A stretch of 64,000 nucleotides of DNA from Octopus sinensis (Eukaryota). The translations under genes were made by a program, and so were the position numbers. The DNA lies in NCBI RefSeq assembly GCF_006345805.1, contig NC_043020.1, forward strand, positions 11,098,001 through 11,162,000, given 5' to 3'. Position 1 is the stretch's first letter, and every line of letters begins with the position of its first letter. Under the pieces are notes generated by a model that worked only from the letters and a program-made list of their open reading frames with translations, made no database searches and was not told the DNA's origin. Below, piece after piece: positions 1 through 64,000 of the stretch.

Positions 1-1082
1 AATTAGAGATACTCTTTTACTTGTTTCAGTCATTTGACTGTGGCCATGCTAGAGCACAGCTTTTAGTCATGCAAATCGACCCCGGGACTTATTCTTTGTA
101 AGCCCAGTACTTATTCTATCAGTCTCTTTTGCTGAACTGCTAAGTTATGGGGACGTAAACACACCAGCATCAGTTGTCAAGCGATGTTGGGGGACAAACA
201 AAGACACACAAACATATACACACACATACATACATATATATAAATATATATATACGACGGGCTTCTTTCAGTTTCCGTCTACCAAATCCACTCACAAGGC
301 TTTGGTCGGCCTGAGGCTATAGTAGAATACACTTGCCCGAGGTGCCACGCTGTGGGGATGAACCTGAAACCATGTGGTTGGTAAACAAGCTACTTACCAC
401 ACAGCCAAAGAAACTGTATAAAGGGCACGGATACAAACAACATAGGACGCAACCCATATACACACACAAACACACACACGGTAACTTCAAAAAAGGTCAC
501 AATAATATCAACATGACTAACAACAATGGCAACAACAACTACCACGATGGCAGCATTGTGGGTGAACACACAAACACAGTGGGCTACAAGAATGGTACAA
601 AAAGTCGGGTTAAGGGCAGCAGCAACAGCTACTGGAGGCGCAATGGCCCAATGGTTAGGACAGCGGACTCGTGGTCGGAGGATCGCGGTTTCGATTCCCA
701 GACCAGCCGTTCTGTGTGTTTATTGAGTGAAAACACCTAAAGCTCCACGAGGCTCCGGCAGGGGGTGGTGGCGACTCCTGTTGTACTCTTTCGCTCCAAC
801 TTTCTCTCACTCTTTCTTCCTGTTTCTTGTCCCCGACTTCCTAAGCAACTGCTGAGCCTGGATGCGCATTCATCCATCTGTCGATGCTCTCGGTGTCGGG
901 GGTTGTTGACCTGCTTTCTCTTCTGCGGGTCTTACGAATAGCAAAAGACCATGTTTCGGACTTCTCCCACTAGGATGAAGACCGCTTCGCTCAACAAACA
1001 AACAAACAAGCAAGCAGTAACAGCAACGAAGTGGGGACAGGGCTGGGGGCATAGTGCTGCTAAGAACAATGACACACACATA

Positions 1083-1249
1083 CAGGTGCAGGAGTGGCTG
1101 TGTGGTAAGTAGCTTGCTAACCAACCACATGGTTCGGGGTTCAGTCCCACTGTGTGGCATCTTGGGCAAGTGTCTTCTGCTATAGCCCCGGGCCGACCAA
1201 TACCTTGTGAGTGGATTTGGTAGACGGAAACTGAAAGAAGCCTGTCGTA

Positions 1250-1303
<54 letters not shown>

Positions 1304-1522
1304 ATATATGTATGTATGTGTGCTTGTGTGTCTGTGTTTGCTCCCCTAGCATTGCTTGACAACCGATGCTGGTGTGTTTACGTCCCCGTCACTTAGCGGT
1401 TCGGCAAAAAGAGACCGATAAAATAAGTACTGGGCTTACAAAGAATAAGTCCCGGGGTCGATTTGCTTGACTAAAGGCGGTGCTCCAGCATGGCCGCAGT
1501 CAAATGACTGAAACAAGTAAAA
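1083..1522 (+). mobile_element. tRNA-derived SINE family A (representative; ~18 copies in the window)
   Basis: Head GGCGCAGGAGTGGCTGTGTGG with B-box GGTTCAGTCCC, internal (TA)n/(TG)n and an (AAAGAGT)n tail. Other copies approx. 11-405(-), 9004-9420, 17716-18100(-), 24200-24680(-), 25605-26012(-), 28987-29345(-), 33365-33755, 36271-36690(-), 37407-37826, 39415-39845, 48010-48420, 53022-53555, 56942-57342, 58830-59225(-), 59748-60058, 62097-62460. Confidence 0.92.
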
Positions 1523-2657
1523 TAAAATAAAAATTTTTTTTAAATACACACACAAACACAGATGCATGTGCATATAAGGATACACATCATAGAAGAACAG
1601 AATAGAATAATCAGAGCAAGAGCACACAGGAAGACGGAAAGTGTCGCTGAGGTCACAGATGTAACAAAAGACTTCCGGACAATCATCATCATCATTGTTT
1701 AACGTCCGCTTTCCATGCTAGCATGGGTTGGACGATTTGACTAAGGTCTGGTGAACCAGATGGCTGCACTAGACTCCAATACATGGTGACTACAATAGTC
1801 CTAGCAGCATAAAAAACAGCATCCAGTGCACACTGTAAAGTGGTTGGTATTTGGAAGGGCATCCAGCTGTAGAAAACCATGCCACAGTGGACACTAGAGT
1901 AATTTGCAGTCCTTGACTCATTGGATCCTTGTCAAACTGTTCAACATCTGTCAGCATGGAACATCATTATCATCATCATCATCATTATCATCATTTAACG
2001 TCCGCCTTCCATGCTAGCATGGGTTGGACGATTTGACTGAGGGCTGGCGAACTAGATGGTTGCACCAGGCTTCAATCTTGATCTGGCAGAGTTTCTACAG
2101 CTGGATGCCCTTCCTAACGCAAACCACTCCGAGAGTGTAGTGGGTGCTTTTTACATGTCACCGGCACGAGGGCCAGTCGAACGGTACTGGCAGCGGCCAC
2201 GCTCAAATGGTGCTTTTTATGTGCCACCTGCACAGGAGCCAGTCCTGCGGCACTGGCAACGACCTTGATCGAATGAACATGAGATATAATAAGAACAGTA
2301 ATAAAGGAGTAGAGAATGGATATATTATAGTGAGTGTGTTTATTTGGAAAAGAAAAAGATAAAAAAATTACCATCTGTGCAGGTGGCACGTAAAAAGCAC
2401 CCACTACACTCATGGAGTGGTTGGCGTTAGGAAGGGCATCCAGCTGAAGAAACTCTGCCAGATAAGACTGGAGCCTGGTGCAGCCTTCTGGCTTCCCAGA
2501 TCCCCGGTCGAACCGTCCAACCCATGCTAGCATGGAGAACGGACGTTAAACGATGATGATGAAATATAATATGAACACACACTAGTTCATCAATTGCTCT
2601 ACTAATTAATAAAAAGTGTTTGTTTTTTGCATTTTTTTATGAAAATAGGCTGTTTAC

Positions 2658-2714
2658 CTCTTTTTCTTCTTTTGGTAAATTTTTCCAGGTATTTGCTAAT
2701 TGCTTTGAAAAGTC
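2658..2714 (-). CDS. TFAM: TFAM exon 6; the terminal exon lies outside the window
   Basis: 57 nt, DFSKQLANTWKNLPKEEKE; acceptor with a long polypyrimidine tract ttcttccttcag|, donor gtaaac. Confidence 0.93.
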
Positions 2715-3043
2715 CTGAAGGAAGAAGAAAAAAATGTTATAAAATCACATTAATTAAATTAATGAAGATTTTTGTTTCATTAAGCACTGGCATGGCTGTG
2801 TGGTTGGGCACTTTGCATCTGAGTCATAATTTCAGGTTCAGTTCTACTGCATGGCACCTTGGGCAAGTATCTTCTATCATAGCCTCAAGCCAACTAATGC
2901 CTTGTAAGTGGATTTGACATAAAAACTGTGTTGAAGCCGGTCACACACACACACATGTGCACTCATACACGACCATATACGCATATACATAAATATGTAT
3001 GCACACATACATGTTTGTGTGCATGTGTATGTATATATATATA

Positions 3044-3720
3044 TTGGGGCATCCCATCAATAATGTGGTTTTTTCAATTGCATGAACTAAAAGTCAGAGA
3101 GGGATGGGATAAACTACCTTCATCAACTTGCTATAAAAGCAGGTGGTAATTTTACCTTCTGCTTATTCTTAGTGCAAGTTTTGAAGAGTGCAGTTCGATT
3201 TTAGCAGTTATTTTATCAAAACTGTAATGGAAGTGACAAAAAAGAATATTCAGCATATTTTGCTTTATGAGTTCAATAAAGGCAACAACGCAACAGAAAG
3301 TACAAAGAATATTAATGCAGTATGTGGGAATCGGACAATAAGTGTAAGCCAGGGTCAATGGCAGTTCCAGAAATTTTGAGCCGGAAAACTACAGCCTAGA
3401 AGACGAGCCTTGTCCTGGAAGATCTGTAGAACTTGACGAAGCTGTCCTGCAAACCCTGATGGAACAAAATCCCATCATATCTGTTGAATTTTGTTATTCA
3501 ACCATTCAAGCTTGGATTTGGTTATTCAATCATTCATCAACACCTGCATGCCATCAGAAAAGTCAGTAAATTGGGTCAATGGGTTCCTCACAAACTTTCC
3601 GACTCTAATCACACATAGAGAGTGAATGTGTGCTTTTCTTTGCTGCCACGTCTGAGAAATGAAACTTTTTTTTAATTTACTCTCTCTCAACAATGTAAAA
3701 CATGATGAAATGAAGCAACT
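3044..3720 (+). mobile_element. Degenerate mariner transposon, 5' part (TFAM intron 5)
   Basis: Follows TA. From 3227 it reads MEVTKKNIQHILLYEFNKGNNATES...SLEDEPCPGRSVELDE...KLGQWVPHKL, the mariner HTH plus WVPHEL-like motif, with stops and frameshifts. Confidence 0.85.
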
Positions 3721-3790
3721 AACCAACCAACATTTATATTGGCTATAATTACATAAAGATAAAATGACAAAAAATAAAATAAAAACTTAC

Positions 3791-3886
3791 AACAAATGGA
3801 AGATTTCCACGTTCAACTTTTGACGCTTGTACAAAAATAGCATAGGAATTCATTGGCCTCCGTGGCCTGCCATGTTTCCGCTCAGA
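3791..3886 (-). CDS. TFAM: TFAM exon 5 (start of HMG box 2)
   Basis: 96 nt, SERKHGRPRRPMNSYAIFVQASKVERGNLPFV; acceptor ctttctag|, donor gtaagt. Confidence 0.95.
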
Positions 3887-4143
3887 CTAGAAAGTTGAAA
3901 GCAAAAAGACAAAGGCAGTGTTAAAATATGTAAAAATATTTTTAATATTACCCAGGAACCTCCACCTCAACTCCAAATAAGGTCTTACTCCTGAAAAGGC
4001 ACTGAGGGCTGTGATGAACACAGGTGTCTTCATAGTATCAAAAATGAGTTATCTGCACCTGAATAGGAGGATAGTACAATATTCCCCTGATGGTCTTAAC
4101 TAAGATGGCATCCGTTGCTAGTGGAGCGCTAAGAGAACCATAG

Positions 4144-4512
4144 TGGAGGCGCAATGGCCCAGTGGTTAGGGCAGCGGACTCGCGGTCGTAGGATCGCAGT
4201 TTCGATTCCCAGACCAGGCGTTGTGAGTGTTTATTGAGCGAAAACACCTAAAAGCTCCACGAGGTTCCGGCAGGGATGGTGGTGATCCCTGCTGTACTCT
4301 TTCACCACAACTTTCTCTCACTCTTACTTCCTGTTTCTGTTGTACCTGTATTTCAAAGGGCCGGCCTTGTCACTCTCTGTGTCACGCTGAATATCCCCGA
4401 GGGTACACGTGTCTGTGGAGTGCTCAGCCACTTACACGTTAATTTCACGAGCAGGCTGTTCCGTTGATTGGATCAACCGGAACCCTCGTTGTTGGAACTG
4501 ACGGAGTGCTTC
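4144..4512 (+). mobile_element. tRNA(Arg)-like SINE family C (representative)
   Basis: Head GGAGGCGCAATGGCCCAGTGGTTAGGGCAGCGGACTCGCGG with TCG anticodon-like loop and B-box GTTTCGATTCC. Other copies approx. 634-1010, 10229-10614(-), 43955-44185(-), 52384-52665; related heads at 30625 and 60071. Confidence 0.88.
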
Positions 4513-5605
4513 CAAGAGAACCATACGAGTGAGATTGGGGCCAGAGCAACAAGCTGGCCTCCGAGCCGATGGCACATTAAAAACACCATTCCGAGCGTGA
4601 TCGTTACCTGTGTCGCCTGCAAGCACTTGTGCTGGTGGCACGTAAAAAAACATTCGAGCAAGGTTGTTGCCAGTGCCGCTGGACTGGCTCCTGTGCAGGT
4701 GGCACATAAAAAGCACCATTTGTGCATGGCCCCTACTAGTACTACCTGACTGGCCCTCATGCTGGTGGCACATAAAAGCACCCACTACACTCTCAGAGTG
4801 GTTGGCATGAGGAAGGGCATCCAGCTGTAGAAACTCTGCTAGATCAGACTGGAGTCTGGTGCAGCCATCTGGTTTGCCAGACCTCAGTCAAATCGTCCAA
4901 CCCATGCTAGCATGGAAAGCAGACATTAAACGACGATGATGATGATGATGAGGTGATGGAGATTTTCTGATATCATTTCAATATTCTCAAACACAAAACA
5001 GTTTGTGCTTATACAGACACAACATGTCAGTTATTGTTTATACAGACACTACATGTCAGCATGAAGACTATACCTCTTCTGTATACATTGACTGATTCTT
5101 TAAAAACTCGTCAATAACAATGTGCAACAAAAAATTTTGTTTTTCTTATGTCTTTGATCAGTAAGTGTTATGTCCTATTTGCTTCTATCTAGAAATCAAA
5201 GGAAATGACAACTATTCCCTTCAAACTTTGCTTTTGTAACCCGAATATCAATGTTTTGAAACTGACCTATTTTCCATTACATTTCAGACAGATTCAGTAC
5301 TGAGTTGCTGAAGCAAAAATATCGCTATAGAAAATATTGTCAGTTACTTGACCTGACCACTTGAGCATGTCTCTTAGCGCCTGACAATATGTGCCTCTCT
5401 GATCACGAGCAGAAGTAGTGTGGGAAGCATTGTAGCCATGTGTTCCTTGGGGTTTGAATAAATGTAACAAAAGCAATGTTTAAAGGAAATATTTAGCCAT
5501 TTTTCATAATTTCTAGGGGTAAACAAACAAAGAGGAAATAACAGTCTCTCTCTCTCTGTATGTATGCGTGTATATATATATATATGTGAGTGTGTGTGTG
5601 CGTAG

Positions 5606-5642
<37 letters not shown>

Positions 5643-6511
5643 AAAATAAGGGTGAAAAAATTGGATATTAATTTAATAATACCATCAATTTAACACCAAG
5701 TGGTTTAGCGCATAAAAACCAGGGATACAATAAAAATTATTACATGTGCTAATTCTTCTTGGAAACAATTCTTGGTGGTGAGACCATAGTGGATCTATTT
5801 TTAGCGCAAGAGTCGACCACATAGTGGACACTCTCTTATATTTGTGTATATATATATATATATATATCTTCGAAACGCGTGCTTGTAGTGATAAATGATA
5901 TGGTTATTGACGTTGTGTCCATTTTGGGCATTAGAAATTTTTTCTTTTGCCCTTACTTATAAATTGTTTATATATATATATACATATATAAGTGCAGGTA
6001 CGGCTTTTGTAGTTAAAACGTTTGCTTTCCAATCACACTGTTTTGTGTTCAGTCTCACCAAATAACACCTTGGACAAATCTGACCCATGCAAGCATGGCA
6101 AGGTGGACATTAAAACAGCGATGATGACCTACACGGATACATTCACATATAGAGATACATAGAACTATGTATGCACACATACACATATACAATACAGGTG
6201 CAGACAACATAGCTTCTCTGTGAATCAGAACCATTTTTCCCCACCACCACCACCACCACCCCAGCCTTCATCTATAGCCCCTTACTCAGTTTTCAATCTC
6301 CTTGATTGCCAACTCCTTATGGCTTACCCAAATACTTACTCACAAAATAACGCCAGTGTACCATGACCACAAACCCACACCAAAAGAAACTTTGATAATC
6401 GCCCAGTCACACATTCAGACACCCTCTCTCAACAATACAGCACTCATAGTATCCATTCAATCCCTTAAACCTAGCCAAGCATCAATAAATACAATCAGCA
6501 ATACAAAATTG

Positions 6512-6922
6512 GGATCTTTTCAGTTTGAACGGCAGTTTTTAACATAATTTCGAGGTAACTAAAAAATTTTAAACTTCGTATACTGGTAGAATGTGTTTAT
6601 AAAACATATTTTTCTCTTGGCTTTATTGAGAAAATACTATAGTTTGTAAGATATTTGTTGTGTTTTTTCTTCAATTTCTGCAATTTCAACCAATCAAATA
6701 CGTCTATTGAGGTAAAAAACATTCTGTGCCATATGAATGTGTCCCTCGTTGAAGAAACAGATTGGGTTTATTTACATTTGTGAAGAAAAAAAGATACCCT
6801 TCCTCCCACCCCTAACCCTAAAACAGATTGAAATGCAATAGATCGATACTAGGGTCATAATTATGGGTGACAATTTCATATGACACCGCTAGAAAAAACT
6901 GCCGTTCAAACCGAAAAGATTC
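6512..6922 (+). mobile_element. MITE family E (TIR GGATCTTTTCNGTTTGAACGGCAGTTTTT, 8-bp TSD)
   Basis: ~29-bp TIRs; TSD caaaattg at 6504-6511 and 6923-6930; internal CCCTAA repeats. Confidence 0.9.
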
Positions 6923-6957
6923 CAAAATTGTGCGAAATAACTTCATGTGAAACTTAC

Positions 6958-7107
6958 CAGCTTCTTCTTCCTCTTTGCTCGATTCTCTTTCTTCTTTGAA
7001 AAAGATTCCTTCAAAGCAGTCAGTTGTTCAGCAGATAACTCGGCTCTGAACTGGGCGTATTGTTCCTTGTAGGCTTGCAACCGAACTTGGGCCTGTTCTC
7101 TAAGAAC
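6958..7107 (-). CDS. TFAM: TFAM exon 4 (end of HMG box 1 plus basic linker)
   Basis: 150 nt, VLREQAQVRLQAYKEQYAQFRAELSAEQLTALKESFSKKKENRAKRKKKL; acceptor ctttcgcag|, donor gtaagt. Confidence 0.95.
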
Positions 7108-7215
7108 CTGCGAAAGAATGGAAAGATGAAACAGTCTCTGGTAATCTGTCTCTGATGAGAATCAAATGAGATCTGAAACCAGTCAGGTTGATGCATTCAG
7201 ATTAAAACTTGTTAA

Positions 7216-7435
7216 CCCTTTAGCTTTCAGATTATTTTGTCCAATGCAATGCTTATTTATTCACATTGTTTTGAATTAATCATGCAGTATTTCATAGCTT
7301 TGAGATTTTGATGATGTGATTGTTAAATTTTTAGAATGAACTTGAAAGGTAGATGTGAGAGACTGAATTTGGTCAGTTTGAACAAAAACATGTAGACTAT
7401 TTGAGCTGGATATGACTAGTTTAAAAGCTAAAGGG
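7216..7435 (+). mobile_element. piggyBac-type MITE (other copies at ~8946-9550, interrupted by a SINE, and ~51040-51280)
   Basis: TTAA|CCCTTTAGC ... GCTAAAGGG|TTAA termini. Confidence 0.8.
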
Positions 7436-7955
7436 TTAAAAGCCCAAAACAATGGAAAATGAATGAAATACAGAAGTGAAAACAGAACATAAGTTAATAT
7501 TTCATCTAGTATTTTTTCAGTATTTCAGCGTTAGAACCTCTTCATCAGGACAGGCAAAATGCTTATCGGTATTTCATCTGCTGCTACGTTCTGAGTTCAA
7601 ATTCCGCCGAGGTCGACTTTGCCTGTCATCCTTTCGGGGTCATTTAAATAAGTACCAGTTACACACTGGGGTTGATGCAATCGACTCAATCCCTTTGTCT
7701 ATCCTTGTTTGTCCACTTGTGGGCAATAAAGAAATAAGAAGATACAGAAAAATTCGATGAAAACAATTTTTTGGTTATGATGAAATTTCTTAAACCTTCT
7801 CATTGTGTCAGATGGATTTTAGCACTAGTAAAGACAGTACTGGGCTTACAAAGAATAAGTCCCGGGGTCGATTTGCCCGACTAAAGGCGGTGCTCCAGCA
7901 TGGCCGCAGTCAAATGACTGAAACAAGTAAAAAGAGTAAAGAGTAATATACATAC

Positions 7956-8026
7956 CTGTTTTTCTGAATCTGGCAAGTTCTTGTATATCTCTGAAACTTT
8001 GCGAATAACTTGCTGTGAATCAATTC
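7956..8026 (-). CDS. TFAM: TFAM exon 3
   Basis: 71 nt, (G)IDSQQVIRKVSEIYKNLPDSEKQ, AG/GT (gtatg) boundaries, phases 1 and 0, consistent with its neighbours. Confidence 0.95.
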
Positions 8027-9711
8027 CTTTGGAGGAGGGGGATTAAAAAAAGAAGAAAAAAAAGAAAGAAAATATTAATTGAGGTATAAATAAGGGGCCA
8101 AACAAGGACAGACAAAGTGATTGAGTCGAATGTATCAACCCAGTACGTAACTGGTACTTATTTAAGCGACCCCGAAAGGATGAAAGGCTAAGACGACCTA
8201 GGCAGAATTTGAACTCAGAATGTAGCAGCAGATGAAATACCTATTTCTTTATTACCCACGAGGGGCTAAACACAGAGCGGACAAACAAGGACAGACAAAG
8301 GGATTGAGTTGAATGTATCGACCCCAATACGTAACTGGTACTTATTTAAACGACCCCAAAAGGATGAAAGGCTAAGACGAACTCAGAATGTAGCAGCAGA
8401 TGAAATACCGCTAAGCATTTCGCCCGGCCAGCTTGCCGCCTTTTCTGTATCTTCTTATCAAGGGGTTATTTTTACAACAGACTTGCCTGGGTATCCATTC
8501 CTTAGGGAATATACCACAGGAATATAGTTGTTTCTTATTATTGGTAAAAGGTCAGCAATTTATCACAGTAGGATTTGAAATCAACAGGGGTCAATTTTTA
8601 CAATATGTGTATAATAAAATTATGAATTTAGAATTAAACTCAAAGATTCCTCAAAAATACATTTGCATATGATTAGCATATTTATCACATTTACAAGGTG
8701 AAGCATGTAAAGGTGGAGTGTCTTTGATTATCGGTCTGTCTGTGGGCTAAACAGTTGACCAAGCCAATAAGGGAGCTTAACATATGGTTGTTTGACTTGC
8801 TGGAAATAATAACTTAGAGACCCTCCTATCTTGAAAGTGGAAGGACGCATTGGGCAATGCAATTTCAGATATGCAAAAGAAAGGATGGTCATGAATGGAA
8901 CGTCTTTGATCATAGAGGAGCTTCAATAAAGCCGACTAGAGTTAACCCTTTACCATTCAGATTATTCTGTTAAAGGTAATGCTTTGTTTTTCACATTGTT
9001 TCCAGGCGCAGGAGTTGCTGTGTGGTAAGTAGCTTGTTTACCAACCACATGGTTCCAGGTTCAGTTCCACTGCATGGCATCTTGGGCAAGTGTCTTCTGC
9101 TATAGCTTCGGGCCGACCAATGCCTTGTGAGTGGATTTGGTAGACGGAAACTGAAAGAAGCCTGTCGTATATATGTATGTGTATGTGTGTGTATATGTTT
9201 GTGTGTCTGTGTTTGTCCCTCTAGCATTGCTTGACAACCGATCCGATGCTGGTGTGTTTACGTCCCCGTCACTTAGCGGTTCGGCAAAAGAGACCGATAG
9301 AATAAGTACTGGGCTTACAAAGAATAAGTCCTGGGGTTGATTTGCTCGACTAAAGGCGGTGCTCCAGCATGGCCGCAGTCAAATGACTGAAACAAGTAAA
9401 AGAGTAAAGAGTAAGAGTAATTAGTCATGCATTATCTTGTAGCTTTGAGACTTCAATGATGTGATTATTTTTAGAATGACATTGTAGGTAGATGTGAGAA
9501 AAGCAGATTGAATATTTGGGCCAGATAAAGCCTGTTTGAATGCTAAAGGGTCATTTCTGTGTTACTTTCTGTCGGAGAGCATAGGCTCGAAACATAAAAC
9601 TTTCTCACTTCTCGAGCAATGAACTAATACATCTGTTTGTTGTTTATACATCTGTCTTCGTCTTCTGTTTTTTAGTAAATTCTCACTATATTACATATAT
9701 ATATATATAAT

Positions 9712-10209
9712 AAGTCTCTGAATGAGGTATAGACAGTAACTGCACGACAATGTGAAGTATATTTGCCACTTAAATATGGCTAACCACTAAGGGTGGATGT
9801 TACTGTAGCTTGTAGTCCCAGGAGAACATCTTCTCCAGCTGGCTATTGACACACTTTCTGTGCCCTATCGGTATTTGCAAAGGGAGGTCATCCTTCCCTC
9901 GTCAACCTAAGTGATACGCACGGACTGCAGTTTCTGGATATTGACCCGTCATCAGCGCACGACAATCACCGGTTTTCGATGGAAAGGTCCCAGTGCAAAT
10001 ACATATATCGTTTTTCCAGTGACTTTTCGTCACTGATCTTGAAAAAGTGTGAACAAGCAATAATGAATCTCTGAACGAGGTATAGACAGTAACTACACGA
10101 CAATGTGAAGTATATTTGCCATCTAAATATGGCTAACCACTAAGGGTGGATGTTACTGTAGCTTGTAGTCCCAGGAGAACATCTTCTCCAGCTGGCTATT
10201 GACACACTT
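9712..10209 (-). mobile_element. Penelope/retrozyme-like unit: ~145-bp direct repeats flanking a hammerhead-bearing segment
   Basis: 9712-9857 is repeated at 10067-10209 with few mismatches; a hammerhead motif lies in the spacer. Confidence 0.5.
9918..9960 (-). ncRNA. Hammerhead-like motif with a degenerate stem II
   Basis: gtgcg CTGATGA cggg tcaata tcca GAA ACTGCAGT C cgtgc; palindromic stem III, GUC triplet. Confidence 0.55.
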
Positions 10210-10937
10210 ACTATCTATATATATATATGTGGAAGCACTCTGTCGGTTACGACGACGAGGGTTCCGGTTGATCCGAATCAACGGAACAGCCTGCTCGTGA
10301 AATTAACGTGTAAGTGGCTGACCACTCCACAGACACGTGTACCCTTAACGTAGTTCTCAGGGATATTCAGCGTGACACAGAGAGTGACAAGGCCGGCCCT
10401 TTGAAATACAGGTACAACAGAAACAGAAAGTAAGAGTGAGAGAAAGTTGTGGTGAAAGAGTACAGCAGGGATCACCACCACCCCCTGCCGGAGCCTCGTG
10501 GAGCTTTTAGGTGTTTTCGCTCAATAAACACTCACAACGCCCGGTCTGGGAATCGAAACTGCGATCCTATGACCGCGAGTCCGCTGCCCTAACCACTGGG
10601 CCATTGCGCCTCCACATATATATATATATACACACACAGAGGTGTCCCAGCATGACCACAGGTTTGAAACTGAAACAATTTAAGGATTTTATAGAATTAT
10701 ATATATATATATGACACACTTCTTTCGGTTTCTGTCTATCAAATCCACTGACAAGTGGGACCGAACTCGGAACCATGTGGTTGGGAAGCAAGCTTCTTAT
10801 CACACAGCCACGCCTGCATGATTGTAAATATTATAAGACAAAAATGAAAACCAGTGTCAAATTATGTCTGACTCCCAAGGGGCTACGTTAAAAAATGACT
10901 GACAATGCTTACCTGTGTAACAAAGTTCTGTACTTAC

Positions 10938-11059
10938 CAGGGTTATTTTCAAGAATTGCTGGGCGGTTTTTTGATGCAAATTCAAAGAATGCACTCATTG
11001 GTCTCTTTGGTGGTTTTGGTACATCGATATTGGAGTCTTGGCTTAAACGAGCCAGAGGT
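10938..11059 (-). CDS. TFAM: TFAM exon 2 (start of HMG box 1)
   Basis: Acceptor ttttaaag|, 122 nt, PLARLSQDSNIDVPKPPKRPMSAFFEFASKNRPAILENNP(G), donor gtaagt. PKRPMSAF is the HMG-box signature. Confidence 0.95.
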
Positions 11060-11964
11060 CTTTAAAAAAGTGAGAATATGATAAAATAATGAATAAGTGA
11101 AAACAAAAAGGAGACATTCCTATGGTGGCTTTCACCAAAAACTGAAATAGAATTTTATTTTTTTTTTGTCCTAATTTCTCTGTTGTTTATGTTCAGACCC
11201 TTATTCATAAAATATATTGAAAGAATTAAAAGAAAAAAACACACACACACACTCACACACAGAGGTAAAAGAAAAATCACACACATAACACTAGTAAAAT
11301 TTGAGGCAAAACAGAAACAAACAAAAAAATACTACATGGAATCAGACAAGAAAAAGCATAGAAATATATAGCAAAAAAACAAAAAACAAAAAAGTGCACA
11401 ATGACTTTTGTGTATATATATATATATATATATTGTATATATGTAAAAGGGACAGACAACAGGTTGCTTGGCCACATACCGAAAAATTAGAAATAGCAGT
11501 CAAGACTGTTTATTTCTATTTTCTCAATCAACAACTTAGGTCAAACTCAGTTTAACCTAGATAACTCATTAAATTTCCATTCTTATACTGACCGAGTACT
11601 AACTGAAGCACCGATACCAATAGAAGACATCTATAACAAAATATCCCTTCTCAACAATGTCAGTGTTATAACATTCCTCTTAACTCTCTTCATTCGGGAA
11701 CCTTCAAAGATTAAACGTCTCTGTCTCTCTCTTTCCATCAGCCAAATACCAATACCAATTAACTTGTTGGTAATGGCATCACATAAGTCTTGTTACTATC
11801 TGCCTCCACTCACATCAACTTAGTAGTAAGTCTTCAGCAACAACAACAACAACCAGCAATTCTCTAACAGACTAACGGATTGTATCTATTCCTACTCAAC
11901 ACAGTTGTGTGTTAAATTTAGTAAGCAGAAGATGTGTTAAGTATGAACTTTTCTCCTGTCCATT

Positions 11965-12557
11965 TATAATAATAATAATAATAATAATGAAATTATTGTA
12001 TAGAGTGCTCAGGTGCACCACAACTTGTCAGAAAGTGCGTATAAAGCATATGCAGTAATGTACAAATGTCTGGAAAGCGAACAATGTATGAGTCAGATAC
12101 ATGCTTGCGTGTGTATGGAGGGGAGGAAATCAGGTGTAGTGTTGGTGAATCTCAGAAAGCATGGAAGTTTTGAAGGATGCAGTGCTCCGACAACTAACAA
12201 CTGATGCCGGCAGTTTGTTCCATGCTTCAGCGTATGTATGGAGGGGAGAAAATCAGGTGTAGTGTTGGCGAATCTCAGAAAGCATGGAAGTTTTGAAGGA
12301 TGCAGTGCTCTGACAACTAACAACTGATGCCGGCAGTTTGTTCCATGCTTCAGCAACTCTCAGCGTGAAAAAATGTTTCCGAAAGTCATGGGAGCTGTGC
12401 TGTTTTCTGACTTTGTAAATATGTCCACGGGTGTTAGACGGGTGGAGTTTGAAAAGGTGCTCAGAGTTATTGCTTGTAAGATGGTTAATAATTTTATGGG
12501 TGTCTGCCAAGTCAGTTGCCAGACGTCGGAGTTTCAATGTGTCCATGCCCAGGGAAG
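11965..12557 (-). mobile_element. CR1-clade LINE 3' end with (ATT)n tail and internal ~115-bp duplication
   Basis: TLKLRRLATDLADTHKII...TRGHIYKV...FFTLRVAEAWNKLP is the CR1/L2 RT C-terminal motif; a partial repeat follows at 12633-12790. Confidence 0.9.
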
Positions 12558-12944
12558 TAAGATGATGATGATGATACACACTTACACACAAATGGGCTTC
12601 CACACAGTTTCCATATAACAAATTCTACTGTAAATGGAGCTGTGCTGTTTTCTGACTTTGTAAATATGTCCACGGGTGTTAGACGGGTGGAGTTTGAAAA
12701 GGTGCTCAGAGTTATTGTTTGTAAGATGGTTAATAATTTTATGGGTGTCTGCCAAGTCAGCTGCCAGACATCGGAGTTTCCATGCCATTTATGTCAAGCA
12801 TCTTGACATAATCACCCATGCTACACTCGGCCTTTTGCAGCTCTTCATCAAACACAGGTGCCTTCTCAACTTGTCACGTGCAGCCAAATTCCAAACTTAG
12901 TACCAATCTACCAATCACATATTATCAATATCAATTACATCATT

Positions 12945-13280
12945 CATCATCATCATCATCATCGTTTAACGTCCGTTTTCCATGCTAGCATGTGTTGGAC
13001 AGTTCGACCGGGATCTGGGAAGCCAGAAGGCTGCACCAGGCTCCAGTCTGATATGGCAGTGTTTCTACAGCTGGATGCCCTTCCTAACGCCAACCACTCC
13101 GTGAGTGTAGTGGGTGCTTTTTACGTGCCAGGGAGGCTGGCACTGGCCACGATCGGATTGGTGCTTTTTACGTGCCACCGGCACGGGAGCCAGTCAAGGC
13201 GGCGCTGGCATCAGCCACGTTCAGATGGTGCTTTTTACGTGCCACCGGCATGGAAGCCAGTCAAGGCGGCGATGGCATTA
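12945..13280 (-). mobile_element. SINE family D with (GAT)n tail (representative)
   Basis: ...GGAAGGGCATCCAGCTGTAGAAAC...GCTAGCATGGAAAACGGACGTTAAACGATGATG. Other copies approx. 1685-2270(-), 2370-2560, 4590-4950, 39980-40115(-), 41575-41815(-), 47620-47960(-), 55750-56430(-, tandemly duplicated). Confidence 0.85.
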
Positions 13281-13639
13281 CATTCTGGTAACCAATATAC
13301 ATATAACCTTTACAGTTGGTGACTCTTGAGGCTCTTGACAGCCTACATCATAGCCATTACAAAACCTTTCACTATTGATAAAATAAAGTACCACTCAAGT
13401 ACTGAGGATCCACAGCATCAACTAACAGCCTGCACTTATAACTGATGGCCTTTGTGTCGAAATCAAAAACAATACAAGTACTAGAAATTGTCTTATTAGT
13501 AATAACATTATTATTTCTCAGTAATGAAGGCATATAACATACCACTTCACTTTCGCAAACTATGACTGCCTTCTCTGTTTAGTAAATAAACGATATCATT
13601 AAGAACAAAAATACTTGAAAATTTTAAAAAGCGAATGTG

Positions 13640-13835
13640 ACCGCGTGTGTACCGTTGGCGATTTTTTTCCTCCGTCTTCCCTTCTTTGGATCTTTCCTTT
13701 TCCTATGTTTCTGACGAAGAGCTCTGCTCGAAACGTTAAACCCTCCTTCTTTCCTGAGCGTCCAATAATACTATACTTGTTCCACGTCCTCGCGTTGCTG
13801 TGTTTTCTCTTTGTGTTTTCATGTTTGGAGTAACT
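13640..13835 (+). mobile_element. Penelope-type pseudo-LTR repeat (second copy at ~57960-58160)
   Basis: Two dispersed homologous copies carry the CTGAC(G/A)A...CTCGAAACGTT motif and end in (TA)n. Confidence 0.55.
13707..13741 (+). ncRNA. Minimal type-I hammerhead ribozyme motif (Penelope-type repeat)
   Basis: gttt CTGACGA a GAGC tct GCTC GAA ACGT T aaac: intact core, 4-bp stems I and II, palindromic ACGU stem III, GUU cleavage triplet. Confidence 0.7.
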
Positions 13836-13842
13836 ATATATA

Positions 13843-13894
<52 letters not shown>

Positions 13895-14539
13895 TGTACT
13901 AAGAGTTTTATAATCATGTTTAATTTGAGACAGTTCCTTGAATTATATATTAATTATATATATACACTTGTCATATACTAAGAGCTTTATAATCATGTTT
14001 AACATGAGACAGTTCCTGACTGTCAGGTGTAGCTGTGTGGTAAGAAGTTTGCTTCCCAACTGGTTCCCACCAGCAGCGCAAAAACAAAACTTTGCCGCTA
14101 ACAATTTGCCAAAATCATAACCGCTTATTCCATCGCTTCAACTAACTGTGTTCTGGTGGCATTGAAAAGAGAACCTTCATCGGTTTGCCAGCATTATCAG
14201 TTCAAAGATTTGTGTGTCTAGCAGAAATGCAAGGTTGTATTTTTCGGTTCTGTTTGATCGCAGCCTCCGAGATGTGGTTGTTGGTCGTGTGCCTAAATTA
14301 GAGGCAATGATTGAGAGCAGAATCAGTAAAACGCCGGGCAAATACTTTTGACTAGTTATGTCTTGCAATGTTTTGAATTTTTTTTTTTGTAATCCAACAA
14401 CGGTCAACTTTGATTTTAATCTTTCTGTGGTCGTTAAATTCGGCAGTCTCTCTTCAAGAATATGCAGCCTTGGTCCAATACAAAAACGGTAAAGAACGGC
14501 TGAGTGAATAAAATACATATAAATAGTAGGTTGTCAGAT

Positions 14540-14760
14540 AAATTCATTCGTTTCTGTCCACTCCAGTGTTATTTGAATTCAAGACCCGGCGATTTCTAGT
14601 CAAAACATTGACAAGCTAGTAGAACTTTGGCAAGAAGTTGTAAACAACGAAGGGGGGAAAATATGGTTAATATTATTGACCGATTTGCTAAAATTTATGA
14701 AAAATAACTATTAAAATAAATGAAAAAAGAACTTAAAGAATTTATCAGACATCGCAATAT
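14540..14760 (+). mobile_element. Mariner transposase C-terminal remnant
   Basis: SQNIDKLVELWQEVVNNEG resembles the mariner C-terminus GIxKLxxRWxxVVxxxGxY. Confidence 0.6.
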
Positions 14761-15045
14761 TATACAACAATTTCATGAAATATAAATATATTCCAGAGTG
14801 GATCTGCGTAATAGAAGACAGAAAATATAGTTTATTTCACTTTGAAGTCACATTATTAGACTTGTTATGTTAATTAAATTGCTGAAACATACACAAATAT
14901 TAATTAAGAACTTCTATCAGGAGCGTTTGAGTTAATTATTCGGAATTTGAAAGAAAAGCATCAACGAAATAGTTAAATAACTTCAGCACATAAAAGAGAG
15001 ATGGAAATATCTAGGGAAGATGTTACAAAAATCAGTGTGACTAAC

Positions 15046-15119
15046 CTCGAAAAACAGCTGAAGGTTAGTCTTGTTGACGAGCGGAAAGCACTGCATGCTG
15101 TAATTAATTTCAGCGCCAT
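15046..15119 (-). CDS. TFAM: TFAM coding exon 1 (mitochondrial transit peptide)
   Basis: Manual translation gives MALKLITACSAFRSSTRLTFSCFS(R): Ser/Arg-rich with no acidic residues. Kozak context is acaATGG and the donor is AG|gttagt. Its phase-2 end joins exon 2 in frame. Confidence 0.85.
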
Positions 15120-15554
15120 TGTTGGGGTTACTTACAAAGGGAAACAACTTGTACTTTAGTCAGCAAGCTGACAGAATGGTTAGAATGCCGGACGAAATAT
15201 ATAGCGACATTAATTCCGGCTTTACGCTCTAAGTTCAAATAAATCGGAAGTTGAATTTGCCTTTCGTTATTTCTGAGTAGCGAGGCTTTTCCCTTCCATA
15301 TTTTGAAGAGGTCATAGGCCAACAGGTTTTGGGGTCTGATAATACGTCATAAAGATAAACCCTTTATTGGCAGGAAATCTAAGGTAATCCCATAAACCGG
15401 CCCTCCCCATTTTTAATATATATACTACTCTACATCTTAGAATGTGCTTCTTCTGTGGATTTATGTTTTCTACAAACGGTGTATATATATATATAAAATT
15501 AGAAAAAAAACCACCTTTTATCAATTCAAAATGAACAATTAAATTACACCATCC

Positions 15555-15747
15555 AGAAAATTACATATAATAGAAAAATTAAAATAAAAATAACAATAAA
15601 ATTTCAATGATTTAGTAAATTGCAAAAAAAATAATAAAACGTTATTCTACCTATTATATACGTTTTTATTATTTTTTTGCAGTTTACTTAATCATTGAAA
15701 TTTTATTGTTATTTTAATTTTAACTTTTCTATTATATGTAATTTTCT
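15555..15747. repeat. AT-rich ~190-bp palindrome upstream of TFAM
   Basis: agaaaattacatataatagaaaa... is mirrored by ...ttttctattatatgtaattttct; a similar AT-rich palindrome lies at ~60355-60577. Confidence 0.75.
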
Positions 15748-16705
15748 AGAATTTTTTTTCCCTGTAAGTTTGGATTTATATTCCCTCAAATAATAATTAT
15801 ATATATATTTATATATATTCGGATGAATATGGTACTTAAGTTGAGGCACCAGAATTTAGTATGGTATTATCCATACAATTTCAAAATAAGGTGATGAAAA
15901 TCAAAATAAGCAACAAGGATATCCAGAGGTAATGCAGTACGATCGTTTCATGCGACTCCATTTAATTGAACAATGCAATCATTTCATTACATCAATTTAA
16001 AATGCAGAGCAATCTTCAGCTGCACAAAGACATAGAATTTAATTAAATTAGAACAGAAGGACACATTAGTATAATTTTACCTAAGATCGCCAATAAATTA
16101 AGGAGATAGACAAAGAACATGTTGTACCTACAACATCATAGTTGTAACTGAAATTTTCTCAAGAAGACACTGCCTGTCACTGATATTTTGTTATTTTGTT
16201 TCTTTTTTTATGGGGTCAGTTTTAATTTATAGATTAGTTTATCAAATCCTTTATATATTTAAGGCTGAGAGAAAACAGAGGGTAGTATCTGTTTGGGGTA
16301 GAGTTGATGGAGTAGACAGATATTATAGATAGTATAATCATAAAATCAAGATTTATTAGAAGCAATGTCATGAGGTTTAGTATGGGAAAATTTAAAACAA
16401 GATGTTAGCTGATAATTAAGGGATCGCCCACTAGCAAACCATTGATAATGAAACAGGGGAAATCTTATGTAGTACTACAGTTAAATACTATAAGCAATGC
16501 TGCTATATTTTATACAGATAAAGTTTAAGGTTATTCAAAAGATTATTAAGAAGAATATTGTAACAAAAAGGATAGAAATTTATGAATACTTTTGAGTATA
16601 TATCAAACTTTTATCACAATAGAGGGAGAAATATAGAAATAGTTTAATATATTTATACATATTGTATACTTAAATACTAACTTATCAGATGGTATCTGTG
16701 AATAT

Positions 16706-16945
16706 ATAAAAAGGCGGCGAGCTGGCAGAACCGTTAGCACACCGGGCGAAATGTGTAGCTGTATTTCGTCTGCCGTTACGTTCTGAGTTCAAATTCCGCC
16801 GAGGTCGACTTCACCTTTCATCCTTTCGGGGTCGATAAATTAAGTACCAGTTATGCACTGGAGTCAATATAATCGACTTAATCCGTTTGTCTATCCCTGT
16901 TTGTCCTCTCTGTGTTTAGCCCCTTGTGGGTAGTAAAGAAATAGA
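16706..16945 (+). mobile_element. tRNA-derived SINE family B (representative, with 13-bp TSD)
   Basis: Head GGCGGCGAGCTGGCAG, B-box GAGTTCAAATTCC, central CCTTTCATCCTTTCGGGGTCGATAAA domain; TSD tatctgtgaatat at 16693-16705 and 16946-16958. Other copies approx. 7545-7740, 8095-8440(-), 23846-24000, 36117-36270, 45946-46173, 48965-49375. Confidence 0.9.
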
Positions 16946-18610
16946 TATCTGTGAATATTGATTAAATGATAATTACTGGTATTAATAAAGGAGTATTGAG
17001 GTAAAAGAACATGCTACTTGTATATTAAAAAATTTTAATCTAAGCATTTTTTTAATAAGTAGTGAATTTATCAGCATAGCTTTATATAAGCTGAGTATGA
17101 AATTTATAGAGATACAAGACTTAGAATAATTTTATAAATAAATGAATAAAAGCTAATTATAAAATAAAATAATCAAGGGCAGAACACCATAGAAAAGGAA
17201 TAAAATGGCTTAATTACTAATACTGTGGTAAAGTACATTTAGCTTCTCAACACCAATAGAGAAGATTTTTTTTAGAAAAAAGTATAATAATTCAAAATAT
17301 ATTGGACTAAAAATTATATTTACTTGTTAAGATAATATCTATAAAAGACTGATGTTTGGTATCAGCTTAAAGAATAATTAAGTTATGGAACAATTCTATT
17401 TTACACTAATCTTTCTTTTATAATTAAGGGTTATATTATAGGTTTAAGAAGTTACTATTATTACTCCCTACAGGATATTTCTATTTTCTTATTGGTACTT
17501 ATTTAGAAAGATTATTTATATAAAGGTCCTTATAAATACTAAGATCAGGAGGGTAGAGCCATTTAAGAAAGAGAAAAATCAAGTGATTTTTAAAGATCAT
17601 TTCAAACAACGTTGTCATACTATATAAGGTTAAAATTTTTTTAGGGTAATCAAAAAGATTAAGAATGAGAATTTTAATAAAAAGGATACCACTTTTTTTA
17701 ATATTTTGAGTATATACTCTCTTTTACTTGTTTCAGTCATTTGACTGCAGCCATGCTGGAGCACCGCCTTTACTCGAGCAAATCGACTCCGGGACTTATT
17801 CTTTGTAAGCCCAGTACTTATTCTATCAGTCTCTTTTGCCAAAGCGCTAAGTGACGGCGACGTAAACACACCAGCATCGGTTTTCAAGCGATGTTGGGGG
17901 ACAAACACAGACACACATATATATATATATACATATATAGACGGGCTTCTTTCAGTTTCCGCCTACCAAATCCACTCACAAGGCCTTGGTCGGTCCAAGG
18001 CTATAGTAGAAGACACTTGCCCAAGATGCCACGCAGTGGGACTGAACCCGGAACCATGTGGTTGGTAAGCAAGCTACTTACCACACAGCCACTCCTGTGC
18101 CTATAGATACCAATTTTTTTTTTACCACAATACAGGGACTAAAAGGAAATTGCAAAGAAATGGATGTTTATGTACTGACATGTGTCTGTTCAAGCTGTAT
18201 ACATGACTTACTTTGTTGAAGTAATAGTCATGTAATGAACTAACCCCCTTAAGCCTTGTGTTTAAAAAGGAGCCAATTCACATCATACCTTCTCACTCCC
18301 AACAATGATTTCTCGATGACATCTTCACCATTGGCCAATTGGTAGAGTTTTAGAGTGTAGCATTGGTGGAATGCATCCGCGCTCTCTGAGATATGCAGTA
18401 CAAATAATGTCGGAGCAGATAACAGTTAACTTTTGGCCGCTATTTGGACCCGGTTGTGTCCACTACTCTGATTGGTTGGCATTGGCGCAGTTTGCCTCTT
18501 GACTTATTTCTCACCAATGTGTAAACCAACCAATCAGAACCTTCCAATAAGATCATGTGAGACAGCTTGTTCACAATCCAATTTGAGCCTACCTTTTACT
18601 TTAAAAGGCT

Positions 18611-18950
18611 TCAGCGATTCACTATATATCGTCTTTGGTTCTCGGCCATTGACCACACCGCGACAGACCAGCCAGTTCCAGTGACCCAGCCATGTTCCCA
18701 CGATGACACTGACATGCAGTATCTCAGGATGTTTTCCACCACTGTCGCCATCACCACCGTTGACTTCAACAATACGTACACAGCAACTCGCTCAGGTTTA
18801 ACCTTTACGCTGTTGTGGATATACACCAAGGTTAACAGCTCCAGTCTACTTGCAAGAATTTTCTGTACCAAAGCAACCTGGAAATGGATTGAAGCCACAA
18901 CTTCTACACACATAGTAACTGCTCTCCTCTTAGCCACCAACTTCATTGAT
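18611..18950 (-). mobile_element. BEL/Pao LTR-retrotransposon RNase H remnant
   Basis: QVALVQK...SRLELL...STVV...VENILR...WEH resembles the BEL RNase H pattern (PRLEL...DSTVV...FVENR...WxHV); truncated by a MITE at 18962. Confidence 0.5.
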
Positions 18951-18961
18951 ACAGAACTTAC

Positions 18962-19367
18962 GGATCTTTTCAGTTTGAATGGTAGTTTTTAAAAATAATT
19001 TCTACGTAACTAAGCACTTTTAAACTTCGTATACTGGTAGAATGTGTTTATAAAACATCTTTTTCTCTTGGCTTTAATGAGAAAATTCTATAGTTTGTAA
19101 GATGTTTGTTGTTTTTTTTCTTCAATTTCTGCAATTTCAACCAATCAATGATGTCTATTTGAGGTGAAAACATTCTGTGCCGTATGAATATGTCCCTCGT
19201 TTAAGAAACAGATTGGGTTTATTTACATTTGTAAAGGGAAAAAGATACCCTTCCCCCCACCCCTAAAACAGATTGAAATGCAATAGATCGATACTAGGGT
19301 CATAATTATGGGCGACAATTTCATATGACACCGCTAGAAAAAACTGCCGGTCAAACCGAAAAGATCC
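18962..19367 (+). mobile_element. MITE family E
   Basis: Both TIRs present; TSD gaacttac/gaactcac. Confidence 0.9.
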
Positions 19368-19990
19368 GAACTCACTACTATTGTGTCTCTTACGACCTGG
19401 CAATTAACTCCATCTTGTCTGAACATTCATTTGTATCCCGAGAGACACATTTCTATTTGTTCTCTATTGTTCCTTATTGTTCTTCTGTACTCACACATGA
19501 ACACACACTTATGTTGCAGTCACGTTCAACCTTGTTTGTGCTTACAATGAACACATAGACACACACTTATTGCATGCACTCAGACAAACACTCTGCTAGC
19601 ACTCATTATGTACACATCTATAAATAAGGTCTTCTTCTCTCAAACAGTAGAATGGTTGTGTCATCTTCCTTATTCATTGTGGCACTCTTATTTTTTTATG
19701 CCATATATCTACGGCCTCTTCTTCATAGGCGACCATGTGGCATTTAAAAGGAGACATTTCTGTCACCATCTCCTTTACATACGGTCGTCACGACAAGAGC
19801 GTCATATAGATTGTTTCGTGGTTAATATTCCAGCTTTTTACGCTCTGAGTTCAGTTCCAGCTGAGGTCAACTATACTTTCCAGCTTTTCAGGGTCGATAA
19901 AGAATAATGGTTCTGTTCTGAGGTTGAGCTTTATTTGGATCTTTTCAGTTTGAACGGCAGTTTTTTCTAGCGGTGTCATATGAAAAAATT

Positions 19991-20125
19991 GGCTGCTAGA
20001 AGACCCTATGTCTGGCAACAGGACTCTGCACCATGCCACACAAGCAGGAGAACCCAGTCGTGGCTGTCAGACGATTTCTGTGACCACATCACCTCTAACA
20101 TCTGGCCACCTAAGTCCCCAGACTG
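19991..20125 (+). mobile_element. Tc1/mariner DDE/D transposase fragment (5' half of split element)
   Basis: RRPYVWQQDSAPCHTSRRTQSWLSDDFCDHITSNIWPPKSPD, interrupted by a MITE end at 20126. Confidence 0.8.
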
Positions 20126-22377
20126 GGATCTTTTCGATTTGAACGGCAGTTTTTTCTAGCGGTGTCATATGAAATTGTCACCCATAATTATGACCCTAGT
20201 ATCGATCTATTGCATTTCAATCTGTTTTAGGGTTAGGGTTAGGGGTTATTTTATTTTAAATGCAAAACAACACTACAGAAGAATCGACGTGAACTTAAAT
20301 AATAAACCGCATAGGTGAACTGCGATATGGTGAGGGCTTACTGTATTAATTATATGCGCAATTTCTCTTTCAGGTTACAAGGCTAGCAGTTTTGAGGAAA
20401 GGGGATTAGTCGATGCCATCGACCCCAGTACTTTGACTGTACTATATTTTATCCACGCCAGCAAAATAGTAAATCCACAGTAGTTTTTAAAGGGTCTGTA
20501 GTGTAGACTATATATTTGTGCATTCAAACGTAGCAGGGACCAACTGGCTTTCAGTCGCTGTTTGTATCCAGTTGTGTCCACTACTCTGATTGGTTGATAT
20601 TGGCGCAATTTGTCCCCTACTCTGTTGTGCCTACTGACCGCGGACAGCCAGTCAGAGACTTTAGATAGCATCACGTGAACAGCCTTTTTCGAACCCTATT
20701 TCGAGCCTACTACTTTCTATAAAATCCCAGCTTTTTCCTCGTCACCTCATCATGCGGTCGCTACGGGTCCTTAAAAGAAACAGCTCGGTTTCTTTTTCTA
20801 AAATTTTAAACAATTCAACACATTGCGGATCACTGATGCATGTTCCCTCAGAGAGTGGTATTGCAAATCCTATACGAGTGGATACTATTTAAGAAGAGTG
20901 GTCCCGGTGCGCGTACTCGCGCATCCGCGCTAGCTAGTCGTGACAAGTCGATCCTACAACGACTACCTAGCAAAGTAAATAAAACACAAAATAAATAATT
21001 TTTTTACACAAAGCAAATAATTTTTTTAAATAAAGTAAATAAAACACAAAGTAAATAATTTTTTAAAACAAAGTAAATAAAACACAAAAACACAAAGTAA
21101 GGATCGTTAGTTAGGGGTTGGGGAAGGGTATCTTTTTTTCTTCACAAATGTAAATAAACCCAATCTGTTTCTTAAAGGAGGGACATATTCATTATGCACA
21201 GAATGTTATTTACGTCAATGGAGGTAATTGATTGGTTAAAATTGCCGAAATGCAAGAAATTTCAAACGAAATATGTTACTACCTATAGAATTTTCTCAAT
21301 AAAACCAAGAGAAAATGATGTTTTATAAACACATTCTACCAGTATACGAAGTTTAAAACTTTTTAGCTACCTAGAAATTATGTTACAAAGTGCCGTTCAA
21401 AAGGAAAAGATCCGGATCGACTAGATAGCGCGGATGCGCGAGTGTGCGAGTGCGCGCACCGGGACCTCTCAAAATAGTACCTACGAGTGAACGTATGAAG
21501 AACGAAATAGAAATTTTGAAAGAAGTAGCGAAAAAACTAGCTTTTAAACAATGAATGGCCGTGAGTGTTCACCAGAATAAAATAGTGAATCAAAGGAGTC
21601 GATTGATAAAAAAAAAAACGGTTGAGAACCACCAAGTCAAATGATGATATCGGGCTAAAACCCTTCACCTTAAAACTCTAAGCCGAGTTCCTCAATTTGA
21701 CACTATTATATACTGTTTGTGTGCGGGTGAGTGAGAGAGAAAGAAAGAGCGAGAGTGTGGGAGATGAAGTGAGAGGAGAGAGAAAGAGAGCGAGAGTGGG
21801 GAGAATAAGTGTGGGTATAATCTGCTGCGTGAAGAGGAAGACGATAATAAATAGCGAAAGTAAATGTTTACCAAGTCAACAGTTTCATTCACATTCACTC
21901 ATTTTTATTTACTCATTTATTTAAAATAGCACGTTGTCCAACCATTCATTTAGAAGCATAATGTAAATCCAATCGCTTAGCAACAGTATGTCGTCACAGG
22001 GTCTACGTCACATATCTCCGCCCACACAGACCGAGATAGAGAGAGATAAGAGAGAGAGAGAGAGAAGAGATAGACAAATACACACATGAATGAGAACGAC
22101 GTTCGTACACATACTGACATAAACACACACGCATCAATTAACACACATACACACACACACATACATATATTTAGAGTGTATTCAAGGGAGATAACCCTCA
22201 GTTGTATCAAGACGGAACCCGGAGACTGTCAAAGAGAAGCGAAGACAGAGCGAGAGAAATCACTTGATGCATCAAAGAGAAATCATCACGTATCGATTCC
22301 AAATCCTCCATTTTAAAAACAAAAAAAAAAACAACCACTTTATTCACCAATTATCCACCTTCGTCATACATCCGCTC

Positions 22378-22708
22378 ATGTTTCCTTTACTGAATTCCCC
22401 GAGCCGTTTTAAGAACTACGATGTCAGCCCTTCACGTTCTGGCCCGTTCTTGGGCATCGTTCTTTCATCGTTCCTATTGTTATCAATAACGCCTCAAAGA
22501 ACCGAAGCAGCTGTTTCCGATGCTGCGAAATTCTCGTCGAATGCCGACCTCGTCCATCACAATTACGACCAAATGGTCGCTTTGCTGGACGAGGTACACA
22601 GCAAATGTCCCGACATCACGTTGGTCTATAACCCTCCTGGACATTCGGTCGAAGGGAGAAATTTAACTGTCATTGAATTCAGCGACGATCCTGGAAAACA
22701 CATTGCTG
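22378..22708 (+). CDS. CPE: M14B metallocarboxypeptidase (carboxypeptidase E-like) coding exon 1
   Basis: Hydrophobic signal segment FLGIVLSSFLLLSI, then HHNYDQMVALLDEVHSKCPDITLVY...SVEGRNLTVIEFSDDPGKHIA(G). Phase-1 donor G|gtaggt. The start ATG is uncertain (an in-frame ATG also exists at 22267). CPE versus CPD/CPM cannot be settled from two exons. Confidence 0.85.
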
Positions 22709-22765
22709 GTAGGTACCACATACCATTTTTTTTTTAGAAGCCTTCTTCTTCTGATTCTGCTTCTG

Positions 22766-22826
<61 letters not shown>

Positions 22827-22956
22827 GTAGTAGTAGTATAGTAGTAGTAGTAGTAGTAGTAGTATTTAGGGGGTCGATAAATTAAGCAACGGGATCTATA
22901 TAATCGACTAACCCCGCTCCCTCTGAACTTCAGGCCTTCTGCCTATAGTGGAACGG

Positions 22957-22992
<36 letters not shown>

Positions 22993-24417
22993 TTAGTGTC
23001 GGGCTGGGCTCTTTACGTTCTAGTTTCAAAACCCATCGAGGTCAACTTCGCCTTCCTTCCAGCCCTCCGCGGACCGTTAAAATCAAGTACCCCAGTCGAG
23101 TAACTAGAGACGATTATATCGACGAACACCTTTCTCCGAAATATTGTTGGGCTTGTCTCTAAATCAGAAGCCACTATTAGAATCTGTAGAACACCGGAAC
23201 CAGACGAAATACCTTGGGTTATTTAGTCACGTTCCCTTACATTCTGAGTTCAAATTCTGCCAATGTAGACTTTATCGATTATCTTCCCAGGGTCAGTAAA
23301 ATCTGTTCCTGTCAAGTACTGGTTCGAGTTAACCGTGTTTTCTCTTTGTCCCTGAATCTGGCGCTGTTTTGTTTAAAGGTCGAAACCATTCTTTGTTTAT
23401 AACATATAATACGATTCTCTCTCACTCTATATATATATATGATCTTCGCGTCGATTTTGATCGAACTTTTATATATCTATTAATATATATATATACATAT
23501 AAGGTTTTGGCGACAAGCCTTAAGAAGCTAAATGGCAATGTGACGGTGAAATAAGCTTCTTTAATTACGAAATTAATCAGTTTTTTAAAAATTTCCATTG
23601 AAACCAGACATTACAATTATACCATTATGGCTTTTATGTATATAACAATATGTTATAAATTGTTCTCGTTAAGCAGCGTTAATTTTATAATTATACCTCA
23701 ATTACGAGGAAGTAATTTATCAGTTTGAGGCAAAATTGTAGGTCTCGTTACGAAACACAAGCACCAATTTTATTTTTTAAGTGTTTTTTAGGTATTATTA
23801 TTGTTGTTGTTGTTGTTCTTGTTATCATTATTATTGAGCTGGCAGAGTCGTTAGCGCACCAGGCGAAATGCTTAGCGATATTTCGTCCGTCTGTTCTGAG
23901 TTCAAATTCCGCCAAGGTCGACTTTGCCTTTCAGCCTTTCGGGATCGATAAAATAAGTACCAGTTGAATGCTGGGGGTAATCGATGGAATCGACTTTCCC
24001 CCTCCCCACGAAATAACTGGTCTTGTGCTAAAATTTGAAATTATTTACATCGACCTCAGTGCACCACTGGTACTTATTTAATCGACCCCGAAAAGATATA
24101 AAAGGCAGAGTCAACCTCGGCGAAATTTGAACTCAGAACTTAGTGGTATTTAATCTATTGCTATGAGAGAATATGTTTCAAGGCTGGAAATATTACTATC
24201 TTTTACTCTTCTACTTGTTTCAGTCATTTGACTGTGGCCATGCTGGAGCACCGCCTTTAGTCGAGCAAATCGACCCCGGGACTTATTCTTTGTAAGCCTA
24301 GTACTTATTCTATCGGCCTCTTTTGCCGAACCGCTAAGTGACGGGGACGTAAAGACACCAGCCTCGGTTGTCAAGCGATGTTGGGGGGACAAACACAGAA
24401 CACAAATATATACACAC

Positions 24418-24468
<51 letters not shown>

Positions 24469-26414
24469 CATACATACATACATACATACATACATACATA
24501 CATACACACACATATACGACGGGTTTTTTTTCAGTTTCCGTCTACCAAATCCACTCACGAGGCTTTGGTCGGCCCGAGGCTATAGTAGAAGACACTTGCC
24601 CAAGGTGCCACGCAGTGGGACTGAACCGGGAATCGTGTGGTTGGTAAGCAAGCTACTTACCACACAGCCACTCCTACGCCTACATATGTTGAGAAATATG
24701 TGGTAGAAAGAAACCATAAAAATACTACGTAGAAATCCAGTATACTACTTTGCTTGAACGGACCCCACCAAATTCTATATGGACTCCACCCCGCCAGCGG
24801 TCATAAGGAGCTGGTTGAGAACTTCTGATCTAGATGAAAAAAATATATTTTGGGAGAGAAAGTGAAATAGCTTGATAAATAAATAGGGAAAGAGAGTTGA
24901 AAATAAGAAGTTAAAAGAAAGGTAAATGAACAATAACGTGGGGACAAGTGAATTCTAAGACTCACTCTTCGGTGACACAAATTTCAAATTTTTGCGCAAA
25001 GCTACAGACTCAAAATGGGTGTGCATAGTCAATGGAACGGACCCTAGTAAACGCCTATTGCTATTTGTTCATGGGCCCCCCGTAAGTATAAAGGGCGGCG
25101 GAGTTTCGGATCAGGACTCCTGCACAAGTTAGATTTTTCCAAGTCTTTTTCTTTCCATTTCGTTCGTGAGGGTGTTAATGGGCGGAGGACAGCTTTTTAT
25201 GAAAATATTTTTAACCATATTGTTTGAAAGTTTTGATTTTTTTTTCTCCTCACCACGCTTTGTGTGTGTGTGTTTACGCACTTAAAAATGTTGGGAGAAA
25301 CCTTTTAGGTTGAAAAAAATAAAACCGAAAAAAATTTTCCAAATGTTTTCAGACGAAAAAAAAAAAATGTGTGATTTAAGGGAGATTTAGCTGTTGTTTC
25401 TAGCACATACACATATATATATATATGTATACATATATACGACGGACTTCTTTTAGTTTCCGTCCACCGAATCCACTCATAATACTTTGGTCGGCCCGAG
25501 GCTATAGTAGAAGACACTTGCCCAAGGTGCCATGTACTGGGACTGAACCCAGAACCATGTGGTTGGTAAGCAAGCTACTTACCTCACAGCCACTCCTACG
25601 CCTATACTCTTTTACTCTTTTACTTGTTTCAGTCATTTGACTGCGGCCATGCTGGAGCACCGCCTTTAATCGAGCAACTCGACCCCGGGACTTATTCTTT
25701 TGTAAGCCCAGTACTTATTCTATCGGTATCTTTTGCCGAACCGCTAGTTAACGGGGACATAAACACACTAGCATCGGTTGTCAAGCAATGCTAGGGGAAC
25801 AAACAGACACACAAACACACACACGCGCATATATACATATACATATATACGACGGGCTTCTTTCAGTTTCCATCTACCAAATCCACTCACAAGGCTTTGG
25901 TCGGCCCGAGGCTATAGTAGAAGACTCTTGCCCAAGGTGCCACGCAGTGTGACTGAACCCGGAACCATGTGGTTAGTAAACAAGCTACTTACCACACAGC
26001 CACTCCTACGCCTATTTGTAGAAAATTTCATTAAAAGAATATCCATTTTTCTGGAAGTTATGAAGCAACAAAATCGGCGGGGTACACATGTGAAGGTATA
26101 CAATGGTATTTATTTATTCTACCATCATAAATATTAAATCTAATAAATACACCAACTAAAAGAAACGGTTGTAGTTTGGAGAAATTTCAACCTGATTTTT
26201 GTTTTAGAATGATTGGGGGAGATACTCATTTGAAGTGATTGAACAGATCGATGATAAATGAAAGTATAATTCGATTATTTATTGATGGCACAATTTAGCC
26301 AGAATATGTCAATGTAACCATCTATTTATATTAAAAATGAATGTATACTTTTGAGCGGGAGGATGTATATAGAAACAAAACGAACACCAGACTTCAGAAT
26401 CTGTGCGATTATTG

Positions 26415-26591
26415 TTGTTGTTGTTATTATTATTAATATTATTATTATCATTATCATTATTATTATTATTATCATTATTATTATCATTATTATTATCATT
26501 ATTATTATCATCATTATTATTATCATTATTATTATTATTATCATTATTATTATCATTATTATTATTATTATCATTATCATTATTATCATCA

Positions 26592-26622
<31 letters not shown>

Positions 26623-26729
26623 CATGATTATTATCATTATTATCATCATCATCATCATTATCATTATTATTATTATCATCATTATTATTATCATCATCAT
26701 CATTATTAATAATATTATTATTATCATCA

Positions 26730-26789
<60 letters not shown>

Positions 26790-26898
26790 TCATTATTATT
26801 ATTATTATTATTATATTCATTATTATTATCATCATCATCATCATCATTATTATTATTATATTATCATTATTATTATCATTATTATTATTATTATTATT
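26415..26898. repeat. Compound (ATT/ATC)n microsatellite, ~480 bp
   Basis: Direct inspection; source of the poly-Ile ORFs. Confidence 0.97.
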
Positions 26899-26899
26899 A

Positions 26900-27300
26900 G
26901 GCATGCCGTGGCTTTTGACGCGTAGACACGCGCGCGGGTTACGCCATCTGCAAGGATCTCTAGAAGATGCCTTTCACTTATCAGTGCCACCGAGTGGGAG
27001 TCGCGTGGGGGGGGGGCTCTATCGGTTCGAGATAAACTCTACCTACAGACATAGATATGCAGCTGTCAGACGGACTTGTTCGAGATGTGCGCAGAGCGAC
27101 GAAACCCGTTCTGCATGCACTCGCTTAGTGTCCGGGAATTGCTGAATTGTTGGAGTTAAGTCGAACAGCTGCTGTCGCGTGCAGGACGGATCCGTCTGTC
27201 GTCCGAGTCCATAGCAATGGCTGCCCCGCCATCCTCCTTTAATCGGGCAGGCAAGGTAGTTTTCCTTTGCCTGGTGGACGAGGCTGAAAGGGATTGGGTT
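26900..27300 (+). mobile_element. Tx1/L1-clade LINE ORF2 C-terminal (zinc-knuckle) remnant
   Basis: GC-rich; GALSVRDKLY...CSRCAQSDET..HAL..CP gives a CX2C..H..C knuckle across frameshifts. Confidence 0.65.
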
Positions 27301-27303
27301 CAG

Positions 27304-27721
27304 GGACCTTTTCGGTTTGAACGGCAGTTTTTTTAGAATAATTTCCACGTAACTAAAAAATTTTAAACTTCGTATACTGGTAGAATGTGTTTATAAAACA
27401 TCATTTTTTCTTGGCTTTATTGAGAAAATTCTATAATTTGTAAGATATTTGTTGTTTTTTTCACTTCAATTTCTGCAATTTCAACCAATCACTGACGTCT
27501 ATTGAGGTAAAAAAAAACATTCTGTGCTGTATGAATATGTCCCTCGTTTAAGAAACAGATTGGGTTTATTTACATTTGTGAAGAAAAAAAGATACCCTTC
27601 CCCTCACCCCTAACCCTAAAACCGATTGAAATGCAATAGATCGATACTAGGGTCATAATTATGGGTGACAATTTCATATGACACCGCTAGAAAAAAACTG
27701 CCGGTCAAACCGAAAAGATCC
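27304..27721 (+). mobile_element. MITE family E
   Basis: Both TIRs present; TSD gggttcag/agggtcag (6/8). Confidence 0.88.
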
Positions 27722-27825
27722 AGGGTCAGAAACATTCCTCTTTGGTAAAACCCTCGTCGACTTTTTCAAGTTTAACTTGAAAAGGAAAGTGAGGGTGGAG
27801 AGAGAGGTGCTGTCTTCGAGTGAAT

Positions 27826-28810
27826 TACTGTATTTGCCGGTGTATAAACCGCACCCCCGATTTTCGGTCCCTGATGGGGGGGGGGGAACGTGGAGGAAAC
27901 CGGGAAATACCTGGGGCTAATGAAAAGGGAGAAATGTGGGATGAATACAAACCTCAATTTCACGATGATTTCATACTTAACGAACATTTCCAACTGCAAT
28001 CATTGATATTTATAATTATTAATGGAAGAAGATAAAGTCCAGATTTTAAATGCAAGAGATAATAAGAGAACGTCTTTTGGCAATCTTTCGTCTCTAGTAG
28101 ACCTTTCCGTCGATTTCCGTAAAAATTTTTTTACATATGGGCTTGCGGGAACTTTTGAAGTAATGAGAGCGAAAGAGACTAAGAGAAAGCGATTGTATGA
28201 CGAGGGAAGTTCTTTTGAAGTTACCGTGCATGGGAGCATTGATGGACATGTGTGTGTGCGTGCGTTTGATGGGGTGTGGGAGACAGACAATATGTTGTGT
28301 AAGTGAAGTGCTTCTGTTAGTGTGTGTGAAGAGACAGAGTAATGTGTGAAAGAAAGAGATAACTGATTTTTTTACTCGGTGTATGTGTATATGTATGTAT
28401 ATTACTTCAAAAGTTCCCGCAAGCCCATATGTAAAAAAAAAAAAATTTTTACGGAAATCGACGGAAAGGTCTACTAGAGACGAAAGATCGCCCGTCTTTT
28501 TATTATGTGTGTTTATATGATTTATTCATATTCTTTCTTGAAAATGTGTGGTCCTAAAATGGATCAACCCTAATGAGTAGAGATTTCACTCAAAGCCTAA
28601 GAACTCTTCGTCGTCAGACGACCCGTTGAAGACTTCGTAGAGTTGATCGTCTGCACATGCCAGTTCATCTTCGTCATCGCTGGAATCAGAAGAATCGGAA
28701 GAGATGGGGTCGTCTTCCCACAAGATGTCATCTTTATGGGGGGAGGATTTTCCCTTTCTCTGTTTGAAGTTGGGGTACTCTAGATGTTGTATCGCTGATG
28801 GCTTAGAAAG
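27826..28810 (-). mobile_element. pogo/Tigger-like remnant
   Basis: Terminus TA|CTGTATTTGCCGGTGTATAAACCGCACC and an acidic tail DDILWEDD...SSDDEEFLGFE* typical of pogo-family C-termini; interrupted by a MITE at 28079-28492. Confidence 0.55.
28079..28492 (+). mobile_element. MITE family F (~86-bp TIRs starting GGCAATC, 8-bp TSD)
   Basis: TSD cgtctttt at 28071-28078 and 28493-28500. Confidence 0.9.
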
Positions 28811-29722
28811 TTAGGGTTAGGTCCTGTATTCTTAGGGACGATGGTTGTGTTTTTTAGATAGGTGTGAATCAGTGTACGAGTGTTGTTTTGATTTTCTTAT
28901 TTTCAAGATAGGGTTGTTGGAAGCGTGCTCCGTTTGAAAGATGGTTTCATAGCTTGGGAACCAAGAGGCGCTTTTCTCCCTTCTTCACTCTTTTACTTGT
29001 TGCAGTCATTTGACTGCGGCCATGCTGGAGCACCGTCTTTAGTCGAGCAAATCGACCCCAGGACTCTGGAAGCCTAGTACTTATTCTATCGGTCTCTTTT
29101 TGCTGAACCGCTAAGTTACGGGGACGTAAACACACCAGCATCGGTCGTTGGGGAGACAAACACAAACACACACACACATATATATATATAAACGACGGGC
29201 TTCTTTCAGTTTCCGTCTACCAAATCCACTCACAAGGCTTTGGTCGGCCCGAGGCTATAGTACAAGATACTTGCCCAAGGTGCCACGCAGTGGAACTGAA
29301 CCCGGAACCATGTGGTTGGTAAGCAAGCTACTTACCACACAGCCATATATTTCCTTGTCTAATTATATTTACAATATATTTTGTATAATGCCTTTACTGT
29401 TATGTAATGGTGTAATAAAGTATTGTTTGGGTATCATCTGATGGTTGATGTTTGATTGATTTAAGTATGTTTCTCCATTTTCTAATTTTGTAGTATATAT
29501 ATATATATATATATATATACTCATTATCTTTTATCAAACTTTTAATACTTTTGATATATTTTAAAAATAATATAAATTAATTAATTTTATGTATTGGCTT
29601 AAGTTTTTCATTGTTTGATTTGCCTAATAGTGGTTTTATCTCTAATTTGATATAATATATATATATATATATATATATGAATAAAAAAAATGGAGTTAAC
29701 GCAGGTGTAATCAAATATTTTT

Positions 29723-29808
29723 ACTTTCGACACATGTTTCGAAAATTCCACTGATACTATTCAAAAGAATAAATGGTATAAACAATGCAATCTTCTCCTC
29801 AGGAAAGT
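29723..29808 (-). ncRNA. Type-I hammerhead ribozyme motif with a long loop 2
   Basis: Minus strand: actttc CTGAGGA GAAGA [~45 nt] TTTTC GAA AC ATGT GT C gaaagt; 6-bp stem I, 5-bp stem II, GUC triplet. Confidence 0.7.
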
Positions 29809-30166
29809 GATAAAAACGAAACTCGTCAATAAGACATAACAAGAATAGAGAAAATTACATCGTTAATTGATTACACTATACATTACCGACGATCGCTTCT
29901 ATTGTGCTAGCATATTTAGATATAGAAAAGGCATAAAATACTTGTCAAATGAATGAATGTATGTATGTATGTACATTATTACATGAAAGCATTAATCGGT
30001 ACTTCCTTATGGCTTGTATTCAAATTGTTATTTTATTTCCCATAAACATTATGTTTCCCTCGAGTTTATTGTCAGCTTTCAATGACTTATTGACGTCAAT
30101 TCCCGTTCCCAGTGGAGGATCTTTCTTTTGACATTAAATGAGACCTGGCAGTTCGTTTATCGTTGC

Positions 30167-30598
30167 GGCGATCTTTCGTCTCAAGTAGACCTTTCCGTCG
30201 ATTTCCGTAAAAAAATTTTTTTTTTTTTACATATGGGCTTGCGGGAACTTTTGAAGTAATATACATACATATACACATACACCGAGTAAAAAATTTCAGT
30301 TATCTCTTTCTTTCACACATTACTCTCTCTGTCTCTTCACACACACTAACAGAAGCACTTCACTTACACAACATACTGTCTGTCTCCCACACCCCATCAA
30401 ACACACACGCACACACACATATGTCCATCAATGCTTCTCATGCACGGTAACTTCAAAAGAACTTCCCTCGTCATAAAATGGCTTTCTCTTAGTATCTTTC
30501 GCTCTCAGTACTTCAAAAGTTCCCGCAAGCCCATATGTAAAAAAAAAAAAAATTTTACGGAAATCGACGGAAAGGTCTACTAGAGACGAAAGATTGCC
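30167..30598 (-). mobile_element. MITE family F, opposite orientation
   Basis: TSD atcgttgc at 30159-30166 and 30599-30606. Confidence 0.9.
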
Positions 30599-30761
30599 AT
30601 CGTTGCCAGTAAGTACTACCATGTGAAGGCGCGTGGCTTAGTGGTTAGGGATATTCTGTTCACAGTCGTAAGGTCGTGAGTTCGATACTTAGCGACGCGT
30701 TGTGTCCTTAAGCAAGACGCTTTATTTCACGTTGCTCTAGTCCACATACTTGGCAAAAATG

Positions 30762-31144
30762 GGATCTTTTCGGTTTGACCGGCAGTTTTTTCTACCTGTG
30801 TCATATGAAATTGTCACCCATAATTATGACCCTAGTATCGATCTATTGCATTTCAATCTGTGTTAGGGTTAGGGTTAGGGGTGGGGGACGGGTATCTTTT
30901 TTTCTTCACAAATGTAAATAAACCCAATCTGTTTCTTAAACGAGGGACATATTCATACCGCAATGTTTTTTTTTTTACCTCAATAGACGTCATTGATTGG
31001 TTGAAATTGCAGAAATTGAAGAAAAAAAATAAAGCCAAGAGAAAAAGATGTTTTATAAACACATTCTACCAGTATACGAAGTTTAAAAGTGTTTAGTTAC
31101 GTGGAAATTATTTTTAAAAACTGCCGGTCAAACCGAAAAGGTCC
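30762..31144 (-). mobile_element. MITE family E inserted into a tRNA-SINE
   Basis: TSD caaaaatg/ccaaaatg; the host SINE runs ~30625-30761 and resumes at 31145. Confidence 0.88.
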
Positions 31145-31399
31145 CCAAAATGAGTACTGGCTGTATTTCAAGGGGACTGCATTGTCATATTCACATTCTT
31201 TGTCACGTTGAATTACGCGTGTCTGCGTAATGCTCTACCATTTGCACGTGAATTTCACGTGCAGGCTGTTCCGTTGATCGCACCAACCGGACCACATGTC
31301 GTTCTAACCGACGGAGTGCCAACTTCTTAAAAATACTATCGGTTTCACTGTAGCATCTTTGCAATTGTAACATCTGTGGTACACGCACACACACATGTA

Positions 31400-31558
<159 letters not shown>

Positions 31559-31602
31559 TTATCAGTCATCCATAAGTCTGAATAAAGTACACTCTAAAAG
31601 AA

Positions 31603-31660
<58 letters not shown>

Positions 31661-31664
<4 letters not shown>

Positions 31665-31826
31665 TAATTGTTATCGCCATATTAATATGGCATTCTTATA
31701 GATATAAGAATAATCGCTGCCATGGTCAGCTCCATGAGGCCACCGCCATCAAGATAGCTGACCATGGCAGCGATTATTCTTATATCTATAAGAATGCCAT
31801 ATTAATATGGCGATAACAATTAATTT
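31661..31826. repeat. Perfect 71-bp inverted repeat with a 24-nt loop
   Basis: 31661-31731 is the exact reverse complement of 31756-31826. Confidence 0.95.
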
Positions 31827-31880
31827 CCAGTAAACGCTGCCATAATCTCTTTTATAGAGACTTAGTAATTTTAATATTTC

Positions 31881-31939
<59 letters not shown>

Positions 31940-31994
31940 TTTATATATATACATATATAAATATAAGAGTGGTGCAATACATACATACATATAT

Positions 31995-32410
31995 ATATAG
32001 AGAGAGTTCAAGTTTACAGAAAACCAAAGACGAAGACAGGCGTAGGAAGATCAAGGTGTATTAGTTTAACGCTCGGGAAGAATGGAAAGTCTTTTGCGTT
32101 TCCAGCCTACGCTCTTCGGCAGAAAAGGATTAAGAGGGGAAAAAATGGAGAGAGAAAAATGTGTAGGGATTATATGTAGACATACACCACACACATATAT
32201 GTACATGCATCCATATATATTCGCCATGATAGATCGCTAGCCACTAAACCTTTTTCTATCCCCCCCCTTGTTTGTTTCTGTGTTCCTTTCTGTTGAAGAG
32301 CGTAGGCTCGAAACGTAAAAGACTTTCTCACTTCCCGAGCGTTAAACTAATACATCTGTCTGTTGTTTACACACCCGTCTTCGTCTTTTTTTTTTTTGTA
32401 AATTGTCACT
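31995..32410. mobile_element. Inverted pair of Penelope-type repeats (related copy at ~9560-9690)
   Basis: ~31995-32170 (minus) and ~32230-32410 (plus) are homologous; both carry GAAGAGCGTAGGCT(C/G)GAAACG. Confidence 0.55.
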
Positions 32411-32724
32411 ACATACATACATACATATACGTTTACACACACACACATATATGTGTGTATATATATACGTATACGTATATCTATCTAGCCATACATACAT
32501 ACATCATACATACAACATACGTACATACATACATACATACAACATATATACATTCATACATACACACACAGACACACATACACACACACACACACATACA
32601 TACATACATACATACACACACACACATACATACATACATACATACATACAGACACACATACACACACACACACACACATACATACATACATACATACATA
32701 CATACATACATACATACATACATA

Positions 32725-33030
32725 CATGGTGCGGTGAATATATTGTTGTCTGAATTACGCAAAAGTGAAAATAACAGTGACATCTCATTTTAACAGATAT
32801 ATTTTACCAAAATCACATAAAAATATCTTGAAATAGTAAATTTATTCAATAAAATCGCCATTGGCTTCAATCGCATCCTCCAGACGACTTCAGAATCTCC
32901 TGCAACTCTTGGACGGTCTCCTTGTTTAATTGCTGCCATAGTCCAGTTCATCTTTGGTGTTACAAGGAGTTTTGTTGGTCTCTCGCTCAACTGCGCCCCA
33001 CACACAATAATCAAGGGGGTTACAGTCTAA
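32725..33030 (-). mobile_element. Tc1/mariner transposase C-terminus and 3' end (3' half of split element)
   Basis: Minus strand reads DCNPLDYCVWGAVERETNKTPCNTKDE...NKETVQ; the element ends next to TA and abuts a MITE end at 33031. Confidence 0.8.
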
Positions 33031-33769
33031 GGATCTTTTCGGTTTGAACGGCAGTTTTTAAAAATAATTTCCACGTAACTAAACTCTTTTAAACTTCGTA
33101 TACTGGTAGAATGTGTTTATAAAACATCTTTTTCTCTTGGCTTTATTGAGAAAATTCTATAATTTGTAAGATATTTGTTGTTGTTTTTCTTCAATTTCTG
33201 CTATTTCAACCAATCACTGACGTCTATTGAGGTAAAAAAAACATTGCCGTATGAATATGTCCCTCGTTTAAGAAACAGATTGGGTTTATTTACATTTGTG
33301 AAGAAAAAAGATACCCTTCGCCCACCCAATTTACCCATCGTACACTGTATATCCTATATAATAGGGGTAGGCGTGTCTATGTGGTAAAAAGCTTGTTTCA
33401 CAAGCGCATGGTTCCAGGTTCAGTCCCACCGCGCGGCACCTTGGGCAAATGTCCCCTATTATAGCCACGGGCCGACCGAAGCCTTGTGAATAGATTTTGT
33501 AGACAGAAACTGAAAAGAAGCCCGTCGTATATACATATGTATATATTTATTTGTGAGTTTTTGTGTCTGCATTTGTCCCCCACCAACCCACTCCTCATTG
33601 CTTGACAACCGATGTTGGTGTGTTTACGTCCCCGTAACTTAGCGTTTCGGCAAAAGAAACTTATAGAATAAGTACCAGGCTTACAAAGGGTTAGTCTTGG
33701 GGTCGATTTCTTCGATTAAAAAACAAACCGCAATCTTATGACTGACAAGTAAAAGTGTAAAAAAAATAC

Positions 33770-34500
33770 TCATACATACACACATACATACATACACACA
33801 TACATACATACACATACATACATACATACATACATACATACATACATACATACATACATACACACACACATACATACACACATACATACATACACACATA
33901 CATACATACACACATACATACATACATACACACATACATACACACACACATACATACATACATACATACATACATACATACACACATACATACACACATA
34001 CATACATACATACATACATACATACATACATACATACAAACATGCATACATACATACATACATACATACATACATACATACATACATACATACATACATA
34101 CATACACACATACATACATACACACATACATACACACATACATACATACACACATACATACATACACACATACATACATACACACATATATACATACATA
34201 CATACACACATACATACATACACACACATACATACATACATACACACACACATACATACATACGTACACACACACATACATACGTACACACACACACACA
34301 TACATACATACATACACACACACATACATACATACACACACATATACATACACACACACATACATACATACATACACACATACATACATACACACATACA
34401 TAATACATTACATACACACACATACATACATACATACACACATACATACATACACACATACATAATACATTACATACACACACATATATATATATATATA
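33770..34500. repeat. Compound (CATA)n/(CA)n satellite, ~730 bp (similar tract at 32430-32725)
   Basis: Direct inspection. Confidence 0.97.
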
Positions 34501-34873
34501 CGTACCATTTTTTTATGGCATATGAGACAATTTTGTTTTTTCTTTTCAAAACAATGTCTCAAAAGAAAATAAAAGTACTCTTGGTCCTACATACGAAGTT
34601 TCTTCACCTACTTCATACTTCAATACACCCAAAAACCATTTTCTCTGAATATGCACTTCTGAAATTAGGGTAAGTCTTACATGCCCATGCGCTGTTTGAG
34701 ATATTAAGTGTGTGTGTGTCGTTTCAAATATAAGGTCTGGAATATTTAAATTCATACGATAGCCGTGTGATATACTTTCCTTCTCCGTCTGGAATATAAA
34801 TATTATAAATGTATTTCATATTAATATAACATTTTTTATGTCACCGCACTCGCGCGTGCGTACTCTCTCTCTT

Positions 34874-34910
<37 letters not shown>

Positions 34911-35052
34911 TTCTCTCTATCTCTTTCACACACACACGCGCATGCACACGTGCATATACATCACCCCCAACACCCCTTTTTACATGTACGATTTACCATC
35001 TGTAGGCATGTATGTATGTATATATGTATGAATATATATATATATATATATA

Positions 35053-35208
35053 TTAAAAGCAGCAGAAATATAACAAAAGCTGTTACTGGGAGTTTCACGT
35101 TCCCGTTCATCGGACAGTTTAAAAAAAATTTTTTTAACAAAAACTGTCCGACGAACGGGAACGTGAAACTCCGAGTAACAGCTTTTGTTATATTTCTGCA
35201 GCTTTTAA
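35053..35208. repeat. ~155-bp palindrome made of two inverted hammerhead-like units
   Basis: Arms 35053-35117 and 35144-35208 are near-perfect reverse complements. Confidence 0.75.
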
Positions 35209-35349
35209 ATAAAGCATATTACTCTACCTCTGGTATTTGAGTACTCTTTTTACCACCTTGTTTCACATTTATGTGTTTACTCCGGTATATATATATATGT
35301 CTAATCTTCTCTCTTTCTCATGTATATATGTGTATATGTATGTATATAT

Positions 35350-35765
35350 GTGTGTGTGTGTGTCTATGTGGTCTGTGCGCGAATAAATAAGTATTGGAGC
35401 AGAGACGAAAATATGGTAGATTATATCATTTAAGCAACCATATGGAATATCGTGAAACTGGGAACAATAGATGTACGTGTTTGTCCGTGTACGTACGTGT
35501 GTGTATGTATGTACCTATGCATGTATGTGTAATGGACTTGTGAGTGTTATGTGTGTGTGTGTGTGTCTATGTGGTCTGTGCGCGAATAAATAAGTATTGG
35601 AGCAGAGACGAAAATATGGTAGATTATATCATTTAAGCAACCATATGGAATATCGTGAAACTGGGAACAATAGATGTACGTGTTTGTCCGTGTACGTACG
35701 TGTGTGTATGTATGTACCTATGCATGTATGTGTAATGGACTTGTGAGTGTTATGTGTGTGTGTGT
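35350..35765. repeat. Exact ~203-bp tandem duplication bounded by (TG)n
   Basis: ctatgtggtctgtgcgcgaat occurs at 35364 and 35567. Confidence 0.92.
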
Positions 35766-36041
35766 GTATTAATTAATTATGTAAGTAAATTGTGTGTGTG
35801 TGGATGATGGGGTAATGGTGTTCATATGTATATGTCAGTGACCTTAGTTTCTGTTTGAGAATTTTTTGCATTTGGAAATAAATAACGTATACACGATTAT
35901 ACACTCTTTACATACTTTCCTATTTGCAAGGCTAGAAGTGCCGTTATTTTTATCATACGGAAAGTCTGTTCGAATTGAGGAATTTCTAATATATTTATTG
36001 ATTATGTAACAACATGATTGTCGATACTAAAACGATCACAG

Positions 36042-36095
<54 letters not shown>

Positions 36096-36833
36096 TTTTC
36101 AATATTTCTGTCAGTAAGGCGGCGAGCTGGCAGAAACGTTAGCACGCCGGGCGAAATGCGTAACCGTATTTCGTATGCCGTTACGTTCTGAGTTCAAATT
36201 CCGCTGAGGTCGACTTTGCCTTTCGTCCTTTCGGGGTCGATTAAATAAGTACCAGTTACGCACTGGGGTCTTTACTCTTTACTCTTTTACTTGTTTCAGT
36301 CATTCGACTGTGGCCGTGATGGAGCACCGTCTTTAGTCAAGCAAATTGACCCCAGGACTTATTCTTTGTAAGCCTAGTACTTATTCTATCGGTCTCTTTT
36401 TGCCCAACTGCCAAGTTACGGGGACGTAAACACGTCAGCATCGGTTGTCAAGCGATGTTGAGGGGACAAACACAGACACACAAACATATACACACGCATA
36501 CACATACATACATATATATATATATACACATATATACGACGGGCTTCTTTCAGTTTCCGTCTACCACTCACAAGGCTTTGGTTGGCCCAAGGCTATAGTA
36601 GGAGACATTTGCTCTAGGTGCCATGCAGTGGGACTGAACCTGGAACCATGTGGTTGGCAAGCAAGCTACTTACCACACAGCCACTCCTACACCGATAAAT
36701 GAAATTTTTTATGTTTTTCCATTTGGTGCGTAAATGTAAAGATTGTTTCTACTTCCTACGCTTGAACATCCAATGTAAATCTGACCGTGGGTGAGGCAGC
36801 GCTCTTCGAGGTATAAACCAGCAACTGAAAATG

Positions 36834-37902
36834 GGATCTTTTCCTTTTGAACGGCAGATGTCAACACAATTTCTAGTTAACTTAACACTTTTAAACTTCG
36901 TATACTGGTAGAATGTGTTTATAAAACATCATTTTTTCTTGGCTTTATTGAGAAAATTCTATAGTTTGTAAGATATTTCGTCTGAAAATCCGAGCATTTC
37001 GGCAATTTTAACCAATCGATTACCTCCATTCAAGTAAAATCATTTGCTGCGTCTAAAACTGAGACAACATCCTGTAACTAACCCTAAACCTCCCCCTAAC
37101 CCTAAGCGTGTGTATAAAATTATAGAATTATTTTGTTTGTTAATTGTTTAAATCATTTTCCATTGCTTTCGGGTTTTTTTACACGCGTAACAATTAAATT
37201 AATTTAACAATTAAGAAAAAAAAAATTAGGGTTAGGGTTAGGTTGAGGGGTAGTGACAGGATGTTGTCTCAGTTTTAGACACAGCAAATGATTTTAGCTC
37301 AAAAGAGGGCATAGGATTGGTTAAAATTCGAAAAATTAAACTACGTTAAACAAACAAATTACAATTTTCTCAAGAAAGCCAAGAGAAAAAAAATGTTTTA
37401 TTTTGACGAGTGGCTGTATGGTAAGTAGCTTGCTAACCAACCACATGGTTCCGGGTTCAGTCCCACTGCGTGGCACCTTGGGCAAGTGTCTTCTGCTATA
37501 GCCCCGGGCCGACCAATGCCTTGTGAGTGGATTTGGTAGACGGAAACTGAAAGAAGCCTGTCGTATATATGTATATATATATATATATGTATATGTATGT
37601 GTATGTGTGTGTGTTTGTGTGTGTGTGTTTGTCCCTCTAGCATTGCTTGACAACCGATGCTGGTGTGTTTACGTCCCTGTCACTTAGCGGTTCGGCAAAA
37701 GAGACCGATAGAATAAGTACTGGGCTTACAAAGAATAAGTCCCGAGGTCGATTTGCTCGACTAAAGGCGGTGCTCCAGCATGGCCGCAGTCAAATGACTG
37801 CAACAAGTAAAAGAGTAAAGAGTAAGAGTATTCTACCAGTATACGAAGTTTTAAAGTGTTTAGTTAACTAGAAATTGTCTGCTGTTCAAAAGGAAAAGAT
37901 CC
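36834..37902. mobile_element. Foldback variant of MITE family E (~270-bp inverted arms, SINE in the right arm)
   Basis: GGATC...GATCC ends; TSD tgaaaatg/tgaaaata. Confidence 0.8.
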
Positions 37903-38439
37903 TGAAAATATTTGACCTTGTGATTTGTTGATGGCCATGGCAAAACCCGAGACCCACTGGGAATTGAAGTCATTTGAACTGAAATAGGACATCCGCTCCT
38001 GAATCTGTGACAGAGGATCTTGTGCTCTTATTATCTAATCGATGTATTCTATACTCAAGTCAATGTTCCTCAGATTATGCAACAGATGCTTATGTTTGCA
38101 TGTCATCAAGTCTATTTGTTCTCTATTCAGGTGTCTCTTGAGCTTGCCGTTCATGTTATTTGAGGTCTTTCAACTCTTGTCGTCCTAATAAAACTTCTTA
38201 CACTCATGCACACGCACACATTCAGTGTTATAGATGTACTTATACAGATAAAAAGTGAGAGAGCATGGTAAAATATATATAGAGAGAGCGGGAAGTTTAT
38301 AATGAGAAAAGCATAAAAGACAGAGAGAGACGAATAGAGAGAGGTGCATAGACAAACACGCTCCTGTGGCTGACTTGCATTACATGTCATATCTAGAGAG
38401 AGAGGGAGGAGCAGCATGTATAATACACATATACAAATA

Positions 38440-38445
38440 TATATG

Positions 38446-38480
<35 letters not shown>

Positions 38481-38497
38481 ATACACATACATATGTG

Positions 38498-38556
<59 letters not shown>

Positions 38557-38660
38557 TATATATATACAGAGTGCATAAGATATTTGAGGACAGATTTATG
38601 TTTATAAAAAAAAACATATCTAATAACAGATGTGTGTGTGTATGCATATGTGTGTATATA

Positions 38661-38693
<33 letters not shown>

Positions 38694-38911
38694 GGTGTGT
38701 GTATATATATATATGTGTGTGTATATATATATATGTGTGTATATATATATATATGTGTGTATATATATATATATGTGTGTATATATATATATATGTGTGT
38801 ATATATATATATATGTGTGTGTGTGTATATATATATATGTGTGTGTATATATATATATATGTATGTATATATATATGTATATATATGTGTGTGTGTATAT
38901 ATATATATATG

Positions 38912-38948
<37 letters not shown>

Positions 38949-38990
38949 ATATATATACACACAAATATATATATATATATATATATGCAG
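38440..38990. repeat. (TA)n/(TG)n compound satellite
   Basis: Direct inspection; includes an ~20-bp GTGTGT(AT)n periodic block. Confidence 0.95.
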
Positions 38991-39577
38991 TTCATGTGGG
39001 AATATATTCCAACAAAAGGGGGGGAAAAAAGGCTTTTGATTTGGGAGGAACGACCCTTTCATAAACGCCCAAATATCTATTGAATTACATTGTATTTAGT
39101 TAAGAAAAGGTCATAAAATACTTATATAGGTGGTGGTGTTAGTGGTGCTAGTGGAGGTGGTGGTGCTAGTGGAGGTGGTGGCAGCAGCAGGAATGGGAAC
39201 GGGGGGGGGGGGGGGCATTATGCTAACATTTTACTAATTAAAGCAACAAATATTGGGTTGTCAGAAAAATTTATTATTATTATTATTATTATTTTTTGTT
39301 TGATTATGTGTGTGTGTGTGTTTTCTACATGGCAGACTATTGTCATCTATCTCAAAAAGGTAAAAAAAAATTTATTCAAGCTTCCAGAAAAAAAATAAAT
39401 AAAAGTTGTACCCAACCGGGAGTGGCTGTGTGGTAAGTAGCTTGTTTACCAACCACATGGTTCCGGGTTCAGTCCCACTGCGTGGCACATTGGGCAAGTG
39501 TCTTCTACTATAGCCTCGGGCCGACCAATGCCTTGTGAGTGGATTTGGTAGATGGAAACTGAAAGAAGCCCATCGTA

Positions 39578-39625
<48 letters not shown>

Positions 39626-40261
39626 TGTGTGTGTTTGTGTGTCTGTATTTGTTCCCCTAGCATTGCTTGACAACCGATGCTGGTGTGCTTATGTCCCCGT
39701 TACTTAGCGGTTCGGCAAAAGAGACCGATAGAATAAGTACTGGGCTTACAAAAGAATAAGTCCTGGGCTCGAGTTGCTCGATTAAAGGCGGTGCTCCAGC
39801 ATGGCCGCAGTCAAATGACTGAAACAAGTAAAAGAGTAAAGAGTAACCACATGGTTCTGGGTTAAGTCCCACTGCGTGGCACCTTGGGCAAGTGTCGCCT
39901 ACTATAGCCTTGGCCCGACTAAAGCCTTGTGAGTGGATTTGGTAGACGGAAACTGAAAAAAGCCCGTCATATATTATCATCATCATCATCATCGTTTAAC
40001 GTCCATTTTCCGTGCTAGCACGGGTCGGACGGTTCAACCGGGGTCTGCGAAGGCAAGGGGCTGCACCAGGCTCCAGTCTGATGTGGCAGTGTTTCTACAC
40101 TTGGATGCCCTTCCTGTGTGTGCTTGTGTGTCTGTGTTTGTCCCCCCAACATCACTTGACAACTGATGCTGGTGTGTTTACGTCCCTGTAACTTAGCAGT
40201 TCGGCAAAAGAGACTGATAGAATAAGTACCAGACTTACAAAGAATAAGTCCTAGGGGTGAT

Positions 40262-40862
40262 TTATAATAATAATAATAATAATGAAATTATTGTATACAG
40301 TGCTCAGGTGCACCACAAACTTGTCAGAAAGTGCGTATAAAGCAAATGCAGTAATGTACAAATGTCTGGAAAGCAAACAGTGTATGAGTCAGATACATGC
40401 TTGTGTGTGTATGGAGGGAAGGAAATCAGGTGTAGTGTTGGCGAATCTCAGAAAACATGGAAGTTTTGAAGGATGCAGTGCTCCGACAACTAACAACTGA
40501 TGCCGGCAGTTTGTTCCATGCTTCAGCAACTCTCACCGTGAAAAAATGTTTCCTAAAGTCATAGGAGCTGTGCTGTTTCCTGACTTTGTAAATATGTCCA
40601 CGGGTGTTAGACGGGTGGAGTTTGAAAAGGTGCTCAGAGTTATTGTTTGTAAGATGATTGATAATTTTATGGGTGTCTGCCGAGTCAGCTGCCAGACGTC
40701 AGAATTTCAATGTGTCCATGCCCAGGGAAGTAAGGTGTTCAGAATATGGCAAATGCCTGATGGAGGGTATTCTTTTGGTTGCACGTCGCTGAACGGCTTC
40801 CAGACGATTGATATCCTGGGCAAGATAGGGGTTCCAGACCGGTGATGCAAATTCCAGGTGAA
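40262..40862 (-). mobile_element. CR1-clade LINE 3' end, same family
   Basis: LEFASPVWNPYLAQDINRLEAVQRRATKRIP...; highly similar to the 12-kb copy; (ATT)n tail. Confidence 0.9.
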
Positions 40863-42201
40863 AGGTGGTGCTCCAGCATGGCTACAGTCAAATGACTGAA
40901 ACAAGTAAAAGAGTAGGAACAGAGCTAATTTTCCCCAAAAAAATAAATAAAAATACGTTTTCCATTAATTCAATTAACATAGGAAAGGATTGACATAAAT
41001 GGGGGGGGGGGAGAAAAGGAAAAAAGAAAAACGAATTTATCTGAGAACCCAATATTATTGGAGCATAATATTAAATGAAGGAATAAAACAAAAAGCCAAT
41101 TCCTTTGAGGGTTTTTTTAGGAAGTAAGCCATTTCAAGGGAAATAAATTTATTGAATTCTTGCATATTTATTTATTTGGAAAATGGTGCCAAGAGATTTC
41201 TATGTACTTCAGATCACTTTGATATTATTATTAAATTTACAGCCAACCGTTAAAGAGCAAACAAGTACCATGCTTGCGTGGCATATTTTAGGTACCTAAA
41301 TAGTCACAAACTGGTATAAATACCTTCTCGATTCTTCTATTCTTTAACCCAGCCAAATTTGTATTCTCTTGGTATTCTTTCTTCATCAGTTTTATAAAAA
41401 AACACTATCCAGTTTCTTTTGACTAATTTTTTCTGTTAGTTAAATTGGTAATTAATTAAAATTACAGGTTGTGGGTATATCTGTACTTAAGGTGGCAGAT
41501 TTTATTCTATAGCGGTCAATATTCAGTTGTAATGCTTAAAATGTTGAGAAGGTACTATTTGATTAGGGGCATCGTCATCATCATCATTGTCGTTTAACGT
41601 ACGTTCTCCATGCTAGAATGGGTTGGATGGTTTGACCAGGAAGCCAGAAGGCTGCACCAGGCTCCAGTCTGATCTGGCAGTGTTTCTACAACTGGATGCC
41701 CTTCCTAATGCCAACCACTCCGTGGGTGTAGTGGGTGCTTTTTACGTGCCAGACAAGGCCGGCAACGGCCACGATCGGATTGGTGCTTTTTACATGCCAC
41801 CGGCACGGAAGCCAGTTAATATCAATAAGTATTAAAAGAAACATTGGTTTCAAACTTTGGCACAGGGCCAGCTATCTCAGGAGAGGGGCTAAGTTGATTA
41901 CATTGACCCCATTGATAAACTAGTACTTATTTGATCAACCCCCAAAAGGTTGAAAGGCAAAGTCAACCTCAGAGGAATTTTAACTCAGAATGTAAAAGCA
42001 GATAAAATTTTTGCTAAGCAGTTCACTGCCTTCGGGATTAAAAGAACTATTTAACGAAAGAGAGCCACTGATTTGCAGAGTTCTTGCAACCCAAATAGCT
42101 TGAACCAAACTTGTATTGACTCCATGATGTCAAAACCATCTTGCCATGGGGTCATATTGATCTTGTCTTCTGTAAAAACATAATCACTGCACAGACCTTT
42201 T

Positions 42202-42720
42202 GAGTCAAGTACATCAGCATCAAAATAAAAATCAAATGGATATTGTAGTTGTGATACCCATGCTGGTGGCACGTTGGGCCTCACAGAGGCAATTATGAAA
42301 GACCGAAACCCCTGAGATATGCTGTGACTGTGAAAACCTGACAAACGAAGTGAGTTCATGGCTTGCAGGACGGCCTGCTGTGCTAACCTTGGATCGTAGG
42401 GTGACCTGCTGTGCTTGAGGAGACCTATTGAGTCAAGTACATCTACATCAAAATAAAAATCAATGGATATTGTAGTTGTGATACCTGTGCCAGTGGCACA
42501 TTGGGCCTCACAGAGGAAATGATGAAAGACCGAGACCTCTGAGATATGCTGTGACTGTAAAGACCTGACAAGTGAAGTGAGTTCATGGCTCGCAGGACGG
42601 CCTGCTGTGCTAACCTTGGATCATAGAGTGATCCGCTGTTCTTGAGGAGACCTATTGAGTCAAGTACATCTACATCAAAATAAAAATCAATGGATATTGT
42701 AGTTATGATACCTTGCTGGT
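42202..42720. repeat. ~228-bp tandem repeat (2.3 units)
   Basis: gagtcaagtacatc...caaaataaaaatcaa occurs at ~42202, ~42431 and ~42658. Confidence 0.85.
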
Positions 42721-42939
42721 AGCATGTAAAAACCACCATCCGAACGTGGCCGATGCCAGCGCTGCCTTGACTGGCGTCAACTTTACCTTTCATCCTTTCA
42801 GGGCTGATGAAATAAGTACCAGTTGAGCACTGGGGGTCAATGTAATCAATTAACCTCTTTCCTGAAATTGCTGGCCTTGTGCCGAAATTTGAAACTATTA
42901 TTAGTAGTGAAAGACAAGAAAGAGAGAGGAGACAGCATG

Positions 42940-43170
42940 TCTCTTGGTCAGTCAGTGGGACATGTCCAGTGATCCATCAACTGGATTTCAAAATCTTGAA
43001 TGGCCCTTCTCTGGACACAGTAGTCCAGGATATCTGTGACTGCCTTCTCACCTGGAATGGCAACACTGTTCCAGGTGAGGGGGCAGTATTCCAGTGTTGG
43101 TCTCAGCTGAGCACGAAGTCACTCACCAACACACTCCAACCTCTGACCTACAGACCCATGCTGTGTCTCC
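42940..43170 (-). mobile_element. Old CR1/L2 RT fragment
   Basis: LRPTLEYCPLTWNS...LDYCVQRRAI motif. Confidence 0.55.
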
Positions 43171-43519
43171 TTCTTCTGCCTAGTCTACCACTACAGCAAG
43201 CACCTCAGCTCTTTCAAACATCGTTCCTCCTCCTCCCCCTCCTCCTCCTCCTCACTCATATTGTGACCACTCTGCCCGAAGCTCCTTTACCCTAACCCTA
43301 CCTCCATCACCACTATATCATTTGGAATTCTGTGTTGTTGAATTTATCTGTTGCTAAAGAATCTCCAATTTTCTTTTCTTGCAATTTCAATGCAGAATGA
43401 CAACATTGTAAAGACAGCATTGTAAAGGGCTGTTTTCACAATTAGATTAGGATAGTCTTGAAATATTTTGAAACTAATATATTTAGGAATTCTATTGTTC
43501 CAAAGCACAATATAAATAC

Positions 43520-43800
43520 AATTGCAGTGTAGAAGGTGTTTATAAGCCATTTAAGAAACACACAAAAACCATTAGATTCACTTCAACATTGAAGTTTAAT
43601 TTGTCAAAATATTTTCGTCGCATAGACCGCGACCTGTTCACTGACAAAAATCTGAGATGCAGCACGGATTTTTGTCAGTGAATAGGTTGCGGTCTTATAG
43701 TGACGAAAATATTTTGACAAATTAAACTTAAATGTTGAAGTGAATCGAACGGCTTTTGTGTGTTTCTTAAATGGCTTACAAACACCTTCCATGCTGCAAT
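43520..43800. repeat. ~280-bp imperfect palindrome (MITE-like or Penelope-like foldback)
   Basis: Arms gcagtgtagaaggtgtt...tgacaaaaatc and their reverse complement flank a ~14-nt loop. Confidence 0.8.
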
Positions 43801-44715
43801 TATTTTCGTTTCAGCACACGATCTCAGATCAGGTCACTTACTATGCAAGTACATCTCCGTAACAATATAAAGAATTGAAAAGGAAATAGGAAAACTCTTT
43901 GATAAAAGAAAACCTAACCTCAACATAGTTGTGTTGTTAATATACCTCTATGGCACTTTGTTGGTTATGACAATGAGGGTTCCAGTTGATCCAATCAATG
44001 GAACAGCCTGCTCATGAAATTAACGTGCAAGTGGCTGAGCACTCCACAGACACGTATACCCTTGACGTAGTTCTTGGGGAGACTCAGCATGACACAGAGT
44101 GTGACAAGGCCGGCCCTTTGAAATACAGGTACAACAGAAACAGGAAGAAAGAGTGAAAGTTGTGGTGAAAGAGTACAGCAGGGTTTATCATTATTATTAT
44201 TATTATTATTATTATAATTCTATGTTTGACTTTTGCTTTACATTTGTACAAGTTGGCTCCAAGTCTCACCCAGAGACCTCAAGAGACAACAAGTTGGAAG
44301 TTCATGTTGGTGTTATGCCTATGGTGCCATATATTTGGTTTTGTACTTAGTGTTGTACTAGTGAATGCCTAAAAAATCATACGAAAATTATGTTTGTTTT
44401 AAAACTTGAGATTACATAGAAAGTATTTGGGGTTCCTGGTATCTGAGTTAGATAGCAATCAGCCCCTTTTGCTTATTATTATTATTATCTCACTCAAGAT
44501 AAACCAATATTTACTGATCCATTAGGTGCTAATCACTAGATAATCAGACACACTACAATAGGAACCTCACAAATTTTTAGTCAAATGAACTGACCCTGGC
44601 ATTTATTCTATAAGTCTCTTTCACCAAACCACAAAGTAACAGGGACATAAACACACTATCACTGGTTGCTAAGTGGTGGTGGGGGACAAACAGACACAAA
44701 GACTGACAGACAGAT

Positions 44716-44758
<43 letters not shown>

Positions 44759-45479
44759 CAACAGGTTTCTTTCAGTGTCTGTCTTCCAAATCCACTCACG
44801 AGGTTGAAAGCTATACTTGGAGACACTTGCCCAAGGTGCCATACAGTGGGACTGAACCTAGAGTCATGTAATTGGGAAGCAAACTTCTTACCACACAGCC
44901 ATGCCTACACCTATATATATATCATCATTGTCATCATCTTTATTTAACATACATTTTCCATGCTTGCATGGTTTGGACGGTTTGGCAAATATATGTGTGT
45001 CCATGTATCATGATTTTAATGTCACTTTTCACACACCCACGAACATATATATATATGTATATATATATATACACACACACATATGAACTTAAACATATAT
45101 ACATGCATATGTATGTGGTGGTTGTCTACGCCTTATGCAGAGTTTGACCCCCTCCTGTACCTACACTTTAGAACCATCATGGCATCTGATGTGGCTTTTG
45201 AAGCCAGACAATGTTTTGAAAAGACACCCACATAGATGGCATATCTGATTTCACATAGATTGCACATAGATTGCACATAGATTGCATATCTGATTTGAAC
45301 CACCAAGAGCTGCACATAAGTTCTGATCTTTGTGAATCTTAAAATATCTTTTGAGGCCTCTGTTAGATTTGCACAGACATATAGGCAGAATAGTTGGTGG
45401 AGGTTCGTTTTCCATGGGTTTGCAAATGAGATTTGAGCCCAGCAAAAGAAAGGCATGGTCTGTCACGAACTGTGCACAC

Positions 45480-45768
45480 AAAAAGGTCATTGTGATTCAC
45501 CTTCACGATTGTAACATTCTTCCTTAAATTTCTTTTGAGTTTTGCAATGCGTTATCCTAGCCTCTTCAAACACTTTCACTCCACTCCACACTTTTGTTTG
45601 CCATCTAGCTCTATCCGAAGCAAAGGTTTCTTTGTCCTCTAGATCCATTCAAGTGACTTAAGGGTAGTCTTTATGCCATCTATAAACCTTGTTTTAGGTT
45701 TATACCGATAGCGTTTCCTCTCTGCAAGCTCACCATAAAACAGTTGTTTGGGCATGTGTTCATCCACC
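45480..45768 (-). mobile_element. RTE-clade LINE C-terminal remnant
   Basis: MVDEHMPKQLFYGELAERKRYRYKPKTRFIDGIK matches the RTE motif PKQLFYGEL..GKR..G.PK.RFKD. Confidence 0.75.
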
Positions 45769-45787
45769 ATGTATGTATATGTAAGGA

Positions 45788-45930
45788 CGGGGGATCACTC
45801 GGCTTGTCTATCGATGAAGAGCGCGGCTATCCACATGAACTGATGCGAATTGCAGGACTCAGTGAACATCGACACCTCGAACGCACATTGCGGCCCCGGG
45901 ATCCTATCGTCCCGGGGCCCCGTCTGGTCG
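45788..45930 (+). pseudogene. Dispersed, near-full-length 5.8S rRNA-derived sequence
   Basis: Contains the conserved 5.8S blocks GGATCACTCGGCT, TCGATGAAGAGCGC, GAATTGCAGGAC, ATCGACACCTCGAACGCACATTGCGGCCCCGGG and the GC hairpin. No flanking 18S, ITS or 28S sequence. Confidence 0.88.
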
Positions 45931-46894
45931 ATAGGTATCTTACACCGGCGAGCTGGCAGAAACGTTTGCACGCCGGGCGAAATGCGTAGCCGTATTTTGT
46001 CTGCCGTTACGTTCTGAGTTCAAATTCCGCCGAGGTCGACTTTGCCTTTCATCCTTTCGGGGTCGATTAAATAAGTACCAGTTTCGCACTGGGGTCGATA
46101 TAATCAACTTAATCCGTTTGTCTGTCCTTGTTTGTTCCCTCTGTGTTCAGCCCCTTGTGGGCAATAAAGAAATATGTATGTATATGTAAGTTCATATACA
46201 CATATGAACTTACACATATATACATATGTATGTGCGTATGTATGTACACATGTACAAACAGACATGTATGTATGTACATACATATATACATCATTATTAC
46301 ATCAATCTTTATTTGCACTGTGAACAGAGAGATTTAAAATGATGACTTGCATATTTATTCATAATACCTTCCAGCAAATTTGAATGCAAATATGCTAGTT
46401 ACTGTTGTGTATGTCACAGGAAAACAGCCTCTCTTTCCTCTTTGCCACAGTGATGTGTTCATAACAAGCTTCTTTGGAGGAGGGGGTTCTAGAGCGCCAC
46501 TGTTTCGGCTTACGCCTTGTCAGCCAAAAGCACACAGACCTTTCGATCTAAACAAGAGCTGGTGGCTTTGTTTATAATTCGTGCAAAATGTTCACTGATT
46601 TATGATGATATTTGCCAACCAATAATTAAATCGATAGTTGCCCTGTGAACAGTGAGATCTGAAACAACAGCTGTATGTGTGTACATGTAGGTACATATGT
46701 ATGTATAAACACATATATATGTATATATATATACATGTATGTATGTAGGTATGTATGTACATATATAAATATGTGTGTGTATATCTATATATCTATATGT
46801 ATGTTTGTGTGTGTGTATATATATATTATATATAATATATATATATATATCATCATCATCATCATCGTTTAACGTCCGTTTTGCGATGATGATG

Positions 46895-46933
<39 letters not shown>

Positions 46934-47169
46934 ATATATACACACACAAACATACATATAGATATATAGATATACACACACATATTTATATATGTACATA
47001 CATACCTACACACATACATGTATATATACATATACATATATCTATATATATCTATATATATATATATATCTATATATATATATATATATATATATCTATA
47101 TATATATCTATATATATATCTATAATATATATATATATATATATATCTATATATATATCTATATATATA

Positions 47170-47212
<43 letters not shown>

Positions 47213-49877
47213 GTGTGTGGGTGTAGTGTGTGTGACTGCCACCTGATTTCTCACCGGCATTGTCTTATCTTCTTGGAGATACCAATAATTTATGTTTGCT
47301 TTCTCTCCTAAGTGTGATTAACGAAGAGCCAGCTTTACTCCTACTGATACCCTCATTTGTTAACCCCCCCACCATCTAACATACAAAGGCAATACAATCT
47401 CTCCCCAGGTTTGCTGACTTGCGAGCTACATGATGACCACAATAGTCCTAGCAGCATAAAAAAAAAAAATCATCCAGTGCACACTGTGAAGTGGTTGGTA
47501 TTTGGAAGGGCATCCAGCTGTAGAAACCATGCCACAGTGGACACTAGAGTAATTTGCCGTCCTTGACTCATTGGATCCTTGTCAAACTGTTCAACATCTA
47601 TCAGCATGGAACATCATCATCATCATTTAACGTCCGCCTTCCTTGCTAGCATGGGTTGGATGATTTGACTGAGGGCTGGCGAACTAGATGGTTGCACCAG
47701 GCTTCAATCTTGATCTGGCAGAGTTTCTACAGCTGGATGCCCTTCCTAACACCAACCACTCCGAGAGTGTAGTGGGTGCTTTTTACGTGCCACCGGCATG
47801 GGGGCCAGTCAGGCGGTACTGGCAATTTTTTTACACATACCACCGGCACAGGTGCCAGTGAGGCGACGTTGGTTTTACATGCCACGGGTACGAAATCCAG
47901 TTGGCTGCTCTGGCAACGATCACGCTCAGATGGTGCTCTTGGCACCCTACTAGCACTGGCATAAATTTGATTTTGATTTTGGATGATGATGATGGTGATA
48001 TATATCCTCATATGAGCGGCTGTGTGGCAAGACGCTTGCTTCCCAACCACATGGTTCTGGGTTCAGTCCCACTGTGTGGCAGCTTGAGCAAGTGTCTTCT
48101 ACTATAGCTTTGGGCCGACCAAAGCCTTGTGAGTGGATTTGGTAGACGGAAACTGAAAGAAGCCCATCATACATATATATATATATATATATATATGTGT
48201 GTATGTTTGTGTGTCTCTGTTTGACCCCACCCCACCACCATAGCTTGACAACTGATGTTGGTGTGTTTATGTCCCTGTAACTTAGCAGTTCAGCAAAAGA
48301 GACCAAAAAACAAGTACTGGGCTCACAAAGAATAAGTTCTGGGGTCGATTTGCTCTACTAAAGGTGATGCTACATCATGGCCGCAGCCAAATGACTGAAA
48401 CAAGTAAAAGAATAAAAGAATATAAAACCTTTCAGCATCTGACACAAGATCACCTCCTCCAATGCCCCCTTCCCTCCCAAAATTCCTTGTCTTGCATGTT
48501 ACTCGGTGACCCTGCTGATGCTGGTGCCATGTAAAAAGCATCCAGTCCACACTATAAAGTGGTTGGCATTTCAAAGAGTATCTAGCTATAAAAACCATGC
48601 CAAAACTAACCTCACCGTGCTGGTGCCACTTAAAAAGCATTCAGTCCACTTTGTGGGGTGGTTGGTGTAAGAAACAGCATGCAAATGTAAAAACCTTACC
48701 AAAACAGACACAGTAGTCTGGGGTACTCTTCTACCTGGCCAGTTCCTATCAAACCATCCAACCCATACCAGCATGGAAGACAGACATTGAAAACGATGAT
48801 GATGAGGATAAACAATGATGATACATACATACGTACATACATACATATATATATTTAGACAGACAAATGCATGTATGTATGTATGTATATGATGGTGGAT
48901 GTGATATGAAGAAAATTTGACTATTTCTTGCTAATCATTGTACAGATGTAGCAGGGTAAAGGTGTCGAGCTGGCAGAAACGTTAGCACACCCGGTGAAAC
49001 GCTTAGTGGTATTTCATCTGCCGTTACGTTCTGAGATCAAATTCTGCTGAGGTCAACTTTGCCTTTCATCCTTTCGGGGTCGATAAATTAAGTACCAGTT
49101 ACACACTGGGGTTGATATAATCGACTTAATCCATTTGCCTGTCCTTGTTTGTCCTCTCTGTGTTTAACCCCTTGTGGGTAGTAAAGAAATAGGTATTTCA
49201 TCTGCCGTTACGTTCTGAGTTCAAATTCCGCTGAGGTCGACTTTGCCTTTCATCTTTTTGGGGTCAATAAATTAAGTACTAGTTACGCACTGGTGTCGAT
49301 GTAATCGACTTAATCCATTTGTCTGTCCTTGTTTCTCCCCTCTGTGTGTAGCCCCTTGTGGGCAGCAAAGAAATAAGATGTATCAGAGATGAAGCCACTT
49401 GTACTCTAAACTGTTCCTGCACTTAAAGTGAAAAACTACCCGTTGATGAAGTTCTTAAGAAAATATATGAAACCAACATTTTAATCTGTAATGCAAAAAG
49501 TAATTTAAAAGAGGATTAGAGAATTAATCTTTAAAGATTAAAAATAAATTAGATTTCTTGTCGCACATGAATTCTCCACCCCCTTGTTGGGTGGTGTCAA
49601 AGATCCCGTGGTTCATGAGAGGTGGGTGAGAAGGGTTAAAGTGGGACAGACCTGCAAAACAAGATTTCACAAATTCTTAAGTGTTTACTTTTCTCATGAT
49701 AAGAAAGTTAAACATCACAACAGGACTTCTTTTGAGATTTAGTTACTGGTGGTGGGGGGTAATAGAGGCAGCAGCAGCGGTGGTGGTGGTGGTGGGGTTG
49801 GCAGTGTTGTTGGTGGTGGTGGTGGTAAAGACGTTGGTGGTAGTGGTGGTGATGGTTGTGGCAATATTAGTGATTGT

Positions 49878-50890
49878 GAAGGCGGCAAGCTGGCAGAAAC
49901 GTTAGCACGCCGGGCAAAGTGCTTAACGGTATTTCGTCTGCTGTTATGTTCTGAGTTCAAATTCCACCAAGGTCGACTTTGCCTTTCATCCTTTCGGGGT
50001 CGATAAATTAAGTACCAGTTACGCACTGGGGTCGATGTAATCAACTTCATCCCTTTGTCTGTCCTTGTTTGTCCCCTCTATGTTTAGCCCCTTCTGGGCA
50101 ATAAAAAAATAAGAAACATTAGCACGCCGGGCGAAATGCTTAGCAGTATTTCGTCTGCCTCTACATTCCGAGTTCAAATTCCGCCGAGATCGACTTTGCC
50201 TTTCATCCTTTCGGGGTCGATAAATTAAGTACCAGTTACTCACTGGGGTCGATGTAATGAACTTCATCCCTTTGCTTGTCCTTGTTTGTCCCCGCTATGT
50301 TTAGCCCCTTGTGGGTAGTAAAGAAATAGGTATTTCTTCTATCTTTATGTTCTGAGTTCAAATTCCACCGAGGTTGACTTTGCCTTTCATCCTTTCGGGG
50401 TCGATAAATTAAGTACCAGTTACGCACTGGGGTCGATGTAATCAACTTCATCCCTTTGTCTGTCCTTGTTTGTCCCCTCTATGTTTAGCCCCTTGTGGGC
50501 AATAAAGAGATAAGAAACATTACCATGTCAGGCGAAATGCTTAGCGGTATTTCGTCTGTCTTTACATTCTGGTTCAAATTCCTCCCGAGGTCGACTTTGC
50601 CTTTCACCCTTTCGGGGTCGATAAATTAAGTACCAGTTACGCACTGAGGTCGATATAATTGACTTAATCTGTTTGTCTGTCCTTATTTGTTCCCTCTGTG
50701 TTTAGCCCCTTGTGGGTAGTAAAGAAATAGGTATTTCGTCTGTCTTTATGTTCTGAGTTCAAATTCCACCCGAGGTTGACTTTGCCTTTCACCCTTTCAG
50801 GGTTGATAAATTAAGTACCAGTTGCAAACTTGGGGGTCGATCTAATCGACTGGACCCCTCTCCAAAAATTTCAGGCCTTGTGCCTAGAGT
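49878..50890 (+). repeat. Head-to-tail array of ~5 SINE-B units
   Basis: The GAGTTCAAATTCC...GGGGTCGATAAATTAAGTACCAG...GCCCCTTGTGGG unit repeats about every 185-235 bp. Confidence 0.9.
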
Positions 50891-51653
50891 AGAAAAGAAT
50901 ATTAGTAATTGTAATGATGGTTAGTGGTATTGGTGGTGGTGGTGGTGGTGGTGGTGGTGGTGGTGGTGGTGGTGGAAGTGGCGGCAGTGGTGGTGGTAGC
51001 CACTGTGGCTGTGGTGGATGGAGGCATCCACCTGCCCACACTTCTGTGTGTTTAATCGTTTTGGATTTAAACCGGCCACATCCGGCCAAAAGTATTCAGC
51101 CTGTTTTATGTTCAAACTGGCCAGATCTAGTCTCTCACACCAACCCTACAATATCGTTTGAAAAATGAACAGCTACCTCATCAAAATCTCATAGCTACAA
51201 GATAATGCCTGATTAGTTCAAAACAATGTGGATAAAAAAGGATTAATTTTGGCAGAATAATGTGAACACTAAAGGGTTAATCATTTTGGATTTTAGCTGA
51301 TAATTTGCTGAAGAGGGAAAGACAGACAGTCAAACAGACAGCACAGAATCTGTGTCAGGTGCCCTATAAACTCAATCAAGTTTTCAAATATAGGCCGTGT
51401 TTGAGTGTTGCCTTATTACGAGAGAATGGTTAGGCGAATACGGCTGTTGGACTGGAACACACTATGCTAGTCTCTCTTTCTCTCTCTCTCTCTCTCTTGC
51501 AATAAAAGAAGGATGTCTACCAGAAAATTCTCTCTCTTTGTGTCTCTCACCCTTTCTCTCTCTCCCTTTCTCTCTCACTCTCTGTCTCTCTATGTGTGTG
51601 TACGTGTACGTGCTGAACTAAGTATCTCCCTCTCTTTCTTTCTCCTCTCTCCA

Positions 51654-51659
<6 letters not shown>

Positions 51660-51695
<36 letters not shown>

Positions 51696-51905
51696 GAAAT
51701 AAGTGTGTGTGTGTGTGTTGAAATAAGTGTGTGTGTGTGTGTTGAAATAAGTGTGTGTGTGTGTGTGTGCTAAAATAAGTGTGTGTGTGCTGAAATACGT
51801 GTGTGTGTGCTAAAATAAGTGTGTGTGTGTGTGCGCTGAAATAAGTGTGTGTGTGTGTGTGTGTGTGTGCTGAAATAAGTGTGTGTGTGTGTGTGTGTAT
51901 GCTGA
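51660..51905. repeat. (GT)n minisatellite punctuated by GAAATAAGT
   Basis: About 8 units of (GT)n-ct/ttgaaataa. Confidence 0.9.
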
Positions 51906-52174
51906 AATGATATGATATAACCTGTTGTCTAATGAATGAGACCAGTAAAAAAAAAATGCATTTATATCAGGGGTGGACCCAAACCTTAGGGGTATGTGCC
52001 CTCCCCAAGAGAAGCAGTATGCCCTTCTAAATAATGTTATGCCCTTTTCTACTGACGTTGCGCCCTCCCTTCAAAAAATTCCTGGGACCATGCCTGTATA
52101 TAAGGATAGGTGGTTGTATGCATGTGTGTAGTTATATGTATGTAAATAGTTAGGTATGGACATATATGTGTGTG

Positions 52175-52210
<36 letters not shown>

Positions 52211-54159
52211 CACAAAAACACACATGTATATATGTGTGTATGTTTCTATGTAAAAAAGTCTTTAACGTTTTGAGCCTATGCTTTTCACAGAAAGAAACAA
52301 GGAGAGAAAATAAAGAAGAATATATACACACACATTAACAATATATGTACATTATGTACATGTATATATGTATATATATATAGTGGAGGCGCAATGGCCC
52401 AGGGGTTAGGGTAGCGGACTCGCGCATCGTGAGTATTTGGTTATTGAACGAAAACACCTAAAGCTTCACGAGGCTCCGGCAGGGGGTGGTGGTGAACCCT
52501 GCTGTACTCTTTCACCACAAATTTCTCTCACTCTTTCTTCCTGTTTCTGTTGTACTTGTATTTCAAAGGGCCAGCCTTGTCACACTCTGTGTCACGCTGA
52601 ATCTCCCCGAGAACTACGTTAAGGGTACACGTGTCTGTGGAGTGCTCAGTCACTTGCACGTTAATAAAGGAGCTGCGACGTCACTAGTGTCAAGCTGTAT
52701 CAGCCCCTTTGCCTTTCCCTTGGATAACATCGGTGACATGGAGAGGGGAGGCTGGTATGCATGGGCGACTGCTGGTCTTCCATAAACAACCTTGCCCAGT
52801 CTTGTGCCTCGGAGGGTAACTTTCTAGGTGCAATCCCATGGTCATTCATGACCGAAGGGGGTCACAAAATACATACATATATATATATGTATGTTTAAAT
52901 TGTTAACCAATTGACTATTAATAATCATCTGTATTAAAGGAACATGGCCTGAAATTTTGGGGGCAGGAGCTAGTTGATTACATCAACCCCAGTCTTCAAC
53001 TGATATATATTTTATCAACATAGGCGTAGAAGTGGCTGTGTGGTAAGTAGCTTGCTTACCAACCACATGGTTCCACGTTCAGTCCCATTGTGTGGCACCT
53101 TGGGCAAGTGTCTTCTACTATAGCCTCGGGCCGACCAAAGCCTTGTGAGTGGATTTGGTAGACGGAAACTGAAAGAAGCCTGTCGTATATATGTATATAT
53201 ATATATATGTATGTGTGTATACGTTTGTGTGTCTGTGGTTGTCCCCCCCCCAACATTGCTTGACAACGGAAACTGAGAGAAGCCTGTCGTATATATATAT
53301 ATATATGTATGTATGTAGTATGTATGTATGTATGTATGTATGTATGTGTGTGTATATGGTTGTGTGTCTGTGTATGTCCCCTCAACATCGCTTGTGTGTT
53401 CACATCCCCCGTAACTTAGTGGTTCGGCAAAAGAGACTGATAGAATAAGTACTAGGCTTACAAAGAATAAGTCCTGGGGTCGATTTGCTTGACTAAAGGC
53501 GGTGCTCCAGCATGGCCACAGCCACATGACTGAAACAAGTAAAAGAGTAAAAGAGACCCTGAAAAATGAAAGGCAAACTCATTCTCTGTGAAGAAATGCC
53601 TCAAAGCATTTTTTCTGGTGTGGTAAAGATTCTGCAAGTTCGTCGCCTTCAGTTGGCTATTTATAATAAAAGAAGTGAAATAGGACCAGTGTGTGTGTTT
53701 ATTATTTATTATTGGCATAACGACCCATCCATCGAGATACACTAAAGTAAAACTATTCTACCACCTGCAAAATGTTCAAAGACAGGATATAACTCCAAAA
53801 AAGGAAGAAACAAAGCAAAAATAATCCCTATTTAATGATGGCACATACTAAATAAACAAATGAAACTTTCCTCCACCCAGCACACCCTGTATCCAACCTT
53901 ATACATCCTTTGTTTGTTGTTGGCAATTTATTTGTCCAGTGGCCTTGATGCTGGTGAATTATTTGTCCAGTGACCTCATTTTGGACCTTCCTTTGTCTAG
54001 TGACCTATTTTGGGATATTTTTTTTTTTTACCTGTTAGGTTTTGTGTTTCTTCTGGAGATTAAGTGTGGCCCCTCCACCTACTCAGGTCTTGTTTTATTC
54101 TACCCCCTGTACACTGCGTGGGTTTGGGGTTGTTTGTATATATGTTGTATATAATATTT

Positions 54160-55400
54160 GTGTGTGTGTGTTTGTGTGGTTGCATGTGTGTGTGTGTGCG
54201 TGTGTGTCTGTGGTTGTATGTTATGTAGTTGCCTGGTTGAGTGTGTACACAATTGGCTGTGTGTATTTGTATGTATGTATGTGTGTGCTTGTGTGTGTAT
54301 GTATGTATGTCTGTGTGTGTGTATGTGTGTGTGTGAATGTATGTATGTGTATGTATGTATGTATGTGTGTGCGTGTGTGTGTATGTATGTGTGTGTATGT
54401 ATGTATGTCTGTGTGTGTATGTATATGTGCGTATGTATGTATGTATGTATGTGTGTATGTATGTATGTATGTATGTATGTATGCGTGTGTGTGTATGTGT
54501 GTGTATGTATGTGTGAGTGTGTGTGTGTATGTGTGTATGTATGTCTGTGTATGTGTGTATGTATGTATGTATGTATGTGTGTATGTATGTATGTATATCT
54601 GTGTATGTGTGTGAGGATGATGGGGAAATCTGTACATTGTATTTATGTGTATACATATGTATGTATATTTGTGTGTGTGTGAGTGTGTGTGTGTGTTTGT
54701 ACAATGAGAACTACCTCAGCATTACATCTGTTTGTACATATGTTTGCGATAAGAAAATTCATTAAGTTTTGTGTGTGTGTGTGTGGTGTGTGTGTCTGTG
54801 GTTGTATGTTATGTAGTTGCCTGGTTGAGTGTGTACACAATTGGCTGTGTGTATTTGTATGTATGTATGTGTGTGCTTGTGTGTGTTGTATGTATGTCTG
54901 TGTGTGTGTATGTGTGTGTGTGAATGTATGTATGTGTATGTATGTATGTATGTATGTGTGTGCGTGCGTGTGTGTGTATGCATGTGTGTGTATGTATGTA
55001 TGTGTGTGTATGTATATGTGCGTATGTATGTATGTATGTGTGTGTGTATGTATGTATGTATGTATGTATGTATGTATGTATGCGTGTGTGTGTATGTGTG
55101 TGTATGTATGTGTGAGTGTGTGTGTGTATGTGTGTATGTATGTCTGTGTATGTGTGTATGTATGTATGTATGTATGTGTGTATGTATGTATGTATATCTG
55201 TGTATGTGTGTGAGGATGATGGGGAAATCTGTACATTGTATTTATGTGTATACATATGTATGTATATTTGTGTGTGTGTGAGTGTGTGTGTGTGTTTGTA
55301 CAATGAGAACTACCTCAGCATTACATCTGTTTGTACATATGTTTGCGATAAGAAAATTCATTAAGTTTTGTGTGTGTGTGTGTGGTGTGTATTTTATAGG
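54160..55400. repeat. (TATG)/(TG) satellite, duplicated in tandem with a ~599-bp period
   Basis: The unique marker gaggatgatggggaaatctgtac occurs at 54613 and 55212. Confidence 0.92.
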
Positions 55401-58189
55401 AACATTGTCCATATATTTTGTGTTCTTGATTATGTTGTTTGTTTGTTTGTGTGCGTGTATGTGTGTGTAACAGGAAACATTATCAATTGTATGTGCATGC
55501 GTATGTGTATGTGTATGTGTAAGCTTATCTATTTAAATGTATAGAGAATACCTGTCACTGTAATATGCAAATAGAAAATACAAATACCCATTAAAGACTC
55601 TTGTTTTGTCAACATAGTGTAACCACACACCAACACCACTATCCTTGCCTCCCCCACCATTCTCAAAAAAGATTTGTTCTTTCATTAAACAAGATAATGT
55701 ACCCTGAGGTCCTTGAAATTAAGGCTGACACTTTGGAATATATATCTTCATTATCATCATCATCATCATCATTTAGCGTCCAGCTTTCCATGCTGGCATG
55801 GGTCGGACGGTTCGACTGGGGGGGGTCTGGGAAGCCAGAAGGCTGCACCAGGCTCCAGTTTGATCTAGCAATGTTTCTACGGCTGGATGCCCTTCCCAAC
55901 GCCAACCACTCCATGAGTGTAGTGGGTGCTTTTTACGTGCCTCTGGCACAGGTGCTAGGCGAGGCTGGCAACGGCCACGATCGGTTGGTGCTTTTTACGT
56001 GCCACTGGCACGGAGGCCAGTCAGGGCAGCGCTGGCAACGGCCACATTCGGATGGTTCTTCTGGAATATATATCTTCATTATCATCATCATCATCATTTA
56101 GCGTCCAGCTTTCCATGCTGGCATGGGTCGGACGGTTCGACTGGGGGGTCTGGGAAGCCAGAAGGCTGCACCAGGCTCCAGTTTGATCTAGCAATGTTTC
56201 TACGGCTGGATGCCCTTCCCAACGCCAACCACTCCGTGAGTGTAGTGGGTGCTTTTTACGTGCCACCTGCACAGGTGCCAGACGGGGCTGGCAAACGGCC
56301 ACGATCAGACAGTGCTTTTTACGTGCCACCGTCACGGGGGATCAGACGAGGCTGGCAAACGGCCACGATCGGATGATGCTTTTTACGTGCCACCATCACG
56401 GGGGTCAGACGAGGCTGGAAATGGCCACAATTGGATTTCTCAAAAAAGATTTGTTCTTTCATTAAACAAGATAATGTACTCTGAGGTCCTTGAAATTAAA
56501 GCTGACACTTTGGAATATATATCTTCATCATCATCATCATCATTTATTAACGTCAGTTTTCGATTCTGATTTGAGGGTTGGGTTGTTTGATAGGATATGA
56601 TAAGCCACACAGCTGTGTTGAGCTTCAATGTATGACCGTATGCCCTTCCTATCACCAATCACTTTACGGTATGTACTGGGCTAAGTGCTTTTTATGTAGC
56701 ACCGGCACTAGTGGGGTTGCCAGATAATTTGCAAGACCGGAAAGGAAAAGAATGAGCAACGTGGGAGAAAAAGGAAAATCCCTCTCAAGTAATTGGTAGT
56801 AGTAGGAGTATTCGAGGGGTGGGGGAAGAGGTGTTTTTTTTACATCAGAGACAAGCAGAAGTGCTATAGAGAAAATATATAGTTATGGCTACCCTTCATT
56901 AAATATAAGAATGGCAGGAGTTACTGAGAAAAAGAATATATAGGCGCAGGAGTGGATGTGTGGTAAGTAGCTTGCTTACTAACCACATGGTTCCGGGTTC
57001 AGTCCAACTGCGTGGCATCTTGGGCAAGTGTCTTCTGCTATAGCCCCGGGCCGACCAATGCCTTGTGAGTGGATTTGGTAGACGGAAACTGAAAGAAGCC
57101 TGTCGTATATATGTATATATATATACATATATATATATGTATGTGTGTGTATATGTTTGTGTGTCTGTGTTTGTCCCCTAGCATTGCTTGACAACTGATG
57201 CTGGTGTGTTTATGTCCCCGTCACTTAGCGGTTCAGCAAAAGAGACCGATAGAATAAGTACTGGGCTTACAAAGAATAAGTCCCGACTAAAGGTGGTGCT
57301 CCAGCATGGCCGCAGTCAAATGACTGAAACAAGTAAAAGAGTATACATATATGTGTATGTATATATGTATGTATATATATATATACATATGTATATGAAT
57401 TAATGTTTGTCATCACTTCAACATGGCTGTTCTGCACAAACCAGAGTTACTACTCTTTTTGACCCCAAGAGGAAGCCTCCTCTAGCTAGTCATCAAGACA
57501 ATCTGCACCCAACATATATTGCAAGCAGGGGAGTGAACCCCTACCATCTTCTAGTGACTCAGCAAGACCAGCAGACTGTCTGGTTTCAGGCTATTTTTGC
57601 CCATCCTCAGTGCTTGATACCTGTCTGCTAGAGATAGCAGTAGTTTGCTCCAGCTAACAGTATATAGAAAAATGAAAGGGAATAAAGAAAGTTTTACAAA
57701 AAGACCATTATATTTCAGGCACAAGGGTCTATCTTTTGATACAATATATAGAGAAAGTTCCTATTACACACACAAATAAATATATACAAGCACAGAATAT
57801 ATGGACTGTTTCCTTTTTGAGGATGGATCTTTGTGCCTGAGTTTTTCGTAAAACTGCCTGCATTGTTAAAATCTTGCTTTATTTCTCTTTCCTTTCATTT
57901 TCTACTTCTGGACTACAATGCTTCAACCACTTCAATGCTCATTTGTCCGGATGTTTTGTGTTCTTATCATTGGCGATTTTTTTTTTCCTCTGTCTTCCCT
58001 TCTTCAGATCTTTCCTTTTCCTATGTTTCTGACAAAGAGCTCCACTCGAAACGTTAAATCCTCCTTCTTTCTTTCCTTTCCTGAGCATCCAATAACACTA
58101 TACTTGTTCCATGTCCTCGCGTTGTTGTGTTTTCTCTTTGTGTATTCATGTTTGGATTAACTATATATATATATATATATTATATATAT

Positions 58190-58261
<72 letters not shown>

Positions 58262-58264
<3 letters not shown>

Positions 58265-58400
58265 CTTATATATAAATGGCAATTCTGTCTGTCTGTTACC
58301 ATCTTACTGCCTAAACCAGCAAACCAATCTTCATGAAAGTTTGCATAGATGTTAAACTAACATCCAGTTCAATTATATATAGGCTAAGTGTATTTCAATA
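58262..58400 (+). mobile_element. Probable 5' end of a second Helitron family
   Basis: A|TCTTATATATAAATGGCAATTCTGTCTGTCTG after (TA)n; a 3' CTAG end was not identified. Confidence 0.4.
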
Positions 58401-60577
58401 AAAATTTCTAATGGGTTCCCCATAGGAGTTGGGCTATTATATGATAAAATGAGAGGGGTTCAAAAGTGTTAGGTTGAGGGAAATGTGGTGGTATAATGAG
58501 GGTCGCTGATATCAGGGAAAGGGAGGAGACAATAAGAGACAGAGAGACAGGGAATGTGAGAGACAGAGAGAGACAATGACAGAGTGGGAGAGAGAGAGAA
58601 TATGTCTACTGAATTTTCGCCTATCAGTTAACACATATGCTTTAGTGAGTTAACTATTATATGCTCTGTCAAAACTTTTAGAATATCTCCAACAACAGAT
58701 GTAAAACTAAGAAGTGAAAGGTACAGTGTTTTCATATTTGTTTTCAAATCACCATATTAAGATTTATTGAGACTTTACCAACATACTGAAACAAGAAAAC
58801 TATAGATAACATATATATATATATCTCATACTCTCTTTTACTCTTTTACTTGTTTCAGTCATTTGACTGCGACCATGCTAGAGCACCGCCTTTAGTCGAG
58901 CAAATCGACCCCGGGACTTATTCTTTGTAAGCCCAGTACTTATTCTATCGGTCTCTTTTTTGCCAAACCGCTAAGTGACGGGACGTAAACACACCAGCAT
59001 CGGTTGTCAAGCAATGCTAGGGGGACAAACACAGACACACAAACACACACATACATATACATATATACGACAGGCTTCTTTCAGTTTCCGTCTACCAAAT
59101 CCACTCACCAGGCATTGGTCGGCCCAGGGCTATAGCAGAAGACACTTGCCCAAGATGCCACGCAGTGGGACTGAACCCGGAACCATGTGGTTGGTTAGCA
59201 AGCTACTTACCACACAGCCACTCCATATATATTTATAATTATAAATGAAATATTCTGCTCCAGATAAGGTAGTGAGAGTGGACAGAAATGGATCAGTTCA
59301 TCTTTGGTAATGTGTGTGTGTGTATTGATTTTGCATTTGTTTTGAAAGATTCCTTAAGTGAAAACTTGTGTAGGGACAGATGTGCTATCTTGGTTGTGGG
59401 AAGAAGTCATTACACTAAGATGCAATACATGTACACACGCACAACTACATATGTTATGTAATGTATGTATGTAGGTAGATAGGTAGGTAGGAATGAAGAA
59501 TAAATGAGTTTAAGCTTAGCACGGCCAGCCATCACCCACAAATGGATATGATTTAGTGGCATGTACCATGCTTTCACAGATTGCTTTAGACGTCTGCATA
59601 GTCTCAAGCAGGTATAGACTTTATCTTGATTCACCTAAGCATCTGTTAAAATTAAACAGTAACTCTACTACATGTGCCAGTTTTAGGGTTCCCTGGTTTC
59701 TAAGCATTTTTAGGATAGTATAGACCCCCAACATGCATAGAGCCACAAGTGTCTTCTACTATAGCCTCGGGCCGACCAAAGCCTTGTGAGTGGATTTGGT
59801 AGACAGAAACTGAAAGAAGCCTGTCGTATATATATATATGCGTTTGTGTGTCTGTGTTTGTCCCCTAGCATTGCTTGACAACCGATGCTGGTGTGTTTAC
59901 GTCCCCGTCACTTAGCGGTTCGGCAAAAGAGACTGATAGAATAAGTACTGGGCTTACAAAAGAATAAGTCCCGGGGTCGAGTTGCTCGATTAAAGGCGGT
60001 GCTCCAGCATGGCCGCAGTCAAATGACTGAAACAAGTAAAAGAGAAAAGAGAAAAGAGATATGTGTGTGTGTGGAGGCACGTGGCTTAGTGGTTAGGGTG
60101 TCAGCACCATGATCGTAAGATTGTGGTTTCGATTCCTGGACCGGGTGACGCGTTGTGTTCTTGAGCAAAACACTTCATTTCACGTTACTCCAGTCCACTC
60201 AGCTGGCAAAAATGAGTAACGCTGCGATGGACTGGCATCCCGTCCAGCTGGGGAATACATACGCCATTGAAACCCAGAAACCGGGCCCATGAGCCTGGCT
60301 AGGCTTTAAAAGTGTGCATTTATTTATTTTTATTATATATATATATATATATATTTTAAATTAGAGATAAAACCACTATTGGGCAGTGAAAAACAGTGAA
60401 AAACATAAATCAAAACATAGAAATAAATTAATTATATAATATACAAAATATATAAAATTTTATATATTTTATATATTTTATTTTATATATTTTGTATATT
60501 ATATTAATTAATTTATTTCTATGTTTTGGTTTATGTTTTTCACTGTTTGATTTGCCTAATAGTGGTTTTATCTCTAA

Positions 60578-61093
60578 TCTCTATATATAAAACTGTAGTT
60601 GTGTGAGTGTCTGTCTCCTACGATTTAGATTCCTAACTCCTCCCACATTTTGCGGTGCAGTTTAACCAAATTCGGGTATCTTATAGTCGTGATTAATATC
60701 GAGCCCGTCTGGCTATTAGCGTGCGTCTGCGATGAGTCTACGATTTTAAAAATAATTAACATAATTTTTTATTCCATTTTAATGCATAATTTTTCGTGTG
60801 TCGATGGCGGCGGAGTTGGCGTCCACGCTCAAACACCTGCACCACCGTTTTGCTTCTCCCCCTTCTTCCCTCCCTCGTGAAGCTGTGGGGAAGGGAGTGT
60901 AAGGAAATCAACGTCGTAATGCGTTGTCAAGGAGACCAGCGTTCTTTTAGAACAACGACTTCATGGCTTGAAGACACCAAACAGAAATGGCTAAGAAAGC
61001 CCGAATTGGCATCTATAAGGGAAGTAACTCTCTAAAAATGCTTATATAGTTATTTCCCTTACAAACCCGAGCAACGCTGGGCGATACTGCTAG
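60578..61093 (+). mobile_element. Non-autonomous Helitron
   Basis: A|TC 5' end, subterminal hairpin CCCGAGCAACGCTGGG, CTAG|T 3' end, no TSD. Confidence 0.85.
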
Positions 61094-61179
61094 TTAATAT
61101 ATAATATATATATTTATACTGTAAAATTAGATTTTATCCTAATCTAATTTTTCCCTGTAAGTTTGGATTTACTCCCTAA

Positions 61180-61241
<62 letters not shown>

Positions 61242-61244
<3 letters not shown>

Positions 61245-61737
61245 TTATATATAAAAGAGAGGTTGTGTGTCTGTCTCCTACGATTTAGATTCCTAACTAC
61301 TCCCACATTTTGCGGTGCAGTGTAACCAAAACCGGGTATCTTATAGTCGTGATTCATATCGAGCCCTTCTGGGTATTAGCGGGCGTCTACGATGAGTCTA
61401 CGATTTAAAAAAATTTACCATCATTTTTTTCCCATTTTAATGCATTTTTTCGCTATTATATAAGGGAAGTAACTCTCTAAAAATGTCTACGATGACTCAA
61501 CGATTAAAAAAAAAATTTACCATAATTTTTTTCCATTTTAATGCATTTTTTTCGCTATTATATAAGGGAAGAGTAACTCTAAAAATGTCTACGATGAGTC
61601 AACGATTTAAAAAACAAAAATTACCATAATTTTTTTCCATTTTATGCATTTTTTTGCTATATTTTGGCTATAACTCTATAAAATGCTTATATAGTTATTC
61701 CCTTACAAACCCGAGCAACGCCGGGCGATACTGCTAG
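61242..61737 (+). mobile_element. Non-autonomous Helitron, variant with internal tandem repeats
   Basis: Same termini (A|TC ... CCCGAGCAACGCCGGG...CTAG|T); the internal part is ~3 copies of a ~85-bp unit. Confidence 0.85.
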
Positions 61738-61753
61738 TATATATATATATATA

Positions 61754-62080
61754 CTAGCAGTATCGCCCGGCGTTGCTCGGGTTTGTAAGGGAAATAACTA
61801 TATAAGCATTTTTAGAGTTACTTCCTTTATAGATGCCAATTCGGGCTTTCTTAGCTATTTCTGTTTTGGTGTCTTCAAGCCATGAAGTCGTTGTTCTAAA
61901 AGAACGCTGGTCTCCTTGACAACGCATTACGACATTGATTTCCTTAAACTCCCTTCTCCACAGCTTCACGAGGGAGGGAAGAAGGGGGAGAAGCAAACAC
62001 AGGTGCAGCTGTGAGCGTGGACGCCAACTCCGCCGCCATCGACATACGATGCATTTTATGCATTAAAATGGAATAAAAAT
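61754..62080 (-). mobile_element. Helitron 3' part, tail-to-tail with the previous copy
   Basis: Reverse complement of ~60780-61093; separated from the 61737 end by (TA)n. Confidence 0.85.
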
Positions 62081-62210
62081 TGATGTTAAATTGATGTTCT
62101 GGGTTCAGTCCCACTGCGTGGCACCATGGGCAAGTGTCTTCTACTATAGCCTCGGGCCAACCAAAGCCTTGTGAGTGGATTTGGGAGACGGAAACTGAAA
62201 GAAGCCCGTC

Positions 62211-62242
<32 letters not shown>

Positions 62243-63304
62243 TTGTGTGTCTGTGTTTGTCCCCCTAGCATTGCTTGACAACCGATGCTGGTGTGTTTAT
62301 GTCCCCGTCACTTAGTGGTTCGGCAAAACAGACCGATAGACTAAGTACTGGGCTTACAAAGAATAAGTGCCGGGGTTGAGTTGCTCAATTAAAGGCGGTG
62401 CTCCAGCATGGCCACAGTCAAATGACTGAAACAAGTAAAAGAGTAAAAGAGTAAAGAGTAGTTGGAACTATAATTCCAAAACTTACAGGGAAAAATTCAA
62501 TTTAACAATTTTAAATAAAATTTCACAATATATAATATATATATATAATATATAATATATATATACAATATATAATATATATATAAAATTTCACAATATA
62601 TAATATATATATATAATTTAGAGAAAAAGCACCCAGTACATTCTTTGGAGTAGCTGGTATCATGAAGGGCATCCAGCTGTAGAAATCATGCTAGACCCTA
62701 CAATGGAACCCGGTAAGGTAATTGTCCTAACCAGGTCCAGTGGAATCGTCCAACCCAACCAAAATGAATGTTGAATGATGATGATTGATACATACATACA
62801 TACATACATACATACATACATACATACATGCATGCATGCATGCATGCATGCATGTATGTATGTATGTATATATAATTTAGAGAAAAACCACTATTAAACA
62901 ATTCAATAAAGAAAGATGTTATTCACACCATATAGAAATCATATACTATAAAAATGTATTCATGCTAGACCCTACAATGGAACCCGGTAAGGTAATTGTC
63001 CTAACCAGGTCCAGTGGAATCGTCCAACCCAACCATGGAAAATGAATGTTGAATGATGATGATTGATACATACATACATACATACATACATACATGCATG
63101 CATGCATGCATGCATGCATGTATGTATGTATGTATATATAATTTAGTTTCTACAGCTGGATGCCCTTCATGATACCAGCTACTCCAAAGAATGTACTGGG
63201 TGCTTTTTGTGTGATGTGTGTGTGTGTGTGTGTTTATATGTATATAGGGAAATAATGTATTCTTTTAAACACCCTCACTTTTCATTATTCAATTTCTGTT
63301 GCAG

Positions 63305-63510
63305 GGGAACCGGAGTTTAAATATGTCGCCAACATGCACGGCAACGAAGTGGTTGGACGAGAGATGCTGCTCCAGCTGGCTGTGTACCTGTGCAAGCAAT
63401 ACAAAGCAGGAAACGAGACTATCCAGTGGCTCGTTGACCATACTCGTATACACCTGATGCCGTCGATGAACCCTGATGGGTGGGAATTGGCCCATAAACA
63501 CCTGAAATCT
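63305..63510 (+). CDS. CPE: M14B carboxypeptidase exon 2 with the HxxE zinc-binding motif
   Basis: Acceptor tttctgttgcag|GG GAA CCG completes Gly with exon 1. Reads [69 protein letters not shown]; donor gtaagt at 63511. Intron 1 is 40,596 bp. Confidence 0.92.
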
Positions 63511-64000
63511 GTAAGTCCAAATTCTCCATCCCAGTTCTACCATTGTCTACCATCTCCATCGTACCACCACATGGTTAGGTGCCACTGTTTTTGTTCTGTC
63601 TGTTTGTTTGTTTTCCTTGTTGCTTTTATCTTTCACTTGTTTCAGTCAATGGATTGTGGTCATACTGGAGTAACTCCAGTACTTATTTGCAGTCCGACAC
63701 TTTCGTTTTCAGAACTGCTATGTGGATGCAAACTAACCAACACTGGTTGTCGAGTGGTAGTAAGGGACAGACACAAAGACTCAGATACATGTATATATGT
63801 GTGTGTATGTGTTTTGTGTGTGTAGTATGTACATACATATGTGTGTGTGTGTTTTGTGTGTGTAGTATGTACATACATATGTGTGTATGTGTATGTGTGT
63901 GTGTGCAAGTGTGGCTGTAGTAAGAAGAAATTGCTGGCCTTGTGCCAAAATTTGAAATCATTACTATTATCAGCACTACAGTGGCAAGCTGGAGAATTTC

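What the first reader, a model, noticed from the sequence alone, without database searches (positions are those of the whole stretch)
45769..46190. Chimeric 5.8S rRNA + tRNA-SINE retrocopy enclosed by one 17-bp target-site duplication
Seen in sequence: a near-full-length 5.8S rRNA-like sequence (45788-45930) is fused through a ~15-nt junction to an almost complete family-B SINE (45946-46173). The two-part unit is flanked by the identical 17-mer atgtatgtatatgtaag (45769-45785 and 46174-46190). Established: LINE machinery makes chimeric retrocopies by template switching (e.g. U6-L1). Known SINE heads derive from tRNA, 7SL, 5S, U1/U2 snRNA and 28S. Inference: this is either a single template-switch event between a SINE RNA and mature 5.8S rRNA, or a member of a 5.8S-headed SINE subfamily, a head type I do not know to be described. 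Caveat: the TSD is partly low-complexity.
Basis: partly seen in the sequence, partly recalled or inferred. Interest (0 to 1): 0.8.

Follow-up and report, generated by a model that had tools for sequence, protein, structure and literature searches.

The report
5.8S rRNA–SINE chimeric retrocopy
A decayed DNA copy of mature 5.8S ribosomal RNA is fused head-to-tail to a common short repeat (SINE) and was inserted as one piece into a gene intron, most likely because a retrotransposon's reverse transcriptase jumped from the SINE RNA onto a 5.8S rRNA; it is a tidy example of a known process and probably not a new repeat family.

Summary
Rfam places a full-model 5.8S rRNA match at 45779-45937 (92 bits, gathering score 42). 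It is the only rRNA-like sequence in the window. Real homology to genuine rDNA 5.8S runs from 45785/6 to 45935/8. A near-complete SINE (45946-46174, lacking its first 2-4 nt) follows after 7-10 nt of filler. This SINE has about 20 copies or fragments in the window.

The exact 17-mer ATGTATGTATATGTAAG occurs only twice in 64 kb, and it abuts both ends of the composite. Neither half alone has a target-site duplication. No ITS1 or ITS2 sequence flanks the 5.8S part, so it came from processed rRNA. Both halves show similar neutral decay, and two mutations break a 5.8S helix.

Best reading: one retrotransposition event, in which a LINE reverse transcriptase copied the SINE RNA and then jumped to 5.8S rRNA. 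This is a new member of the known class of LINE-mediated chimeric retrocopies.

The alternative, a 5.8S-headed SINE family, could not be tested. Controls showed that no accessible collection holds this host's DNA. In the window, none of the other four 5'-complete SINE copies carries a 5.8S head. The "tRNA-SINE" label was not confirmed by ARAGORN or Rfam.

The parts
45769..45785 (+). 5' target-site duplication ATGTATGTATATGTAAG. The last G may instead be the first retained 5.8S base (1-nt microhomology).
   Evidence: Exact 17/17 match to 46174-46190, and the only two exact occurrences in the window.
45786..45938 (+). Retrocopy of mature 5.8S rRNA. It lacks about 6-7 nt at the 5' end. Its 3' end lies at or within about 4 nt of the mature end (secure homology ends at 45935). 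It is a decayed pseudogene.
   Evidence: Rfam RF00002 at 92.3 bits. 89.4% identity to genuine rDNA 5.8S. No ITS1 or ITS2 homology on either side. Differences from real 5.8S are mostly CpG transitions, and two of them break helix pairs.
45939..45945 (+). Filler CTTACAC between the two RNA copies (up to 10 nt if TAT at 45936-45938 is counted). It matches neither 5.8S/ITS2 nor the SINE.
   Evidence: Alignments. The same 7-mer recurs at 46209-46215 in the 3' flank, inside a 13-nt inverted repeat.
45946..46173 (+). It runs from consensus position 3 to the canonical 3' end ...GGGCAATAAAGAAAT(A) and has no poly(A).
   Evidence: About 20 related copies in the window. Consensus alignment shows 6.9% divergence and subfamily variants shared with the copy at 36118-36270.
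46174..46190 (+). 3' target-site duplication ATGTATGTATATGTAAG. The first A may be the last base of the SINE tail.

Best explanation
This is a dead-on-arrival chimeric retrocopy made in one retrotransposition event.

Proposed sequence of events (inferred):
1. A LINE-encoded endonuclease and reverse transcriptase nicked the target at ...CATCCACC|ATGTATG... and began target-primed reverse transcription on a SINE RNA at its 3' tail (...AAAGAAAUA).
2. It copied the SINE RNA to within 2-4 nt of its 5' end.
3. It added or copied 7-10 extra nucleotides.
4. It jumped to the 3' end region of a mature 5.8S rRNA and copied it to within 6-7 nt of its 5' end.
5. The cDNA was joined to the upstream target end, possibly through a 1-nt G microhomology. 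Staggered second-strand cleavage produced the 15-17 bp target-site duplication.

The insert lies in sense orientation in a roughly 40-kb intron of a zinc carboxypeptidase (Peptidase_M14) gene, and it has since decayed neutrally.

Shown here: the parts, their limits and orientation, the single TSD, the absence of ITS sequence, and the pseudogene decay. Inferred: that the join was made by reverse-transcriptase template switching, that the 5.8S RNA came from the host's own ribosomes, and that the copy is unique.
For: (1) Single integration. The composite has a perfect 17/17 TSD abutting both ends. The SINE alone has at best 5 nt and the 5.8S alone at best 3 nt.

(2) TSD specificity. The 17-mer occurs only at those two places. 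A flank match of at least 16 nt arises at 0.54% of random placements. The other TSD-bearing insertions of this SINE have TSDs of 11-15 nt, or up to 17 on a wider reading, so 17 is close to the family range.

(3) Polarity. The 5.8S is 5' of the SINE and both are on the + strand. This is the order expected if cDNA synthesis starts on the SINE tail, and it matches features (iv) and (v) of LINE-made chimeras listed in PMC2104539.

(4) Breakpoints at natural RNA ends. Four other copies begin at the same AAGGCGGCGAG, and the focal copy begins 2-4 nt inside that. The 5.8S homology ends within about 4 nt of the Rfam model end.

(5) Processed RNA origin. Eight genuine rDNA types share conserved ITS1-end (AAACCCTG) and ITS2-start (AAAATKGCATGT) sequence that is absent from the focal copy.

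(6) Real rRNA source. Relative to those rDNAs the GC hairpin carries one compensated pair change (A-T to G-C) and one T.G to C-G change, which gives a perfect 9-bp stem.

(7) Pseudogene decay. There are eight CpG-type transitions. G-to-A changes at model positions 55 and 57 break two pairs of a helix that is intact in real 5.8S.

(8) Same age. Non-CpG divergence is 5/91 for the 5.8S against 8/193 private changes for the SINE (Fisher p = 0.76). Mutated CpG dinucleotides are 6/18 against 2/18 (p = 0.23).

(9) This SINE/LINE system makes composites. Two multi-unit SINE arrays, 48961-49375 and 49881-50896, each sit inside one TSD pair. Their units are no more alike than unlinked copies, and extra nucleotides occur at other 5' junctions.

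(10) No sign of a family in the window. None of the other four 5'-complete copies has a 5.8S head, and there is no second 5.8S fragment even in a permissive scan.
Against: - The 7-10 nt filler means the parts are not 'directly joined' as in classic chimeras, and a simple single jump does not explain it.
- The TSD is partly low-complexity, and the 3' flank is TG/TA-rich.
- The CpG decay of the 5.8S half looks heavier than that of the SINE half (6/18 against 2/18 dinucleotides), although the difference is not significant and the reference 5.8S comes from other, unidentified species.
- Uniqueness in the genome, the empty orthologous site and the host's own rDNA could not be examined.
- The partner LINE was not identified in the window.
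Confidence: 0.75

Rival explanations
1. Pre-formed fusion RNA. The 5.8S and SINE sequences were already on one RNA before reverse transcription. This could be through RNA ligation (as proposed for U6/L1), through a SINE inserted in ITS2 just downstream of 5.8S in one rDNA unit, or because the acceptor was a 3'-extended 5.8S precursor whose extra 7-10 nt are the start of ITS2. The LINE machinery then copied it in one pass.
For: A single TSD and a shared orientation fit this reading equally well. The 7-10 nt between the parts could be spacer sequence from such an RNA. Its length is similar to the short 3' extension of late 5.8S precursors (own knowledge, not tested).
Against: The first 12 nt of ITS2 (AAAATKGCATGT) are conserved across all eight reference rDNA types, and the filler does not resemble them. 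The SINE starts within 2-4 nt of the family's normal 5' end. That fits an end-to-end join of two separate RNAs better than a genomic SINE insertion with its own TSD. Mature 5.8S (3'-OH) and a Pol III SINE transcript (5'-triphosphate) are not obvious ligase substrates (own knowledge).
Confidence: 0.12
2. The locus is one member, or the founder, of a 5.8S-headed SINE subfamily that has amplified as a unit.
For: Not excluded, because no collection with host DNA was reachable. rRNA-derived SINE heads are known for 5S and 28S (PMC10946416). The 5.8S half shows a somewhat heavier CpG decay than the SINE half, as might happen if a master copy had drifted before this copy was made.
Against: In the window, none of the other four 5'-complete copies has the head. 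That includes the same-subfamily copy at 36118 (95% identical to the focal SINE). No second 5.8S fragment was found. The constant 5' end of the SINE copies implies that transcription starts at the SINE itself, so a daughter transcript would not include the upstream 5.8S (inference). 5.8S is cut from a Pol I precursor and has no known internal promoter (own knowledge). Non-CpG divergence of the 5.8S half is no greater than that of the SINE half.
Confidence: 0.06
3. Two independent insertions happen to be adjacent: a 5.8S retropseudogene, and a SINE that later (or earlier) landed exactly at its end.
For: SINE density is high here, about 20 copies or fragments in 64 kb, so nested or adjacent insertions are common.
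Against: Neither part has its own TSD (best matches 5 nt and 3 nt), while the pair together has a perfect 17-nt TSD exactly at the outer ends. The second insertion would have had to land within a few nucleotides of the first element's end and leave no duplication. A 5.8S RNA has no tail that this SINE's LINE partner would be expected to use (inference).
Confidence: 0.05
4. The feature is an artefact: an assembly chimera with rDNA reads, or a chance resemblance.
For: rDNA is multi-copy and can contaminate assemblies.
Against: The copy is 10.6% diverged from real 5.8S with a pseudogene-type mutation pattern. It lacks ITS flanks and is bounded by a TSD. The Rfam E-value is 1e-21.
Confidence: 0.02

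Closest known systems
LINE-mediated bipartite chimeric retrogenes (U6/L1, U3/L1, 5S rRNA/L1, 7SL/L1 and 28S/L1 in mammals; WEIRD/MGL and WEIRD/Mg-SINE in Magnaporthe) - PMC2104539, PMC4476161, bioRxiv 10.1101/2025.02.02.635956
   Same: A small, abundant cellular RNA forms the 5' part and a retroelement copy the 3' part. Both have the same orientation, one TSD encloses both, and the 3' part carries the tail that the LINE machinery uses. The proposed mechanism is a template switch during target-primed reverse transcription.
   Different: The 5' partner is 5.8S rRNA. It is not among the partners named in the papers I could search, although PMC2104539 lists 'ribosomal RNAs' generically. The 3' partner is an almost full-length SINE rather than a randomly 5'-truncated LINE. 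The parts are separated by 7-10 nt of filler. There is no poly(A). The host looks like a mollusc with a non-L1-type tail (the host was not verified).
Tripartite chimeras / double template jumps (Gogvadze et al. 2007, PMC2104539)
   Same: If the filler CTTACAC was copied from the target flank (46209-46215), the event involved two jumps within one TSD-flanked insertion.
   Different: The middle piece here is only 7 nt and may be chance or non-templated addition.
SINEs with rRNA-derived heads: SINE3/AmnSINE1 and others (5S rRNA), SINE28 (28S rRNA) - PMC10946416
   Same: An rRNA-derived sequence sits at the 5' end of a SINE-like unit.
   Different: Those are families with many copies, and 5S heads bring a Pol III promoter. 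Here only one copy is known, and 5.8S has no known promoter of its own. No 5.8S-derived element appears in that review's table of rDNA-derived transposable elements.
Solitary rRNA and small-RNA retropseudogenes, including tailless ones (PMC5322556)
   Same: It is a decayed DNA copy of a processed non-coding RNA that lacks precursor flanks.
   Different: The 5.8S copy has no TSD or tail of its own. It travelled on the SINE's 3' end.

Membership tests
LINE-mediated chimeric retrogene (features i-v of PMC2104539) | (i) The 5' part is a full-length copy of a cellular RNA | tested here: inconclusive
   The Rfam alignment spans model positions 1-154, but real homology to rDNA 5.8S starts at GGACGGGGG, 6-7 nt inside the expected 5' end, and ends 0-4 nt short of the 3' end. 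The copy is near-full-length, not complete.
LINE-mediated chimeric retrogene (features i-v of PMC2104539) | (ii) The 3' part is a 5'-truncated copy of a retroelement or other RNA that carries the 3' end used for priming | tested here: met
   The SINE starts at consensus position 3-5 and ends at the family's canonical AAAGAAATA, directly against the TSD. The truncation is minimal (2-4 nt).
LINE-mediated chimeric retrogene (features i-v of PMC2104539) | (iv-a) Both parts are in the same transcriptional orientation | tested here: met
   The 5.8S is on the + strand and the SINE is on the + strand.
LINE-mediated chimeric retrogene (features i-v of PMC2104539) | (iv-b) The parts are directly joined | tested here: not met
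   7-10 nt (45936/9-45945) match neither partner. Other insertions of this SINE also carry 1-7 extra nt at their 5' junction.
LINE-mediated chimeric retrogene (features i-v of PMC2104539) | (v) The chimera is flanked by short direct repeats | tested here: met
   A 17/17 TSD sits at the outer ends only.
   Metagenome, genome, viral and protein collections hold no DNA or ORFs of this SINE (controls), so the negative junction searches are uninformative. In the window, none of the other four 5'-complete copies has the head and there is no second 5.8S.
   Inference only. SINE copies share a fixed 5' end, which implies that transcription starts downstream of the 5.8S part. 5.8S is a Pol I product (own knowledge).
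Functional 5.8S rRNA gene (Rfam RF00002) | Scores above the family threshold | tested here: met
   92.3 bits against a gathering score of 42. Genuine genes fetched here score 117.4.
Functional 5.8S rRNA gene (Rfam RF00002) | Embedded in an rDNA unit (18S-ITS1-5.8S-ITS2-28S) with intact helices | tested here: not met
   There is no ITS, 18S or 28S sequence nearby. Two pairs of the helix at model positions 44-47/54-57 are broken. It is a pseudogene.
tRNA-derived SINE | The head is recognisable as tRNA-like | tested here: not met
   ARAGORN finds 0 tRNAs in the window. Rfam gives no tRNA match on two heads at E <= 10. Only a B-box-like GTTCAAATTCC and an A-box-like TGGCAGAAACG are present. The head may be a very diverged tRNA derivative; this does not affect the main conclusion.

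The most novel reading that the evidence does not exclude
The locus is a member or the founder of a SINE subfamily whose head derives from 5.8S rRNA. That head type is absent from the SINE and rDNA-TE literature I could search. It would imply that a Pol I-derived rRNA piece can be carried along and amplified by a SINE body.
Probability: 0.06. Interest if true: 0.7.

Novelty: new member of a known kind. Interest (0 to 1): 0.33.

Why it matters
The locus is a cleanly delimited natural record of end-to-end template jumping by a LINE reverse transcriptase that does not use poly(A) tails, in an invertebrate genome. The acceptor is 5.8S rRNA, which does not appear among the reported chimera partners I could find.

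Together with the multi-unit SINE arrays that each sit inside one TSD in the same window, it suggests that this SINE/LINE system makes composite insertions often. That is the raw material from which new composite SINEs arise. On its own it is a dead intronic pseudogene with no evident function.

Tried and rejected
(1) Proxy copy-number searches. Stop-free frames spanning the junction were searched against the 5.8-billion-cluster protein collection. The antisense frame hit only antisense ORFs of genuine 5.8S-ITS2 rDNA, and the sense frame hit nothing. A gapped DNA pattern for 5.8S...SINE-head found nothing in metagenome contigs.

All of these negatives are uninformative, because the controls also failed:
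- The SINE core gave 0 hits in metagenome contigs and viral contigs.
- It gave one 23-nt chance match in a bacterial MAG in genome contigs.
- The SINE's own antisense ORF had no relatives in the protein collection.
- Twenty window ORFs are absent from the collection.

(2) Getting the host's own rDNA. An exact look-up of a conserved 18S ORF returned only the three sources already in hand.

(3) Identifying the organisms behind the reference rDNA contigs from accession or sample identifiers, or from sequence strings, in the literature: nothing relevant to those contigs.

(4) Looking for a partner LINE in the window: long ORFs gave no reverse-transcriptase or endonuclease Pfam hits.

(5) The idea that the 5.8S differences are functional species variation was rejected for the helix at model positions 44-57, where pairs are broken, but accepted for the GC hairpin, where the changes are compensated.

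(6) The search of protein representatives was not used. It draws on the same protein collection, which the controls showed to lack this host.

Full report
**1. What is in the sequence**

Rfam's 5.8S rRNA model (RF00002) matches window 45779-45937 on the + strand at 92.3 bits (gathering score 42, E 1e-21) over the full model 1-154. It is the only match in the window that reaches any family's gathering score. A permissive scan of all 64 kb adds only microsatellite-driven miRNA false positives, and no second rRNA or snRNA fragment.

The segment that follows belongs to a short interspersed repeat with about 20 copies or fragments in the window. I aligned the copies together with their flanks. Four other copies that reach the 5' end all begin at (AA)GGCGGCGAGCTGG, and the family ends at ...AAAGAAATA with no poly(A). 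The focal copy starts at consensus position 3 (45946) and ends at the canonical 3' end (46173/4).

The 17-mer ATGTATGTATATGTAAG lies at 45769-45785 and 46174-46190. Those are its only exact occurrences in the window, and the 12 other near-matches all have 2 mismatches.

**2. Is the TSD more than chance?**

The window is rich in (TGTA)n and (TA)n arrays, so I ran a position-aware null. A 388-nt "element" was placed at every window position with +-2 nt slack at each end. It has a flank match of at least 16 nt at 345 of 63,552 positions (0.54%), and the examples listed lie inside microsatellite or tandem-repeat arrays. Here the 5' copy abuts non-repetitive sequence.

The composite as a whole has a 17/17 match exactly at its outer ends. 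The SINE alone has at best 5 nt and the 5.8S part alone at best 3 nt. Other insertions of this SINE in the window have TSDs of 13 nt (16713-16943), 11 nt with one mismatch (48961-49375) and 15 nt with one mismatch (49881-50896). By eye, the last may extend to about 17 nt with two mismatches. So 17 nt is close to the family range.

**3. Where the 5.8S part came from**

The antisense frame across the junction, used as a proxy query, retrieved antisense ORFs of genuine 5.8S-ITS2 rDNA. I fetched their contigs, which gave 17 rDNA loci with nine distinct 5.8S-flank sequences representing about eight ITS types. They come from two NCBI assemblies, Logan runs and marine metagenomes. Their 5.8S genes score 117.4 bits. 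I could not identify the organisms.

All of these loci share a derived 5.8S that is 89.4% identical to the focal copy over 45785-45935. They also share conserved flanking sequence...AAACCCTG before GGACGGGGG, and AAAATKGCATGT after ...GAGAGGCGG. The focal copy has neither. Its homology starts 6-7 nt inside the expected mature 5' end and stops within about 4 nt of the mature 3' end. The source was therefore processed rRNA, not an rDNA fragment or a long precursor.

The differences from the reference fall into two kinds.
- **Hairpin.** In the GC hairpin, the reference GGCTCCGAG/CTCGGGGCC becomes GGCCCCGGG/CCCGGGGCC. An A-T pair is replaced by G-C and a T.G pair by C-G, which gives a perfect 9-bp stem. 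These changes create CpGs and keep the pairing, so they most likely reflect the source species' functional 5.8S.
- **Elsewhere.** Outside the hairpin there are 8 CpG-type transitions, 1 other transition and 4 transversions. G-to-A changes at model positions 55 and 57 break two pairs of a helix that is intact in real 5.8S. That is pseudogene decay.

**4. Are the two halves the same age?**

Non-CpG divergence is 5/91 for the 5.8S half, outside the hairpin. For the SINE half it is 14/195 against the window consensus. After removing four subfamily variants shared with the copy at 36118 and two junction positions, 8/193 remain. Fisher's exact test gives p = 0.76. Mutated CpG dinucleotides number 6/18 against 2/18 (p = 0.23). 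The halves are compatible with a single age, but the test is weak and the 5.8S reference comes from other species.

**5. Mechanism**

Target-primed reverse transcription starts at the 3' end of the template. A second template picked up by the enzyme therefore ends up on the 5' side of the insert, in the same orientation. That is the arrangement seen here.

Both breakpoints sit at natural RNA ends. The donor SINE RNA was copied to within 2-4 nt of its 5' end, and the acceptor 5.8S was entered within about 4 nt of its 3' end. That is the signature of end-to-end template jumping rather than recombination at random internal sites.

The locus meets most of the features that Gogvadze et al. list for LINE-made chimeras (PMC2104539): same orientation, flanking direct repeats, a 5' part that is a nearly full-length cellular RNA, and a 3' part that carries the retroelement tail. 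It departs from them in two ways. The 3' part is almost untruncated, and 7-10 nt (45936/9-45945) separate the parts.

The filler CTTACAC does not resemble the conserved ITS2 start. It recurs exactly at 46209-46215, 19 nt beyond the 3' TSD. That site lies inside a 13-nt inverted repeat (46185-46197 / 46202-46214) whose left arm begins with the last 6 nt of the TSD. About 0.02 such matches are expected by chance within +-60 nt. The filler could be a short templated excursion onto target DNA, non-templated addition, or chance. I leave it unexplained. Other insertions of this SINE also carry 1-7 extra nucleotides between the 5' TSD and the SINE start.

**6. Supporting context**

Two multi-unit SINE arrays each lie within one TSD pair.
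- The array at 48961-49375 is a full unit followed by a unit starting at consensus position 49.
- The array at 49881-50896 has five units, starting at positions 1, 15, 49, 15 and 49, and the last has a different tail.

The tail|position-49 junction AAATAG|GTATTTC recurs at four places in three separate clusters: 49187, 50324, 50725 and 8234 on the minus strand. Units within an array are no more alike than unlinked copies (83-94% against 84-90%). There is therefore no sign of recent DNA-level duplication. Either this system concatenates RNAs often or dimeric masters exist. Either way, composite insertions are not rare for this SINE.

The focal element lies between Peptidase_M14 exons at about 22.6 kb and 63.3 kb on the + strand, so it is intronic and in sense orientation.

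**7. One-off or family?**

This is the question I could not settle. Junction-spanning proxy searches found no second copy. Controls show that none of the reachable collections contains this host's DNA or ORFs, so those negatives carry no weight.

Three lines of evidence bear on it.
- None of the other four 5'-complete copies in the window has a 5.8S head. That includes the copy at 36118, the closest relative of the focal SINE (95% identity and shared subfamily variants).
- The constant 5' end of the SINE copies implies that transcription starts at the SINE, so a daughter transcript would not include the upstream 5.8S (inference).
- The 5.8S half shows no excess non-CpG divergence, which a drifting master copy would produce.

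I put the family reading at about 6%.

**8. Comparison with what is known**

A 2024 review's table of rDNA-derived transposable elements lists 5S, 28S and IGS-derived elements but none derived from 5.8S (PMC10946416). A 2025 comparative survey of L1 chimeras lists U6, U3, U5, 5S, 28S, tRNA, 7SL, 7SK and Y RNA partners and does not mention 5.8S. My other searches found no 5.8S chimera either. PMC2104539 does name "ribosomal RNAs" generically as partners.

The locus is thus a new member of a known kind: a LINE-mediated chimeric retrocopy, with 5.8S rRNA and a SINE as its partners.

**9.

- The 5.8S extent is 45785/6-45935/8.
- The junction is 7-10 nt, not about 15.
- The tRNA origin of the SINE head is not supported by ARAGORN or Rfam. 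Only box-A-like and box-B-like motifs are present.
- That the host is an octopus was not verified with any tool.

Noticed in passing
48961-49375 and 49881-50896 (also 8093-8462, minus strand): There are head-to-tail SINE concatemers: a full unit plus units starting at consensus position 15 or 49. Each array is enclosed by one degenerate TSD pair (AGATGTAKCAG; AATATTAGTRATTGT). The junction AAATAG|GTATTTC recurs at 49187, 50324, 50725 and 8234(-). The last unit of the second array carries a different SINE family's tail. Units are no more similar within arrays than between loci.
   Followed up: partly
16693-16712, 48955-48960, 49878-49880: Other insertions of the same SINE have 1-7 extra, A-rich nucleotides between the 5' TSD and the SINE start (for example ATAAAAA at the 16713 copy). 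These may be a variable RNA leader or nucleotides added at the 5' junction.
   Followed up: partly
46185-46214: The target site carries a 13-nt inverted repeat (TGTAAGTTCATAT / ATATGAACTTACA) that starts within the 3' TSD. Its right arm overlaps the same 7-mer, CTTACAC (46209-46215), as the filler between the 5.8S and the SINE.
   Followed up: partly
22264-22737 and 63334-63825 (+): ORFs here contain exons of a zinc carboxypeptidase. They match Pfam Peptidase_M14 positions 1-46 (E 5e-5) and 55-109 (E 5e-17). The roughly 40 kb between them is a repeat-rich intron that holds the focal element.
   Followed up: partly
L001-L020 (rDNA loci fetched): A derived 5.8S type (GGACGGGGGATC...GCGCGGCCAGCCGCGAGAACTGATGCG...) is identical, except for two or three variable positions in the hairpin, across about eight ITS types. 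They come from two NCBI assemblies (GCA_041192925.1, GCA_052426985.1), Logan runs and Tara-type marine metagenomes. The organisms were not identified. The first 12 nt of ITS2 are conserved among them.
   Followed up: partly
43579-43742: There is a symmetric match on both strands to a plant miRNA precursor model (MIR6140, 73 and 69 bits, far below its gathering score of 140). This probably reflects a long palindromic or hairpin repeat such as a MITE.
   Followed up: no
9724-10210, 12391-12760, 24563-26000, 55660-56530, 60607-61740, 62686-63140: There are several tandem or segmental duplications with periods of about 245-922 nt (exact repeats of 26-93 nt at fixed spacing), apart from the many (TA)n, (TGTA)n, (ATT)n and (GGT)n microsatellites.
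   Followed up: no
23824-24060 and 50731-50896: A second SINE family shares the central domain (...CCTTTC.GGGTYGATAAA.TAAGTACCAGTT...) with the focal family. The 50731-50896 unit also shares the head region. The two families have different 3' tails.
   Followed up: no
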